A stretch of 62,567 nt of DNA, filler included, from 6 parts of 6 records of this genome joined end to end with filler, not necessarily neighbours in it, one strand, 5' to 3'; counted from the first letter of the whole stretch, positions 1 to 62,567 are shown. Program-made: numbers and translations. Notes: a model not told the origin generated them from the sequence alone.

Positions 1-1247
1 ATTTGATAAAACAACGTAATATTCAGCATTCGTTTTAAATAAAAAGAACCTATTACGTATGAAATAATTGTTGCGACCATATGGCCATAAATCATTTCGG
101 TTATTCCATATTTATAAGTCAGTAAGATTGATACAATAACTAACACTTTGTTTATTATCTGCAGATGCAAATAATAATCACTACGACCTTTTGCTGTAAT
201 AATTAAATTGTTTGTAGAATATACTACCTGTAGCCAGCTGTAAACACATAATATTTGTAAATAGGGTACCACTGGTAACCATTTTTCTCCCAGTACATGT
301 TTTATTATCGGACTAGCAGTGGTGAAAATAATAACCATTAAAGGCAATATTACCGCCGATAATATTCGGATAATTTTGGAGTATCCGACCAATAATTTCT
401 GGTTGTCATCCTGTATTGATGAAAAAACAGGATAAGCAACCGTTTGTATAACTACTGTAATTGTATTAACCGGTAAGTTAGTAAATTGAACTGCTCTTGT
501 ATAATATCCTAAGCTTTGGGCTTGAAATAACCTTCCAATTATTAAGTGGTAGATATTATTGAATACAGAATTTAACAATCCAGCTAATAATATTTTTGAT
601 CCGTATGCAAATAAACCTTTAATTGATTCAACACCAAATATCAATTGTGGCCTCCAGCTACTAACTTTCCACAAAAGTACTGTAGCGATAAAACTTCTTA
701 ATACTGTATTTACAACCAATGCCCAAACCCCAAATCCTTTATAAGCCAAAAAGATACTTATTGCTCCTGAAATGAAAATACTGATAACACCTATAATTGA
801 GGGAGCCTTAAAATCAAGATTCTTTTCTAAATGTGTTGTATGTATTAGTCCAAATGCATCAACAATAAAAACTAAACAAATTACTTTGGTTAAACGAATT
901 AATTGCGGTTCGCTATAGAACTTTGCAATTAATGGAGATCCCAAAAAGATTATAAAGTAAATAACAACACTTGCAAAAATATTAAAGTAAAATACCGTTG
1001 AGAAATCGACATGATCAGCATTCTTTTTTTGAATTAATGCCTGTCCAAATCCGCTGTTTGTTAACGATTTTCCAATTACTATAAAAATGGCTAGCATTCC
1101 TACCAGTCCAAAATCCGCAGGGCTTAGTATTCTTGCTAAAATAATTCCAATAACAAATTGTCCGCCAAGTCTGCCAACATTATCGATGAATGACCATTTA
1201 AAACCATTTATCGTTTTTTGTTTAAGACTACTACTCGGTTTACTCAT
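1..1247 (-). CDS. wzx: Wzx/WzxC-type polysaccharide flippase (3'-partial)
   Basis: Not in the ORF track. Manual translation from ATG at 1247 gives MSKPSSSLKQKTINGFKWSFIDNVGRLGGQFVIGIILARILSPADFGLVGMLAIF...SGFGQALIQKK, a typical PST flippase N-terminus. Confidence 0.9.
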   Translation of the reverse strand, partial: MSKPSSSLKQKTINGFKWSFIDNVGRLGGQFVIGIILARILSPADFGLVGMLAIFIVIGKSLTNSGFGQALIQKKNADHVDFSTVFYFNIFASVVIYFIIFLGSPLIAKFYSEPQLIRLTKVICLVFIVDAFGLIHTTHLEKNLDFKAPSIIGVISIFISGAISIFLAYKGFGVWALVVNTVLRSFIATVLLWKVSSWRPQLIFGVESIKGLFAYGSKILLAGLLNSVFNNIYHLIIGRLFQAQSLGYYTRAVQFTNLPVNTITVVIQTVAYPVFSSIQDDNQKLLVGYSKIIRILSAVILPLMVIIFTTASPIIKHVLGEKWLPVVPYLQILCVYSWLQVVYSTNNLIITAKGRSDYYLHLQIINKVLVIVSILLTYKYGITEMIYGHMVATIISYVIGSFYLKRMLNITLFYQ

Positions 1248-1465
1248 CTAAAAAGTATATAAACAGTCCATTGCAATATTGCATTGTATAAGAATCGTAA
1301 TACTGTAGAAGCCCCGACACACAGGCACTAAGCGAAAAACATGTTGCCCTCAAATGAATAATTAAATTCCACAAGAGCATCAAATATAAATCAGCATTCA
1401 ATCAATAATCTACCGATTTGTAGCTTATTGTGTATTATCCTTATTAAACCGGAAAATACCAGTTG

Positions 1466-2599
1466 TTAAGATGAAACCGCAGAAACCTCTTTTACCTGGG
1501 GTATAGAACTTTGCTTAATCCTTTCTATTATCTCTTTGGAAAACAGTTTATGATTGTATTTCTTTTTACATAAATATTTTCCACGCTCACCCATTTCTCT
1601 AGCCTCTTCCGGATTATTAATCAAATAATTAATAGCGTCGCGCCACCCAATAACATCTTTATCATCTATGATAAATCCAACTTTTTCTTTTTCAAGATTA
1701 AACTGGTGAAGTTTATTGTAGGTACAAATAACCGGTTTACCCATTCCCAGTGCTTCCCAAAAAACGGTTAATCCGATTGGAGCATTTTGTATATTACCAT
1801 GAAGAGGTAAAGCAACAGCCAGGGAGTTATAATATTCTTCTCTCATTAATCCAACCGAGTACAGTCCTGGTTTTATGGTGTTATTTAGATGAACATTTGA
1901 TGGGATGTCTTTTATCGCATTAATATCCGAGTCTTTTTTTGTTGTTATCCTTAAATCAAAATCAATTTCTTTAAAAGCTTCAATCAGTGTTTTAAAATCT
2001 CTGCCCGAGCCTCCGGTTGAATAAATATAATTTTGTTTGGACTGGCTGGTTTGTTTTGAAATATAAGAATCACAGAATTCAAAATCAGCGCCCCACGATT
2101 CGGAGAAACCATGACTGTTTTTTAATTTTCCGTAATTAGTACTTTCCTGATACGTTTTCTTGGTGATAAATATTAGCGAGTTGAATCCATTCAAATAGAT
2201 ATACCTTAACAATTTTTGTCTAAACTTTTTTAAAAAATGTTTCTTATAGGGAGCATAAGCATCGAGCCCCAATCCAACTAATGGTTTGTCATGAAATTTT
2301 AGCACTTTCAGTAGTGCCAGCAGAAAAACATCTTCAATAAAAGGGCAATAAATAACATCATATTTATTTATGCTTTTTAAAATGTTTATTTGCTGTTGCA
2401 GGTTTAACATTTTTATTTTTTTGCCCAACCTGTTTAAAAAACTATTACGGTTATATTCAATACATTCAACTAAAATATCACTGTCTTTTATCTGATCGTA
2501 GCAATATAAATTGTGTCTGGGATATTCTCCTCCCTGACTCATAAATTCCATAATTTCATCTAAGGAATAAAAACGCATTACTTGTGCAGCTTTGGTCAT
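1466..2599 (-). CDS. Glycosyltransferase, GT4/GT-B fold
   Basis: C-terminal GLTVFWEALGMGKPVICT motif and RDFKTLIEA; lies in a polysaccharide locus. Confidence 0.85.
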   Translation of the reverse strand: MTKAAQVMRFYSLDEIMEFMSQGGEYPRHNLYCYDQIKDSDILVECIEYNRNSFLNRLGKKIKMLNLQQQINILKSINKYDVIYCPFIEDVFLLALLKVLKFHDKPLVGLGLDAYAPYKKHFLKKFRQKLLRYIYLNGFNSLIFITKKTYQESTNYGKLKNSHGFSESWGADFEFCDSYISKQTSQSKQNYIYSTGGSGRDFKTLIEAFKEIDFDLRITTKKDSDINAIKDIPSNVHLNNTIKPGLYSVGLMREEYYNSLAVALPLHGNIQNAPIGLTVFWEALGMGKPVICTYNKLHQFNLEKEKVGFIIDDKDVIGWRDAINYLINNPEEAREMGERGKYLCKKKYNHKLFSKEIIERIKQSSIPQVKEVSAVSS

Positions 2600-2884
2600 T
2601 ATCTTTTTAGTTAATGGCTAATCTTAAACGAATGTTATCTCAGTAATTCAAATTGAAGCAATTTGTTTTTTTGAAATAGAGTGGAAATAACAGTTTCCGA
2701 AGCATCTTTTAACTACCCATAGAAAATAAGAGCATATTTTCTGACAAAAAGACTTCGCGCCCGGAAACTATTATTTCCTTTCTCCCTAAGGAGAGATAAA
2801 AAATAAGGGTATTTTTCTGCCTATACAAGGCTTTTTTAAAGCTTAATTATTTTTTATACCATGCACACTCACAGCCTTATACAC

Positions 2885-4087
2885 TTATAAACAAATAATA
2901 CTTGGGTATAAACCCATACCCGAAAGAATATTGGATATTTCCAGCTTATAAACACCATTCATAACAATAACAATGTCGGGCTTATAAGTTTGCAGAAAGC
3001 TTGGATCTTTATACTGAATTCCAATTCCCGGTATAAAATTTCCTAACATATTCGGATTAATATCAATGACATGCTTTATTGCCTTCATCGAATCAAATTG
3101 TGTTAAAAAGCCTATTGCTTTTGATCCACCTCCCCACAGAACAACTTTCTTTCCTTCATCTTTTATCTGTTGAATACGTTGTTTCCACAGGTCAAGCTCT
3201 TTACTAATTTTTACAATAAACCGGTTAATATGGTACCTCAGTTCTGTAATACTTTCTTCTTCCTGGTGTAATTTCTGGTATTTACTGTTTGTTGCGCGGG
3301 CTTCGATAAACAAATACTGATCGTCGTATTCGCGATATAAATCAAGTACTTCAAAATTATTTCGTTTAAACAACCTGGCGAGAGACCCCGGACTGAAATA
3401 ATTACAATGTTCGTAATATATATCCCAGAATGCTTGTTTTCTTAATATTCTTACAGCATTCGGAACTTCCATAAAAACAAATACCTTTTCGTCGGGCTTT
3501 ATTGACTCTCTGATCGTTTTAATGAAGCTATCCGATTTGTATATATGCTCTAAGGTATGACGACAAGTTATAACATCTTTAGGAAGATTAGCATGCTTCT
3601 CTGAATAATATTCTTTTAGAAATGTAATATTTGGATTTGCACGTATTCTTCCTTCAACAAATGCTGGATCAATTCCAATTCCCCTGTTATTTCCCAAATT
3701 GCAAAACATTTCAAGAAAATCACCTTTGCCACATCCAACTTCAATAACATTTTTATTATAGATATTATACTTGTCTATAAATTTCCGGGTAACATCTTTT
3801 AAGAAAGTACTAAAAGTTGATGAATAGCCTTGTTGGTCTTCGTAACCATTTTCAAAGAAATTGATAGTTTCATCAAACTGACTGTTAAATATGCTCCCAC
3901 AATCGTTACAGAAAGAAAGAAATATGTCTTTTCGGGGTATAGCCAATGCCTCTTTTTGCGTTTTTATGGTTACAACGCTTTGAACCGGCGCATCCTTTAC
4001 ACAAAAAAATACATCAGTATTTTTACTTGTACACCCCGGACATTTAGCTTGCTTATTTACAATATTGTTTAAAGTAATGTCCACCAT
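2885..4087 (-). CDS. NDP-sugar C-methyltransferase-like class I SAM methyltransferase
   Basis: N-terminal CPGC...CNDC Zn motif, EVGCGKG SAM motif, RHTLEH, IYYEH, C-terminal VLWGGGSK domain. Confidence 0.85.
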   Translation of the reverse strand: MVDITLNNIVNKQAKCPGCTSKNTDVFFCVKDAPVQSVVTIKTQKEALAIPRKDIFLSFCNDCGSIFNSQFDETINFFENGYEDQQGYSSTFSTFLKDVTRKFIDKYNIYNKNVIEVGCGKGDFLEMFCNLGNNRGIGIDPAFVEGRIRANPNITFLKEYYSEKHANLPKDVITCRHTLEHIYKSDSFIKTIRESIKPDEKVFVFMEVPNAVRILRKQAFWDIYYEHCNYFSPGSLARLFKRNNFEVLDLYREYDDQYLFIEARATNSKYQKLHQEEESITELRYHINRFIVKISKELDLWKQRIQQIKDEGKKVVLWGGGSKAIGFLTQFDSMKAIKHVIDINPNMLGNFIPGIGIQYKDPSFLQTYKPDIVIVMNGVYKLEISNILSGMGLYPSIICL

Positions 4088-4203
4088 ATTTCTGTATAAA
4101 AAAGTTTTTAGAAACTATATAGTTAAAATTCTTCTATCGTTTGGCAATACGTAAATAGTGGTGTAAGAGGATGCTGATTTTTAAAATTAACCTGATTGGC
4201 TAA

Positions 4204-4845
4204 TTACAAAATTTGCTTTCTTACATAGAAAGCTTCTGCAAATGTTGTAGCCGATTCCATTCCTCGAATGCGCGGAAGGGCACTAAAGGTGTCCTCGTCG
4301 AACCAGTGTTTGTTACTCTGTGAGTTAAAGCTTTCTAAAATTATCTTATTTCGCTTTTCCAGGTGTTCCTGACTTAAGGGGACATAAAGGTTCGGATTTC
4401 CCAGGTCTCCATCATATTTTGGAATTTCATACTCAAAAATGAGATGGTTACGCCAGGTATTCCAGGTTAAATTACAGATAAAGCGGTGATCTTGATGTAA
4501 ATCGTTGCGGTAATGAGTGAATATTAAATCTGGTGAAAACTCTTTTTTTATTTCTTCAAAAAATTCTTTTATCAGAATATAGTCGGCTTCTAAAAAACCA
4601 TCGCGAAATGACTTTATAATTACATTTTTCTGATCAGTATTTTTGAGTATTAGGTTGGCACTGCATTTCGCTTCTTCTGCCCGCGTTTTATTCGATGTAA
4701 AAACAATCCAAACTACTTTATTAATGTCGTATTCCTCTGTAATTTTAAGTATTGTTCCACCAGCACCTATTTCTATATCATCGCAATGTGCACCAAGGCA
4801 CAGTATGTTAAGTGGTTTTTCATTACCAATACTAAACGACAACAT
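4204..4845 (-). CDS. PIG-L/LmbE family deacetylase
   Basis: GAHCDDIEIG and DLHQDH metal-binding motifs. Confidence 0.9.
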   Translation of the reverse strand: MLSFSIGNEKPLNILCLGAHCDDIEIGAGGTILKITEEYDINKVVWIVFTSNKTRAEEAKCSANLILKNTDQKNVIIKSFRDGFLEADYILIKEFFEEIKKEFSPDLIFTHYRNDLHQDHRFICNLTWNTWRNHLIFEYEIPKYDGDLGNPNLYVPLSQEHLEKRNKIILESFNSQSNKHWFDEDTFSALPRIRGMESATTFAEAFYVRKQIL

Positions 4846-5674
4846 AGCTTGAGAACATTTTTGTTAGCTTGGTTTTTTTCCCTGTTTTCACGTCACCGTT
4901 TTGCCATACTTCCCAGGGAGGATTTCCTTGTGCATAAATATCGTCGAGTTGCTTTTTGTCCTTAAAAGTGTCCATGCTGGCCCAAAATCCTTTGTGCTCC
5001 CACGAGATAAGCTTTTTCTGTTCAATCAACCTTTTAAACGGTTCATCCACCAACTCTTCACCATAATTAATGTGGTTAAAAATTTCTTTTCGAAGAATAA
5101 AATAACCGGTATTAATGTGAAGGCCAGAAGTGCCAATATGACTTATATTATCGACCAAACCATTCTTTTCGCGTTTTACAATATGAAAACTCTGCGTGGG
5201 TTGATATACCATAAATGAGGCTGTTTTGTCTTTTTCTTTTTTAAACCAATTGATCATTTTATTCAGGTTCAAGTCAGTAAGGCCGTCGCTGTAGTTTGCC
5301 AAAAACATCTCTTCTCCTTCCAGGTATTCCTTTACTTTTACCAGTCGTGTACCTATATTCGAATTTAAACCAGTATCTACAAATGTTATTTTCCAATCGT
5401 CAATATCAGAGTTTAATAATTCAATATCTCTACCTCCTTTGGTATAAACAAAGTTGTTCGATATTGCCTCGTTGTAATTAATAAAGTAATCTTTAATGTA
5501 GTCTGCTTTGTACCCGAGGCATAAAATAAAATTTTTATGACCATAACTGGCATAATATTTCATAATGTTCCAAAGAATTGGTCTGTATCCGATCAATACC
5601 ATTGGTTTCGGAATCTGATCAGAATATTCTCTCAGACGGATTCCTTGTCCACCGCAGAAGAGTACTACTTTCAT
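4832..5674 (-). CDS. rfbF: Glucose-1-phosphate cytidylyltransferase-like nucleotidyltransferase
   Basis: MKVVLFCGGQGIRL..PKPMV, LCLGYK, VDTG, YSDG and GFWASMDT motifs. Confidence 0.85.
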   Translation of the reverse strand: MKVVLFCGGQGIRLREYSDQIPKPMVLIGYRPILWNIMKYYASYGHKNFILCLGYKADYIKDYFINYNEAISNNFVYTKGGRDIELLNSDIDDWKITFVDTGLNSNIGTRLVKVKEYLEGEEMFLANYSDGLTDLNLNKMINWFKKEKDKTASFMVYQPTQSFHIVKREKNGLVDNISHIGTSGLHINTGYFILRKEIFNHINYGEELVDEPFKRLIEQKKLISWEHKGFWASMDTFKDKKQLDDIYAQGNPPWEVWQNGDVKTGKKTKLTKMFSSYVVV

Positions 5675-5724
5675 AACACAATTTTTTAAGGTTATTAATT
5701 CCGTGAGAAGTGGGTGTTTATGTA

Positions 5725-7023
5725 TTAAACCATGTTTGCAGCGTTAAGCAGTTGTTTCTGCTTTGCGTAATTCTGGTCTATAATCTTTAGTTCGGGTATA
5801 GGCACCACAAACCTGGCCCCCCATTCGTAAACATATTTATGATGGCTAATTATTTCTTCTTTTAAATTCCAGGGCAGGATAAAGATATAATCGGGTTTGG
5901 TTTCTTTTATCATCTCCGGAGAATAAATTGGGATATGTGTTCCGGGCAGATAATTACCTTGTTTATGCGGACTCCGGTCAACAGTGTAATCTAAAAAGTC
6001 GGTTCTGATACCACAATAATTTAGTAGGGTATTGCCTTTTCCGGGAGCTCCATAACCTATAATCTGCTTTCCTTCTCTTTTAGCCTGAATTAGAAAATTG
6101 AGAATTTTACGTTTCGTTTCCTGAACCTTTTCTTTAAATGATGTATAATATTCCAGGTTGTTTAATCCGGCTTGTTCTTCTCTGGCTAATAAATTAGTTA
6201 CGCTTTGCCTGATTGGTTTTTTATAATCATTCTGATGGCGTGCATGGATACGAATTGAGCCTCCATGTGTTGGTAGTTCTTCCACATGATAAAGTACCAG
6301 TTCGTATCGTTGAAAAATATTTTTGACAACTGAAAATGATAAGTAGGAGAAGTGTTCGTGATAAATCGTATCAAACTGGTTTCCTTCAACCAATTTTAAT
6401 ATATGCGGAAATTCCATGGTAATTACACCATTGTGCTTTAAAAAAAGTTTCATGCCTTTAACAAAGTCATTAATGTTTGGTACATGAGCAAGTACATTGT
6501 TGCCTATTATTAAATCTGCTTTGCCATATGAATGAATTAAATCAGCAGCTGTTTTGGTGCCAAAAAACTTTATTTCTGTCCTTACATTTTTTTCTTTAAT
6601 GGCGTATTCTGCAACTCTTTTTGATGGTTCAATTCCTAGAACAGGAATACCTTTTTCCACAAAAAACTGCAACAGATACCCATCATTACTGGCAATTTCA
6701 GCAACAAGTTTATCGGGAGTAACGCCAAATTCTTCTACCGCATAATTAACATACTTTTTTGCATGATTTACCCAGGTATCTGAAAATGATGAATAATACC
6801 CGTAATCGCGATAGATTAACTCCGGTGATGCACTTTCCGGAACCTGAACCAAAAAACATTCATCGCAGATATATACTTTAAGCGGAAAATGAGGTTCCAT
6901 TTTATTCAGTTCAACCGGTTTAATTCGATCCTGGCACAAAGGCTGCATTCCAAGGTCTACCACCTGGTGTTTTAAAGGTGCATTACAAAAATTACATTTT
7001 CTGGCAGATTTTTCTGATATCAT
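5725..7023 (-). CDS. NDP-hexose C-methyltransferase (NovU/TylC3-like)
   Basis: CNFC..CDECFLVQ, EIASNDGYLL, NNVLAHVP, FDTIYHEHFSY, THGGSIR, YGAPGKGNTLLN. Confidence 0.9.
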   Translation of the reverse strand: MISEKSARKCNFCNAPLKHQVVDLGMQPLCQDRIKPVELNKMEPHFPLKVYICDECFLVQVPESASPELIYRDYGYYSSFSDTWVNHAKKYVNYAVEEFGVTPDKLVAEIASNDGYLLQFFVEKGIPVLGIEPSKRVAEYAIKEKNVRTEIKFFGTKTAADLIHSYGKADLIIGNNVLAHVPNINDFVKGMKLFLKHNGVITMEFPHILKLVEGNQFDTIYHEHFSYLSFSVVKNIFQRYELVLYHVEELPTHGGSIRIHARHQNDYKKPIRQSVTNLLAREEQAGLNNLEYYTSFKEKVQETKRKILNFLIQAKREGKQIIGYGAPGKGNTLLNYCGIRTDFLDYTVDRSPHKQGNYLPGTHIPIYSPEMIKETKPDYIFILPWNLKEEIISHHKYVYEWGARFVVPIPELKIIDQNYAKQKQLLNAANMV

Positions 7024-7074
7024 GGTGATTAAATTTAGGTTATTTACAACAATATATTTGAAGGAGGTAGAATA

Positions 7075-8280
7075 TTATCCATTTAACTTCGCAATAGCTC
7101 TATTGGCAATAGACGAACCTATAGCAAGCGAAGCTGTTGCAGCAGGAGAGGGGGCATTTAATACATTTAGAACATGTTTATCTTCTACAATCAGGAAATC
7201 ATCTACCAGTTTTCCGTTTCTGTTACACGCCTGTGCTCTAACACCTGCGCCACCCGTTTTCAGGTCTTTCGCTTGTATTTCAGGAATTAATTTTTGAAGT
7301 GCCTTTGTTAGAGCCGGTTTGGAATAAGAACGATAGTATTCTCCCAGGCCTGTTTTCCAATATCTACTCATTACCTTTCGAAATCCGGGCCACATTAATG
7401 AATCCCAAAACTCGCTCCCTTTAAACGAAGTTTTTTTATATCCTTCCCGTTTAAAAGCCCAAACTGCATTGGGTCCTGCTTCAATCCCACCATGTATCAT
7501 TCGTGTAAAGTGTACACCCAGAAATGGGAATTTAGGATTAGGAACCGGATAAATTAAATTATTTACCAAATGGCTTTTTTCATTGGCAAGTTCAACGTAT
7601 TCTCCTCGAAAAGGAATAATCCGGACATCAAGATGATTTTGCACCAATTGTGCAACTTTATCGCAATACAACCCCGAGGTATTAATTACCAATTTTGAAA
7701 TGTACTCATTTCCGTTGGCAAAAACTGATGCTTGTTTGCCGTTTGTTTGTATAGCGGTTACTTTGTTGTTCAGGAATATTTCTCCACCATAACGATTTTT
7801 AAAAATCTCGGCATATTTTAAACTCACCTGTTTAAAGTCGATAATTCCGGTGTTTGGAACATGTATTGCAGCTAATCCTGTTGCATGTGGCTCATATTCT
7901 TTAATTTCTTCTTTTGATATCTTTTTTATCTCAGACAATCCATTTTGATAACCTCGTTTTAAAAGTTCATCCAAATAAATCAACTCTTCCTGCTCAGTTG
8001 CCACTATTATTTTGCCACACAAATTATAGTTGATATTTTCTTTTTCGCAAAAATCAATTAATTGTTTATAACCCGACACACAATTAATTGCCTTTAAGCT
8101 TCCGGGCTTGTAATAGATGCCAGAGTGGATAACACCACTGTTGTTTCCGGTTTGGTGAAAGGCCAGTTCGCTTTCTTTCTCGAGTAAGGCAATATTCAAC
8201 TTTGGCTTTTCAACTTTTAAACGTAAAGCTGTAGCTAAACCCACAATTCCCCCACCTATGATAGTAATATCGTATTTCAT
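7075..8280 (-). CDS. lhgO: L-2-hydroxyglutarate oxidase family FAD oxidoreductase
   Basis: GGGIVGLA FAD motif, HQTGNNSGVIHSGIYYKPGSLKA, PFLGVHFT, GVRAQA, NAPSPAATASLAIG. Confidence 0.9.
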   Translation of the reverse strand: MKYDITIIGGGIVGLATALRLKVEKPKLNIALLEKESELAFHQTGNNSGVIHSGIYYKPGSLKAINCVSGYKQLIDFCEKENINYNLCGKIIVATEQEELIYLDELLKRGYQNGLSEIKKISKEEIKEYEPHATGLAAIHVPNTGIIDFKQVSLKYAEIFKNRYGGEIFLNNKVTAIQTNGKQASVFANGNEYISKLVINTSGLYCDKVAQLVQNHLDVRIIPFRGEYVELANEKSHLVNNLIYPVPNPKFPFLGVHFTRMIHGGIEAGPNAVWAFKREGYKKTSFKGSEFWDSLMWPGFRKVMSRYWKTGLGEYYRSYSKPALTKALQKLIPEIQAKDLKTGGAGVRAQACNRNGKLVDDFLIVEDKHVLNVLNAPSPAATASLAIGSSIANRAIAKLNG

Positions 8281-8331
8281 TGGGATTGGTCTAAAAATAT
8301 TTTTTGGATAGAAAAACGTGTGTTGGACTGA

Positions 8332-9387
8332 TCAGTTGTTCCAGTTTAAATTTTTATCCAGTAGCTCTTTTTGCTGTAATTGATGAATTACATTTAGCCT
8401 TATTAAAATTGATTCTCTGAAATGCAAATTATTAAATCCTAACTGTTTCAGAGCAGAATACAAATTTTCGATTGTTGACTTTAAGTTGTATCGAGGTTGA
8501 TGGTTAGGAGCTAATCTTTTGTACAAATCAAAATTCACCTTGTAAGATCTCTTATCCGGTGGGGCATCTGTATTAATTTTTACTTCACAACCTATCACAA
8601 CTTCGGCTACTACTTCTGCCAATTCTTTTACCTGATAATTCCATTCATTACTTCCGGCATTAACGGCCAGAAAGTTGCCCCCATTATTTGCAGGACGTTC
8701 TACCGCCCAGTCAATAGCCCGTGCCATATCATGAACATTTATCAAAGGTCTCCAGGGAGTACCGTCACTTAATATATCTATTTGCTTAGACGTTAAAGCT
8801 CCGGCCACAAAATCATTTACAACCAGGTCCAGTCTTAAACGATCACTCATTCCACAACCGGTGGCAAAACGCAGGCACGTAACTGTAAAGTTTGCATCTG
8901 CAAGTTGTTCCAGTTCTATTTCAGCTGCTATTTTCGACCGTGCATAAGCTGTCAATGGGTTCAGGGTATCTGTTTCTGTTTTGGCGTGGTCATCAGCAGC
9001 CCCATAAACACTGCAACTAGATGCAAAAACAAAAGATTTAACTCCATATTCCTTTGCTTTTATAGCCATATTTACAGCTGCTTTATAATTTATTTCCATG
9101 GTTATTTCTTCAAACCTGTTCCCCATAGGGTCGTTTGAAATTGCTGCCAGGTATACTATTGCATCAACATTGTTTAATATACCGGAATCAAAATTACGAA
9201 CGTCACCAAAAATCTGATGGGTAAGTTTAACTTCTGGCAAAATTGAAGAGTTGGTCAAACAATTGGCAAAAAATCCGGTATCGTAACCAATCAGTTCCGA
9301 CTCAGGATACGTTTTTCGTAATTGAGCAACTACTCCGGGGCCCACATAGCCCATGTTACCGGTTATTAATATTTTTGGATTTTTCAT
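8332..9387 (-). CDS. NAD-dependent epimerase/dehydratase (extended SDR)
   Basis: TGNMGYVG, ASSCSVYG, YARSK catalytic motif. Confidence 0.9.
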   Translation of the reverse strand: MKNPKILITGNMGYVGPGVVAQLRKTYPESELIGYDTGFFANCLTNSSILPEVKLTHQIFGDVRNFDSGILNNVDAIVYLAAISNDPMGNRFEEITMEINYKAAVNMAIKAKEYGVKSFVFASSCSVYGAADDHAKTETDTLNPLTAYARSKIAAEIELEQLADANFTVTCLRFATGCGMSDRLRLDLVVNDFVAGALTSKQIDILSDGTPWRPLINVHDMARAIDWAVERPANNGGNFLAVNAGSNEWNYQVKELAEVVAEVVIGCEVKINTDAPPDKRSYKVNFDLYKRLAPNHQPRYNLKSTIENLYSALKQLGFNNLHFRESILIRLNVIHQLQQKELLDKNLNWNN

Positions 9388-9569
9388 AATTCTTCCTTAG
9401 GGGTGCTTCGAAATAATTAGAATTTTTAATGATTGAGAATTAGTCAAATACACCATTATTCTAGTTTAATTTCACTAATTCTTAGAATAATGTTACAAAG
9501 TCATTAGGATTGACAACTCGTAAATTAAACAAATTTTTGGGAATACGCCCTTTCCTAATAAGCAAGTAT

Positions 9570-10211
9570 TCAGGTGTTTATCCTGACTTGCTCATACTTG
9601 TTACGAATGGGGATTTGATTATATGGTTTAGACACTTCTAAACTTTTCTTTGGTGTTTTTCTACTTTTTCCAGATTTTTCTTTTATTGTTTTTAATACTC
9701 GAATTTCGTCTTTTGCTATTTTGGCGTATAAACTACAATTCATAGCTTCAATTCTTATTAAAATCCTCGATTGGCCGCATATGCGAACAACTTCTCCTTG
9801 TAGCCCTTTTAGTTGCCCAAAAATAACTTCAGCCTTCGTGCCTTTCGAAACTCTTTTTCGGGTTAAAATTACATCTCTTTCATCCTGGGATATTAACTTT
9901 CTGATATTTTCAATTTGATATTCTGGTATTGATTTTGGTTTTCCTTCAAAACATACATAGTTTACAACACCAGAAGTATCTAACACTTTAAAATATTCCT
10001 GATAAGACACTTTTACAAAGATGTAACACCGAAATAGGGGTTCCTCCACCAACTTTTTTCTCTGACTCCACTGTTTTAAGGTCTTAAATAAAGGAAGATA
10101 ACATTCTATATTTTGCTCATCTAATTTTGATCTAATTTTTTTCTCCTGATTCACTCTGGTGTAAACCGCGTACCATTTATAAGTAGATTTATTCAAACCC
10201 ATAACGCACAA
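9570..10211 (-). CDS. upxY: UpxY/NusG-family transcription antiterminator
   Basis: WYAVYTRVNQEKK...PLFRCYIFV NGN domain plus a KOW region, near the head of the polysaccharide operon. True start may be ATG at 10202. Confidence 0.9.
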   Translation of the reverse strand: MCVMGLNKSTYKWYAVYTRVNQEKKIRSKLDEQNIECYLPLFKTLKQWSQRKKLVEEPLFRCYIFVKVSYQEYFKVLDTSGVVNYVCFEGKPKSIPEYQIENIRKLISQDERDVILTRKRVSKGTKAEVIFGQLKGLQGEVVRICGQSRILIRIEAMNCSLYAKIAKDEIRVLKTIKEKSGKSRKTPKKSLEVSKPYNQIPIRNKYEQVRINT

Positions 10212-10251
10212 TTTTGATATGATTCAATTTAAATCAGCCTTGTTTATAAGA

Positions 10252-10524
10252 TTAAGAGTTTTCGTATTTGCTTAATAAACCCTTTAACTTTTGATTCTCA
10301 AGACTGATGTCTGCAAACATACGTTTTAAGCGCTCATTCTCTTCTTTGAGCTTTTTAATCTCGTATGTCTCGTTGGAAGTTGTGCGTCCATACTTCGACT
10401 TCCAATTGTAGAACGTAGCTTGGCTAATTTGATATTCTTCAATTAATCTGGAGATAGAAGTGCCATCCTCATATTTTTGAAGAACATCTTTAATTTGATT
10501 AATCGTAAACCTTCGACGCGTCAT
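10252..10524 (-). CDS. Solo IS3 OrfA-like helix-turn-helix protein (HTH plus coiled coil)
   Basis: RRRFT..QI...YQISQATFYNWKSKYG...KLKEENERLKRMFADISLEN. No OrfB/DDE gene follows. Confidence 0.8.
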   Translation of the reverse strand: MTRRRFTINQIKDVLQKYEDGTSISRLIEEYQISQATFYNWKSKYGRTTSNETYEIKKLKEENERLKRMFADISLENQKLKGLLSKYENS

Positions 10525-10569
10525 TTTTAGTTTTTTTTTGAAATCAACAGTAGAGCCAGAAGATTGAAA

Positions 10570-10605
10570 ACATTAGATAATTAGTTCTAATTATATTTCT
10601 AATGT
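10570..10605. promoter_or_regulatory. Nested inverted repeat upstream of the HTH-upxY operon
   Basis: ACATTAGA-TAATTAG-TT-CTAATTA-TATT-TCTAATGT. Function is inferred only. Confidence 0.35.
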
Positions 10606-11151
10606 ACACATGTTGTCTACATGAGAGTATTCCTTGTAAAATGTCAAAGAACTTAAATGAAGTCTTTTTTAGAATTTCTAATCTTTCTAAACTTTTTTAT
10701 TAGAAACTATTTAGACAGAATTATTCCGTTTTATAAATTCCTTTTTTGCAGTAATCGATTAAGCCAGTTTAAATACTTAAATTTTGACAACTTATGACAT
10801 AAAACCTTTTGCTTCTTAATCGACAGATACAGAGTGCTTTGAACAATTCTTTTTTAATATTATTTTTGCTTTTAAAACACAGATACCCTTACAGTTACAT
10901 ACATTTTTGCAACCCCATTTCTTATCCCATTTCGTTTCATTTTCGTTCTTTCGAAGCCGAACTTCTCAAAAACGTAAAAGAAAAGTTACAACAATTAACT
11001 TTGAATTCAATAAAAGTAAATAGAAATTTATGAATTGTATTATAGAATATATGACTAAAAAATGCTGTAATGGTCTGATATGATGAACCTTTAGAGACAT
11101 TAAGATTTTCCATATTTTTTTACTTTTTACATTAATTATTAGACCAATTAT

Positions 11152-11159
11152 TATTTTTG
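11152..11159 (+). promoter_or_regulatory. Bacteroidota -7 promoter element (TAnnTTTG)
   Basis: TATTTTTG just upstream of the MBL hydrolase start. Confidence 0.5.
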
Positions 11160-11169
11160 TCTGACAGTA

Positions 11170-11949
11170 ATGTGCAATAAGTTAAATACAAAAATATCTT
11201 TTTTAGGCACCGGAACATCTCAGGGAGTACCGGTTGTTGCCTGCAATTGTGAGGTATGCCAGTCTACCGATGCTAAAGATAAACGACTGCGCTCTTCGTT
11301 GTTACTTACCATTAACGATAAAAATTTTGTTATTGATGCTGGTCCCGACTTTCGTTATCAGATGTTACGCGAAAATGTTAAATCACTACGAGCCATACTG
11401 TTAACACACGAACATGTAGATCACATTTTTGGTCTTGATGATATCCGCTCATTTAACTGGATACAAAAAAATCCGATGGAGATTTATGCTGAAAAAAGGG
11501 TACAGGAAGCAATTCGCCGTATTTTCAACTATGTTTTTGCTTCGTTTAAATATCCTGGCATTCCGAAGATGCAATTAAATGAAGTTAATGGAAAGCCCTT
11601 CGTTATTGATGGTATTGAGTTTATACCTATTCGGTGCTGGCATCATAAATTGCCTGTTTATGGGTACAGGGTAGGGGATCTGACCTATATAACCGATGCA
11701 AACTATATAGAAGACACGGAGCTGGAGAAAATAAAAGGAAGCAAAATTTTAGTCATTAACTGTTTAAGAAAAGAAAAACACATATCTCACTTTAATCTTA
11801 ATGACGCATTGGCTGTAATTGAAAAAGTTAAACCCGGCAAAACTTATTTCACACACCTTAGCCATGCATTTGGAAAACATGAAGAGATAGAAAAAGAACT
11901 ACCCGAAAATGTTTTTGTAGCTTATGATGGATTAAAACTTGAGTTTTAA
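11170..11949 (+). CDS. MBL-fold metallo-hydrolase (PhnP/YcfH-adjacent LipB-like phosphodiesterase type)
   Basis: FLGTGTSQGVP..CNCEVC, THEHVDH, THLSH, AYDGL. Confidence 0.9.
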   Translation: MCNKLNTKISFLGTGTSQGVPVVACNCEVCQSTDAKDKRLRSSLLLTINDKNFVIDAGPDFRYQMLRENVKSLRAILLTHEHVDHIFGLDDIRSFNWIQKNPMEIYAEKRVQEAIRRIFNYVFASFKYPGIPKMQLNEVNGKPFVIDGIEFIPIRCWHHKLPVYGYRVGDLTYITDANYIEDTELEKIKGSKILVINCLRKEKHISHFNLNDALAVIEKVKPGKTYFTHLSHAFGKHEEIEKELPENVFVAYDGLKLEF

Positions 11950-11977
11950 ACGAAGTCTTATGTGTTTGTTTATTTTC

Positions 11978-13159
11978 TTAAGTATTTAAAGTGGACTTCG
12001 GTTTTAACCACGGAAACGAAACAAGCAAAGCAGAAACGAAATAAATCAATCCGGCAACTCCAAAGGCTCTGCCTAAACTGACATGGTCTGTTATCCAGCC
12101 AAGTAAAGGCCCTATACCCGCAAAAGCTATGCGAATAATAAAATTACGCACCGATAACATGGTTGCCCTAACTTCACTATTGGTATATTGATTGATGTAA
12201 TTTTTTAAAATTGGAGTAGCTATGCCTCGCGTCAGGTAAAACATAAACAGAAATATAAATCCCCAGTAGGAGATATAAATTCCGGAGAGAAAGTAACCAG
12301 CTGACAACAATAAAATAACCGATAGAATCGACCAACGTTTGCCCAAAAACATTTCCACTTTGTATGCAAAAACTGATGAAACACCAACGGTTAAATTTAG
12401 GGCTGTCCAAAATATCCCATACATTTCGGTGGGCAGGCCAATGGCCACAAAAAAGGGTTGAACAAACCAGGCAAAAGTTAGCGTAGCTGTTCCACTAACT
12501 GCCGACAATAAAATGGCAATGCGCAAGTTGTGGTTAGTAATAAGTGTAGTTTTTATATTGTGAACCAGTTTTTTTATGGAATGTACATGTTCAGCAACCT
12601 GAATTTTAGGCTCAATCATAGTTAATGCGGCCGGAATGGCAATTGAAGCCACAACAAACTGAAAATAGAAGGGGGTACGAAAACTAATAACGGCCAGAAA
12701 ACCACCTAGTGTTCCTGCAATTGCCTCTGCAAAATTTCCTACCGAGGTTATCCGGCCTTCTTCACGAGTATATTTACTGGTTTTGTTATCTGCTTTAAGG
12801 CTGTCGTAAAGCATAGCCGAATCGGCACCTGAAACAAACGAATGGCCTATCCCAAGTATAATCTCAGCTACAACGAAAGCCCAAAATCCGTACGAAATAC
12901 TGTAGGTCATAAAACCTATGCTCCCCAAAATACTTCCCAGTATCAAGGTTTTTTTTCGTCCCCATACATCGGCCATCCATCCTGAAGGGATTTCCATAGC
13001 AACAATAGCCACAGAGTAAATAGATTTTAGTATAAATAGTTCGTAGGTCCCCATGCTGTTCGATTGGATAAATAACAACATTACAGGCATAACCATGTTA
13101 AACCACTTCGAAATTTTAATCAGGTATAATCGCGGAATATTTTTACTGAAGTTTGCCAT
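11978..13159 (-). CDS. MFS transporter
   Basis: EIPSGWMADVWGRKK (motif A), SGADSAMLYDSL, about 12 hydrophobic segments. Start moved to ATG 13159 because a TAnnTTTG element sits at 13171-13178 on the - strand. Confidence 0.88.
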   Translation of the reverse strand: MANFSKNIPRLYLIKISKWFNMVMPVMLLFIQSNSMGTYELFILKSIYSVAIVAMEIPSGWMADVWGRKKTLILGSILGSIGFMTYSISYGFWAFVVAEIILGIGHSFVSGADSAMLYDSLKADNKTSKYTREEGRITSVGNFAEAIAGTLGGFLAVISFRTPFYFQFVVASIAIPAALTMIEPKIQVAEHVHSIKKLVHNIKTTLITNHNLRIAILLSAVSGTATLTFAWFVQPFFVAIGLPTEMYGIFWTALNLTVGVSSVFAYKVEMFLGKRWSILSVILLLSAGYFLSGIYISYWGFIFLFMFYLTRGIATPILKNYINQYTNSEVRATMLSVRNFIIRIAFAGIGPLLGWITDHVSLGRAFGVAGLIYFVSALLVSFPWLKPKSTLNT

Positions 13160-13392
13160 AAAATCAGCTGCAAAAATAATGTTTCCTTCTAACACAACAC
13201 CTAAAAATGATCTTGCAGTTTGAAATATTTAGCTCACCTTTTCTTTTAAATTGAAAGTAGAATTATATTTTTGCTTTTACAGACAGATAACTTAAAAGTA
13301 TTAACCGCACAACATAAAAGTGCGAGGAAACATAGGCCCCAAAGATTTATAATATTCTTTCAGTCTATTGTTTTCTGTTTAAAATTATTCGT

Positions 13393-13989
13393 ATGAAACT
13401 ATCAATTCCAAAAGGGTATCAATCGGCTTTGGATATAAATCAAACCGAGCAAGCCATTAAAAAAATCAAAGATTTTTTCCAACTAAACCTGGCATCGGAA
13501 CTACGATTGCGAAGGGTAACGGCTCCTTTATTTGTTAAACAAGGCACAGGTATAAACGACGACTTAAATGGCATTGAACGTCCGGTTGCATTTCCTATGA
13601 AAGATTTGGGAGAAGCAAAAGCAGAGATTGTACAGTCGTTAGCTAAGTGGAAAAGAATGGCTTTGGCCGAATTGAAAATTGAAGAAGGGTATGGCCTTTA
13701 TACCGATATGAACGCCATTCGCCCCGATGAAGAACTAACCAATCTTCACTCATTGTATGTGGATCAGTGGGATTGGGAGCGCGTTATAACAGCAGAACAA
13801 CGTAACCTAGATTATTTGAAATACATTGTTAAAAAGATCTATTCTGCGTTGATACGTACTGAATTTCACATATGTGAGAGCTACCCTGCACTGAAGCCAG
13901 AGTTGCCCGAAGAAATTACTTTTATCCATACAGAAGAACTGGCAGCCAAATATCCCGACCTGACACCATTTGAACGCGAATCGAAAGAA
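13393..13989 (+). CDS. asnA: Aspartate--ammonia ligase (3'-partial)
   Basis: EIVQSLAKWKR, GLYTDMNAIRPDE, HSLYVDQWDWE. TAnnTTTG element at 13266-13273. Confidence 0.95.
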
Positions 13990-14089
13990 NNNNNNNNNNN
14001 NNNNNNNNNNNNNNNNNNNNNNNNNNNNNNNNNTTAATTAATTAANNNNNNNNNNNNNNNNNNNNNNNNNNNNNNNNNNNNNNNNNNNN
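13990..14089. other. Artificial contig linker
   Basis: 100-nt N run with central TTAATTAATTAA (stops in all six frames). Confidence 0.97.
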
Positions 14090-14194
14090 CAGGGCAGGGT
14101 GAAATTCCCGACCGGCGGTGATAGTCCGCGAATCTGTAACAAGATTGAACTGGTGTGATTCCAGTACCGACAGTACAGTCTGGATGGGAGAAGA
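14090..14194 (+). ncRNA. FMN riboswitch (RFN element), 5' end clipped by the contig edge
   Basis: CAGGGCAGGGTGAAATTCCCGACCGGCGGT...AGTCCGCGA...GATTCCAGTACCGACAGT..AGTCTGGATGGGAGAAGA matches the RFN consensus and lies upstream of ribD. Confidence 0.97.
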
Positions 14195-14266
14195 AAAACA
14201 ATTGATCGATTTGATTAATTCATGCCAATGGAAAGATTTTTTTCTTTTGGTGAACCTATAATAAAT

Positions 14267-14307
14267 GCCCTGAATAGTTTAAGAACTGTTCAGGGCTTTT
14301 TGTTTTT
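14267..14307 (+). terminator. Riboswitch-controlled intrinsic terminator
   Basis: GCCCTGAATAGTT-TAAG-AACTGTTCAGGGC followed by a T tract. TGCCCTG (14266-14272) is complementary to CAGGGCA (14090-14096), giving an antiterminator. Confidence 0.88.
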
Positions 14308-15426
14308 ATGCAGATGAGTAAAGATTACGATTACATGCAAATGGCTTTCGAGCTTGCAAAAAAAGGAATTGGACAAGTAAATCCAAACCCTTTGGTAGGT
14401 GCTGTCATTGTAAAGAACGATGAGGTAATTGGTAAAGGATACCATGAATATTTTGGTGGACCTCATGCCGAGGTGAATGCTTTTCGTTCTGCAAAAGAAT
14501 CGGTAGAAGGTGCTACAATGTATGTAACATTGGAACCTTGTTCTCATTATGGCAAAACACCACCATGTGCTGAAGCAATTGTAAAAAACAAAATTGGCAA
14601 GGTTGTGATTGGAATGCTAGATCCAAATCCTTTGGTGGCAGGTAGAGGAGTTAAGATTTTAGAGGAGAATGGAATTGAGGTAGATTTTGGTTATTTGTGT
14701 GAAGAATTGACCGAAATGAATCGAGTTTTCTTAAAATATATCCAAACCAAATCACCTTATGTAGTGATGAAAACGGCTATGACATTGGATGGGAAAATTG
14801 CCAGCAGAACTGGAGATTCTCGCTGGGTGTCAAACGGAAAATCGAGAGCCCGAGTACATGAGTTGAGAAATGAATTGTCTGCGATAATGGTTGGTGTTAG
14901 TACGGTGATTGCCGATGATCCAATGCTAACTACCAGATTAAAAGATAAAGAAGGCAGAAATCCAATTCGGATTGTTGTTGATAGTAGTTTGAGAACTCCT
15001 TTGAATGCGAAGATTTTAAATTCCAGCAATGAAGCTAAAACAATAATAGTTGTTACTGATGTTGCTGATTCAGATAAAATTAAAGCAGTAGAAGAGATAG
15101 GGAATAAGGTGTTTGTTGTTGATTCTTTAAACGATCGAGTTGATCTGTCAAAATTGATGGTGAAATTGGGTGAAGAAGGAATTGATGGAATTCTTCTTGA
15201 AGGAGGAGCTACTCTTAACTTTTCAGCATTGAAAGCCGAAATTGTTGATGAGGTAATTTCTTTTATAGCTCCAAAGATTATTGGTGGTGCAGAAGCAAAA
15301 TCACCAGTAAGTGGTATAGGGATTGAATTGATGAAAAATGCAATTGAGTTGAATGATATAAAAATTGATCAGTTTGATCAAGATCTGATGTTAACTGGAA
15401 AAGTAAAAAAATGTTTACAGGATTAA
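14308..15426 (+). CDS. ribD: Bifunctional riboflavin deaminase/reductase
   Basis: NPNPLVGAV, HAE, TLEPCSHYGKTPPC, TLDGKIA, LEGG. Confidence 0.97.
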   Translation: MQMSKDYDYMQMAFELAKKGIGQVNPNPLVGAVIVKNDEVIGKGYHEYFGGPHAEVNAFRSAKESVEGATMYVTLEPCSHYGKTPPCAEAIVKNKIGKVVIGMLDPNPLVAGRGVKILEENGIEVDFGYLCEELTEMNRVFLKYIQTKSPYVVMKTAMTLDGKIASRTGDSRWVSNGKSRARVHELRNELSAIMVGVSTVIADDPMLTTRLKDKEGRNPIRIVVDSSLRTPLNAKILNSSNEAKTIIVVTDVADSDKIKAVEEIGNKVFVVDSLNDRVDLSKLMVKLGEEGIDGILLEGGATLNFSALKAEIVDEVISFIAPKIIGGAEAKSPVSGIGIELMKNAIELNDIKIDQFDQDLMLTGKVKKCLQD

Positions 15427-16067
15427 TTGAAGAAATAGGAAGTATTAAGTCCATACAGAAAGGTGGAAAAGCGATACGATTAGGTATTTCGGCTCATAAA
15501 ATTATGGATGATGTGAAACTTGGTGACAGTATTGCAACAAATGGTATTTGTTTGACTGTTGTGAGTTTCGATTCTAAAGGTTTTTCGGCAGATGTAATGC
15601 CAGAAACCATGAGTAGAACCAATTTTGGATTGCTTGCTGCAGGTAGCAGAGTGAATTTAGAAAGAGCTGTTCGTGTAGGTGATCGTTTAGGTGGTCATAT
15701 GGTTAGCGGACATGTTGATGGAATAGGAGAAGTTGTAGGAAAGGAACAAGATGATAATGCCATTTGGGTAAGCATTGCTGCTCCTAAAAATATATTGAAG
15801 TATGTAATCGAAAAAGGTTCAATTGCAATTGATGGTATCAGCTTGACTGTGGCATATGTGGATGAGAAGATTTTTAAAGTATCCATTATTCCATTAACAC
15901 AGGAGGATACAACATTGACTTCGAAAAAAACAGGTGAAAAGGTGAATTTGGAATGTGATATGACAGCAAAGTATATCGAGAAATTCATGTTTCACAGAGA
16001 TGAGGAAGCAGAAGATAAGCAATCGAATATTTCGATGGATTTTTTGAAAGAGAACGGATTTGCATAA
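15411..16067 (+). CDS. ribE: Riboflavin synthase
   Basis: MFTGLIEEIG N-terminus, GDSIATNGICLTV, GGHMVSGHVDG. Confidence 0.97.
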   Translation: MFTGLIEEIGSIKSIQKGGKAIRLGISAHKIMDDVKLGDSIATNGICLTVVSFDSKGFSADVMPETMSRTNFGLLAAGSRVNLERAVRVGDRLGGHMVSGHVDGIGEVVGKEQDDNAIWVSIAAPKNILKYVIEKGSIAIDGISLTVAYVDEKIFKVSIIPLTQEDTTLTSKKTGEKVNLECDMTAKYIEKFMFHRDEEAEDKQSNISMDFLKENGFA

Positions 16068-16094
16068 TTGAAAACAAACAACAATACATAAACT

Positions 16095-17342
16095 ATGAAT
16101 TTTCATACTATTGAAGAAGCGATTGAAGACATCAGACAAGGGAAGATGATTGTGGTGGTGGATGATGAGGATCGTGAAAATGAAGGTGATTTGTTAATGG
16201 CTGCCGAAAAGGTTACTCCTGAGGCAATCAATTTTATGGCTCGTCAGGCGGGTGGTTTAATTTGTATGCCAATTGTAAAAGAGAGGTTAGATGAATTAGA
16301 TATCGACATGATGGTGTACAATAATACTGATGCAAAGCAAACTGCTTTCACCGTTAGTATTGATGCTGCAGATTGTACTACAGGTATCTCTGCTCATGAG
16401 CGTGCTCATACTATTTTAAAAGTTTTTGATAAGGAAGCAAAGCCTGAAGATTTTACTCGCCCGGGACATATTTTCCCCTTAGTGGCTCGTAAAAACGGAG
16501 TGTTGGTTCGTGCTGGTCATACTGAAGCTGCAGTGGATTTGGCTCGTATGGCGGGTTTGTATCCTGCTGGTGTGATTTGCGAAATCATGAACGAAGATGG
16601 ATCTATGGCTCGTGTTCCTCAGTTAAAGGAATACATTGCGAAACATGACCTGAAGATGATTACGATTGCTGATTTAATTGAGTACCGTCGTCAGACTGAA
16701 AGCATGATTGAAAAAGTGACTGAAACAGATATGCCAACAAAGCATGGAGATTTTAGAGCTCATGGTTATATCAATAAAATCACTGGAGAGCATCATGTTG
16801 CTTTGGTAAAAGGTGATGTAAATACTGATGAATCGGTTTTGACTCGTGTTCATTCTGAATGTTTAACGGGAGATGCTTTTGGATCATTAAGGTGTGATTG
16901 TGGTGACCAATTGCAGGAAGCAATGAAAAGAATTAATGATGCCGGAAGTGGTGTTTTATTATATATGCGACAAGAAGGACGTGGTATTGGATTAATTAAC
17001 AAACTACGTGCTTACCAATTGCAGGATATGGGAATGGATACTGTTGAAGCAAACTTGGCTTTAGGCTTTAAAGCTGATTTGCGTGATTATGGTATTGGTG
17101 CTGCAATTCTTGCCGATTTGGGCGTTAAAAATTTGAAATTGATGACCAATAACCCTCTTAAAGTTGCGGGTTTAAAAGGATATGGAATTAAGATTGTCGA
17201 TAGAGAAGAAATAGAAATGTCGCATCACGAGAAAAATGAGTTTTACATGATGACCAAAATGAAGAAAATGGGTCATATGTTACATCAGGATGTGAAGTGG
17301 AATCTTCAGAACGATGACAAGAAAGTAAAAAGAGTGAAATAA
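16095..17342 (+). CDS. ribBA: DHBP synthase / GTP cyclohydrolase II
   Basis: [44 protein letters not shown]. Confidence 0.97.
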
Positions 17343-17375
17343 TTCGAATAAAATAACAGTTAAACAAGATATAAG

Positions 17376-17837
17376 ATGAATACTATTGAAGGTAAATTAA
17401 TCGCTGAAGGCTTAAAATTTGGAATCGTAGCTGGTCGTTTTAATGAGTTTATTGGAGGTAAATTATTAGGTGGTGCATTAGATGCTATTAACCGTCACGG
17501 AGCATCAGAAGATGATGTTGATGTGGCATGGGTTCCAGGTGCATTCGAAATCCCATTGGTTGCTAAAAAAATGGTAAAAAGTGGAAAGTACGATGCAGTA
17601 ATCTGTTTAGGGGCTGTAATCAAAGGTTCTACTCCTCATTTCGAGTATGTTTCAAGCGAGGTTACTAAAGGTGTTGCTAGCGTATCACTAGATACTGAAG
17701 TGCCAGTTATTTTTGGTGTGTTAACAACTGATTCTATCGAACAAGCTATTGAGCGTGCTGGAACGAAAGCAGGTAACAAAGGATTCGAAGCAGCTGTTTC
17801 AGCTATCGAGATGGCTAATTTATTAAAGCAATTCTAA
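17376..17837 (+). CDS. ribH: 6,7-dimethyl-8-ribityllumazine synthase
   Basis: [27 protein letters not shown]. Confidence 0.97.
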
Positions 17838-17860
17838 TCTGAATAATCAGATATTGAGAT

Positions 17861-17899
17861 AAAAAAAACCGATGATTTTACTCATCGGTTTTCTTTGTT
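17861..17899. terminator. Bidirectional intrinsic terminator
   Basis: AAAACCGATGA...TCATCGGTTTT flanked by A/T tracts, between convergent ribH and the pseudouridine synthase gene. Confidence 0.85.
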
Positions 17900-19270
17900 T
17901 TAGAAGTTTTTCAACATCCTAACTTCTTCTTCCGAAAGGAATCTCCATTTTCCTCTTGGTATATTTTTCTTCGTAATTCCTGCAAAAAACACTCGGTCCA
18001 GTTTTTCTACTTCATAACCTAAATGTTCGAAAATACGACGAACAATTCTGTTTCTTCCAGAATGAATTTCGATTCCGACTTGAGTTTTGTCTTTCTGATC
18101 TGCAAAGCTAATTGCATCAGCTTTAATCTCACCATCTTCAAGCTCCAACCCTTTTGAAACCATATCTAATTCTTCTTGAGTAATTTCACGATCAAGGAAT
18201 ACATGATAGATTTTTTTCTTGTTGTAACTTGGGTGGGTTAAACGCTTGGTTAAATCGCCATCATTGGTGAAAAGCAAAACGCCAGTTGTCATGCGATCCA
18301 ATCTTCCAACCGGATAAACTCTTTCGTCGCAAGCATTTTTGATTAAATCGATAACAGTTTTACGTCCCATCGGATCATCCAATGTGGTCACAAAATCTTT
18401 TGGCTTGTTTAATACGATGTATACTTTTGCTTCCGGCTGAAGAAGTATATCATCCATACAAACTTTATCTTTTAGATTAACCTTAGTACCAACTTCGGTT
18501 ACCACTTTACCATTAACAGTAACTCTACCATCTGCAATTCTGATATCAGCTTCTCTTCGAGAGCAAGCACCAGTATTGGAAATGTATTTGTTCAAACGTA
18601 AAATACCATCAACAGGACCCATCATTTTGGCATGTGCAAGTTGTTTCTTCTTGCTGTAATGCTTTTTTTGAAGAACATCCTTCTTTGGCTTATTTTTGAA
18701 TCTGTTTGCTCTTTTTTCCTCTAGCTCTTTTTCCGATTTCTCATCCAATTCTCTCTTATTATCTGAGAATTTCCCTCGTCCTCTTTCATCTCTACGGTTT
18801 CTTGGATTCCAATCTCTCTTAGATCTTCTTGAATCTCTTGAAAAATCATCCTCCGAAGAATCTGAAAATGGTTTTCTATCTCCATCTTCCTTACGGAAAT
18901 TTTTGTCAAGTTTTCTTTTGCCTTTGAAAGAACGCTCACCGTCCTCATTGTTTCTTCTATAGTTCGAATCACGCCCTCTTTCGAATCTAGGTTTCGATTC
19001 ATCTCTATTCGATCTTCTAGAATCTCTTGAAAAACTATCTTCTGAAGAATCTGAAAATGTTTTTCTATCTCCTTCTTTCTTGCGGTAGTCTTTGTCGAAT
19101 TTTCTTTTGCCTTTAAAAGTTCGATCTCCATCTTCTTTGCCTCTCCTGGAATCTGAACCATTCCCTCTTTCAAACCTAGGTTTCGACTCTTCAGAGTTTC
19201 TATTACTGTATCTTTTTGATCCAAATGAAGATCTCTCTCTACTTGGTTTACCTTTTCTATTATCTTCCAT
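17900..19270 (-). CDS. rluB: rRNA pseudouridine synthase (RluB/RsuA family) with a long charged N-terminal extension
   Basis: S4 domain RLNKYI..CSRREAD, VGRLD catalytic motif, GRNRIVRR. Start likely ATG 19270; TACCTTTG promoter element at 19302-19309 on the - strand. Confidence 0.88.
   Translation of the reverse strand: MEDNRKGKPSRERSSFGSKRYSNRNSEESKPRFERGNGSDSRRGKEDGDRTFKGKRKFDKDYRKKEGDRKTFSDSSEDSFSRDSRRSNRDESKPRFERGRDSNYRRNNEDGERSFKGKRKLDKNFRKEDGDRKPFSDSSEDDFSRDSRRSKRDWNPRNRRDERGRGKFSDNKRELDEKSEKELEEKRANRFKNKPKKDVLQKKHYSKKKQLAHAKMMGPVDGILRLNKYISNTGACSRREADIRIADGRVTVNGKVVTEVGTKVNLKDKVCMDDILLQPEAKVYIVLNKPKDFVTTLDDPMGRKTVIDLIKNACDERVYPVGRLDRMTTGVLLFTNDGDLTKRLTHPSYNKKKIYHVFLDREITQEELDMVSKGLELEDGEIKADAISFADQKDKTQVGIEIHSGRNRIVRRIFEHLGYEVEKLDRVFFAGITKKNIPRGKWRFLSEEEVRMLKNF
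18812..19189 (-). repeat. Two in-frame 189-nt (63-aa) tandem copies
   Basis: ESKPRFERG...FKGKRK.DK..RK..GDRK.FSDSSED.FSRDSRRS.RD at 19001-19189 and 18812-19000. Confidence 0.9.
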
Positions 19271-19476
19271 TTCTGAATAAATGATCAATGTTCTGAACCT
19301 GCAAAGGTATTAATAATCAAAGAATATATTAATCCGAGAATTAATAAATTTAAATTAAAAGGAGTGATGCATGAATTTGTTTTACTAATTTTGGATTTCA
19401 AAAGTTAAACAGTCCTAAAAAGCTGTTATTATTTTGATCTTAAATTGATCTGTAAACATTAAATGAAACATATAAA

Positions 19477-20782
19477 ATGACATTAATTAAATCAATTTCG
19501 GGAATCCGAGGTACAATTGGAGGTCAGGTTGGCGATGGCTTGAGTCCTCTTGATGTGGTGAAATTTTCAGCAGCGTACGGAACATGGGCTTTACGTAGAC
19601 ATAATGGAACCAAAATTAAAGTGGTTGTTGGTCGCGATGCTCGTATTTCTGGTGAAATGGTTGACAAGTTAGTTGTTGGAACATTAATGGGGCTTGGTAT
19701 TGATGTAATTGGAATAGGATTGGCATCAACTCCTACTACAGAATTGGCAGTAACGGAAGAAAATGCACATGGAGGTATTATTCTTACAGCAAGTCATAAC
19801 CCAAAACAATGGAATGCGCTGAAATTATTAAATGAAAAAGGTGAATTCTTGAATGATGAGGATGGAAAATTAGTTCTTTCTATTGCAGATAGAGAAGATT
19901 TTCAATTTGCCGAAGTAGATGATTTAGGAAAAGTAACTTATGTTGATGATTACAATCAAAAGCATATTGATCATGTAATGTCATTAGACTTGGTAGATGT
20001 TGAGGCAATTAAAAAAGCTAATTTTTCTGTTGCTATTGACGCAGTAAATTCAGTAGGTGGTATCGCAATTCCCCAATTGTTAAAAGCATTAGGAGTGCAA
20101 AATGTTGTGGAATTGTATTGCGAACCAAATGGGCAATTTCCTCATAATCCGGAACCACTTCCTGAGAATTTGACCGAAATCGCGAATGTAATGAAGCAAG
20201 GAAAAGCTGATTTAGGTTTTGTGGTGGATCCTGATGTAGATCGATTGGCAATTGTGAACGAAGATGGAAGCATGTTTGGTGAAGAGTATACTTTGGTTGC
20301 CTGCGCAGATTACGTGTTGGCTAATACTCCTGGTAATACAGTGTCAAACCTTTCTTCGACCAGAGCTCTTCGCGATGTAACCGAGAAACACAATGGAAGC
20401 TACGAAGCATCAGCAGTAGGTGAGGTGAATGTAGTTACCAAGATGAAAGCTAACAATGCCATTATTGGTGGTGAAGGTAACGGTGGCATTATCTATCCAG
20501 AGAGCCATTATGGTAGAGATGCATTGGTTGGAGTCGCTCTGTTTTTAACTCACTTGGCAAAAACTGGTAAAAAAGCGTCTGAGCTTAGAGCGAGCTATCC
20601 AAACTATTTTATTTCTAAAAATAAGATACAATTAACACCGGAAATTGATGTTGATGCTGTTTTGGTAGCTATGAAAGAAAAATATCAACATGAAAATGTA
20701 AACGATATTGATGGTGTAAAAATAGATTTTGCTAATGAATGGGTTCATTTGAGAAAATCGAATACCGAACCAATAATTCGTA
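19477..20782 (+). CDS. glmM: Phosphoglucosamine mutase / phosphohexomutase (3'-partial)
   Basis: SISGIRG, TASHNP phosphoserine motif, DPDVDR, GGEGNGG, RKSNTEP. Confidence 0.88.
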
Positions 20783-20882
20783 NNNNNNNNNNNNNNNNNN
20801 NNNNNNNNNNNNNNNNNNNNNNNNNNTTAATTAATTAANNNNNNNNNNNNNNNNNNNNNNNNNNNNNNNNNNNNNNNNNNNN
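20783..20882. other. Artificial contig linker
   Basis: N run with TTAATTAATTAA. Confidence 0.97.
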
Positions 20883-20883
20883 A

Positions 20884-22797
20884 AGAGTTTTATTTATTCT
20901 GTTAATAATTGTTATCGGCGCTTGTACAAGTGATAAAAGTAATATCACTGATGATCTTGGAGAAGTAACTGATTCAACAAATGATAATAACTCAACTCTT
21001 CCGGATAACGCTTTGACTGATGAGTCTGATGAAGAACTTATGGTTGAAGAAGATATTGAGGAAGTTGCCGATACTGAAGAAGTTGATGACTACATTGAAC
21101 CTGACGAAGATGTTGATGAAAATTACTATAGCGAGACTTGTGATTGTTTTGGAACTGAATATCCGATCCCAGAGCAGTTTAGAGAAATTCCTGGCTGGTG
21201 TAAGGCTGATGCTGACAGTGACAGCATTCCAAACTGCATAGAAGTTATTGATGGAAACTTCACAAATTCTGATACTGATTCCGATCCGGATTATCTTGAT
21301 ACTGATAGTGACGACGATGGTATCCTGGATTCAGAAGAAGGATATGAAGATATTGATAATGATGATCTTAGCAATTACAGAGACATAGATAGCGATAATG
21401 ACGGTTTTGACGACGGCGTTGAATGCCCTTCAAGTCCATGCGTGGATTCAGATGGTGATACTATCGCTGATTTTATTGATTCAGATAGTGATAATGACGG
21501 CCTTACTGATAAACAGGAAAAAGATCTGGGAACTGATCGTCATAATAAAGATAGTGATAATGACAGTTTTGACGACTTGGCAGAAGTAACTTACGGAAGC
21601 GATCCGCTTGATGATCAGGACGGAATTCCTGAAGAACATTTTTATGTAATTCTGCCCTACAACGCTACGGATGATGAAGCAAGAACTTTAAAGTTCAAAA
21701 CTGACGTTGAAAAGGTCGACATTCTCATTCTTCTTGACCGTTCAAGTTCAATGAGCGGAGAGATCAATAACCTTAAAACAGGAATTAACACTGAGATCGT
21801 TACCAACATCAGCTCAAACATAAATGATGCGGGTTTCGGACTTGCAACTTTTGATGACTGGAAAGGTCTTAACGGAGACAGTATTTTCTCCCTTGTACAG
21901 CCGATCACTACTTCAACTTCAGACATCCAGACTGCGGTAAGTGGAATTTCAAACCTCTCAAGCTGCGGATGGGAACCTCACCATGAGGCACTTTTTCAGG
22001 TAGCTGACGGATCAGGTTATTCAGGAGATTTCACTTTTACAAAACGTACTTCATCAACAAACGCCTGTGACATTACCGGTGACTACACACCTGAAATTCC
22101 AGCTACAGATTGCTCTTTGGCTGAAGGAAACATCGGTGGAGCCTGCTTTAGAAACGACTCCATGCCTATCATCATAATGCTTAGTGATGAAGGCTTTACT
22201 GCTTTTCCAGATGATGTCTTTGCCTGGACTATTGATTATCACGACAAAACTGCGGCTATTAATGCACTTAACGATATTAATGCTAAGTTTATTGGAGTTG
22301 ATTCCTGGGATGCAGCAATGGTGTGGACTCCTTCTCCTGAAGCAGATTTCAAGGAAATAAGCACAGCAACAGGATCAGTTTCCGCAACAACAACTGAACC
22401 TTTTTTCTATAAGATCAATAGTGACGGTTCAGGACTCTCAACTCAGATCAAAGATGCGGTAATGGAACTCACATCAAACATTAAACTTGATGTATGGGTA
22501 GAAGGCGAAAGTGTCGCAAACGCTCAGAATATAAACACTGCTGACTTCATTCAAAGTGGAAAACCTTTCTCTTCTGAGCCTGTTGACAGCTATAGTTCTA
22601 AAGATGACACCAAAATTTTTGCAGTAAATCCGGGAGCTAAAGTGAACTTTGACATGAGGTTTTACAACGATTTCTATGAACCTACAAAAGTTGAAGCTAC
22701 TGTGTTTAAAGCTAAGATCAACGTACTTGGAGACGGAGCTCTTCTTGACACAAGGGAAGTAATAGTAATCGTTCCGGGATCAGATTCCCGAGACTAA
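20884..22797 (+). CDS. Lipoprotein with Ca-binding DxDxDG (TSP3-like) repeats and a VWA domain (5'-partial)
   Basis: The frame is open to the contig edge and reads RVLFILLIIVIGAC (lipobox). It has several D-x-D-x-D-G repeats and an LLDRSSSM MIDAS motif. Confidence 0.8.
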   Translation, partial: RVLFILLIIVIGACTSDKSNITDDLGEVTDSTNDNNSTLPDNALTDESDEELMVEEDIEEVADTEEVDDYIEPDEDVDENYYSETCDCFGTEYPIPEQFREIPGWCKADADSDSIPNCIEVIDGNFTNSDTDSDPDYLDTDSDDDGILDSEEGYEDIDNDDLSNYRDIDSDNDGFDDGVECPSSPCVDSDGDTIADFIDSDSDNDGLTDKQEKDLGTDRHNKDSDNDSFDDLAEVTYGSDPLDDQDGIPEEHFYVILPYNATDDEARTLKFKTDVEKVDILILLDRSSSMSGEINNLKTGINTEIVTNISSNINDAGFGLATFDDWKGLNGDSIFSLVQPITTSTSDIQTAVSGISNLSSCGWEPHHEALFQVADGSGYSGDFTFTKRTSSTNACDITGDYTPEIPATDCSLAEGNIGGACFRNDSMPIIIMLSDEGFTAFPDDVFAWTIDYHDKTAAINALNDINAKFIGVDSWDAAMVWTPSPEADFKEISTATGSVSATTTEPFFYKINSDGSGLSTQIKDAVMELTSNIKLDVWVEGESVANAQNINTADFIQSGKPFSSEPVDSYSSKDDTKIFAVNPGAKVNFDMRFYNDFYEPTKVEATVFKAKINVLGDGALLDTREVIVIVPGSDSRD

Positions 22798-22809
22798 TCA
22801 AGGAAGATC

Positions 22810-24078
22810 ATGAAAAAACGAAAAAAAGTATCTTTAACAACTAAGATCCTCATTGCTCTGATCCTTGGAGCAGTGACCGGCGTCACTCTTAACATCTTTG
22901 CTTCTTTAGGAGCTCAGGACATTATCGGGACATGGCTTACCGGCGGCATCTTTGATCTTGTCGGAAGAATGTTCATCGCTTCGATCAAAATGCTTGTTGT
23001 CCCACTTGTTCTTGTGAGCCTTATAATTGGTGCTGCAGGAATTAGTGACATTAAAAAGCTTGGCCGAGTTGGCGGTAAAACACTTCTTTTCTATGTTTCG
23101 ACAACAGCCATCGCAATCACAATTGCTTTAAGTCTATCCTACATCACAAATCCTGGAAAAGGATTTAACCTTGGAGATGAACTGACAAAAAGTGAAGTTG
23201 CAAAGACGCAAGCCCCAACACTTGTTGATACGATCGCAGGAATTGTTCCTTCAAATCCATTCACGGCTTTTTCAGATGGAAAGATGCTTCAAGTCATCTT
23301 TTTTGCTCTTATCTTCGGCTTTGCAATGGCGGTGCTTGGAGACAAGGTGGCAACTGTAAGAAAAGGTCTTAGCGAGCTAAATGAGATCATTATGGAAATG
23401 GTCATGATGATCATGAAAGTAGCTCCGTACGGAGTTTTTGCGCTCGTTGCAAATGTTTTTGCTAAAGAGGGCTTTTCTGCATTCATTCCACTTTTAAAGT
23501 ATATTTTTACAGTTTTCCTGGCACTTTTCATTCACTTTTCTGTGACCTACAGTTTGAGTCTCAAGTTCTTTGCAAAACTTTCACCACTAAAATTCGTAAA
23601 GAAATTCTACCCCACAATGCTTGTCGCCTTTTCAACAGCTTCAAGTAATGCAACACTTCCAATAACGATGGAAACCGCGGAAAAAGAACTTGGAGTTTCA
23701 AAAAAAATAGCATCGTTCACGCTTCCACTTGGAGCAACCGTAAATATGGATGGAACTGCCATCATGCAGGGAGCGGCCGTAGTTTTTATTTCGCAGGCTT
23801 ACGGAATTGAACTTACTCTCGCTAATCTTGCCATTGTTGTTCTGACGGCAACTCTCGCATCAATTGGAACAGCAGGCGTTCCCGGAGTCGGACTAATAAC
23901 ACTTTCCATGGTTCTAAAAGAAGCTGGACTTCCTATTGAAGGAATAGCACTCATAATGGGAATTGACAGAATCCTCGACATGACAAGAACTGCCGTGAAT
24001 ATCTCAGGCGACACCATAGTTTCGCTCATTGTTGCTAAAAGCGAAGGCGAACTCAATGAAAAGGTGTTTGAATCCTGA
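22810..24078 (+). CDS. Dicarboxylate/amino acid:cation symporter (DAACS)
   Basis: AFSTASSNATLP, LPLGATVNMDG, IDRILDMTRTAVN. Confidence 0.93.
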   Translation: MKKRKKVSLTTKILIALILGAVTGVTLNIFASLGAQDIIGTWLTGGIFDLVGRMFIASIKMLVVPLVLVSLIIGAAGISDIKKLGRVGGKTLLFYVSTTAIAITIALSLSYITNPGKGFNLGDELTKSEVAKTQAPTLVDTIAGIVPSNPFTAFSDGKMLQVIFFALIFGFAMAVLGDKVATVRKGLSELNEIIMEMVMMIMKVAPYGVFALVANVFAKEGFSAFIPLLKYIFTVFLALFIHFSVTYSLSLKFFAKLSPLKFVKKFYPTMLVAFSTASSNATLPITMETAEKELGVSKKIASFTLPLGATVNMDGTAIMQGAAVVFISQAYGIELTLANLAIVVLTATLASIGTAGVPGVGLITLSMVLKEAGLPIEGIALIMGIDRILDMTRTAVNISGDTIVSLIVAKSEGELNEKVFES

Positions 24079-24145
24079 CAAATTTGAATAAATCCTAAAA
24101 TTATAGTAGAAAGAATCAGGTTTATTATTTAATCTGGAGATCATT

Positions 24146-25432
24146 ATGAAAAAGAATGTTAAAAGTCTCGCAAAAGACCTTATTAGTTTCCTCGATAAAT
24201 CACCCACAGCTTTTCAAGCCACATCAAATATTGAGAAAAAGCTCAAAGCTGCCGGATTTAAAGAGGCAAAAGAAGAAAACGCATGGAAATTCAAGGCTGG
24301 CGACAAAGCTTTTGTCAAAAGAAACGATTCATCTCTTATCGCTTTTATTATTGGAGACGAAAAACCTTTTAAAACAGGTTTTAAGATCGCCGGAGCTCAT
24401 ACTGACAGCCCTCTTTTAAAGCTTAAAGCTGAAGGCGAAAGCAAATCAGCAGGATGTGTAAGAGTTGCCACTGAAGTTTACGGCGGACCTCTTATCACAA
24501 CATGGTTTGACAGAGATCTCGGTATTGCCGGAAGAGTTATGGTAAAAAAGAATGGTAAATTCCAGTCAAAAATGGTTTTCATTGATAAACCTGTTGCGTT
24601 AATACCAAGTGTTGCGATCCATCTTAACCGTGAAGCGAACAAGGGCTTTGAATTTAACAGACAGAATCATCTTCAGATAATTTTAAGTTCAGACAGTAAA
24701 GCGAAAGATGTTCTAAAAACTCTTATCGCTGACAAAATTAAAGAAGATCCTAAGAATATTCACTCAATGGACGTTTATGCTGTTGATCTTCAAAAAGGCG
24801 GGTTCAATGGTCTTGATGATGAACTTTTCAGTTGCGGCAGACTTGATAACCTTCAGATGTGTCACGCGATCCTTGGATCTTTTCTTGCTGTAGAATCTCC
24901 TAAAGCTACAACCGTTGCAGCATTTTATGACAACGAAGAGATCGGTTCAAAAACTCCGATGGGAGCTGATTCAAATTTCATGCTTGCAACACTTAACCGT
25001 ATAGTTGCTGTAACATCAAATGGAAAAGATGATTACTTCCGTGCAATTTCAAACAGCTTTCTTATCAGTGCTGACGGAGCACATGCAGTTCATCCGAATT
25101 TTGCTGAAAAACATGACCCTGCCTATATGCCTAAACTAAACAAAGGTCCGGTAATAAAAATGAGTGCTTCTTTTAGATATGCCACAACCTCAGAAACCAG
25201 TGCGGAATTTGAAAGGATCTGTGAAAAGGCAAAAGTTCCTTTCCAGAAAATGGCAAACCGTTCAGATGTCCCTTCAGGCAGCACAATTGGTCCAATGAGC
25301 ACAGCGACTCTTGGAATAAAGGGAATTGATATTGGAAACGCAATGTGGGCAATGCACTCAGTTCGTGAAACTGCAGGAACACTTGACCACTGGTATATGT
25401 ACGAAGCACTTAAATTCTTTTACGGGGAGTAA
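24146..25432 (+). CDS. apeB: M18 family aspartyl aminopeptidase
   Basis: GAHTDSP, RLDN, DNEEIGS, SADGAHAVHPN, GSTIGP, MHSVRE. Confidence 0.92.
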   Translation: MKKNVKSLAKDLISFLDKSPTAFQATSNIEKKLKAAGFKEAKEENAWKFKAGDKAFVKRNDSSLIAFIIGDEKPFKTGFKIAGAHTDSPLLKLKAEGESKSAGCVRVATEVYGGPLITTWFDRDLGIAGRVMVKKNGKFQSKMVFIDKPVALIPSVAIHLNREANKGFEFNRQNHLQIILSSDSKAKDVLKTLIADKIKEDPKNIHSMDVYAVDLQKGGFNGLDDELFSCGRLDNLQMCHAILGSFLAVESPKATTVAAFYDNEEIGSKTPMGADSNFMLATLNRIVAVTSNGKDDYFRAISNSFLISADGAHAVHPNFAEKHDPAYMPKLNKGPVIKMSASFRYATTSETSAEFERICEKAKVPFQKMANRSDVPSGSTIGPMSTATLGIKGIDIGNAMWAMHSVRETAGTLDHWYMYEALKFFYGE

Positions 25433-25434
25433 CG

Positions 25435-26208
25435 ATGAATTTTGCTGTTGATATTGGAAACTCAAACACTGTTATCGGCCTCTACAGAAATAACGAAATA
25501 ATTAAAAGATGGAGAATAACCACTGACAGGTCTCAGACCGTTGATGACATTTCTTCAAAAATCCATTCACTTATGTCTTTTTCAGGAATTACGGTTTCAG
25601 ACATCTCAGAATGTGTGATAAGTTCCGTTGTTCCAATGTGGAATCATACATGGGAACGTTTTTCCATAGAATTCCTGGATAAACAAGCTATCTTTGTTTC
25701 ATCAAAACTTGATTCAGGAATTACTCTTGATGTTGATAATCCAAAAGAAGTTGGAGCAGATAGAATTGCCAACGCTGTTGCATCTTCAGAAAAATTCAAA
25801 CAGGGTGCTTTCATTGTTGATTCAGGAACTGCCATCACTCTTGATATAATCACTCCAGATAGAAAATACATTGGCGGAGCGATTATGCCTGGCATTCTGC
25901 TTTCAATGGACGCTCTTTCAAAAGGGACCGCTAAACTTCCAAGATTCGAGCTTAACATGCCTGATACTGCCATTGGAAGAAGCACTTTGGAAGGACTTAA
26001 AAGCGGTGTATTCTACGGATTTGTAGGAATGATCGACAGGGTTATTGAAGAATCGTTAAAACAGATCGATTTTAAACCGGAAATTATTGCTACCGGAGGA
26101 CTTGCTGGAGCAATTACGACCGGATCAAAATTCATAACTCAGTTTGACCGCGACCTCACACTGGACGGTTTAAACTTTATCGCTAATCGCTATAGAGGAA
26201 CAAAGTAA
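25435..26208 (+). CDS. coaX: Type III pantothenate kinase
   Basis: VDIGNSN, GADR, VDSGTAIT, GGAIMPG, ATGG. Confidence 0.93.
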   Translation: MNFAVDIGNSNTVIGLYRNNEIIKRWRITTDRSQTVDDISSKIHSLMSFSGITVSDISECVISSVVPMWNHTWERFSIEFLDKQAIFVSSKLDSGITLDVDNPKEVGADRIANAVASSEKFKQGAFIVDSGTAITLDIITPDRKYIGGAIMPGILLSMDALSKGTAKLPRFELNMPDTAIGRSTLEGLKSGVFYGFVGMIDRVIEESLKQIDFKPEIIATGGLAGAITTGSKFITQFDRDLTLDGLNFIANRYRGTK

Positions 26209-27272
26209 TGTGGAGAAAAGCTCAAAATAGTCTTCAGAAAAAAGCAGTTATTGACGGACTTCTTCCAATTACGGGAGATGAATATCTCAAGGCGATGGTT
26301 CACTTTGCCGGAGACGATGATGAGGATGTCTGGCAAAGGGCTATTGGAAAACTAAAAGAATACAAAAATATAGAGATCAAGAAACACATTAACTCGGAAC
26401 TTCCCGACAACTCAATTCTTGCTCTTTTAAAACTTGCCGGTGAAAGAAAAGATGCATCTCTTTTTATCTTTCTTCTTGAAACAGGGAAATTAAAACATCA
26501 GTGGATCTTTGACTACCTGGCCATCGAAGATGAAATTTTTTGGAAAACACTTATTACCCATAAAGATTTTATTGTTTTCTCAGCTCCTAAGAGTGATGAT
26601 TTCATTTCGTTCTTTGTTCAGTTCAGTGCTGTTCTTGCGGACCTTTACATTGAGCAGAGCGGCTACCTTTCAGATGCTGAAAAAGAAAAAGTATCTGATG
26701 AAGCCAAAGAAGCCGAAAAAGAAGCAAAGAAGGAGCAGGAGCAACCAGCAGACGAAAAGACCGAGGATGATGACGAACCTCTTGTTCTTGGTGAAGATGA
26801 CTTTGATTTTCCTGACTTTCTTCTTTCTGATTCAGCCTTTGAAGGACTTAAAGCTGAAGATATTAGTGAAAAAAGACAAACAACTATCCAGATCCTAAAC
26901 GACCTTTCAATGGGTCAGAAAATTAAGGCTGCTATGATGGGAAATCTTGAAGTAAGAAAAATTCTTATTAAAGACCCGAAAAAACAGGTTGCTCTTGCTG
27001 TTTTAAATAATCAGAGAATAACAGTGAAAGAAGTTGCAGGTATTGCATCAGATGCGGCTGCTCCTCTTGAAGTAATAACATATATTGCTCAAGTTAAAGC
27101 ACTTTCAAAAAGTTATCAGGTAAAGCTCAACCTAGTTATGAACCCTAAAACTCCAATAAAAATTGCCTTGGGATTTCTTGATGTTCTACGTCTTAAAGAT
27201 ATTAAGACGATCGCAAAAAGCAGAAAAATGTCTGCAATAATCAAGATGAAAGCAATGAAAAAAATACGATGA
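26208..27272 (+). CDS. Hypothetical protein with acidic linker and helical-repeat C-terminus
   Basis: Long operonic ORF. The C-terminal KIKAAMMGN..VRKILIKD...LVMNPKTP resembles a deltaproteobacterial conserved hypothetical family (from recollection). Confidence 0.65.
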   Translation: MWRKAQNSLQKKAVIDGLLPITGDEYLKAMVHFAGDDDEDVWQRAIGKLKEYKNIEIKKHINSELPDNSILALLKLAGERKDASLFIFLLETGKLKHQWIFDYLAIEDEIFWKTLITHKDFIVFSAPKSDDFISFFVQFSAVLADLYIEQSGYLSDAEKEKVSDEAKEAEKEAKKEQEQPADEKTEDDDEPLVLGEDDFDFPDFLLSDSAFEGLKAEDISEKRQTTIQILNDLSMGQKIKAAMMGNLEVRKILIKDPKKQVALAVLNNQRITVKEVAGIASDAAAPLEVITYIAQVKALSKSYQVKLNLVMNPKTPIKIALGFLDVLRLKDIKTIAKSRKMSAIIKMKAMKKIR

Positions 27273-28450
27273 CAAATGAAGTTGCTGTTCCTGTATCCTT
27301 TCTTGTAAATGAAATAAAACAAGGTGTCGAAGGCGCTTTTGGTTTTGTTGCAGTAACTGGAGAGCTTACAAACCTAAGTAAAGCTTATTCAGGACATGTC
27401 TATTTTTCACTTAAAGATGACCGATCTCAGATCCGATGCGCACTTTTTAAAGGACAGCAGAAGATAAATAAGGCAGAACTTAGAAATGATGAAGAGTATA
27501 TAGTTTATGGAAGAGTCTCTGTCTATGAGCCGAGAACTGAAATTACACTGATCGTAAATCTTATAATGCCTGTGGGCGAAGGACTCGCTGCGATCAAACT
27601 CCGTATGCTTAAAGAAAAGTTATCAAAGATGGGACTTTTTGATGAAAGATATAAAAAAGAACTACCAGAATATCCTGAAACAATAGGGGTTGTAACAGCA
27701 CAAGGTGGGGCTGCCATCCATGACATTATTAATGTTTCAAGAAAGAGGTTTCCACCGGCGAGTATCGTTCTTTCTCCATCTTCTGTTCAGGGAGAAAAAG
27801 CCGAAAATGAACTTGTACATGCGCTTGAAAAGCTAATAGAGACAAAAGATATTGATGTAATAATTATCGGCCGCGGAGGGGGATCAAAAGAAGATCTTGA
27901 TGCATTTAACAGTGAAAAACTAGCCAAAACGGTTGCGCACTGTCCAATCCCGGTCGTAAGTGCAGTCGGACATGAAACAGATTCAACGATCCTTGACCTT
28001 GTCGCGAGCAGATCTGTTTCAACCCCTTCAGCTGCTGCAGAACTAATTTTTCCCGAAAGCATATCTATTGACCACAAACTGTGGACAGATGAAATATCAA
28101 TGAAAAGAAACGTTGTCTCTAAACTTGATACACTTGAAATGCAGCTTGATAACCTCATGCTTTCCATGAAAAGCCCGTTGCAGGTTATTGACCAGGTTCT
28201 TCATAGAACAGAAAAACTGATAATGAATGCTGAAACCAAGATCAGAGATAGGATATTTAACTCTCTTCAACATCTTCAAAGGCAGGAACTTATGCTTGAA
28301 AAGAACAATCCCCTCTCCCCTCTTGAAAGAGGTTTCGCAATAATTGAACAAAACAGAACAATGACCAAAAGATTGAATTCATTCAATGAGTTAGAAAGCT
28401 TTTCAGTCACATTTAAAGATGGAAAAGTTAAGATAAAAGGTCGAAAGTAA
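27269..28450 (+). CDS. xseA: Exodeoxyribonuclease VII large subunit
   Basis: SGHVYFSLKD, GAAIHD, RGGGSKEDL, SAVGHETD, TPSAAAE. Confidence 0.95.
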   Translation: MTNEVAVPVSFLVNEIKQGVEGAFGFVAVTGELTNLSKAYSGHVYFSLKDDRSQIRCALFKGQQKINKAELRNDEEYIVYGRVSVYEPRTEITLIVNLIMPVGEGLAAIKLRMLKEKLSKMGLFDERYKKELPEYPETIGVVTAQGGAAIHDIINVSRKRFPPASIVLSPSSVQGEKAENELVHALEKLIETKDIDVIIIGRGGGSKEDLDAFNSEKLAKTVAHCPIPVVSAVGHETDSTILDLVASRSVSTPSAAAELIFPESISIDHKLWTDEISMKRNVVSKLDTLEMQLDNLMLSMKSPLQVIDQVLHRTEKLIMNAETKIRDRIFNSLQHLQRQELMLEKNNPLSPLERGFAIIEQNRTMTKRLNSFNELESFSVTFKDGKVKIKGRK

Positions 28451-28463
28451 ATGAGGATAGATA

Positions 28464-30068
28464 ATGCAATTAAAAGATGAGATCAGACGACGCAAAACTT
28501 TTGCGATCATAAGTCACCCCGATGCCGGAAAAACAACACTTACTGAAAAATTACTTCTTTTCGGTGGACAGCTTCTCACAGCAGGAGCGGTGAAGTCAAA
28601 TAAGATCAGAAAGAACACTGCATCGGATTTTATGGAAATAGAGCGCCAGAGAGGAATTTCAGTTTCAACCTCTGTAATGAGTTTTGAGTATTCGGGATTA
28701 AAGATCAACATCCTTGATACTCCCGGGCATAAAGATTTCTCCGAGGATACATACAGAACTTTGACAGCTGTTGACAGTGTTATTCTTATTGTTGATTCAG
28801 TTAAAGGTGTGGAGTCGCAAACGGAAGCATTGATGAATGTCTGCCGCATGAGAAATACTCCGGTCATTATTTTTGTCAACAAGCTTGATCGTGAAGGCCA
28901 GGATCCTTTTGATCTAATGGATGAGATAGAAAAGAAACTGGATATCAAGGTCTGTCCTCTATCCTGGCCGATCAGTAAAGGAAAAACGTTCAAAGGTGTT
29001 TACAACATCTATAAACATAGCTTAAATCTCTTTGTCCCGGATTCTCAAAAGATCGTAAAAGATATCCTTGAGATCAAAGATCTAAATGAGCCTGATCTTG
29101 ACGAAATTGTCGAAAGCCATCACGCAGCTCAACTACGTGAAGACACTGAGCTTATCGAAGGCATTTATGATAAGTTTGATAAAAATGATTACCTTAACGC
29201 ATCTATTGCCCCTGTTTTTTTTGGAAGTGCACTAAACAGCTTCGGCGTAAATGAGCTTCTTGATACTTTTTGCGAAATAGCCCCTGGACCGCTTTTACGC
29301 AAGACGGATAAACGGGAAGTAATGCCTGAAGAAAATAGTTTAACAGGTTTTATTTTCAAGATACATGCAAACCTTGACCCTAGACATCGAAACAGAATGG
29401 CTTTTTTAAGAATTTGTTCGGGTGTTTTTAAAAAGAGCACATATTATCATCACGTCAGACTTAATAAAAAAATGAAATTCAATGCTCCTGCAAGTTTTGT
29501 AGGACAGAAAAAAGAATCTGTTGAAGAGGCATATCCCGGTGACGTTGTTGCACTTTATGATGTGGGGAATTTTAAGATCGGAGACTCTTTGACCGAGGGT
29601 GAAGAGATGAGCTTTAAAGGGGTTCCTTCATTCAGTCCTGAAATTTTCAAACTTCTTGAAAACAAATCTTTTGAGAAAAGAAAACAACTTGATAAAGGTA
29701 TACTTCAGCTTTCAGAAGAAGGAGTGGTCCAGCTTTTTATTCAGGATGATGGACGAAGAAAAATTATCGGAACTGTTGGACAGTTGCAGTTTGAAGTTTT
29801 ACAGCACAGACTTTTAAATGAGTATGGAGCTAACTGTAGCTTTTCTCATCTGAATTATTCAAAAGCATGTTGGATCACTTCTAAAGATCAATCAAAGATC
29901 GATGAATTCTGCAAATTCAAGCGTAACCAGATCGCTAAAGATAAAGATAACAATCTTGTGTTCTTTTCTGATTCAGACTGGATGCTGCAACACCATATAA
30001 AAGACAATCCGGGAATTGAATTTCATATGACATCTGAATTTAAAACAGATAAAGATAACCATGGATAA
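28464..30068 (+). CDS. prfC: Peptide chain release factor 3
   Basis: [33 protein letters not shown]. Confidence 0.97.
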
Positions 30069-30076
30069 AGAAAAGA

Positions 30077-31447
30077 TCAAAGGCTAAGAACAACCTTTGC
30101 AACATTAAAGTAGATTATCAATCCGGTGAAATCCACGATAGTTGTGATCGCAGGCATCGCTACAACTGCCGGATCGAGCTTGAATTTTGAAGCGATCATT
30201 GGAAGGCTCGCACCAATGAGTGTTGCTGAGATAACCTGAAAAGCCATCGAAAGCGACACTGCTAGTGAGATCTTCCAGATAGGGAAGTTCGGATCCTTAA
30301 ATCCTAAAACATAGAAACTGACATACATGATCAAAAAGAGAATTGTACCAACCAGCAAAGAGATAAGAAACTCTTTAAAAAATGCCTTTATAAAATCGGA
30401 ATCTTCCAATGTGTCAAGTGTTAAGGATCTCAGAACCATACTGGCTGACTGCGCTCCGGTATTTCCTCCCGCTCCATTAAGTAATGGAAAAAAGAAAGCC
30501 AGGATCACGACCTGAGACAGAACATCTTCATAGTGACCGATAACTTTTGAAGAAACGATCCCCAAAAAGAAAAGAATTATAATCCATGGAATTCTCTTTT
30601 TAAAGTGAACAAGAACAGGCACATCAAGATAATCTCTATCTTCAACTTCACCTGAGATAGCCATCATTCTTTCAACATCTTCCGTCTGTTCTTCCTTAAT
30701 AATATCAATAACATCATCGTAAGTGATAATTCCGTTAAGCACACCGTTCTCATCAACGATCGGGATAGCCATAACATCATATTCTTCAATAAGCTTTGCG
30801 ACCACTTCCTGATCCTCATGGACATCCGCCGTTATAAGGTCCGTGCTCATAATATCCTTAATAAGATCGGTCGGCTTTGAAAGCACAGCATCCTTAAGAG
30901 TGATCATTCCCTGCAACGATTCATTCTCGTCAACAATGTAGATATAATAGATAGTTTCTTTTGATGAACCGTATTCACGAAGATAGAAAAACACGTCTTC
31001 AACAGTCTGATCAATGTAGCAGTACATATAGTCAGTACTCATTTCAGCACCGGCTGTACCTTCTTCATAGGAGATCAGATCTTCGACATCTTCCTTATCC
31101 TCTTTTTCAAGAAGTGCAATAAGTCTTGAATAGGTCTCGTCATCTAACGCTTTAAAAAGATCAGCTCTATCATCAGAAGAAAAAGCTTCAAGCAGTATCT
31201 TTACAGAATTATCATCACCCTGCTGAAGAATATCCATCTGGTCTTCGATCTCAAAATAACTAAAGATAGATCCAGCTTCGTCAACATCCAGAAGCTTGAT
31301 AATAAACCAGATATCTTCCGGTTTAAGTTCTTCAAGAAATTCTGCAGACTGTTTGGGGTGAAAATCAGTAAAAAACTCCTTGAGAGTTTCAACGTCCTTT
31401 TCTTTGATAAGTCTTTTAAACTCAGGTATAAGAATGATGTGGGCCAT
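30077..31447 (-). CDS. mgtE: Magnesium transporter MgtE
   Basis: N domain, CBS pair, GGNTGAQS, DPA...ITTIVD. Confidence 0.95.
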   Translation of the reverse strand: MAHIILIPEFKRLIKEKDVETLKEFFTDFHPKQSAEFLEELKPEDIWFIIKLLDVDEAGSIFSYFEIEDQMDILQQGDDNSVKILLEAFSSDDRADLFKALDDETYSRLIALLEKEDKEDVEDLISYEEGTAGAEMSTDYMYCYIDQTVEDVFFYLREYGSSKETIYYIYIVDENESLQGMITLKDAVLSKPTDLIKDIMSTDLITADVHEDQEVVAKLIEEYDVMAIPIVDENGVLNGIITYDDVIDIIKEEQTEDVERMMAISGEVEDRDYLDVPVLVHFKKRIPWIIILFFLGIVSSKVIGHYEDVLSQVVILAFFFPLLNGAGGNTGAQSASMVLRSLTLDTLEDSDFIKAFFKEFLISLLVGTILFLIMYVSFYVLGFKDPNFPIWKISLAVSLSMAFQVISATLIGASLPMIASKFKLDPAVVAMPAITTIVDFTGLIIYFNVAKVVLSL

Positions 31448-31497
31448 AACCTCTTCCCCAGACTGCTTATAACACCTAGATTATGTACAAAACGGTA

Positions 31498-33315
31498 TTA
31501 TGAGTCAAATCTATTTTTTAATTCCATCTCAATGTTGCTTGAAAGAAGTATCTTTCCGATCTCTTCCTGAAAATCCGGACTTCCTGCAGTCTGTGCAACG
31601 ATCCTCAATGCTTCAAGATGTTTTTCAGGATCATCTGATGGTGTAATTATTAGAAAAATTATCTCGATCGGGTCTTTATCCCGCTTATTCCACTTAAAAC
31701 CATGTCTTACAACTCCCGTTACAACGATGGTCTCGCTTACCTCCTGACTTCTGCAATGCGGGACAGCAACTCCAAAACCGATCGAAGTCGATTCCAGCTT
31801 TTCTCTTTCCATGATCTGCTGCTGCAAGTAGGAGATATCTTTAATCTTTTGAGATCTATGCAGAAGCTGGCTCATTTCATGAATTGCTTCTTCCTTTGTT
31901 CTGGACAAAAGGTCCATTACCCTATTCCCGACGAGACTTGAAAATGTCGTAGAAACTTTATCATCTTTAGAATGACTGTGAAGAGCTTCATCTTCTCCAA
32001 CGATCCATGATTTCCATTTTGATAAAGTTCTCTCAGACAGCCATGCACCGGAAACTTCAAATATCACAATTCCGGGAATTATTATATTTCTTATCAACTC
32101 TCCGCCATAACCTTTTAAGATCGATGCAGCAAAGATCGTTTCAACAGCAGCAAGTCCAGCCTGAGGAAGCATTAATTTAGGAAGGACAGCGGTGATCTTA
32201 GGATCCATACCGGACACTCTACAGCCGATCCAACCGCCTACCACCTTTCCAAAACTTCTTAAAACAACATAGAGTATGATCAATGAAAGAACTGAAAGTG
32301 AAAAAGTTTCCAGCTTTACATTTGCACCGATAAGAGCAAAGAAAAGAAGATTAAAAATGGGCATCAGATTTCCAATCCGGAGAGAATCAAAAATGACATG
32401 GGAATGAAAATTTGAAATAAGCATTCCGGCAAAGATCGCAGTTACCATAAAAGGAAAGTGGAAGTACATTGAAATCGCAATACTAAAAGAAACTGTTGCG
32501 ATCATAATGATAAAGATCTCAACTGAAGGAGTCGGGTGTTCGGAGAGTATTGTTGATAGAAGACTTGCGTTCTCATAATCTTTTTTGTGTCCACTTTTTT
32601 GATCTATGTGTTTTATAGCAAATTTAAGAACAATAAAAAGTATAAAACCTATAAAGATGGACGCTGCAAACTGAAGAACGATCCCTTTGGTCATAGAAAA
32701 ATAATTAACACCATCCCCTTTAACGGAACCTCTTGCAACCTCGATAAGAATCGAAAAAAGGATAAGTCCGAAAATATCCTGAATAACCAGAATATTTGCC
32801 ATCATATTTCGAAGTTTACCCTTGATCTCAAACTTTGCCATGAGAATAAACGTTACTGCAGGAGCGGTAGCAACACCGATAGACCCCATTACAGCAGCCA
32901 TCGGTAAAGAGATTTCAGTTGTAAGATGAAAGCCTAACGTTACAGCAACAAAGGTTAATACTGTCTGCAAGATAGAAATTAGAAGCGTTCCCATTCCCAG
33001 ATTTCTCAATCTATCAAAATGAAGCTCCTCACCTATTGAAAAAGCAATAAGTCCCAGAAACATAAACACAAAAAAATGCTCATGCTCAAATGCGTCATTA
33101 TAAACATGAAAAAACCTTGAATTGACAAAAGTTTCAACAGGTCCAAAAAGCTTTGCAAGCACAATGAAAATGTGTGGACCGACAACAATACCGCCAAATA
33201 TCTGTCCCACAACTTCCCCGATACTGAACTTGTCAGCTAACTTTCCAAAAAGGTAGGCGGACCCTATCAATAGTGAAAGACTCGCTATCTGAATTGAGAT
33301 ATCATAAAGTGCCAT
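31498..33315 (-). CDS. Cation:proton antiporter fused to a C-terminal PTS EIIA domain
   Basis: Multi-TM region with ATAPA and PQAG motifs. The C-terminal EREKLESTSIGFGVAVPHCR...HLEAL is an EIIA(Ntr/Fru) signature. Confidence 0.85.
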   Translation of the reverse strand: MALYDISIQIASLSLLIGSAYLFGKLADKFSIGEVVGQIFGGIVVGPHIFIVLAKLFGPVETFVNSRFFHVYNDAFEHEHFFVFMFLGLIAFSIGEELHFDRLRNLGMGTLLISILQTVLTFVAVTLGFHLTTEISLPMAAVMGSIGVATAPAVTFILMAKFEIKGKLRNMMANILVIQDIFGLILFSILIEVARGSVKGDGVNYFSMTKGIVLQFAASIFIGFILFIVLKFAIKHIDQKSGHKKDYENASLLSTILSEHPTPSVEIFIIMIATVSFSIAISMYFHFPFMVTAIFAGMLISNFHSHVIFDSLRIGNLMPIFNLLFFALIGANVKLETFSLSVLSLIILYVVLRSFGKVVGGWIGCRVSGMDPKITAVLPKLMLPQAGLAAVETIFAASILKGYGGELIRNIIIPGIVIFEVSGAWLSERTLSKWKSWIVGEDEALHSHSKDDKVSTTFSSLVGNRVMDLLSRTKEEAIHEMSQLLHRSQKIKDISYLQQQIMEREKLESTSIGFGVAVPHCRSQEVSETIVVTGVVRHGFKWNKRDKDPIEIIFLIITPSDDPEKHLEALRIVAQTAGSPDFQEEIGKILLSSNIEMELKNRFDS

Positions 33316-33435
33316 TTATGCTCCGATAATGCAAAAAAAGTAAAGTCCACAAATCCTTTTAAAGTTTACGGTATTATAAATTATTGTAAAGAATCTATCA
33401 GTTGTATATAATTTCCTGTAAAACTTTGAGGGATC

Positions 33436-36400
33436 ATGAGCATAGAAAAGAATAAAAAAATAAAAGATTCTTCAGATATTTCCAGAACAGTTTCTCTGGA
33501 TCTGAGCAACCTTGAAATTCCTGAAAGAATGCTCGACAGCGGAATTGATGATAAAGACCAATGGCGATATTCTATTGTCGATGAGATCGGAAGAGGTGGG
33601 ATTGGACGTGTTCTTGTGGCCTTTGATGGAAAGCTTGGCAGAGACATCGCACTTAAAGAACTGATCCAGACCGATAATCCCGGACAAAATAAAATTAAGC
33701 CTCTTGATAAACTCAAAGCCAATGAAGTGAGATTCCTTCGTGAAGCAAAGGTAACTGGTCAGCTTGAACATCCAGGTATCGTTCCAGTTTATGAGATCGG
33801 AAAAAAACCTGATGGGAATCATTACTATACAATGAAGCTTGTGAGAGGAATGACACTTGCTCAGGCGATCAAAGATGCAGGAACTCTTGAGAAAAGGCTG
33901 AGACTTCTTCCTCATTTTAGAGACATTTGTAATGCTATTGCCTATTCACACAGCAGAGGCGTTATACATCGAGACCTCAAACCAGAGAACATTATGATCG
34001 GAGAGTTCGGTGAAACTGTTGTTCTTGACTGGGGACTTGCAAAAGTAAAGGGGGAGAACGACGAAAGTGATACGACCTTACAGGAAGAACTGGATGTTCT
34101 CAAAGTTGAGAATCTTGGACAGACTACAAGAGGAAAAGCAATTGGAACTCCCGCCTATATGCCCCCGGAACAAGCAGAAGGTGATGTCGAGCAGATAGAC
34201 GAACGTAGTGACATATACTCTTTAGGAGCAGTTCTTTATGAAATGCTGACAGGGCAGCCACCGTTTAAAGGAAGAAATGTTTCTGAAACTCTTGAAATGG
34301 TTCTTAAAAACAATCCTGTTGACATTACAATTCTTGAAAATGATGCTCCGCCTGATCTTTGTGCGGTCGTTTCAAAAACTCTCACTCCTGAAAAAGCTGA
34401 TAGATATGAAACAGCTCTTGAAGTTGCCTGGGAAATTGAAAATTTCATGTCCGGAGGAAGGATCAGAGCTTATGAATATAGCTCCTGGGAACTTTTTAAA
34501 AGATTTACAAAAAAGAATAAGTCTCTTTCCAGCCTTCTTTTCATCATTATAATGCTTGTTCTTGCCGGTTCAGCAACGATCCTTTTTGCTTATAGACAAT
34601 CAGTTGAGAACGAAAGATTTGCTCACCTTAACCTTTCTCGCGGTTATCTTGAATATGCTGAAAGGCTTATCGAGGAAAAGAAATACTCAAATGCATCTAT
34701 CTTTTCTGCCGCGGCTCTCTACCACAACCCTTACAACCCTAAAAGCCCATGGAATTACTCTGAAAGTTACCTCAAATCAAAAAGAGATGAGCTTTCAAAT
34801 CAAATGCTTCCAATTCAGTCTGCGCTATATCTTTCAACTGTGCATCAGAACGATTCTTTTGTAAAAAATCTGGTCAATTTTGATTTTGAAGCTAGAGATT
34901 CAGCGATCTCTCCGGATGGAGATCTAATTGCTATTGCTGGTAAAAACAGAGAAGTGTTCATATATTCACTTAACGATGGAAAAATAAAGAAAACCCTTGA
35001 AGGACACACTGATAATATTGTTACAATGCAGTTCTCACATGACGGCAAATTTCTTATTTCAGGTGGATGGGATAAAACACTAAGACTTTGGAATGTATCT
35101 GAAGGAGTGACCATTAAATCTTTTTCACTCCCAAAATGCGAGATCTATGCAGCAAGTTTCTCTCCTGATGGAAGATATATCGCATTTGGTGGTACTGATA
35201 ACACTCTCTGGACTATTGATCTATCTAAAAAGAATAAAACCGTGCAAAAAATGTTTGAATCGATGAATACTATTCGTGCTATCGAGTGGGCACCCAATGG
35301 GAAAATGCTCCTCGTTTCAAACTCTTCAGGTGACATCACACTTGTTAAAGATAATAAACCCGTAAAAGTATTCAAACATCACAGAGAGCCTGTTATCGCA
35401 GTCAAGTTTCTAAAGGATAACAGGTACTTTATTAGTACCGGATATGACAAAAAAATACTTCTTTGGGATATTAACCAATCTAAACCCAGAGTGCTGCTGA
35501 AACACTGGGACGCATTTTTTGATCTGGATATTTCAAGTGATGGAACTCTTGCAGTAGCGGCATCAAGAGATGGAACAATAAAACTGATCGATCTTAAAAG
35601 TTTTCAAGTGCTTAACCTCCGAGGCCATGAAGGTCCAGTATATTCAGTATCATTTCTGCCAATGGGGAACACTATTGTCTCAGTTGGTGAAGACAAGCTT
35701 TTAAAACAGTGGAAAACAGATATCAATAAGTCAGTTTTCACTTTTAGAGGCCATACAACTTACATTCCTTCAATGAGTTATTCCCCTGATGGAAAACTGC
35801 TTGCCTCTTCAAGTTGGGATACATCTGTAAAACTCTGGAATGTAAAAAATGAATCGCTCTATTCAACTTTCAGCAATCGGGAAACCGTTGCGTACTCTAT
35901 CTCGTTCTCTCCAAATGGGCAGTTTCTGGCAATTGGGAACAATAAAGGTGGACTTCAGCTTTTCAACCCGTTAAAAGGAAGGATCATTTCAGAGTTTAAA
36001 GGCCATACTGATCAGATCTCTTCTGTATTATTTTCAAATGACGGTGATCTTCTTGTTTCAGGAAGCAAAGATAAAACTGTGAGGATATGGGATGTTAAGA
36101 CACGCAGGCCGCTTAAAATATTGAACGACCACTCAACACCTATTCAGTCGGTCAAACTTTCTCCAGATGGAAAAATAATAGCCTCAGGCGGAAGAAATGG
36201 TGAACTTAACTTCTGGTCTTTTCCTGAGGGAAAACATATTAGAAAAATGAGAAATTCGGACAAAACGATCCTTTCACTCGCATTTACAAATGACAGTAAA
36301 TATCTTCTTACTGCTCTTGGAAATGGAACGATCAAAAAGTGGGATACAGAAAAAGGTATCGTTAAGAAAACTATGACAGGACACTCCGGACCGATCAACA

Positions 36401-36687
36401 TGATCGCAGCATCTCCGGACGGTTCTCTTTTCGCTTCTGTTGGAAAAGAACTTATTCTCTGGGACGCAAAAACTTGTGAAAAGATCCAGGCGATCGACCT
36501 TCAATACACTGGTTACAGCATCGCATTTGAAAATGACGGAAAGCATTTTTCAGTAAGTGACGGAGCGGTGATAAAAAGATACCCTGTAATTCTTGAAATG
36601 TGGAAACAGGACCCTCTTGAACTTCTTGAAAAATATCAGAAAAAAGCCGGCAAAAAACTAGAAGGATTCAAACTTATTTCAGATTAA
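33436..36687 (+). CDS. Ser/Thr protein kinase with a hydrophobic helix and WD40 repeats
   Basis: GRGGIG, IALK, HRDLKPEN, DWGLA, GTPAYMPPEQ, then a hydrophobic segment and many GH...WD/WN repeats. Confidence 0.93.
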   Translation: MSIEKNKKIKDSSDISRTVSLDLSNLEIPERMLDSGIDDKDQWRYSIVDEIGRGGIGRVLVAFDGKLGRDIALKELIQTDNPGQNKIKPLDKLKANEVRFLREAKVTGQLEHPGIVPVYEIGKKPDGNHYYTMKLVRGMTLAQAIKDAGTLEKRLRLLPHFRDICNAIAYSHSRGVIHRDLKPENIMIGEFGETVVLDWGLAKVKGENDESDTTLQEELDVLKVENLGQTTRGKAIGTPAYMPPEQAEGDVEQIDERSDIYSLGAVLYEMLTGQPPFKGRNVSETLEMVLKNNPVDITILENDAPPDLCAVVSKTLTPEKADRYETALEVAWEIENFMSGGRIRAYEYSSWELFKRFTKKNKSLSSLLFIIIMLVLAGSATILFAYRQSVENERFAHLNLSRGYLEYAERLIEEKKYSNASIFSAAALYHNPYNPKSPWNYSESYLKSKRDELSNQMLPIQSALYLSTVHQNDSFVKNLVNFDFEARDSAISPDGDLIAIAGKNREVFIYSLNDGKIKKTLEGHTDNIVTMQFSHDGKFLISGGWDKTLRLWNVSEGVTIKSFSLPKCEIYAASFSPDGRYIAFGGTDNTLWTIDLSKKNKTVQKMFESMNTIRAIEWAPNGKMLLVSNSSGDITLVKDNKPVKVFKHHREPVIAVKFLKDNRYFISTGYDKKILLWDINQSKPRVLLKHWDAFFDLDISSDGTLAVAASRDGTIKLIDLKSFQVLNLRGHEGPVYSVSFLPMGNTIVSVGEDKLLKQWKTDINKSVFTFRGHTTYIPSMSYSPDGKLLASSSWDTSVKLWNVKNESLYSTFSNRETVAYSISFSPNGQFLAIGNNKGGLQLFNPLKGRIISEFKGHTDQISSVLFSNDGDLLVSGSKDKTVRIWDVKTRRPLKILNDHSTPIQSVKLSPDGKIIASGGRNGELNFWSFPEGKHIRKMRNSDKTILSLAFTNDSKYLLTALGNGTIKKWDTEKGIVKKTMTGHSGPINMIAASPDGSLFASVGKELILWDAKTCEKIQAIDLQYTGYSIAFENDGKHFSVSDGAVIKRYPVILEMWKQDPLELLEKYQKKAGKKLEGFKLISD

Positions 36688-36691
36688 AAAT

Positions 36692-37864
36692 TTACTCAAC
36701 TATGATTTTTGCAGGTTCTTCTGGAATTTCTTTTTCAGGATAAAGGTCTATAACTGTTATCTCAGATGTTGCGGCAAATCTCACAGGTGGTCCCCATGTT
36801 CCAGTTCCGCGGTTGACATAAAGAAGTGATCCACTGTCAAAGAAATAGCTTCCACTACAATATTTAAAGGCCATTCTGACAAAGATCCCAAAAGGAAAAA
36901 GCTGACCCGCATGAGTGTGTCCTGAAAGCATAAGATCGAAGTGTTCTGTATCCTCTTTTTTGATGTCCGGCTGATGTTTTAAAAATATCCTGAATTTTTG
37001 GAAAGAACCTTTTTCAAGAATCTCACTATCCTTAAGTATTTCCATTCCAAACCTGGATGCAGCTTTATCAGCAACTCCTAAAAGCAGTATGTTTCTGCCG
37101 ACATCAACAACTTTATTATCAATTATCTCAAACTCGTTTTCTCTAATATATTTAAATGTTTGATCAACACCACCAATAAATTCATGATTTCCTGAAACAG
37201 CATATTTCCCAAGTGGAGCTTTTATACTTTTCATCAGCTCTGTCACCTTTTGGGGTTCAACTATCCCGTGATCAAGATAGTCACCTGTGCAAATGAGAAT
37301 ATCCGGATCTTGCTCATTGATCGCTTTTGATATCTTTTCTGCGAACTCCACTCCAAGCATCTGGGAAAAATGAACATCGGATATTTGAACTATTCTAGTT
37401 TTTTCACTGACCTTTGAACTGGTAATCTCAATGTTCTCAACTATTATTTTCTTCGCCATAAAAAGTCCTGAAGCTACCGTGTGAAAAGAGACAAGGAACA
37501 TCACAACAAAAAGCAGGGTCTTCTTTGATTGAGGCAGTTTCTTTAAATACAGTCCGGGAAAGATCCGTCTGGAAAAAATAATGAGCTCAACAAAAATTCC
37601 ATACAGAGCAAAAACAAAGATCACTGTAAAATATGAATACAGGAAATATGATATCCATGTGTCTATCTGTGTGCCGTTAAGATCTGTTTTGGCAAAAAGA
37701 TAAAAAGCACCAAATAGAGGAAGATACATAATTCGCAGCTGTCTTGCATATTTTTGAAGTGCGGGAAATGCTTCTTTAAGTCTAAAAAGAAAGTACTTCA
37801 CCATCAGAACAACAATTGTGATCATAACTGTAACGAACAGCCCGAAAGTCAGAATGTTTTTCAT
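36692..37864 (-). CDS. Membrane-anchored metallophosphoesterase (YkuE-like)
   Basis: SDVH, GDYLD, GNHE, HQP, SGHTHAGQ, GTWGPPVR. Confidence 0.92.
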   Translation of the reverse strand: MKNILTFGLFVTVMITIVVLMVKYFLFRLKEAFPALQKYARQLRIMYLPLFGAFYLFAKTDLNGTQIDTWISYFLYSYFTVIFVFALYGIFVELIIFSRRIFPGLYLKKLPQSKKTLLFVVMFLVSFHTVASGLFMAKKIIVENIEITSSKVSEKTRIVQISDVHFSQMLGVEFAEKISKAINEQDPDILICTGDYLDHGIVEPQKVTELMKSIKAPLGKYAVSGNHEFIGGVDQTFKYIRENEFEIIDNKVVDVGRNILLLGVADKAASRFGMEILKDSEILEKGSFQKFRIFLKHQPDIKKEDTEHFDLMLSGHTHAGQLFPFGIFVRMAFKYCSGSYFFDSGSLLYVNRGTGTWGPPVRFAATSEITVIDLYPEKEIPEEPAKIIVE

Positions 37865-39567
37865 TATTTTTCCTTGAAAGCCGGAAGATAAATATTAAAA
37901 GTTGCTCCCTCACCCACTTTGGATATTAGTTCAATGCTTCCAAAATGCTGTTTCATTATAGAGTAACTTATTGCTAAACCTAGTCCATGACCTCCGGTTT
38001 TTGTTGTAAAGAAAGGGTCAAAGACCTTATCAACTATTGCAGGATCCATACCGGGCCCTGAATCTTTGATCCGGATCTCAACATATTTTCCTTTTGTCAG
38101 ATCATGTATTTCTTTTTCACCGACCTGAATATTAGAACAGACAATACTTACACTTCCATCAGGATCAGCCTGACTCGCATTAACTAAAACATTTTCAATT
38201 ACCTGTGAGATCTGACCTTGATCATATTCACATTTCCAAAGATCTTCAGGATGATCAAACGTACATTTAACTCTCGTTCCACTTAACGCAAAACCTGCAC
38301 TTTCCTTAACAAAAGGAAACAACGCCCTAACTTCCCGTACAGGCTTTCCACCTTTTGAAAACGTTATCAGCTGACTCGTTAGATCATGAACTTGCCCCAT
38401 ACTCTGCATTGCTTTTGAAAGGTATTCATCTATTTTCTTGTCGGTTGATCTTTTTTGAGCCATCTCTATATATCCAAAGACACCTGTAAAAAGGTTGTTA
38501 AAATCATGTGCTATTCCTCCAGCTAAAATTCCCAATGATTCAAGTTTAGAAGTTCTTTGCACCGTTGCCTGCATTTCTTTCATTGCTTTTTCCGCAATTT
38601 TACGCTCTGACATCTCTTGTCGAAGCTGCGCATTTTTCCTGAAAATATAGATCGCAATAAACGCAATTAAAAAAGAGATTAGGAATAAAATCCCGATCAT
38701 AAAATATAAACCTCTTAGATCCTTAGGCTTAGGATCTGGATCATAAACGAACGAAGCAATATCTATCTCAGCATCCATCATGCCAAGTTCTGCATAGGTT
38801 AATGCAATGTGTTTCCACCTTCCCGGATTTATATGCCCTACTTGAACAAGATCAGTTCGTAGCAGTGGGATCATCTGGTCTGCTTCAAATTTCAGATGCT
38901 CTTTTGTATGCCTTTTACTGTATTTTGAATAGATGAGCTCAATTATCTCATCCGGATGGTTCATAGCATATTTCCAACCTTTAAGGCTTGCTTTTCTAAA
39001 AGCTTTTACAACCTTCGGGCGATCATTAATGATCTTTTCAGTAGTAAAGAGATTGTCTCCGTAAAAATCTATTCCTGCTGAACGTGGAGAATATAAAATG
39101 TAAGGCTTTTCTGATTTCTTAACCTCAAAAAGCTCGTCAGTTACATAAACCGACATTGCATCAACAGCTCCTGAAATAAAATCATCAGTCTTGTAACTAT
39201 GGGGCAACAAAGTAAATTTGTCGGAAGAGATCTTTTCCTTATTCAGGTAGGCAAAAAGTTCTGAAGCACCTTTTTCTATCATAACTTTCTTTCCGGCAAG
39301 ATCGTGTATGCTTTGAAGCTTATCATTTCTAAGCATTAAAAGACCAAATGGAGAATGTTGAAAGATCACTCCTAAAACCACTAGCGGATCACCCTTTTGA
39401 CGTCTTAGTAAAAGCTCAGTTGAACCAACTCCGAAATCAGCCTTTCCATCAAGAACTTTCTGTGTGGCATCCTGCCCAGGTTTGTTCTCTATCAGCTCAA
39501 CTTCCAGTCCGGCATCTTTATAAAAACCTTTTTCTACAGCTGCGTAATATCCTGCAAATTGAAACTG
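37864..39567 (-). CDS. Sensor histidine kinase with an NMT1/THI5-like periplasmic binding domain (5'-partial)
   Basis: The frame extends to the contig edge (QFQFAGYYAAVEKGFY). It has a TM helix, AHDFNN H-box, DSGPG, PFFTTK and GHGLGL. Confidence 0.88.
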   Translation of the reverse strand, partial: QFQFAGYYAAVEKGFYKDAGLEVELIENKPGQDATQKVLDGKADFGVGSTELLLRRQKGDPLVVLGVIFQHSPFGLLMLRNDKLQSIHDLAGKKVMIEKGASELFAYLNKEKISSDKFTLLPHSYKTDDFISGAVDAMSVYVTDELFEVKKSEKPYILYSPRSAGIDFYGDNLFTTEKIINDRPKVVKAFRKASLKGWKYAMNHPDEIIELIYSKYSKRHTKEHLKFEADQMIPLLRTDLVQVGHINPGRWKHIALTYAELGMMDAEIDIASFVYDPDPKPKDLRGLYFMIGILFLISFLIAFIAIYIFRKNAQLRQEMSERKIAEKAMKEMQATVQRTSKLESLGILAGGIAHDFNNLFTGVFGYIEMAQKRSTDKKIDEYLSKAMQSMGQVHDLTSQLITFSKGGKPVREVRALFPFVKESAGFALSGTRVKCTFDHPEDLWKCEYDQGQISQVIENVLVNASQADPDGSVSIVCSNIQVGEKEIHDLTKGKYVEIRIKDSGPGMDPAIVDKVFDPFFTTKTGGHGLGLAISYSIMKQHFGSIELISKVGEGATFNIYLPAFKEK

Positions 39568-39568
39568 A

Positions 39569-39668
39569 NNNNNNNNNNNNNNNNNNNNNNNNNNNNNNNN
39601 NNNNNNNNNNNNTTAATTAATTAANNNNNNNNNNNNNNNNNNNNNNNNNNNNNNNNNNNNNNNNNNNN
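39569..39668. other. Artificial contig linker
   Basis: N run with TTAATTAATTAA. Confidence 0.97.
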
Positions 39669-40868
39669 ATCTTCATGGAAACCATATCTCCAATATGCTC
39701 CTGCATAATATGTATTGTTTTTCCCATTTATAAGCTCTCTTTTTTCTTGAGCTTTTATAGCTTTTAAATCAAATTGAGGGTGGGAATAGTTTATTTTTTC
39801 AATTACATTATCTAAAGATTGTGTTTCATTTAAAGAGACGAAATACTCTTTTTTCTTTTTTAGATTTTGTAATGTGTTTAACCAATAAGAAAGGGTTACA
39901 TTATCTTCTTTCCCATCTGTTTTATAATTCCAAGCTGCATAGGCTTTTTTATTTGGAAATAAAGCTTTTGTATCTGTATGTAAAACAGCATCATTATCTT
40001 TGTATTTAAAGCTCGAAAGAATATTCATTTCATCATTACTTGGGTCATCTAGCATTTCTAGTGCATCAGGTGCGTGCATAGCTAGAATAACTTTATCATA
40101 AATAGATTCACTTAAATCTTCATGTACTAAAATAACTTTGTCATTTTCTCTTTTTATACTTTTAACTGTAGAGTTAGTATATATTTTTCCAGAAATTTCT
40201 AAGGCAATTTTATTTACATAATTTATTGAACCACCACTTACAGTTAACCATTGGTGGTGAGTATCAACTCCTAATAAGCCATGATTTTTAAAGAAGTTTA
40301 AAAAAGCTCTTGCTGGGAACTCATTCATTTTTTTAGTTGGTGTTGACCAAATTGATGCTCCCATAGGAATAATATATCTATCTTTGAAGTAGTTTGAATA
40401 AGGTTTTAGATATTCACCTAGACTTAAGTCTAAATCTTCACTGTCATTTTTTAAATCTTCATTTGCTTTTTTATTGAATTTTAGAATATCTTTAATCATA
40501 ATATAGTGGCTTGGATTAAATAGGTTTTTCTTTTGAAAGAACATACCTTTTAAATCTTGCCCATTATAAGCCGTGTTTGATTTTGTATCCCAAAATGCAA
40601 AACTCATATCAGAGTTTTCAATTTTAACATTTAGTTCTCTGAAAAGTTTTGTTAGTAAAGGGTAGGTTTCATGGTTAAATACTAAAAAACCAGTATCTAC
40701 ACCAAACTCTTTATCATCTTCTTTTACAAAAGTAGTTCTAGCATGACCACCTAGTCTTGAACTTTTTTCATAAAGGTCAACATGATGTTTTCTACTTAAT
40801 AAATATGCAGAGCCTAATCCACTGATTCCAGCTCCTAATACTGCTATTTTTAATCTTTTATTTCTCAT
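39669..40868 (-). CDS. FAD/NAD(P)-binding oxidoreductase of cfa-associated clusters (3'-partial)
   Basis: GAGISG, RLGGHA, VDTGFLVFN..TYP, AAWNY, GAYWRYGFHED. Confidence 0.88.
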
Positions 40869-41404
40869 TTGTATTTTCCATTCTTATCTTGTTTTGTAAA
40901 TATTAATTTTGATGTGTCCATGTAATCTTTTAGAAATACAAGTAGTTTGTCTAGTTCTTGTTTTTCTATAAAAGGGTTTCTATGCATAATCCATAGGTTC
41001 TTCATAGATTCATCACTCATAATTGCAGTTTGATAAGATTTGTCTAAATAGATAATTCTATACTCTTTAGAAAAAATCCAATAATAGGTTTTATCAAGTT
41101 GTGCAAGGTTGTTTTTTAATAATGGTTCAACAACACCTGAATAAGAAATTAGTTTTCCATCAATTTCATATTCAAAACATCTATTAAAAACTTTTAATTT
41201 GTCGTTATTAATTGGTTTATATTCAACTGTAGCAGCTACACAGTTTTCTTCAAATTTATTGTAAGTTCTAGCTATTTCGTACCAAAGCCCAGCAAAACTT
41301 TTAGGACTGACGTATTCAACGGGCTTTGGTGCATTAAATTTAAAAGAAGTTTGAGACGCAGATAGTAGGGAAACTATACTTAGCATTAAAATTATTGATT
41401 TCAT
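40865..41404 (-). CDS. Bacterial lipocalin (Blc-like)
   Basis: Signal peptide, GLWYEIAR motif, LWIMHR. Confidence 0.88.
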   Translation of the reverse strand: MKSIILMLSIVSLLSASQTSFKFNAPKPVEYVSPKSFAGLWYEIARTYNKFEENCVAATVEYKPINNDKLKVFNRCFEYEIDGKLISYSGVVEPLLKNNLAQLDKTYYWIFSKEYRIIYLDKSYQTAIMSDESMKNLWIMHRNPFIEKQELDKLLVFLKDYMDTSKLIFTKQDKNGKYK

Positions 41405-41477
41405 ATCAAACTCCTTTCAATAGACATTTTATATGTTATTGAAGGATTTTTGTATAAAAAAAATGTCAGTTAATAAA

Positions 41478-42734
41478 TTATTGTTTATCTTCTTTATATT
41501 TATTGATAAAAAATACTGCAATAACTTTTAAAATAACAGGAGCTAAGCCATAAAGTAGGGCAAGTATTAAAATAGAGTTTTCATTTGGATTGATTTTGTC
41601 AAAATCAAAAAATCCTAAGATACCAAAAGATATAGCCACACTTAAAGCAAGTGATAGTTTTGTAATCATTGCCCATAATCCAAAAAGTAAACCAGAACAG
41701 TTACTTTTTATCTCTTCTGCTTTTTGAGTTAAATCAGAATGAATTGAAGTTGGAAAAGCCAAATCAGCTCCTAAAGAAAAGCCAGAAACAACACATATTA
41801 TTAAAAAAGGAATAAAACTATTTTCATCTAAAAATGGAACAAAAATAAAAGCACTAGAGGCTAAAATAATAGAGTAAATCCATACTCTTTTTTTACTGAT
41901 TTTTTTAGAAATAGCAGTCCACACAGGAAGCGCTAAAACCCCTGATAAAAAATATAATATCAATAGTAAACCACTTGAATCAGGTTTTCTTATTACAAAC
42001 TCTACAAAAAGCAAAAATAGTGTTGCTGGAATTGCATTTGCAAGGTTATTAAAAAAATATCCTACTTGAAGAGTTTTGATTTTCGGTAACTCTTTGTAAA
42101 TAGTCTTTAAATATGAGATCTTAAAATCTTCACTATCTTTTGTAGTAACTGTTTTTATCTTAAGTAATGAAACAATAGTAAAATAAGTAAAAAGTATAAG
42201 AAAAACAACAAATAGTAAATCTAAAACTTCTTTTGTATTATTTGAAATAGAGAATAAAAAAGGAAGAAGTAAAGCTATTAAAACACCAATAATTGTTCCT
42301 ATCTCTCGTACACTATTTAGCTTTGTTTTGAAGTGATAATTTGAAGTAATCTCTGCTGACCAAGTAAGATAGGGAATATTAACCATACTCCAAGCAATAT
42401 AAACTATAAATGAAAAGGTAAATAACCAAAGATTTGCATACTCTTCATTTGGGTTTATAAGTAAATAAAAACTAATAGTTAATAAAATAGCTCCAACTAG
42501 TACAAGAGGTTTTCTTGAGTTAAATATTTGTTTGCTTTTATCACTTAAATAACCTAAATAAGGGTCTAAAAAAACATCAAATAGTCTTGCTAAAAAAAGC
42601 GTACCACCTACAATAGCCATATCTATTCCAACATCTTTTGCATAAAATGTTGGCAAATAAATATACAATGGAAGTCCAAGTATTGCTAAAGGAACAGCAA
42701 GAAGACTATAGTAGGTTAAAGTTGCTTTAGTCAT
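41478..42734 (-). CDS. MFS transporter (GPH/MelB-like)
   Basis: ARLFDVFLDPYLGYLSD, about 12 TM segments. Confidence 0.88.
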   Translation of the reverse strand: MTKATLTYYSLLAVPLAILGLPLYIYLPTFYAKDVGIDMAIVGGTLFLARLFDVFLDPYLGYLSDKSKQIFNSRKPLVLVGAILLTISFYLLINPNEEYANLWLFTFSFIVYIAWSMVNIPYLTWSAEITSNYHFKTKLNSVREIGTIIGVLIALLLPFLFSISNNTKEVLDLLFVVFLILFTYFTIVSLLKIKTVTTKDSEDFKISYLKTIYKELPKIKTLQVGYFFNNLANAIPATLFLLFVEFVIRKPDSSGLLLILYFLSGVLALPVWTAISKKISKKRVWIYSIILASSAFIFVPFLDENSFIPFLIICVVSGFSLGADLAFPTSIHSDLTQKAEEIKSNCSGLLFGLWAMITKLSLALSVAISFGILGFFDFDKINPNENSILILALLYGLAPVILKVIAVFFINKYKEDKQ

Positions 42735-43146
42735 TTATTTTTCTTTTTATAAATTTTATAAGTAATGATACCACAGGTAGTTTTTCATATAGATTTGATG
42801 CTGCATCCCAAAAATCTTCATGTAAAATCACCTTATCATCTGAATTAAAAATAACTCTACTTACACCTTCAAAGCTTTGAATCTCTTTGTCTTTTTTAAA
42901 TCTAAAAGTAAAGGTCCACTTGATATATGCGATATTTCTATTTTCAACTATTTCATCAATTTTGAATTTTGGTTCATCTAGCTTTTTATACATATTTAAA
43001 AAGACTCTAAAAATATTTTGTAAACCTTTTACTTCATGGAAAGGGTCTTTAAATTTTGCATTCAAATCAAAATATTTTGCATACTCTTTTAATGGTGTGT
43101 CTTTATTGATAGACTCGAAAAATGAGCCATAGTTTTGAGCTTTCAT
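42727..43146 (-). CDS. NTF2/SnoaL-like protein
   Basis: FKDPFHEVKG, HEDFWDAA..LYEKLP. Confidence 0.85.
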   Translation of the reverse strand: MKAQNYGSFFESINKDTPLKEYAKYFDLNAKFKDPFHEVKGLQNIFRVFLNMYKKLDEPKFKIDEIVENRNIAYIKWTFTFRFKKDKEIQSFEGVSRVIFNSDDKVILHEDFWDAASNLYEKLPVVSLLIKFIKRKIND

Positions 43147-43907
43147 TTTAACATCCTTTTTGTAATTGCAAGGGAATACTTATATGGAATAAGACTCAAA
43201 AACTGTAGAAATAGTCTTAGTTTTGTAGGAAATCTTATCTCAAAGCGATTGTCTTTCGTAATACCTTTAAAAATCTCTTTAGCCGCAAAGTTTGCTTCCA
43301 TAAGTTGAGGCATTTCAAAGTTATTTTTGTTTGTAAGTCTAGTTTTTACAAAGCCATGATTTATAATTTGTAAATCAATATTCTCTTCTTTTAACTCTGG
43401 ATGAATTGATTGAGCAAGATTTAGTAAAGCAGTTTTAGGCGCAGAATACCCACCGCCTTTTGGAAGTCCAAAATATGTTGAAAGACTTAAATTCCAAACC
43501 CATTTACCACTTTTTTGTTTTAAAAAGTATTTTGAAATAGTTGTCATGATATTTATTGCACCTAAATAGTTTGTACTATTCATTTGTGCAAACTTATTAT
43601 AATCCCATGATTTCATATCCATAACTTCATAAGCTCCTGCATTATAAAACCAAATATCTAAGCCATCAAAGGCTTCCCAAGCCTCTTTTACTTTTGCTTG
43701 GACATTTTTAGTATCTTCTACATCAAAGTCTAATAAATAGATATTATCCTTATATGAACTTTTTAGTTTTAAAAGTTGTTCATTTTCTGATGCAGTTCTT
43801 GAACTAACTACCAATCTAAAGCCATTTTCTAAAACTATTTTTGCTAATTCTAGTCCTATACCACTACTTCCACCAACTAACCAGATTTTTTTGTTTGAAG
43901 TTTCCAT
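43143..43907 (-). CDS. SDR family oxidoreductase
   Basis: GGSSGIG, NAG, YSAPK, GFVKTRLT. Confidence 0.9.
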   Translation of the reverse strand: METSNKKIWLVGGSSGIGLELAKIVLENGFRLVVSSRTASENEQLLKLKSSYKDNIYLLDFDVEDTKNVQAKVKEAWEAFDGLDIWFYNAGAYEVMDMKSWDYNKFAQMNSTNYLGAINIMTTISKYFLKQKSGKWVWNLSLSTYFGLPKGGGYSAPKTALLNLAQSIHPELKEENIDLQIINHGFVKTRLTNKNNFEMPQLMEANFAAKEIFKGITKDNRFEIRFPTKLRLFLQFLSLIPYKYSLAITKRMLK

Positions 43908-44047
43908 GATAGACTCTTTTTATTTTATTATATATTTAATTAAGTAGTTTTAATAGGTTTATTTTGTCAAGATATAGGAAAAATATAGACTATTATTACC
44001 CTTAACTAGCCTATAAACTTTTTTGATGTATAATATATATACTATTT

Positions 44048-45352
44048 TTGGTTATTGAAGGACTTTTTTTGGCTTATATTAACGATATTTATTATAAAGA
44101 TCTATTTGAAAATGCCCATATGCCTATGTTTATTATTGACAATGGTTTGATTGTTGAGGCAAACGATGCAATGGCAAAGGTTTTCAAAGTCAATAAAAAA
44201 GAGGATATCTATAAACTTCATCCTTCTCAATTATCACCAAAAAATCAACCAGATGGTCAAAACTCTGAAAAAAAAGCAAATGAAATCTTTAATGAGTGTA
44301 TAAAGCAAGGTTTTACGCAGTTTGAATGGCTACATAAAGACTTAGAAGGTAAAGAGTTCTTGGTTGAAATTACTTTAAAAGCAGTAACTATTGACCACAG
44401 ACAAATGTTCTTTACAACTTTTAGAGATATCTCAAAAGAAAAAGAGTATGAAGAAAACTTACAAAAGAAAAATGAAAAATTAAAAAATAAAAATAAATAC
44501 TTTTCTGAAATAAATAAAATACTAAAAACTGACCATCAATGGGAACAATTAATTGATAAAATCTTTTTGCTAGAAGAGTTTAGAAAAGCATTAGATGAAA
44601 GTTCAATTGTTTCAAAAACAAATAAAAAGGGTATTATCACTTACGTAAATGATAACTTCTGTAAAATCTCAGGCTATAGCAGAGAAGAATTAATCGGGCA
44701 AAGTCATAATATTATTAGACATCCAAATACTAAAAAAGAGTTTTTTCAAACACTTTGGCGAAAAATTATGAATAAAGAGGTTTTCAAAGGTGTAATTGAA
44801 AACAGAAAGAAAAATGGGGATTCATATTTTGTTGATACAACTCTTGTTCCTATTTTAGATAAAAACGATGAAATTGTAGAGTTTATCGGTATTAGAAATG
44901 ATTTAACTGAAGTTTTTGAAAAAGATAAAGTTATTTATGAGCAGTTTACTGATGATTTAACTTCTTTACCAAACAGACAAAGACTATTAGATGATATAAA
45001 AAAGTTTGTAAAACCAAAACTTGCTTTAATCAATATTGATAGATTTAAAGATATTAATGATGCCTACGGTTTTGAAGTAGGAGACGAGATATTAAAAACT
45101 CTTTCAAAAAGATTAGTTAAACATAGATCAACTAACCTAAAAGTATATAGACTTTCTGGGGATGTTTTTGGATTATTAGCATATGGGAATATTTCAGAAG
45201 AAGAGTTATTAAGAACAACAGATCGTATTATTCATAATCCTTTAATTCAAAAGTATAAAATAGGGGAATATGAGTTTGATATTTCATATAGTGTTGGTTT
45301 AGCTGGACATGGTGATAAACTATTAACTCAAGCAGAAGTATCCCTACAATGG
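44048..45352 (+). CDS. PAS-PAS-GGDEF signalling protein (3'-partial; an EAL domain probably follows)
   Basis: Two PAS domains, DDLTSLPNR, degenerate SGDVF. Start may be TTG at 44069. Confidence 0.85.
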
Positions 45353-45452
45353 NNNNNNNNNNNNNNNNNNNNNNNNNNNNNNNNNNNNNNNNNNNNTTAA
45401 TTAATTAANNNNNNNNNNNNNNNNNNNNNNNNNNNNNNNNNNNNNNNNNNNN
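45353..45452. other. Artificial contig linker
   Basis: N run with TTAATTAATTAA. Confidence 0.97.
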
Positions 45453-45494
45453 TTTCAAAAAGATAGAAAAGTTTATTTTTATTGCTGCTAGTTA

Positions 45495-45503
45495 TGATAT
45501 AAT
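45495..45503 (+). promoter_or_regulatory. Extended -10 promoter, candidate Pc
   Basis: TGATATAAT (TGnTATAAT) about 160 nt upstream of the first GTT core site. Confidence 0.4.
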
Positions 45504-45664
45504 GGGCATATGTTCATGAAATTCATTCTTAAATCGTATCAATATAGCAATGCTATCAAAAATGTTATCTAGAAACATGAATCATTTATTGTGAAGGATG
45601 ATACTGTATCACTCAGTATAAAAATACATATACTTTGCTTTAATAGAACAGGCAAGAAATAGAT

Positions 45665-45671
45665 GTTAAAT
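45665..45671 (+). other. First core site GTTAAAT (candidate attI R box)
   Basis: GTTAAATGG is the reverse complement of CCATTTAAC at 46381-46389. No attC hairpin was found upstream. Confidence 0.55.
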
Positions 45672-45686
45672 GGATTAAAATAAAAA

Positions 45687-46388
45687 ATGAAAGATAAATT
45701 GGATATTGAATATAAAATAGTAGACTTATCAGCTGAAATCCTTTCAAAAGAAATGAAAGGTATCTCAACACCTGAAAGAGAAAAATATTTTATTTTAACG
45801 TTCTTTCAACACATTAAAGAAATAAGAGAATCAAGAAGATCATTAGAAATTATAAAAATACTGTTGGAACTTTCACCCAAAAAGACAAAAAGAATTACAA
45901 AGCAAGAGTATCTTATATACCATATTAATAACTATTTACATGAGATTTATATCTTCAAATTAAGAGTTGATAATCTTGTAATATTTATTCAAAGAGCATA
46001 TAAATGTACAAAAATTAGAGAGAAAACTAATGATTTTAATAAAAAAATGTTAAAAGTCATAAACAATAGTTTTTATGATATCCTTAAAGAACGTGGATCA
46101 CATGTACATCAAAAACGTTATGATGACAAATATATAAACAATATGGAACTATATAGCATTATTGCCAATACATCAGATGAATTTAAAAAAGAGGCAGAGT
46201 TTGGTTACAATGCAACAAAATATAGATGGAAGAACTTATCAAAAAAGAACAATGATGAAATAGATAAACTCATTGAAATGATATATGAAAAATTAAGTTT
46301 ACTTATAATGAAAGATGAAGAAATAATTATACCATCAACAATTATAGATCATGAGAATAATAAGAAGAAAAAAAATGAAACCATTTAA
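45687..46388 (+). CDS. HEPN-domain protein (Cthe_2314-like), cassette 1
   Basis: YHINNYLHEIY..RVD and Rx4H motif RGSHVH. The stop codon lies inside R''. Confidence 0.7.
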   Translation: MKDKLDIEYKIVDLSAEILSKEMKGISTPEREKYFILTFFQHIKEIRESRRSLEIIKILLELSPKKTKRITKQEYLIYHINNYLHEIYIFKLRVDNLVIFIQRAYKCTKIREKTNDFNKKMLKVINNSFYDILKERGSHVHQKRYDDKYINNMELYSIIANTSDEFKKEAEFGYNATKYRWKNLSKKNNDEIDKLIEMIYEKLSLLIMKDEEIIIPSTIIDHENNKKKKNETI

Positions 46389-46492
46389 CAAACAATTGAA
46401 GCTGAATTACCTACTGTCATCGATCATTCTTTTCAGCTTCGCAGGCATGATCAACGCCAGCCAACGGTAATCAGATTAATTGGAAGTTATGC
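46383..46492 (+). repeat. attC site (110 bp)
   Basis: R'' ATTTAAC and R' GTTATGC. Arms CAATT(G)AAGCTGA(A)TTACC and GGTAATCAGATTAATTG pair with two unpaired bases; inner GATCAT/ATGATC. Confidence 0.85.
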
Positions 46493-46596
46493 AGCCCTAC
46501 GGGCAGAATTTCTAGGAGATTATTGAATAATAATTATTTGAACCAAAATAAAAATATTCTAAAATTATTCCAGAATATTATCAGAGAGTAAAAAAT

Positions 46597-47730
46597 ATGA
46601 ATGCAGTTAAGAAATTTAAGGAAATGATTAATCAATACTCATATAAAAATTTTGGTAGAGGAGAAGGTCCACTAACAAACATTACCTTCTTTTTTGGTGC
46701 TGGATTTTCAAAATCGTGGGATAAGGAGTATCCTCTTTGTGATGAGTTATTTTCATTTATACCCCATGATTACAGTTCTTGTTATGCTGTAAATACATTT
46801 TTAAATGATTGTGGGATAGATACGCATAAAACTATGACTCTTCAGGCTTTTTCAGAATCATACTACAAGCTGTTAATGATGGGAAAATATGATTTCTTAC
46901 AAGGTAGATATTATGATGATTTCAATATATCTGCAATCGATAGAGAGATTCGTTATATTATTTATTCAGAATTTACAAAAAAAATTGAATTGAACTTTTC
47001 CTATGATGGTTGTATAGCACATCCAACAATAACCGAGAGTCAGAAGGAAATTATAAATTTCTTTTATGAATTAATGGATCATTTAACGGGAGATTCGTTA
47101 TATCCAGAGGGTTTAAGATTAAATTATATTACAACAAATTATGATTTTATAATTGAAGGAATTATTGATACTATACTTCAACCAGACGATTTTCACTATA
47201 TTCATACTTATCGAGGCTTCACAGCCGATAAAATAAACGAATATGAAAATATTTCCTATTTGCATCAGGAAGATCTTGTTTATAGATTAATAAAACTCAA
47301 TGGAGGTTTTGAGATCTTTGAATCTGGTAATTTATATAATATTGACTATAGGAAAATTTCATTAAGTCAAATTAAGGAAAATCCCCCACTTCTCATTCTC
47401 CCTTCTAAAGAACAAAATTACGATAATAACTATTTCAATACTATATTCAAGAAAGCTGTTCGTTGCATGAATGAATCAACTGTTTTAGTTATTGTTGGAT
47501 ATGGTTTTTCAGAAGAAGATTCAGTAATTAGACTTTTATTAAATAATTTTGCTGAATCAAAAAGAGACGTAGCTAGTAAAAATCTATTTTATATTGATCT
47601 AGCAGAGAAAGAAATTATGCGAAGTAGAGTTCAGCAAGTATTTCCAAATAAGGAATATGTGAGATCTTTTGACTCATACTTTTCTGGTAGTTTTGCAAGC
47701 TTTTGTAGAGCATTTAATTCATTAAAATAG
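46597..47730 (+). CDS. SIR2-like domain protein, cassette 2
   Basis: FFFGAGFS, ITTNYD, IKLNGG, LILPS..K, VIVGYGFSEED. Confidence 0.82.
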   Translation: MNAVKKFKEMINQYSYKNFGRGEGPLTNITFFFGAGFSKSWDKEYPLCDELFSFIPHDYSSCYAVNTFLNDCGIDTHKTMTLQAFSESYYKLLMMGKYDFLQGRYYDDFNISAIDREIRYIIYSEFTKKIELNFSYDGCIAHPTITESQKEIINFFYELMDHLTGDSLYPEGLRLNYITTNYDFIIEGIIDTILQPDDFHYIHTYRGFTADKINEYENISYLHQEDLVYRLIKLNGGFEIFESGNLYNIDYRKISLSQIKENPPLLILPSKEQNYDNNYFNTIFKKAVRCMNESTVLVIVGYGFSEEDSVIRLLLNNFAESKRDVASKNLFYIDLAEKEIMRSRVQQVFPNKEYVRSFDSYFSGSFASFCRAFNSLK

Positions 47731-47744
47731 AAAAGGAGTATTGC

Positions 47745-47978
47745 TTGGATAAAAATAAATTACCTCAAGATATATCAAATATTCTTGCCTATGCAATAAG
47801 AGATTTGATTTGGTATAAAACAACATTACAGACTGTTCAGTATGTTCTTGAAGAACTTTCAAACAGGGGTACTTACACTCACTACGTTCGAACGCAAGTA
47901 CCCCGCCAAATTCTTCCGCTTTGCTTCAGGAACAAATCTGCTCGTTTAGTGGGCGTTATACGTTCAAAAGAAAAATAA
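47745..47978 (+). pseudogene. Short ORF, probably a truncated gene running into attC-like DNA
   Basis: Strong AAGGAG RBS and TTG start; the 3' half overlaps GC-richer hairpin sequence. Confidence 0.35.
47858..47961 (+). repeat. Rearranged or partial attC-like element
   Basis: R' GTTATAC at 47955-47961 and hairpin GGGGTACTT...AAGTACCCC (47866-47904). No left arm matches the right arm. Confidence 0.55.
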
Positions 47979-47986
47979 GGTGAAAA

Positions 47987-49249
47987 ATGGATATATTTGA
48001 TGTAATTGAAGAATGGGATTTAAACACTGATAATATAAACTTTCATAAATATTCTCGATCAAATATAAGGGATCTCGCACAGCAAATTAATAATCTATAT
48101 TCCAATAAAAGTGAATTCTCATTTGATCGCTATCATTTAGGTTTAAATGAATCTATTAGATTTATGGAAAATAAAGATGATAAAACATCAATAAACAATA
48201 ATCTAATATTTTCAGAACAAATGTGGTTACCAGATCCTTTATATTCAATGTTTTCAGACAATGCAAGTAAGGTTTGGATGAAGTTACCCGATAGTGGTTC
48301 AGATTATATAACAGAAAAGACAGGGATACATATCCAATGGAAAAGTTATTGGACTACTCCAATTAAAGATAGGATAGAATATTTAAACGAAACTTTTCCA
48401 ATTGTTTTAAGAAAAATTAATAATATTAAATTGTTGTGTAAAAGCAAGATAGTTTATTTAAAGCCATGGGAATTAATATTTAGCGACGAATTATTAAATA
48501 TCAAAAAAATACTCCCTCCATTACTAGAAAATACAGATATATTGAAACAAATTACAGAAAAATATGTTCAATCTCAATATAATTTAGGTCCAAGACTGGG
48601 TGCAATGGGGGTAACGCTTAGCCAAGATGATCCAATACATAATCTGAAAAAAGGAACAGATCTATGGATGGTTGATAAGAGTAATATAATAGTTTACGGA
48701 ATACTTAATACGATACTTACTGATAAACTTGGGTCAAACTTTATTTTGAAACTTCCAGGTGATAAGATTGTATATGAATTTATTAGAAGTGGTGGATATA
48801 TCAATTTAGAGGATCATTATTTTAATAGTAAAATCTATATTCCGAATTTAGATAATCTTTCATTTAATGATATTATTTCCATTAGAGAAGATTCAGAAAC
48901 TTTAGAAATCTTAAGAAAAACATTAACTAAAGCAAAAGAAATGAACAATTCATCTTCGATTGAAGTTATAAAAATGGAATTGCAAGAAATCTCAAGAAAG
49001 ATGAAGGAAGATCGCAACTTTCTAAAGATTAATAAAATAAATTTTAGAGAATTAGCTATTGGTGGGTTTATAGGATTCGCTTCAGGTGCCATTTCTGGCG
49101 GAACTTTACCTATCACAGCTGCTACAACATCATTAGGTGCAGGAACACCTTTCATAGTTAATCTTATAAATAATTCTTTTGGAGAAGAAAGTAAAAGAAG
49201 TAAAAAAAGAATTGATCTATTATTAAAGATAACAGACAAAATAAAATGA
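47987..49249 (+). CDS. Hypothetical protein with a C-terminal Gly/Ala-rich hydrophobic hairpin, cassette 3
   Basis: 420-aa ORF with an RBS, bounded by GTTATACGT and ACGTATAAC. Confidence 0.8.
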   Translation: MDIFDVIEEWDLNTDNINFHKYSRSNIRDLAQQINNLYSNKSEFSFDRYHLGLNESIRFMENKDDKTSINNNLIFSEQMWLPDPLYSMFSDNASKVWMKLPDSGSDYITEKTGIHIQWKSYWTTPIKDRIEYLNETFPIVLRKINNIKLLCKSKIVYLKPWELIFSDELLNIKKILPPLLENTDILKQITEKYVQSQYNLGPRLGAMGVTLSQDDPIHNLKKGTDLWMVDKSNIIVYGILNTILTDKLGSNFILKLPGDKIVYEFIRSGGYINLEDHYFNSKIYIPNLDNLSFNDIISIREDSETLEILRKTLTKAKEMNNSSSIEVIKMELQEISRKMKEDRNFLKINKINFRELAIGGFIGFASGAISGGTLPITAATTSLGAGTPFIVNLINNSFGEESKRSKKRIDLLLKITDKIK

Positions 49250-49250
49250 C

Positions 49251-49349
49251 GTATAACAAACCCATGCAGTAGTCATGTCTATTGTCACAGAATCTACTGA
49301 GCACATTCTGCGCCAATTAAACGACTTGTAACTGATAGGGATGTTATGC
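49251..49349 (+). repeat. attC site (99 bp)
   Basis: R'' GTATAAC and R' GTTATGC. AT(G)CAGT pairs with ACTGAT leaving one extra base; inner ATTG/CAAT and CAGAAT/ATTCTG stems. Confidence 0.85.
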
Positions 49350-49377
49350 AGACAGCCTTAGGCGCTAGGGAAATTAA

Positions 49378-50103
49378 ATGATATATGAATTACGTAATAA
49401 AATTCCACAAAACAGTAGTTATATTTACTCTGAAGATGTGTTAACAAGCACAATATTTGGTAATCTCAGATATTTTAGCTCAAATAAAATATTAGAAAGT
49501 TTCCTGACATTTGCAGTCAAACTGGATAATACAAGGTTTAATGTAAAATTACATAGCGACTTAAAGTTTCTCTTTTGGAAAAAATTATCCGGTAGAGATA
49601 GTCAAATAAATGAACCTGATTTGATACTAGAAGATAGTGAAACAGTAATAATAATTGAATGTAAATATCATTCCTCGCTTTCTGAGCAAAATTTATATAA
49701 TAAAATAGAATATACAAATCAATTAATACGATATTCAACAGTTTTTGATGACTACTATAAAAGCAAAAAAAGAAAAATTATTATTTATCTTACTCATGAA
49801 AGAAAACAACCAATAGACACGCTAAAAATTACAGCAGAAAAAGTATCAGATAATATTGAATTGTATTGGTTGTCATGGTTTTCTCTATATGATGCCTTAT
49901 CTGAAATTGATATTAAAAAATTAAACAAAGGTGAAAATGAATTATATAATGATTTATTAAGATTCCTTAGAAAACGGGGAATAATCACTTTTAATGGGTT
50001 TAAAAATAATCATAAAAGGCTAATGTGGAGATATGATAACGTAAGACATTATTCGTTTGATAAGAGGATTCACTTAATAAATAATAAATGGAGTTATTTA
50101 TGA
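49378..50103 (+). CDS. PD-(D/E)XK nuclease-like protein
   Basis: SEDVLTSTIFG, EPDLILED...IIIECKY, NQLIRY, IIIYLT, WLSW. Confidence 0.78.
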   Translation: MIYELRNKIPQNSSYIYSEDVLTSTIFGNLRYFSSNKILESFLTFAVKLDNTRFNVKLHSDLKFLFWKKLSGRDSQINEPDLILEDSETVIIIECKYHSSLSEQNLYNKIEYTNQLIRYSTVFDDYYKSKKRKIIIYLTHERKQPIDTLKITAEKVSDNIELYWLSWFSLYDALSEIDIKKLNKGENELYNDLLRFLRKRGIITFNGFKNNHKRLMWRYDNVRHYSFDKRIHLINNKWSYL

Positions 50104-50618
50104 ATACAATAAAAGAGATTGTTAATGATTATAATTCATTGATTTTAGATATAAGGAATTTGATTACAGATGTTTCTGGAATTATAGAGAGAGACAATAG
50201 AATTAGTTTTCAGTATGAAGGGTGGTTGCCACGAGATAGGCCTGCTTGGAGTTTGAAAAATACATACTCAAAATCATTCATTAATGGTGATTCCATTTTC
50301 TATTTAGGTATTGATTTGATAAGTGATAATCCTTATTTGTTATTATCGTATACATCTATATGCTTAGAAAATTGTAAGATAAACGAGTTTACTGAATATG
50401 ATGCTTATGCACATATCGAAAATCAGGAAATTCATAAAACAGAAGTAACAACGGGTATTTATTCATTTAAACAAGATTGGGGTGAATGTTTTTATTGTAA
50501 AATAAATCTTCTGGAAATTGTTAACAGAGAAGTTGTTAGTTCAGATATCAGTTCGATTATTGATTTTTTATTTACTCAAGAAGACAGTGTTAAATGTAAA
50601 TATATAAAATTCGTCTAA
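50100..50618 (+). CDS. Hypothetical protein translationally coupled to the nuclease
   Basis: ATGA overlap at 50100-50103 with a GGAG RBS. The stop lies inside GTCTAAC. Confidence 0.72.
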   Translation: MNTIKEIVNDYNSLILDIRNLITDVSGIIERDNRISFQYEGWLPRDRPAWSLKNTYSKSFINGDSIFYLGIDLISDNPYLLLSYTSICLENCKINEFTEYDAYAHIENQEIHKTEVTTGIYSFKQDWGECFYCKINLLEIVNREVVSSDISSIIDFLFTQEDSVKCKYIKFV

Positions 50619-50657
50619 CAATTAAAGAGTGAAATAGGTGGATTATTACACTATAAT
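50613..50657 (+). promoter_or_regulatory. Orphan R'' site followed by a sigma70-like promoter
   Basis: GTCTAAC at 50613-50619 with no hairpin; GTGAAA-17 nt-TATAAT at 50629-50657. Confidence 0.45.
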
Positions 50658-50689
50658 CAAAAGCTAATCATTTCGGAATGGTGATACTT

Positions 50690-51949
50690 ATGAATACTAG
50701 AGATACAGAAAAAATTGAAAATTGTTTTTACAAATTATATATAGCATTTATGGATAAGGTTGTCAAAGATCGATTTGATAAAAGTATTATTTTTGGAATT
50801 TCTGATGGACCAGTTATTGACTTTCAAGGATATACACATTCAAGGCTTTGTGAATTAGTAGATTTAAAGGAATATAAAGAATTATGTGCTCTAGTAAAAA
50901 AAATATTAGCTAAAGAAGTGCATCCATACTTTATTTTTGGGTATATGTTTTCCGATGTTTATATGAGTTTAAATCCGATATCACCTCAATATCGTATTGT
51001 GAATAATATTCCTAACATACAATCTTTTTGTAGAAATCCAGATATTTTGATGAATGCCTTAAGTACTGGATCAATGACTTTAGACATGAAAATTGATAAT
51101 TCATTTTTAATTGTTCTTCAGGGGGTAAAAATACAGAAGCAAATAAATATACCTGGAATAGGTGTGATTAAACCTTTAGGAAATGATTTGGATTTACTCA
51201 AAAATAATAGAATGTTTAAATTTGATTGGGGGCATGTTTATACTGGACTATATGTTAGTAATATAGATTACTTAGAAGACGATTATATCAAAGTACTACT
51301 TACAATATTCAGGTTGTTTAAAAAAGGTGATATCCGATATTTGAATAAGTATCAGAAAGTTGAAAACTACGCGACTGGATATAAGTATCTAAAATATAAG
51401 AACTCAAGTTCAAATAATGATTATTCGGAAGAATCTGCAAAACATAGGGGAGATGCACTTTCTCTATATAAGTTAGATCAAAAAGAATGTGATGATTTTA
51501 TTTATTTCTATAATGAAATGTTCAAACCTCTACAAAAAATGAAATATTCATGTGAATTTTTCAATAGAGCAGTCTTATCGCCTCATTATATTAAGGATTT
51601 GTTTTTATTTATTGTTATTGAATCATTCTTTTCAGATGTATCTATCGAAATTTCGTATAGAGTTTCTTTATATGTAACTAGGTTATTAAATGAAAATGTT
51701 GATTTTTTTAAATTATTCAAGGATTTGTATAATTTAAGAAGTAAACTTGCTCATGGTGATCCTGATAGTGCAAAAAAAATAAGGACAAGAATCTATAAAA
51801 ATCATGCTACTATCTTTAGGAAATACTCTGATGACAATCAAATCATTGAGGGTATTGTTAAGGCTTTATTTATTAATTTAGCAAGAATAAATTGGGACCC
51901 AAAGAAATCAGGTAGCACAATGAGGGATTTGCTGATAAATATTGAATAA
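50690..51949 (+). CDS. ApeA-like HEPN-domain protein
   Basis: C-terminal LFIVIESFF...EISYRVS...LYNLRSKLAHG (Rx4H). The ORF track start is 50678. Confidence 0.78.
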   Translation: MNTRDTEKIENCFYKLYIAFMDKVVKDRFDKSIIFGISDGPVIDFQGYTHSRLCELVDLKEYKELCALVKKILAKEVHPYFIFGYMFSDVYMSLNPISPQYRIVNNIPNIQSFCRNPDILMNALSTGSMTLDMKIDNSFLIVLQGVKIQKQINIPGIGVIKPLGNDLDLLKNNRMFKFDWGHVYTGLYVSNIDYLEDDYIKVLLTIFRLFKKGDIRYLNKYQKVENYATGYKYLKYKNSSSNNDYSEESAKHRGDALSLYKLDQKECDDFIYFYNEMFKPLQKMKYSCEFFNRAVLSPHYIKDLFLFIVIESFFSDVSIEISYRVSLYVTRLLNENVDFFKLFKDLYNLRSKLAHGDPDSAKKIRTRIYKNHATIFRKYSDDNQIIEGIVKALFINLARINWDPKKSGSTMRDLLINIE

Positions 51950-52048
51950 ACATAACAAACAGATACATCAGTTAGGCCTTCTATCAAGGATTTGAGTTCG
52001 CAATATCCGCACCAGCTTAACGGCCTGTAGATAAGCCGTGCGTTAATT
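51950..52048 (+). repeat. Degenerate attC site (99 bp)
   Basis: ACATAAC directly after the stop codon, GTTAATT, with AGGCC/GGCCT, ATC/GAT and GGAT/ATCC pairings. Confidence 0.65.
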
Positions 52049-52278
52049 CGATAAAGATAAAATTATGGTAAGAATGTATGTAATAAGATTGTACAAATTA
52101 TTGGATAAAAGATTTACTAATATTAGAGATTATTGAAATTGGAAATTATTTATATGATAGGCAAGTCAGGAAAAACGTTGTAATAAAACAAAACATGAAT
52201 ATGAGGTCATTCTAACAACTTTGAAATTAAATATAATTATTTTTTAATTTCAATAAAATAAATGTTAAAGGAGTATTT

Positions 52279-53031
52279 ATGGATAATAGACTAATAATTG
52301 CTATTTACTTCGACATAGAAAATATTAATCCAAAATTAGATATTAGTACATTACTAGATTCAATATCATTAAATATTGCAGAAGAAATGCAAGCTGTATT
52401 TGCTATAAAGCTAGCTTGTGGAAATGAAGAATCTATCAAAAAATTTATAAACAAACTAAGAGATCTGAATTTTGATATTAGAGTTGCACCACATGTATCA
52501 AGAAAGAACTTTAAGAATAGATCTGATCTAATCCTATCTCTCGAAGCCTTCGAAACTTTAGTGCACGAAAAACCAGAAATAGATTTATATGTATTTATTA
52601 CATCAGATACGGATTTTACAGTAATAATGGACAAACTGAGAAAATTTGGGAAAAGAGTGTGGTTAGTAACTAATGAAAGTACAAGTAATAATAAACTATT
52701 TTCAAATAGTTCGGATACAATACTAAAAATAGAAGATAATTTAGAAAAAGGCACAACAAACGAAAAAACAGATAATAAGACTAATTATAAAAATCTTGAT
52801 ACATTCAGTAAAGTATATATTGATGGTATAGTCAAAATTATTGACTCATTTGAAAAAGATAAATGGCATCCTTATTCAGCATTTGGAGTAAAAATGAAGA
52901 ACCTATACAAAGATTTCAGTTATAAAGGTCATAAGATTAATAGTCAAACAAAACTATTTAATGAATTAAAAAAACAAAATATGATAGAGATAAAAAAAAT
53001 AGATAAAATAGATCACTTTAGAGTATTATGA
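52279..53031 (+). CDS. NYN (LabA/DUF88, PIN-fold) domain protein with a probable C-terminal OST-HTH/LOTUS domain
   Basis: IYFDIEN, RSDL, TSDTDF..IMDKLRKFGKRV; AAGGAG RBS. Confidence 0.85.
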   Translation: MDNRLIIAIYFDIENINPKLDISTLLDSISLNIAEEMQAVFAIKLACGNEESIKKFINKLRDLNFDIRVAPHVSRKNFKNRSDLILSLEAFETLVHEKPEIDLYVFITSDTDFTVIMDKLRKFGKRVWLVTNESTSNNKLFSNSSDTILKIEDNLEKGTTNEKTDNKTNYKNLDTFSKVYIDGIVKIIDSFEKDKWHPYSAFGVKMKNLYKDFSYKGHKINSQTKLFNELKKQNMIEIKKIDKIDHFRVL

Positions 53032-53036
53032 TTGAG

Positions 53037-53151
53037 ATATAACATGCTTTTAGAACAGTCTGCTCTACTGTTAGACTATGTGTTTATTTGCTTCAAAGGC
53101 ATATAATCCGCTAGTTTACGAGTTTCAGTTGAAAGAAAAGCTATGTTTATG
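53037..53151 (+). repeat. Degenerate attC-like site (~115 bp)
   Basis: ATATAAC after the stop codon; AACAT-GCTTTT pairs with AAAAGC-T-ATGTT. Confidence 0.5.
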
Positions 53152-53436
53152 AGGAGATAGAATGAAGAAAAAAATGTTTTGGTTCATAAATATTTTTATT
53201 AAACATAAATCCATTAATTTAGTTTACATGTAGGAAACTAGTTTTATTACGTGTGAAATTGTGAGATTATGCTGTGGGTTATATATGATAGAAATTATTC
53301 AAAGTAAGCATGGAAAAAGATACAAAAAAAGACTTGAAAAAGTATATAAAGATAGAAGTCGATATTATCTAGTCAGTTTGAAGGATTAGATAGTATATAT
53401 GAGCAAGAACATTTTGGCCCAACTATAATTACTAAA

Positions 53437-54486
53437 GTGTCAGAGTTGCAAAAAATTGCAGAGGTAAATGGAAAAAAGTATTCTATTACTAACAAGAAAC
53501 TTTATTACTATGACATTAATTTAGAAGGTTTTAATGAAATAGAAATTCAGTTCAAAAACTGCATTCTCAAAGATTGTCGGTTAAGAAATGGTACTGCCGT
53601 TGTCAAAATTATATCAAACAATACTATTAATTCTATTAACTTTGAAAATGGGAGTTTTCAAATAGAGATAACGGGAAGTTTTGAAGTATTACAATTAAAT
53701 AATTGTAAAGCTACTCTTGATATGGACAGTGCATGTATTAAATATCTACAAATCCATAAAACTGAGATTAGTTTGTTCACAGCAAGGGGAATCGTAGAAA
53801 ATTTAAGATTAATCGATTCAGTATTAAATAGATTACTTCTTCAAGTTAATAAGTTATCAGAAATTGAGTTCTACCCAAAGAGTATAAAGGCTTCAAACTG
53901 TATTCAAAATAATGAGCTTAATTCACAGTATTATGAAACAATTAAAACATGTATTGAAATATGCAGAGTCCTTCAACAGAGATATGAAAAAAATGATAAA
54001 GACCAATGGTACTATTTTTTTATGCTTCAAAAAATACTAATGAACTACAAAATACCTGGTAGAAAGAGGGCAATTAATATATTTCTTAAGGAAAATGTAA
54101 AAGAATATGGATTGAAATTAAGTTTCTATAAAAGGAAAAGAGTTGCTGCTAAAAACTCTATATACCAGAAAAGTATTTTATTTGAAAAAATAGGTCATTA
54201 TTTTGTTAATCCAGATTTGATATTATTTGATATAATTAAAGTAATATTATTTTTTTCGGCAGTATATCTGTTTGTTGGCTTGGAACGAGATAATCAACTT
54301 GAGTTTTCATTGAAATTAATCATTTCAAATTTTACTGTAAAGTATGCTCTAATTAGTATATATAAATCAATTTATTTTAGTTTTACTACATTTTCTACAG
54401 TAGGCTATGGGGATTATAGAATACGTGATTTATTTGAAGTAATACCAATAATTGAAATGCTTTTAGGTGTATTTAGTGAAACTTAG
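53437..54486 (+). CDS. Protein with a beta-solenoid-like N-terminus and a two-TM potassium channel domain; both ends possibly damaged
   Basis: YFSFTTFSTVGYGD pore signature. GTG start without an RBS; the second TM helix ends abruptly near the contig end. Confidence 0.7.
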   Translation: MSELQKIAEVNGKKYSITNKKLYYYDINLEGFNEIEIQFKNCILKDCRLRNGTAVVKIISNNTINSINFENGSFQIEITGSFEVLQLNNCKATLDMDSACIKYLQIHKTEISLFTARGIVENLRLIDSVLNRLLLQVNKLSEIEFYPKSIKASNCIQNNELNSQYYETIKTCIEICRVLQQRYEKNDKDQWYYFFMLQKILMNYKIPGRKRAINIFLKENVKEYGLKLSFYKRKRVAAKNSIYQKSILFEKIGHYFVNPDLILFDIIKVILFFSAVYLFVGLERDNQLEFSLKLIISNFTVKYALISIYKSIYFSFTTFSTVGYGDYRIRDLFEVIPIIEMLLGVFSET

Positions 54487-54500
54487 AAACCCACCTCCTC

Positions 54501-54600
54501 NNNNNNNNNNNNNNNNNNNNNNNNNNNNNNNNNNNNNNNNNNNNTTAATTAATTAANNNNNNNNNNNNNNNNNNNNNNNNNNNNNNNNNNNNNNNNNNNN
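54501..54600. other. Artificial contig linker
   Basis: N run with TTAATTAATTAA. Confidence 0.97.
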
Positions 54601-54625
54601 AGACGGAGCATTGCTCCGTCTCTAC
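54601..54625 (-). repeat. GTAG-type REP-like palindrome
   Basis: On the - strand: GTAG-AGACGGAGCA-A-TGCTCCGTCT, a perfect 10-bp stem at the contig end. Confidence 0.6.
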
Positions 54626-54646
54626 CATAATATTCAATTTAATTAT

Positions 54647-55747
54647 TTACTTTAGAGCTTTAAGAATATCTTTCGCTTCTCTTACATGTGGTGATATTTC
54701 AAGGCTGTTAACGGTCTTTTCGTAATATAGTTTAGCAGTGCGTGTCATACCCATCTTAAGATAGACATCAGCGGTATATTTAGTTATGATTGAGCGATAC
54801 CAGGAATATTCTATAGCATCAAGTTCATATGCTTCATTAAAAAATCCGAGAGCATCTACATTTTCTTCTTTCAGCATGGCCCGAACACCTTTGATGTAGT
54901 CCTGCCTAGCTTTCCATCCATTTTCATTATCAAGCAGACCCTGCTTCAGAAGTCTGCTGATATGATTCTTATGTTTGTCCCCTTCTACCCATTTTGCTTC
55001 ATAATAACAGCATTCGGCAGCTACGCTTAAAGCTTCCAGATTGTCCGGATATTCTGCAAGCAACGCGGTGTATAATTCACGACAAACATCATAGTCAACT
55101 TTATCATACATGTATACGTACATTAAAACTATGGCAGCTTCCCATTTTGCAAATTGACCTTCATGATAAGCCTCCCAAAGATCATTAATGCCGTCCGTTT
55201 TGGAATTTGAGAAAATATTCGTCATGCCGAAATTCCCGCCGATAACCGAAAGGTAATAATCAAAAGAACCCGTACCGAATTTCATTTCGGTGTAATCTTT
55301 ATTGGAGTATTTATCAATTGTCATCTTGTTTGCCAATATCCTGGGAGCTTCTTTCAGGATCTTCATGTATTCCATTTTATTCAGGTACACTCGCATTTTA
55401 CCGGCAAGAAGCACAGTATAAAAGAACTGCGCATCAACATCCGAAGGATTATCCTTTAAGTAGCTTTCAAAAATGGGACGATAAGTTAAAATGACCTTAT
55501 CAGCTTCATCACCGGCAATATCATAATTGGCATTAGAAAGGTTTTTACGAATATTTGCATAAGAATAAAAAGCGTAGTACGGAAAAGGATCGTTTGTTGT
55601 TTTCATTTGCTCTTTAAAATAATCTATCGCTTCATCATACTGATAGTTATAGAAAAGGTCGAAACCCTTTTCAAAATCTTTATCCATTGCAAAAAGTCCT
55701 GATATAAATGCCAGGACGATCAATAAAATATTTAGTGTTTTTTTCAT
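54647..55747 (-). CDS. Secreted TPR-like helical protein
   Basis: Signal peptide MKKTLNILLIVLAFISGLFA (ATG 55747 overlaps the upstream stop) and TPR-like helices. Confidence 0.7.
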   Translation of the reverse strand: MKKTLNILLIVLAFISGLFAMDKDFEKGFDLFYNYQYDEAIDYFKEQMKTTNDPFPYYAFYSYANIRKNLSNANYDIAGDEADKVILTYRPIFESYLKDNPSDVDAQFFYTVLLAGKMRVYLNKMEYMKILKEAPRILANKMTIDKYSNKDYTEMKFGTGSFDYYLSVIGGNFGMTNIFSNSKTDGINDLWEAYHEGQFAKWEAAIVLMYVYMYDKVDYDVCRELYTALLAEYPDNLEALSVAAECCYYEAKWVEGDKHKNHISRLLKQGLLDNENGWKARQDYIKGVRAMLKEENVDALGFFNEAYELDAIEYSWYRSIITKYTADVYLKMGMTRTAKLYYEKTVNSLEISPHVREAKDILKALK

Positions 55748-56172
55748 TTGATAACCAGGATCTTGGAGGGAACCACCCATGCATATTTAAAGCCTTGTCT
55801 CTGCATTGCCGTCTGCATGGTCAAGGCCTCTTCGTTGGTTATATAATTGCCGATACGGACTTTATAGTTCGGGGGCTCAAAGTCCACATAGACCGGCATA
55901 TTGTATAATGAATCGGCTTGTGCCTTGATACTGATAGCTTCATTAAGCTTCTGGGTGGATATCAATTGAATACGATAACCCATTTTTTCAATATACTCTT
56001 TGTTCAACTTTGAAGGATCCTGTTTAAAGACCTCATCCTCTGAGTAAAGGATCGTCTTAAATTCCTTGAATTTATATTTTTTCCTGACTTTTGAAGGATG
56101 CAGAAATTCCTGCTGTGTCGTTTGAGCGAACAGGCTTGTGATCAATAATAATGTTATCAGGATCTTTTTCAT
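55744..56172 (-). CDS. SPOR domain protein
   Basis: Signal peptide, GYRIQL...PNYKVRIGNY...GFKYAWVV. Confidence 0.85.
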   Translation of the reverse strand: MKKILITLLLITSLFAQTTQQEFLHPSKVRKKYKFKEFKTILYSEDEVFKQDPSKLNKEYIEKMGYRIQLISTQKLNEAISIKAQADSLYNMPVYVDFEPPNYKVRIGNYITNEEALTMQTAMQRQGFKYAWVVPSKILVIK

Positions 56173-56954
56173 TCTTCGATCTCTCCGATCGCCGGACCGG
56201 GTATCCAGCCGACTTTGTCATCAAAATACGAAATATTTGACCAGGAATCCTCAATATTCTTATTTACTTTAACCTTGGATCCTTCATGCAGAATGAACAA
56301 GACCGTCGCATCTTTGGACGGTTCGGAAAAAACATGGACTTCATCTTCAAGGATAATAGCATATTTTTCAGTATTTCTTTTATGAGCAGTATTGATCGTT
56401 ACCGCTGAAAATATCAGGATAAAGCTTAGAAAGACAGACAAAACTGTAATATATGACCCTTTTCTTGATCTATCATCTTTTCTGACTGACCTACGGATCC
56501 ATCCTAGCAGAAACAACATTATCGCTAAAAGAAATCCGATAAACAGAATTGCAATATCCAAGGGCAATTGCTTTTGTATTTGCGCGTACCATCTGAATAA
56601 GGGAAACATATCCGGAAGGACAACTTTATCAACCAGAAGTTGTTCGGCTATCGATAGGTTGTAATTAACATCAGCTTGCGAAGGTGAGATCAGCTTTGCT
56701 TTTTCCCAGTATCGTATTGCATTCCCCAATTCACCATTGCGATAATATGAATTCCCAAGATTATAATATAATTCCCAGCTTACTTGTCCCTTTTCCAGCA
56801 ATTGAGTAAATGACTTTATTGCTTTGTCATATTCTTCTGCCGCATAGGACGATACACCCTGTTTGAACAGAAGCTCACGATCCATCCCGACAGCAAATGA
56901 TGAAGCGGTCATCAGGATGATCAATATGAAAATTGGTAAAATATTACGCTTCAT
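56169..56954 (-). CDS. batE: BatE-like TPR + SH3 protein
   Basis: LYYNLGNSYYR..LGNAI..WEKA, two TM helices, LFILHEGSKV...GWI. Confidence 0.82.
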   Translation of the reverse strand: MKRNILPIFILIILMTASSFAVGMDRELLFKQGVSSYAAEEYDKAIKSFTQLLEKGQVSWELYYNLGNSYYRNGELGNAIRYWEKAKLISPSQADVNYNLSIAEQLLVDKVVLPDMFPLFRWYAQIQKQLPLDIAILFIGFLLAIMLFLLGWIRRSVRKDDRSRKGSYITVLSVFLSFILIFSAVTINTAHKRNTEKYAIILEDEVHVFSEPSKDATVLFILHEGSKVKVNKNIEDSWSNISYFDDKVGWIPGPAIGEIEE

Positions 56955-58647
56955 TTTTTTCAATTTCCTCGATCAGCTTCAGCGACTGATCTTTCAGCTT
57001 ATTCAATTGAGCATGAGAAAGCATGCCCGGAGCATATTTATAAGTTTCTATGGTTTTTATCACATCGGGAATATCTTTATGTGCATCTTCATTTAATTGT
57101 TTATCACTAAGATAAGTTCTAAAAGCGAACTCTATTTCGCTTAAAACCGTAGCGGGGTCTTGTTCGTTATCTATTTTATTATAATAGCTTAGCGCGTTCC
57201 GTAGAGCGTTTTTATAACGGATCTGTTTCATGTTTGTCTTCCGGATCCGCCAGATCACTTCCAAAATGGCAAAAACAAAGATCAAACAGGCAGACATATA
57301 GAAAAATATCCAATTCAATGGTTTTTTCACAGGATCATGCCCAATATCAACGATCTTTCCTTCATCCATTTGCACAAAACGTATATCTTTTGACAATAAT
57401 CTTACTTCATCTGCAGATAACCGTGATGCATAATCACCCTCTAGTTCATTATGTGATACAACACGAAGTTCCGGAATAGGTTTTTCGATCGTTATATACC
57501 GGCCTTTATCAGGTGAGAAATAGGTGAATTTTATATCATGAAACCTAAAAGTACCGGGTTTCGAAGGGATCAGAACATATTCCCATGAACGAGTTCCGCG
57601 ATAATCCTGATCGCGTAATTTAAAATTATTTTCCGTTTTAGGCTCAAAGACCTCGAAAGCATCAGAGAAGATCTGTTCCGGAAAGGCAAAATGTTCCATA
57701 TTGCCATGTCCTTTCAGCTCAACTCTCAGTGCCGTTGCCTGATTTTCTTGAATAATTGTACTGTCGATAGACGCCTTTAAACTAAACTCTCCTATCGCTC
57801 CTGTAAATGCCGTTCCGGCAGATGCGGGCAAAGGGATGACTGTTATCGTATCTGCAGGAGAGACTAGATTGATATCTTTTGTGCTTGTGCCAAAGAAGGG
57901 ATCGTCAAAAACGTTCCTGGTTTGTCCACTGCGTTTTACAGATATCCTGAAAGGCTTTGCAGGAATAATAAATTCGCCTGTTGACGTTGGAGTAAGTGTC
58001 AAGGTAGCTATACCGGCAATAAGGTATTCTTTACCGTTGACGATCTTTTTGGAAGAGGCCGGTGAGTTACTTAGATCAAATCTATCAACAATAAAACCAT
58101 CTAAAGTACTTAATGGGTTCGTTGTATAATTCACAACGGCTTCTGCAGTATATAGATAATAATTCAAGGTAAAAGTCTCACCTTGGTATACTTTGTTCTT
58201 GAAAGATTCTGTTTCCATGAACATTGAAGGCAATTCAGCTTCGGGATCAGAGGTATCTGCCGCAGGTGCTTTACTGACCATCACAGTGATGGGATCCGTC
58301 TTATACACAATATTCTTAATTTTGAATTCATATGCCGGAATAAGAAATTTGCCCGATCTCTTTGCTATGATATCATATGTTACTTTGTTTGTAGAGGTGG
58401 CTTTGCCGTTCACCCATGAATAGTTGGTTGAGGAATAGGGACCGCCGACAATACTGAATTTATCATGCAGTTTTAGATCAATTGACCTTGGTGAATTTTT
58501 AATATTCTCAAAAGTAAAGACGATCTGTACCTGTTCTTGCATAGAAAAACGGGTTTTTGTGACCGTACAAGTCGCCCGCTGCGCCCATAATCCGCTTGTG
58601 ATCATTAAGATCACCAATACCGGTAAGAATTTCTTAAACTTTACCAT
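56944..58647 (-). CDS. batD: BatD family protein
   Basis: GPYSS..SWVNG, VYQGE, DDPFF, FTGAIGEF, GHGN, YFSP. Confidence 0.82.
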   Translation of the reverse strand: MVKFKKFLPVLVILMITSGLWAQRATCTVTKTRFSMQEQVQIVFTFENIKNSPRSIDLKLHDKFSIVGGPYSSTNYSWVNGKATSTNKVTYDIIAKRSGKFLIPAYEFKIKNIVYKTDPITVMVSKAPAADTSDPEAELPSMFMETESFKNKVYQGETFTLNYYLYTAEAVVNYTTNPLSTLDGFIVDRFDLSNSPASSKKIVNGKEYLIAGIATLTLTPTSTGEFIIPAKPFRISVKRSGQTRNVFDDPFFGTSTKDINLVSPADTITVIPLPASAGTAFTGAIGEFSLKASIDSTIIQENQATALRVELKGHGNMEHFAFPEQIFSDAFEVFEPKTENNFKLRDQDYRGTRSWEYVLIPSKPGTFRFHDIKFTYFSPDKGRYITIEKPIPELRVVSHNELEGDYASRLSADEVRLLSKDIRFVQMDEGKIVDIGHDPVKKPLNWIFFYMSACLIFVFAILEVIWRIRKTNMKQIRYKNALRNALSYYNKIDNEQDPATVLSEIEFAFRTYLSDKQLNEDAHKDIPDVIKTIETYKYAPGMLSHAQLNKLKDQSLKLIEEIEKNEA

Positions 58648-59417
58648 TCTTTACTTCGTTTGATCTTCTTCCTTTTTGCCTGGCTCAAGATCAGCTTTTT
58701 CATGGATTCTTTTTCATCTTCTTTCATGGCATTCAGGATATTTTTGGCCTGTTCTTTTGTCAGATCCTGTGCCTGAAGATCTTCTTCCGTCAATTGGGAA
58801 TCCTGTTGTTGCTGTTGTTGCTGCTGTTGTTTCTCTTGCTCTTGTTCCTGCTGATCAGGAGGCGTATCCTCTTCACGAGGATCTTGCTTTTGTTCATCTT
58901 CCTGTTGCTGTTTATCCTGTTTCTCTTGCTGCTCCTGATCCTTGTTTTCTTGATCTTGGCTATTGGAATCTGAGTTTTGCTGTTGTTCTTGCTGTTGCCC
59001 TTGCTGCATACGTTTGATATGCTCGTACATGATCTTGGAATTTGGATCTTCCGGATCATAGATCATGCTTTTCATGAAGTGAGCAAGCGCTTCTTCGGTA
59101 TTCTGTTGTTCAAGTGACAGCTGCCCAAGATTATAGTGAGCTTTTGCAAGTTGCTTTTCGTTATCTGTTGCCAAACTTTGCATCAGTAATGAATTCGCCT
59201 TTTCAAGATCTTTTTGCGCAAGAGCGGCCGTACCGCTGTTGTACATGATCTTTTCATTCTCTTTATCTTTATTCAAACGGGCATCATAGTAATCCCCGGC
59301 TTTTTTATAATCACCTTTGTAAAAGGCATTTATACCAGGATCTTTTGCCCATACCTGTCCATTCACGATCAGAATGAGCATAGCAAGTTGAATGATCTTT
59401 TTATCTATTCGCTTCAT
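58641..59417 (-). CDS. batC: BatC-like TPR protein with a Q/E-rich linker
   Basis: TPR motifs (AHYNLG), poly-Q region, LTKEQAKNILNAM...KEW end. Confidence 0.8.
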   Translation of the reverse strand: MKRIDKKIIQLAMLILIVNGQVWAKDPGINAFYKGDYKKAGDYYDARLNKDKENEKIMYNSGTAALAQKDLEKANSLLMQSLATDNEKQLAKAHYNLGQLSLEQQNTEEALAHFMKSMIYDPEDPNSKIMYEHIKRMQQGQQQEQQQNSDSNSQDQENKDQEQQEKQDKQQQEDEQKQDPREEDTPPDQQEQEQEKQQQQQQQQQDSQLTEEDLQAQDLTKEQAKNILNAMKEDEKESMKKLILSQAKRKKIKRSKEW

Positions 59418-59459
59418 ACGCAAGATGAAATGTTCTTTCGCTCGTCTTGTTCCAAAAAA

Positions 59460-62400
59460 CTATTTATTCACCGAAGATTTTTTGCGTCCGTCCTTGGTGA
59501 CTTCCTGAATAATATCCTGATCGTTCTCAAAGAAATCAAGAATATGCTTCATCAGGGCGTTCCGCGACTCTTCAGATCGAATACATTCAAAAGGAAACCC
59601 CAGGATAACGGTATTGTAATCTTCACCATTCCATGCAACTCCTGCTGAAACATTATTTTCGGTATAACGCAGGACTGTAACACCCTCGCTTCCATCAGCA
59701 GGTTCTATACCATCCGGGTTTTCTGCTCCATAAATAGCAGGATTAAATCCGGTCTCAAATTCATAACTTATATCATTGCCGAATAATTTTGTATTGTTTG
59801 CATATACATTACCGTTTCGAACGGCATGATCTGTACGCCATTTGTATTTTAGCACGCGTTCCGCAAACGCGATCTTGCTGGTATCGTCTAGAAGATCAGT
59901 TCCAATATAAGCCCCGCTTACGAATACATTACCGCCCATGTTCGTAAAATCTTCTACAGCTCCGGCAAAAGGACGTGGAAAGATCCTGAATCGGGGTTGC
60001 TTTATAGGCTTAGGCCAGGGTGTTGCCTTTTGTTCGCCGTAAATAATATCCATAACATTATAATCATCAAGTGTAACCATTCCCAAGGCAACCGCTTCAT
60101 CGGAAGCGGAATCAAATGAATAACCTGCTTCTACAATGGCTTTCCCGTGCAAGTAAGGATAATCTTTAGTATTTCCAACAACGACCGTTGATTCCATATC
60201 GCCATAACTTGCACCGTTTCCGGGTGAATCATCATCCAGCCATTTGGAATTGGCATCAAAATCGTATTGAGAGCCCGTGTAGCTCAGGTCATAGCCATCC
60301 GGTACGCTTTTACCCCAGGAATCCATAAACCCGAGATATTTGTCGGTTTCAAGTCGTTCAGGACCTGAAACTCTGTCAAAACCGTTTACAACCAACACTT
60401 TTTCCTTGCCGGGAATATTGCAAACTGAAACAATTTCAGAGGGAAAACTCTCTCCTCCGTCATTCAGGGCTGTCACTTTAAAACTATATATTACACCCGG
60501 GTCTACAGATGGGATCATGCATTGTTTATCGTCCAGTAAGATACCGTCATCCCATCCGCCATTGTCCTTTTTAGTATAAACCATGTATTTTTGAGGTACT
60601 GCTGTAGGTTCAAGCGGATCAAGTACAGCCTGCCATTTAATGCGGATCACCTTACCGTGCAGGATCTCTGCCATCACATGTGAAGGTGGTAAAGGTTGAA
60701 CAACATAATCAAAGCCATATTGTTCAGACATGAATTTCAACATACCTTTATAGATCGAACGACTTGCATCAAAACGGAATTGAGGATCATTACCAAATTT
60801 CATATCCAGATAATTGTGATGAGAGTGCAATTCAAGCAAAGCGGCCGGTACATTCGGACGCCATGCTTCACTGTATGCCCTGTCCCACATACCTCTTCGG
60901 TTCCAACCGGGATCATATTTTGAATATATATCATCTACGATCTGGGTTTGAATAATATCCGCCAGATCACGGTTCACATATCGTGATTGACCATCCGGAA
61001 AAGTCAGTTCCGCCGAGTCACCGGGAGCATCCCAATTGGTTTCGCCACCTTTGCTGCTATAGATCAATAAAGTACCTATGACAGTATCATTACGTGTCGT
61101 ACCGGCATCGGTATGGAATGCAAAAGACAGATCGATGGGAATACCCAGACCCGCCGTATCGCGGTTCGCTGTTGGACCGAAGGGTGCACCCTTTAAATAA
61201 TTGACCCATTCTCCGCGTGATTTGTAATCATCATTATAATCAACGGTATCCTGATGGATATTATAAACCATTTCAGGCATACCGGCATATTGCAAGTAGT
61301 AACGTGCGGCTTCCACCCAACGTGGACGTCCCGAAAGAAGTCCATTACGCTGAATATCACCCATACCACCACCAAAGCGAACGGCATCAGCCGTGATATA
61401 TTTCGTATTGCTCAATTTATTGGCCTTTACGATCACGCGATTGTCAGCATCTTTAAGGAATTTGAATTTACCTAAAAAGATCCATGTTTCACCACCGATC
61501 TGCTGATTGACAAGGAACTCGGTCCTGCCACCGGCATGGTGAACGATATATTTGGCATCATTGACGTTGTTTTCGTCATGATGATAAGAAACATAAACAC
61601 AATATTCACCGTCTTCGGGGATATCGGCATTGTATTCTACCGAAGCATATTGATCATTTGCCAGATGCTTGCGATATGTACCGAAAAGAAATGGATTATC
61701 GCCGGAAACATAGGGTTTTTCACCTTCGGCGAAACCTATGCCACCATCTTCCCATGTTCCGGTTTCAGAATATCCGCTTGCCGGATCATCATTATCGATA
61801 ATGACCTCATTTGTATTGAAATCACGTTCACGAGGTAAAAATGTATTTGCACCCGCATTTTCCAGCATGGGGACCAGATACTGCAAAACATATGAGGTAG
61901 GATAGATATCCTCAACTACCTGGAAATTCCGCGCCCGTTGCCATTCCCAGCGATGCAGTGAATTCTCGTAGTACCAGCCATGTGAGTTCCAAAGGGCAAT
62001 ATGACGACCATAGAGTCCACTTGACGGCACGAAAGGCTTGGAATTGTTCCGTACAATAGGTTCGATCTCCTGAGGATCTACAGGCAATTTATTCATTGTG
62101 CGATCATCAGGATTATCAATGTAAAAATTCGGGATCAGCGTTTCGATGGGGACATCGGTAGAATATAAAGTAAGGTCTACTTCCCCATCCAGAGCCTCTT
62201 CGAAATAATCGTAGATGTTTTGAACACCTTCTTCACGCAGGGGCCTGTATGCAAAATAACGGTTGAAATAAATATCGGCATGCAAACTGTCTTCATTGTA
62301 GATCAATGTATCCAGTCTTGCATAACGCATCATTTCAACATCTTCCAGTCTTCCTGCTTTGGCATCTTGCAGAAAATCCTGTGTTGCGTTATATATCTGC

Positions 62401-62528
62401 TGTATCTGTCTTCCTTGTTCGGCATAAGCCGGGGGGATGGTCTTATTGACCGTCTGTGAGACACCACTACATGAGATGATGCTCAGGGCTGTCAATAAGG
62501 CGATCCCGGCGGCGATCAGTCGCTTCAT
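59460..62528 (-). CDS. Large lipoprotein with amidase-like catalytic region, golvesin/xanthan-lyase-like module and FN3 domain
   Basis: Lipobox IISC, GRHIALWNSHG, PMLENAGA, ADAVRF, AFHTDA, LLELHSH, FN3 motif YSFKVTALNDGGES. Confidence 0.75.
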   Translation of the reverse strand: MKRLIAAGIALLTALSIISCSGVSQTVNKTIPPAYAEQGRQIQQIYNATQDFLQDAKAGRLEDVEMMRYARLDTLIYNEDSLHADIYFNRYFAYRPLREEGVQNIYDYFEEALDGEVDLTLYSTDVPIETLIPNFYIDNPDDRTMNKLPVDPQEIEPIVRNNSKPFVPSSGLYGRHIALWNSHGWYYENSLHRWEWQRARNFQVVEDIYPTSYVLQYLVPMLENAGANTFLPRERDFNTNEVIIDNDDPASGYSETGTWEDGGIGFAEGEKPYVSGDNPFLFGTYRKHLANDQYASVEYNADIPEDGEYCVYVSYHHDENNVNDAKYIVHHAGGRTEFLVNQQIGGETWIFLGKFKFLKDADNRVIVKANKLSNTKYITADAVRFGGGMGDIQRNGLLSGRPRWVEAARYYLQYAGMPEMVYNIHQDTVDYNDDYKSRGEWVNYLKGAPFGPTANRDTAGLGIPIDLSFAFHTDAGTTRNDTVIGTLLIYSSKGGETNWDAPGDSAELTFPDGQSRYVNRDLADIIQTQIVDDIYSKYDPGWNRRGMWDRAYSEAWRPNVPAALLELHSHHNYLDMKFGNDPQFRFDASRSIYKGMLKFMSEQYGFDYVVQPLPPSHVMAEILHGKVIRIKWQAVLDPLEPTAVPQKYMVYTKKDNGGWDDGILLDDKQCMIPSVDPGVIYSFKVTALNDGGESFPSEIVSVCNIPGKEKVLVVNGFDRVSGPERLETDKYLGFMDSWGKSVPDGYDLSYTGSQYDFDANSKWLDDDSPGNGASYGDMESTVVVGNTKDYPYLHGKAIVEAGYSFDSASDEAVALGMVTLDDYNVMDIIYGEQKATPWPKPIKQPRFRIFPRPFAGAVEDFTNMGGNVFVSGAYIGTDLLDDTSKIAFAERVLKYKWRTDHAVRNGNVYANNTKLFGNDISYEFETGFNPAIYGAENPDGIEPADGSEGVTVLRYTENNVSAGVAWNGEDYNTVILGFPFECIRSEESRNALMKHILDFFENDQDIIQEVTKDGRKKSSVNK

Positions 62529-62567
62529 TCAGTATCGTTCCTTTCTCTCGTCTTCTCAATAAAATAA

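Follow-up and report, generated by a model that had tools for sequence, protein, structure and literature searches.

Integron recombination is established biology: the integrase binds the folded bottom strand of an attC site, cuts between the G and TT of its R' box and frees the cassette as a circle, which reinserts at attI. An attC site carries the consensus R'' box RYYYAAC at its 5' end and R' box GTTRRRY at its 3' end. The recombination mechanism is summarised in passages of PMC4889954. A CALIN, a category devised for IntegronFinder, is described in sections of PMC4889954 and PMC9024848 as a cluster of two or more attC sites lying within 4 kb, with no integrase nearby. Integron cassette arrays with defence-like cargo are already a known, published kind of element, and parts of PMC12614218 and bioRxiv 10.1101/2024.07.02.601719 report integron cargo as defence-rich.

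The locus described here lies in a window of 62,567 nucleotides, the whole stretch of DNA that was analysed, and occupies one entire 9,048-bp contig (45453..54500, + strand, G+C 0.274). Our main reading, to which we give a probability of about 0.85, is that this contig carries part of an integron cassette array, with six co-oriented cassettes in a row (Table 1). N44-TTAATTAATTAA-N44 linkers flank the contig, and because it is a whole contig of a linker-joined draft, the neighbouring contigs are not physically adjacent to it. Both of its ends are assembly breaks: the right end coincides with the end of a Logan contig (run X1), and comparison with the same run gave short variant unitigs at the left end. 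The segment 45623-45661 recurs in another contig (2,847 bp, same depth), which suggests that it is a repeat. Between the left end of the array contig and the first crossover point lie 212 nt, and the right end is 14 nt past the ORF9 stop. Nine ORFs of at least 77 aa fill the contig, and every one is on the + strand, as a preliminary description made from the sequence had stated.

Table 1. Cassettes, recombination sites and ORFs of the contig, in window positions
Feature	Position	Strand	Description
R'-like box	45665..45671	+	GTTAAAT; 9-nt complement of R'' at 46381-46389
Cassette 1	45666-46486		Co-oriented with the others
Cassette 2	46487-47955		Co-oriented with the others
Cassette 3	47956-49343		Co-oriented with the others
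Cassette 4	49344-52042		Co-oriented with the others
Cassette 5	52043-53140		Co-oriented with the others
Cassette 6	53141 to contig end		Co-oriented with the others
attC, cassette 1	46383..46492 (110 nt)	-	Overlaps stop; R'' ATTTAAC, R' GTTATGC
Putative attC, cassette 2	47815..47961 (147 nt)	-	Branched imperfect palindrome; ends GTTATAC
attC, cassette 3	49251..49349 (99 nt)	-	1 nt past stop; R'' GTATAAC, R' GTTATGC
attC, cassette 4	51950..52048 (99 nt)	-	Eroded stem; directly after stop; R'' ACATAAC, R' GTTAATT
Degenerate attC, cassette 5	53037..53146 (110 nt)	-	Borderline; 5 nt past stop; degenerate R'
ORF1 (233 aa)	45687..46388	+	Rare all-helical protein; RGSHVH at residues 136-141
ORF2 (377 aa)	46597..47730	+	Stand-alone SIR2_2-family protein
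TTG ORF (77 aa)	47745-47978	+	Overlaps putative cassette 2 attC; no family match
ORF4 (420 aa)	47987..49249	+	Gly/Ala-rich, weakly hydrophobic C-terminal segment, about residues 357-397
ORF5 (241 aa)	49378..50103	+	PD-(D/E)XK-type nuclease; PD...ECK at residues 80-96
ORF6 (176 aa)	50088..50618	+	16-nt overlap with ORF5
ORF7 (423 aa)	50678..51949	+	N-terminal alpha/beta part, C-terminal helical domain
ORF8 (250 aa)	52279..53031	+	NYN-domain (PIN-like) nuclease; extra C-terminal 100 aa
ORF9 (349 aa)	53437..54486	+	Membrane protein; K+-channel signature TVGYGD at residues 321-326

The preliminary description had placed hairpins at or within a few nt of stop codons, and four long imperfect hairpins of 99-110 nt, closing AAC...GTT, indeed start 0-5 nt after a stop or overlap one. 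Their inner sequences differ from each other, as had been said, yet are homologous. R'' and R' boxes within an imperfect palindrome of 50-150 nt are present in the sites of cassettes 1, 3 and 4, and the sites of cassettes 1 and 3 also fold on the bottom strand with an extrahelical base. Both the G-T pairs and the most favourable folding are found on the - strand. The cassette 1 site forms a single hairpin of -12.5 kcal on the bottom strand versus -9.6 on the top, while the cassette 3 site is the best single hairpin in the whole window (-16.3 versus -10.7 kcal); the cassette 4 site folds weakly when taken alone. The whole window holds 4,256 AAC..GTT candidates, 671 of which fold as single hairpins; among these 671, ranks 1 and 3 belong to the two best sites of the array. 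The hairpins exceed chance, with five sites at or below -12.5 kcal and the same strand bias in 408 kb of control DNA, or about 0.1 expected per 9 kb.

Two covariance models were used to assign the sites. With filters off, model R2, built from 11 metagenomic sites with none from the window, matched four sites in the whole window, all on the - strand (next match E 1.2), namely those of cassette 1 (65.7 bits, E 5e-14), cassette 3 (78.4 bits, E 2.9e-17), cassette 4 (49.2 bits, E 8.4e-10) and cassette 5 (19.8 bits, E 0.026); its training sites had been retrieved by a pattern derived from two window sites, so that about one-fifth of the model positions were preset for those two. The same model had 0 matches in the 408 kb of control DNA. 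The reading of the array as integron-type is supported, with three attC sites at E <= 8e-10 and a fourth at E 0.026 by a model trained without the window. Model R1 came from 22 attC sites adjoining TIGR02249-positive integrases in 7 genomes. It scores the window sites weakly (cassette 3, 10.0 bits, E 3; cassette 4, 8.7 bits, E 6.4; both with ends identical to those of R2), misses the cassette 1 site, and has its best window match elsewhere, at 12685-12791. Across 29 loci R1 found 26 sites at E <= 0.01 (lowest E 3e-6), 23 of which are sites of the same family whose ends and strand agree with those given by R2. R2 also cross-matched one site that lies at a distance of 580 nt from an intI (L126).

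The family extends well beyond the window, with 45 distinct sites at 27 metagenomic loci. More than one site (2-3 each) is carried by 14 of the 27 loci, invariably co-oriented and 0.3-1.6 kb apart, and same-strand ORFs stop between 5 nt inside and 60 nt before a site. Pairing is strongly conserved: 94.7% of cells pair, and compensatory changes occur in 19 of the 36 pairs, a level equalled by 0 of 500 shuffles, and slid controls pair at 32-43%. The bottom strand is the stabler in 28 of 29 sites, and window, metagenome and integrase-adjacent sites all have an extrahelical base at nt 16 in the 5' arm. Four cassettes of the contig terminate in attC sites of one family, which builds arrays elsewhere too.

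These observations bear on whether the hairpins could instead be transcription terminators, or structured repeats of an ordinary kind between the genes of a defence island, with no site-specific recombination. Their position at gene 3' ends and the lack of a visible recombinase would suit such an origin, which we nevertheless regard as very improbable, since the contig shows neither a terminator-like site nor a T tract, the AAC/GTT ends and the bulged base are conserved, the conserved G-U pairs form on the bottom strand only, the metagenome arrays have one ORF per repeat with unrelated genes, and the integrase-linked model R1 recognises the sites. A search of the window against Rfam for the attC sites gave no match.

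A non-classical integron-like system, with a Xer-type recombinase or phage-borne, in place of an IntI integron was also considered. The unlinked neighbouring contigs have a Bacteroidota-like appearance, and TIGR02249 matches in two genomes are split around model positions 180-239 and fall under the cut-off, both of which point in that direction. On the other side, both the R''/R' boxes and the placing of the extrahelical base are of the classical type; R1, which derives from sites beside integrases over the TIGR02249 cut-off, recognises the family; and the site pattern occurs in 0 of 401 genomes of Bacteroidota. Such a system is improbable here, if less so than terminators, and we keep to the reading as an IntI-type array.

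Exact 9-nt complementary ends had been reported for two cassettes, and their positions are correct: the complement of GTTAAATGG (45665) stands at 46381, and that of GTTATACGT (47955) at 49249. Complementarity alone is not significant, as 5 GTT 9-mers recur in reverse complement 0.3-3 kb downstream, where 500 dinucleotide shuffles average 3.2 and 115 of the shuffles give at least 5. The pairs are meaningful only because they are placed at the hairpin R'' and just upstream of the same ORF. We infer that the R'-like box left of ORF1 is the crossover point (G|TT) opening cassette 1; 45540-45664, upstream of it, is matched by neither R1 nor R2. The box at 47955, the 9-nt complement of the cassette 3 R'', ends the putative attC of cassette 2. 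This hairpin begins 84 nt past the stop of the SIR2 gene (coordinates approximate) and has a fold energy of -14.5 to -16.8 kcal, with the bottom strand stabler than the top.

No integrase was found among window ORFs of at least 110 aa, tblastn of 30 IntI-locus proteins gave no match in the window, and no attI or Pc promoter was identified there. Within the window, then, no complete integron with intI, attI and Pc beside the array was seen. No relatives of any cassette were found in another context. With no integrase, attI or sign of mobility found, the array is formally a CALIN, or else part of a split integron. In the strict sense this would make it a decayed, integrase-less remnant whose immobile cassettes now form an ordinary fixed defence island. 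Sections of PMC4889954 and PMC9024848 describe CALINs as common and propose them to be degraded integrons. In keeping with decay, the window lacks intI, erosion affects two of the four sites matched by R2 (non-standard pairs number about 7 of 36 in cassette 4 and about 11 of 36 in cassette 5, by our own count), and the site after the SIR2 gene fits neither model. Set against this are two nearly intact sites (34 and 33 of 36 pairs standard in cassettes 1 and 3, by our own count) and contig ends that are assembly breaks, draft assemblies being said in part of PMC9024848 to inflate CALIN counts. We judge a strict remnant possible, though clearly the less likely outcome.

If the contig is a piece of a larger integron array, as we prefer, its integrase and attI would lie beyond the contig ends, most likely because the repeated attC sites broke the assembly. 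The integrase would then bind the folded bottom strand of these sites, cut between G and TT of R' and free a cassette as a circle, which could reinsert at attI. Cassettes 1 and 3, with intact hairpins and ends pairing perfectly over 9 nt, look recombination-competent from their sequence, and cassettes 4 and 5, with eroded sites, are probably fixed in place.

The cargo had been described as almost entirely anti-phage, which is overstated: strong PADLOC matches exist for only 2 of the 9 ORFs (SIR2 at 8e-12 and PDC-M15A at 2e-12). At E <= 0.1, PADLOC gave nothing for ORF1, the 77-aa ORF, ORF4, ORF6, ORF7 or ORF9, and the matches are to single proteins (SIR2, PDC-M15A and a weak NYN), with no complete known or candidate PADLOC defence system. 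The SIR2, NYN and PD-(D/E)XK proteins of the preliminary description were recovered. ORF2 passes the Pfam SIR2_2 (PF13289) gathering cut-off (27.3 bits versus 24.5) and has 179 homologues at E <= 1e-5, several of them named 'SIR2 family protein' in their sources; most of those listed carry PF13289. GAGFS, TNYD and KxNGG are invariant in the family, the last in 14 of 14 sequences, and ORF2 is likely an NAD-consuming effector. ORF8, preceded by 230 nt of non-coding DNA, passes the Pfam NYN (PF01936) cut-off (2.2e-15, 57.8 bits versus 24.2) and matches PADLOC NYN at 1.9e-4. ORF5, the first gene of a three-gene cassette with ORF6 and ORF7, combines the PDC-M15A match (1.8e-12) with its nuclease motif, and matches Pfam Hjc at 0.002, under the cut-off of that family.

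Two HEPN proteins had also been announced. The R-x4-H motif is conserved in both, and neither has a HEPN family match in Pfam, NCBIfam or PADLOC. ORF1 has only 2 homologues in 5.8 billion clusters, with R136 and H141 invariant, and no family match in Pfam, NCBIfam, PADLOC or other profile searches; its AF2 model (pLDDT 49) is too low for use. It is a candidate, unproven HEPN-type RNase. ORF7 has 48 representatives at E <= 1e-3, in which R354 of R354-x4-H359 is invariant and H359 nearly so, and an AF2 model of pLDDT 88. In VIA it gave Z 5.4 to 9fcv_A and 5.1 to 1wwp_B, both over residues 290-403, and 4.2 to 1ylm_B, all weak and within the noise range; we take these to be HEPN-bearing chains. 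Foldseek returned nothing for ORF7, which we likewise treat as a candidate HEPN-type RNase.

ORF4 has no significant match in Pfam, PADLOC or other profile searches, and its Atlas neighbours are hypothetical proteins. The sole family match of ORF6 is PHROG 37406 at 0.005. ORF9 matches Pfam Ion_trans_2 (4.8e-8) and PHROG 15350 (7e-9) and has a hydrophobic segment at residues 255-285. Part of the cargo looks like anti-phage defence, judged from sequence, and the whole is a mix, with the SIR2-like protein and the PD-(D/E)XK protein with its two partners, one with the HEPN-like motif, as likely anti-phage effectors beside other, unassigned genes. The wider claim of defence-rich cargo fits the site family, for which PADLOC gave E <= 1e-8 for 14 of 51 ORFs (at least 150 aa, attC top strand, 27 metagenome loci). 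A more speculative proposal is that the sites represent an undescribed VCR-like attC lineage with a defence-specialised cassette pool and that at least one uncharacterised cassette here is a new defence system; we hold this combination only tentatively. Its candidates are the rare ORF1, the Gly-rich-tailed ORF4, and the PD-(D/E)XK protein taken as one three-gene block with ORF6 and the R-x4-H protein ORF7.

Among known defence proteins, ORF5 resembles PDC-M15, a PADLOC candidate system, through its PDC-M15A match, but no partner model of that system matches ORF6 or ORF7. ORF2 resembles single-gene SIR2 defence proteins through generic PADLOC SIR2 models (8.4e-12). ThsA-type SIR2 proteins have a catalytic His in KxHG; the ORF2 family has Asn (KxNGG) in its place. 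Like a CALIN, the contig has two or more attC sites inside 4 kb, and no integrase was found on it or anywhere else in the window, but its length of only 9 kb may have produced this label artificially. The G003-phylum chromosomal integrons have 90- to 225-nt attC families beside TIGR02249 integrases and share with the window sites a 7-8-bp R box, a bulge at position 16 and a second bulge. They differ in being another sequence family, with 2 weak R2 cross-matches in 755 kb of those arrays, and in having no cassette protein in common with the contig, but both groups are recognised by R1. The extrahelical base is C in class 1 aadA attC sites, and G (top strand, position 16) in the window sites and in 26 of the 27 metagenome sites. 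The contig differs from the Vibrio cholerae superintegron in its 27% G+C and in having neither intI nor attI in view, and the inner two-thirds of its sites are unlike the VCR. Its closest counterparts are nevertheless sedentary chromosomal integrons whose attC repeats are of a species type, that superintegron among them: the cassettes share one orientation and hold one or a few genes, an imperfect palindrome (99-115 nt) of one homologous family closes each of them, and the cargo is defence-rich, as reported for integrons. The likeness to the VCR extends to sequence: V. cholerae VCR oligonucleotides given in part of PMC2095811 have the same R''-spacer start, ATAACAAAC, and the same bottom-strand end, GTTTGTTAT.

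The array lies on a contig that is complete in itself. The linker N44-TTAATTAATTAA-N44 is present in five copies in the window, against 0.04 expected by chance, so that the window is made up of six contigs placed end to end. The neighbour contigs have no physical linkage to the array contig, and as a caution, no argument from gene neighbourhood can be carried across the linkers. The array contig is the whole of 45453-54500 (9,048 bp, 27.4% G+C). The other low-G+C contig, 39669-45352 (27.8% G+C), has ordinary gene content, and the remaining four (35-41% G+C) carry ordinary genes such as a polysaccharide cluster, a rib operon preceded by an FMN riboswitch, PrfC and others. The riboswitch (14081-14199, 100.6 bits) stands at the very start of its contig and is followed by ribD, ribE, ribBA and ribH. 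A 1,083-aa protein with a Ser/Thr kinase domain and a long WD40 propeller region is encoded at 33436-36687. The best identity of the PrfC of one neighbour contig, 64-70%, is to Bacteroidota genomes. Sequencing run X1 comprises 1.5 million Logan contigs, and the record may therefore represent a mixed-origin metagenome bin. Comparison of these contigs with the stretch revealed no junctions and no differing letters; the run is possibly the source sample and so uninformative on excision.

All nine ORFs filling the array contig were on the + strand, as the preliminary description had stated, and its two 9-nt complementary pairs were found where it had placed them. By itself such complementarity is ordinary in AT-rich DNA: five cases were counted against a shuffle mean of 3.2, and 115 of 500 shuffles reached five. 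Folding was assessed for all AAC...GTT pairs with a spacing of 45-150 nt, on either strand of the window. Among the 4,256 candidates, 671 folded as single hairpins, with the site of cassette 3 ranked first and that of cassette 1 third; the second-ranked hairpin (36260-36367, within the WD40 gene) was the one non-attC high scorer of the scan. The '-' strand was the more stable at both sites (-16.3 vs -10.7 kcal for cassette 3 and -12.5 vs -9.6 kcal for cassette 1). Applied to control DNA (408 kb around prfC genes), the same scan returned 17 sites with energies of -12.5 kcal or better, and a strand bias of at least 2 kcal was seen in five of them. No terminator-like site was present in the 45453-54500 contig. 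An ungapped inverted-repeat search was also tried and failed to pick up the sites.

Since Rfam has no attC family, and gave no meaningful match in the contig, we built our own reference model. Of 401 sampled Bacteroidota genomes (G006-G405 included), 113 had integron integrases scoring above the TIGR02249 cut-off. Thirty of these genes were fetched with their flanks, where a hairpin scan revealed arrays, and 22 flank sites from 7 genomes were used to build the covariance model R1. Across 755 kb of integrase flanks (loci L119-L158) this model detected 309 attC sites at E <= 0.1, with large arrays adjoining the integrases. On the window R1 was weak, matching the sites of cassette 3 (10.0 bits, E 3) and cassette 4 (8.7 bits, E 6.4), both with exactly the predicted ends, and giving no match at the site of cassette 1; its best window match was elsewhere, at 12685-12791. 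Two side observations concern individual genomes. In an AT-rich genome (29% G+C; locus L132, G390:C1:3331172-3351171), R1 matched unusually long sites of ~220 nt on the 3' side of intI, oriented like the gene rather than in the usual divergent layout. Tyrosine recombinases in two further genomes (G003:C38:4876-5676 and G005:C3:458930-459739; open frames of 464-557 aa) gave a TIGR02249 match below the cut-off, in which two pieces leave model positions 180-239 uncovered between them.

The two best window sites have letters in common beyond the end boxes, and a pattern made from these letters was searched in metagenome contigs, which returned 29 loci. Twenty-seven of them fold as textbook sites, with a 7-bp R box, a 2-nt spacer, five pairs and a bulged base at position 16 that is common to the metagenome and window sites; the other two look like chance matches and had no later R2 match. 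The bottom strand was more stable in 28 of the 29. The consensus of 11 of these sites has 36 pairs, and compensatory changes were present in 19; 94.7% of the cells of the alignment were paired, against 32-43% in slid controls. None of 500 shuffles reached any of five measures. A second covariance model, R2, was built from these 11 metagenome sites, leaving out the window sites, and the window was scored with filters off. Four sites were matched, and the next, unrelated match in the window scored 13.2 bits (E 1.2). No R2 match was found in 408 kb of control DNA. Because the pattern used to fetch the training sites came from the first two window sites, about one-fifth of positions were fixed beforehand for those two; the pattern is present in part in the third (cassette 4) and not at all in the fourth (cassette 5).

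Modelled attC sites, with their scores under R2, and linkers between contigs
Feature	Position	Strand	R2 score (bits)	E value
attC, cassette 3	49251-49349	-	78.4	2.9e-17
attC, cassette 1	46383-46492	-	65.7	5e-14
attC, cassette 4	51950-52048	-	49.2	8.4e-10
attC, cassette 5	53037-53146	-	19.8	0.026
Linker N44-TTAATTAATTAA-N44	13990-14089			
Linker N44-TTAATTAATTAA-N44	20783-20882			
Linker N44-TTAATTAATTAA-N44	39569-39668			
Linker N44-TTAATTAATTAA-N44	45353-45452			
Linker N44-TTAATTAATTAA-N44	54501-54600			

The metagenome site family behaves like attC. R2 identified 45 distinct sites in 27 loci. In 14 of these loci there are two or three sites, which invariably share one orientation and are spaced 0.3-1.6 kb from each other; ORFs on the same strand have their ends between 5 nt inside a site and ~60 nt ahead of it. 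When R1 was applied to the 29 loci, it found 26 sites at E <= 0.01 (best 3e-6); 23 of them belong to the family and agree with the R2 matches in ends and strand, and three are other site types on the same contigs. R2 also cross-matched a site that lies 580 nt away from intI in one sampled genome (G041). The array had been described as one of integron cassettes, and the four R2 matches support this; R1 gives only weak matches there, and the search of the window for an integrase was negative. Neither model matched the hairpin downstream of the SIR2 gene (47815-47961); it is taken as a putative site from its fold and from the 9-nt match of 47955 to the R'' box of the next cassette. The left-end element of the contig could not be aligned with it, and no relatives of either were present among the fetched loci.

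Both ends of the contig are assembly breaks, with variant unitigs at the left end, where no ORF runs off. A tblastn search with 30 IntI-locus proteins returned only a HerA-like match. The site pattern was found in none of those searched of the 401 genomes from the phylum that the neighbour contigs resemble, and a consensus-like site had no match in plasmids. By the published definition in the available portions of PMC4889954 and PMC9024848, the contig is a CALIN, a cluster of attC sites lacking an integron integrase. The same portions warn that draft assemblies split integrons at similar attC sites.

The cargo had been characterized as almost entirely anti-phage. Strong matches to defence models were obtained for two of the nine ORFs; the broader characterization was inferred rather than found. 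Three individual assignments were borne out: ORF2 belongs to a widespread stand-alone SIR2_2 family, ORF5 is a PD-(D/E)XK protein matching the candidate system protein PDC-M15A, and ORF8 is a NYN nuclease. In the SIR2_2 subfamily of ORF2 (46597-47730), KxNGG is invariant in 14 of 14 aligned sequences; ThsA-type SIR2 proteins have the catalytic His (KxHG) at this place. Homologues of ORF2 include Xanthomonas campestris and Vibrio parahaemolyticus proteins. ORF6 overlaps ORF5 and is followed by ORF7 with no site in between, which places all three in one 2.7-kb cassette. The two proposed HEPN proteins are candidates. R-x4-H is conserved in ORF7 and invariant in ORF1, but the confident predicted model of ORF7 (pLDDT 88) has weak structural similarity (Z 5.1-5.4) to HEPN-bearing chains, and the predicted model of ORF1 was unusable. 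ORF9 contains a K+-channel filter motif. The family searches gave no assignment for ORF4 or ORF6.

None of ten window proteins was present in an exact look-up in a 15-billion-protein collection, and ORF2 had no relative in the genome contigs. The cassette proteins gave no tblastn match in the integrase-flank loci fetched first and one in the metagenome loci, where ORF7 matched part of a L179 cassette over 61 aa. The ORF7 family had five weak partial matches in the 401 genomes and none in the metagenome contigs, and a Foldseek search of the ORF7 model against the PDB returned nothing at E <= 0.001. A PDB sequence search with ORF2 and ORF5 also returned nothing, and in the Atlas ORF4 matched only hypothetical clusters.

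Judged from predicted proteins, the cassette pool served by the site family is defence-rich. On the top strand of the 27 metagenome loci, 14 of 51 ORFs of at least 150 aa match PADLOC models at E <= 1e-8, including a retron-type RT, bSEFIR (twice), HerA, NsnA/PD-T4-2, an Avs2-like domain, HNH, a type II methylase and the candidates PDC-S05, PDC-S07 and PDC-S31. Pfam adds HEPN_RiboL-PSP, GmrSD_N, DUF4238 and YaaC. One cassette (L187:369-1870) holds a two-gene pair of a GmrSD_N/NsnA-like protein and a RiboL-PSP HEPN protein, and in L177 a HerA gene is followed by a 158-aa ORF ending 15 nt before the site. A beta-lactamase-family (PF00144) ORF (L181:2022-3188) and an APH-family fragment (L190:2767-3270) adjoin other sites of the R2 family.

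R2 provides a specific attC family model that recovers arrays from metagenomes. Several cassettes have hardly any relatives (for ORF1, two homologues among 5.8 billion clusters), and testing them for protection against phage would be inexpensive. The role of integron cassettes as stores of defence genes has already been published, as seen in the available parts of bioRxiv 10.1101/2024.07.02.601719 and PMC12614218, and because integron arrays are already known in this role, the array leaves that picture unchanged. No description of the site family was found in the literature searched by motif. The V. cholerae VCR oligonucleotides in the accessible portion of PMC2095811 share with the family described here ATAACAAAC as the start and GTTTGTTAT as the end of the bottom strand.
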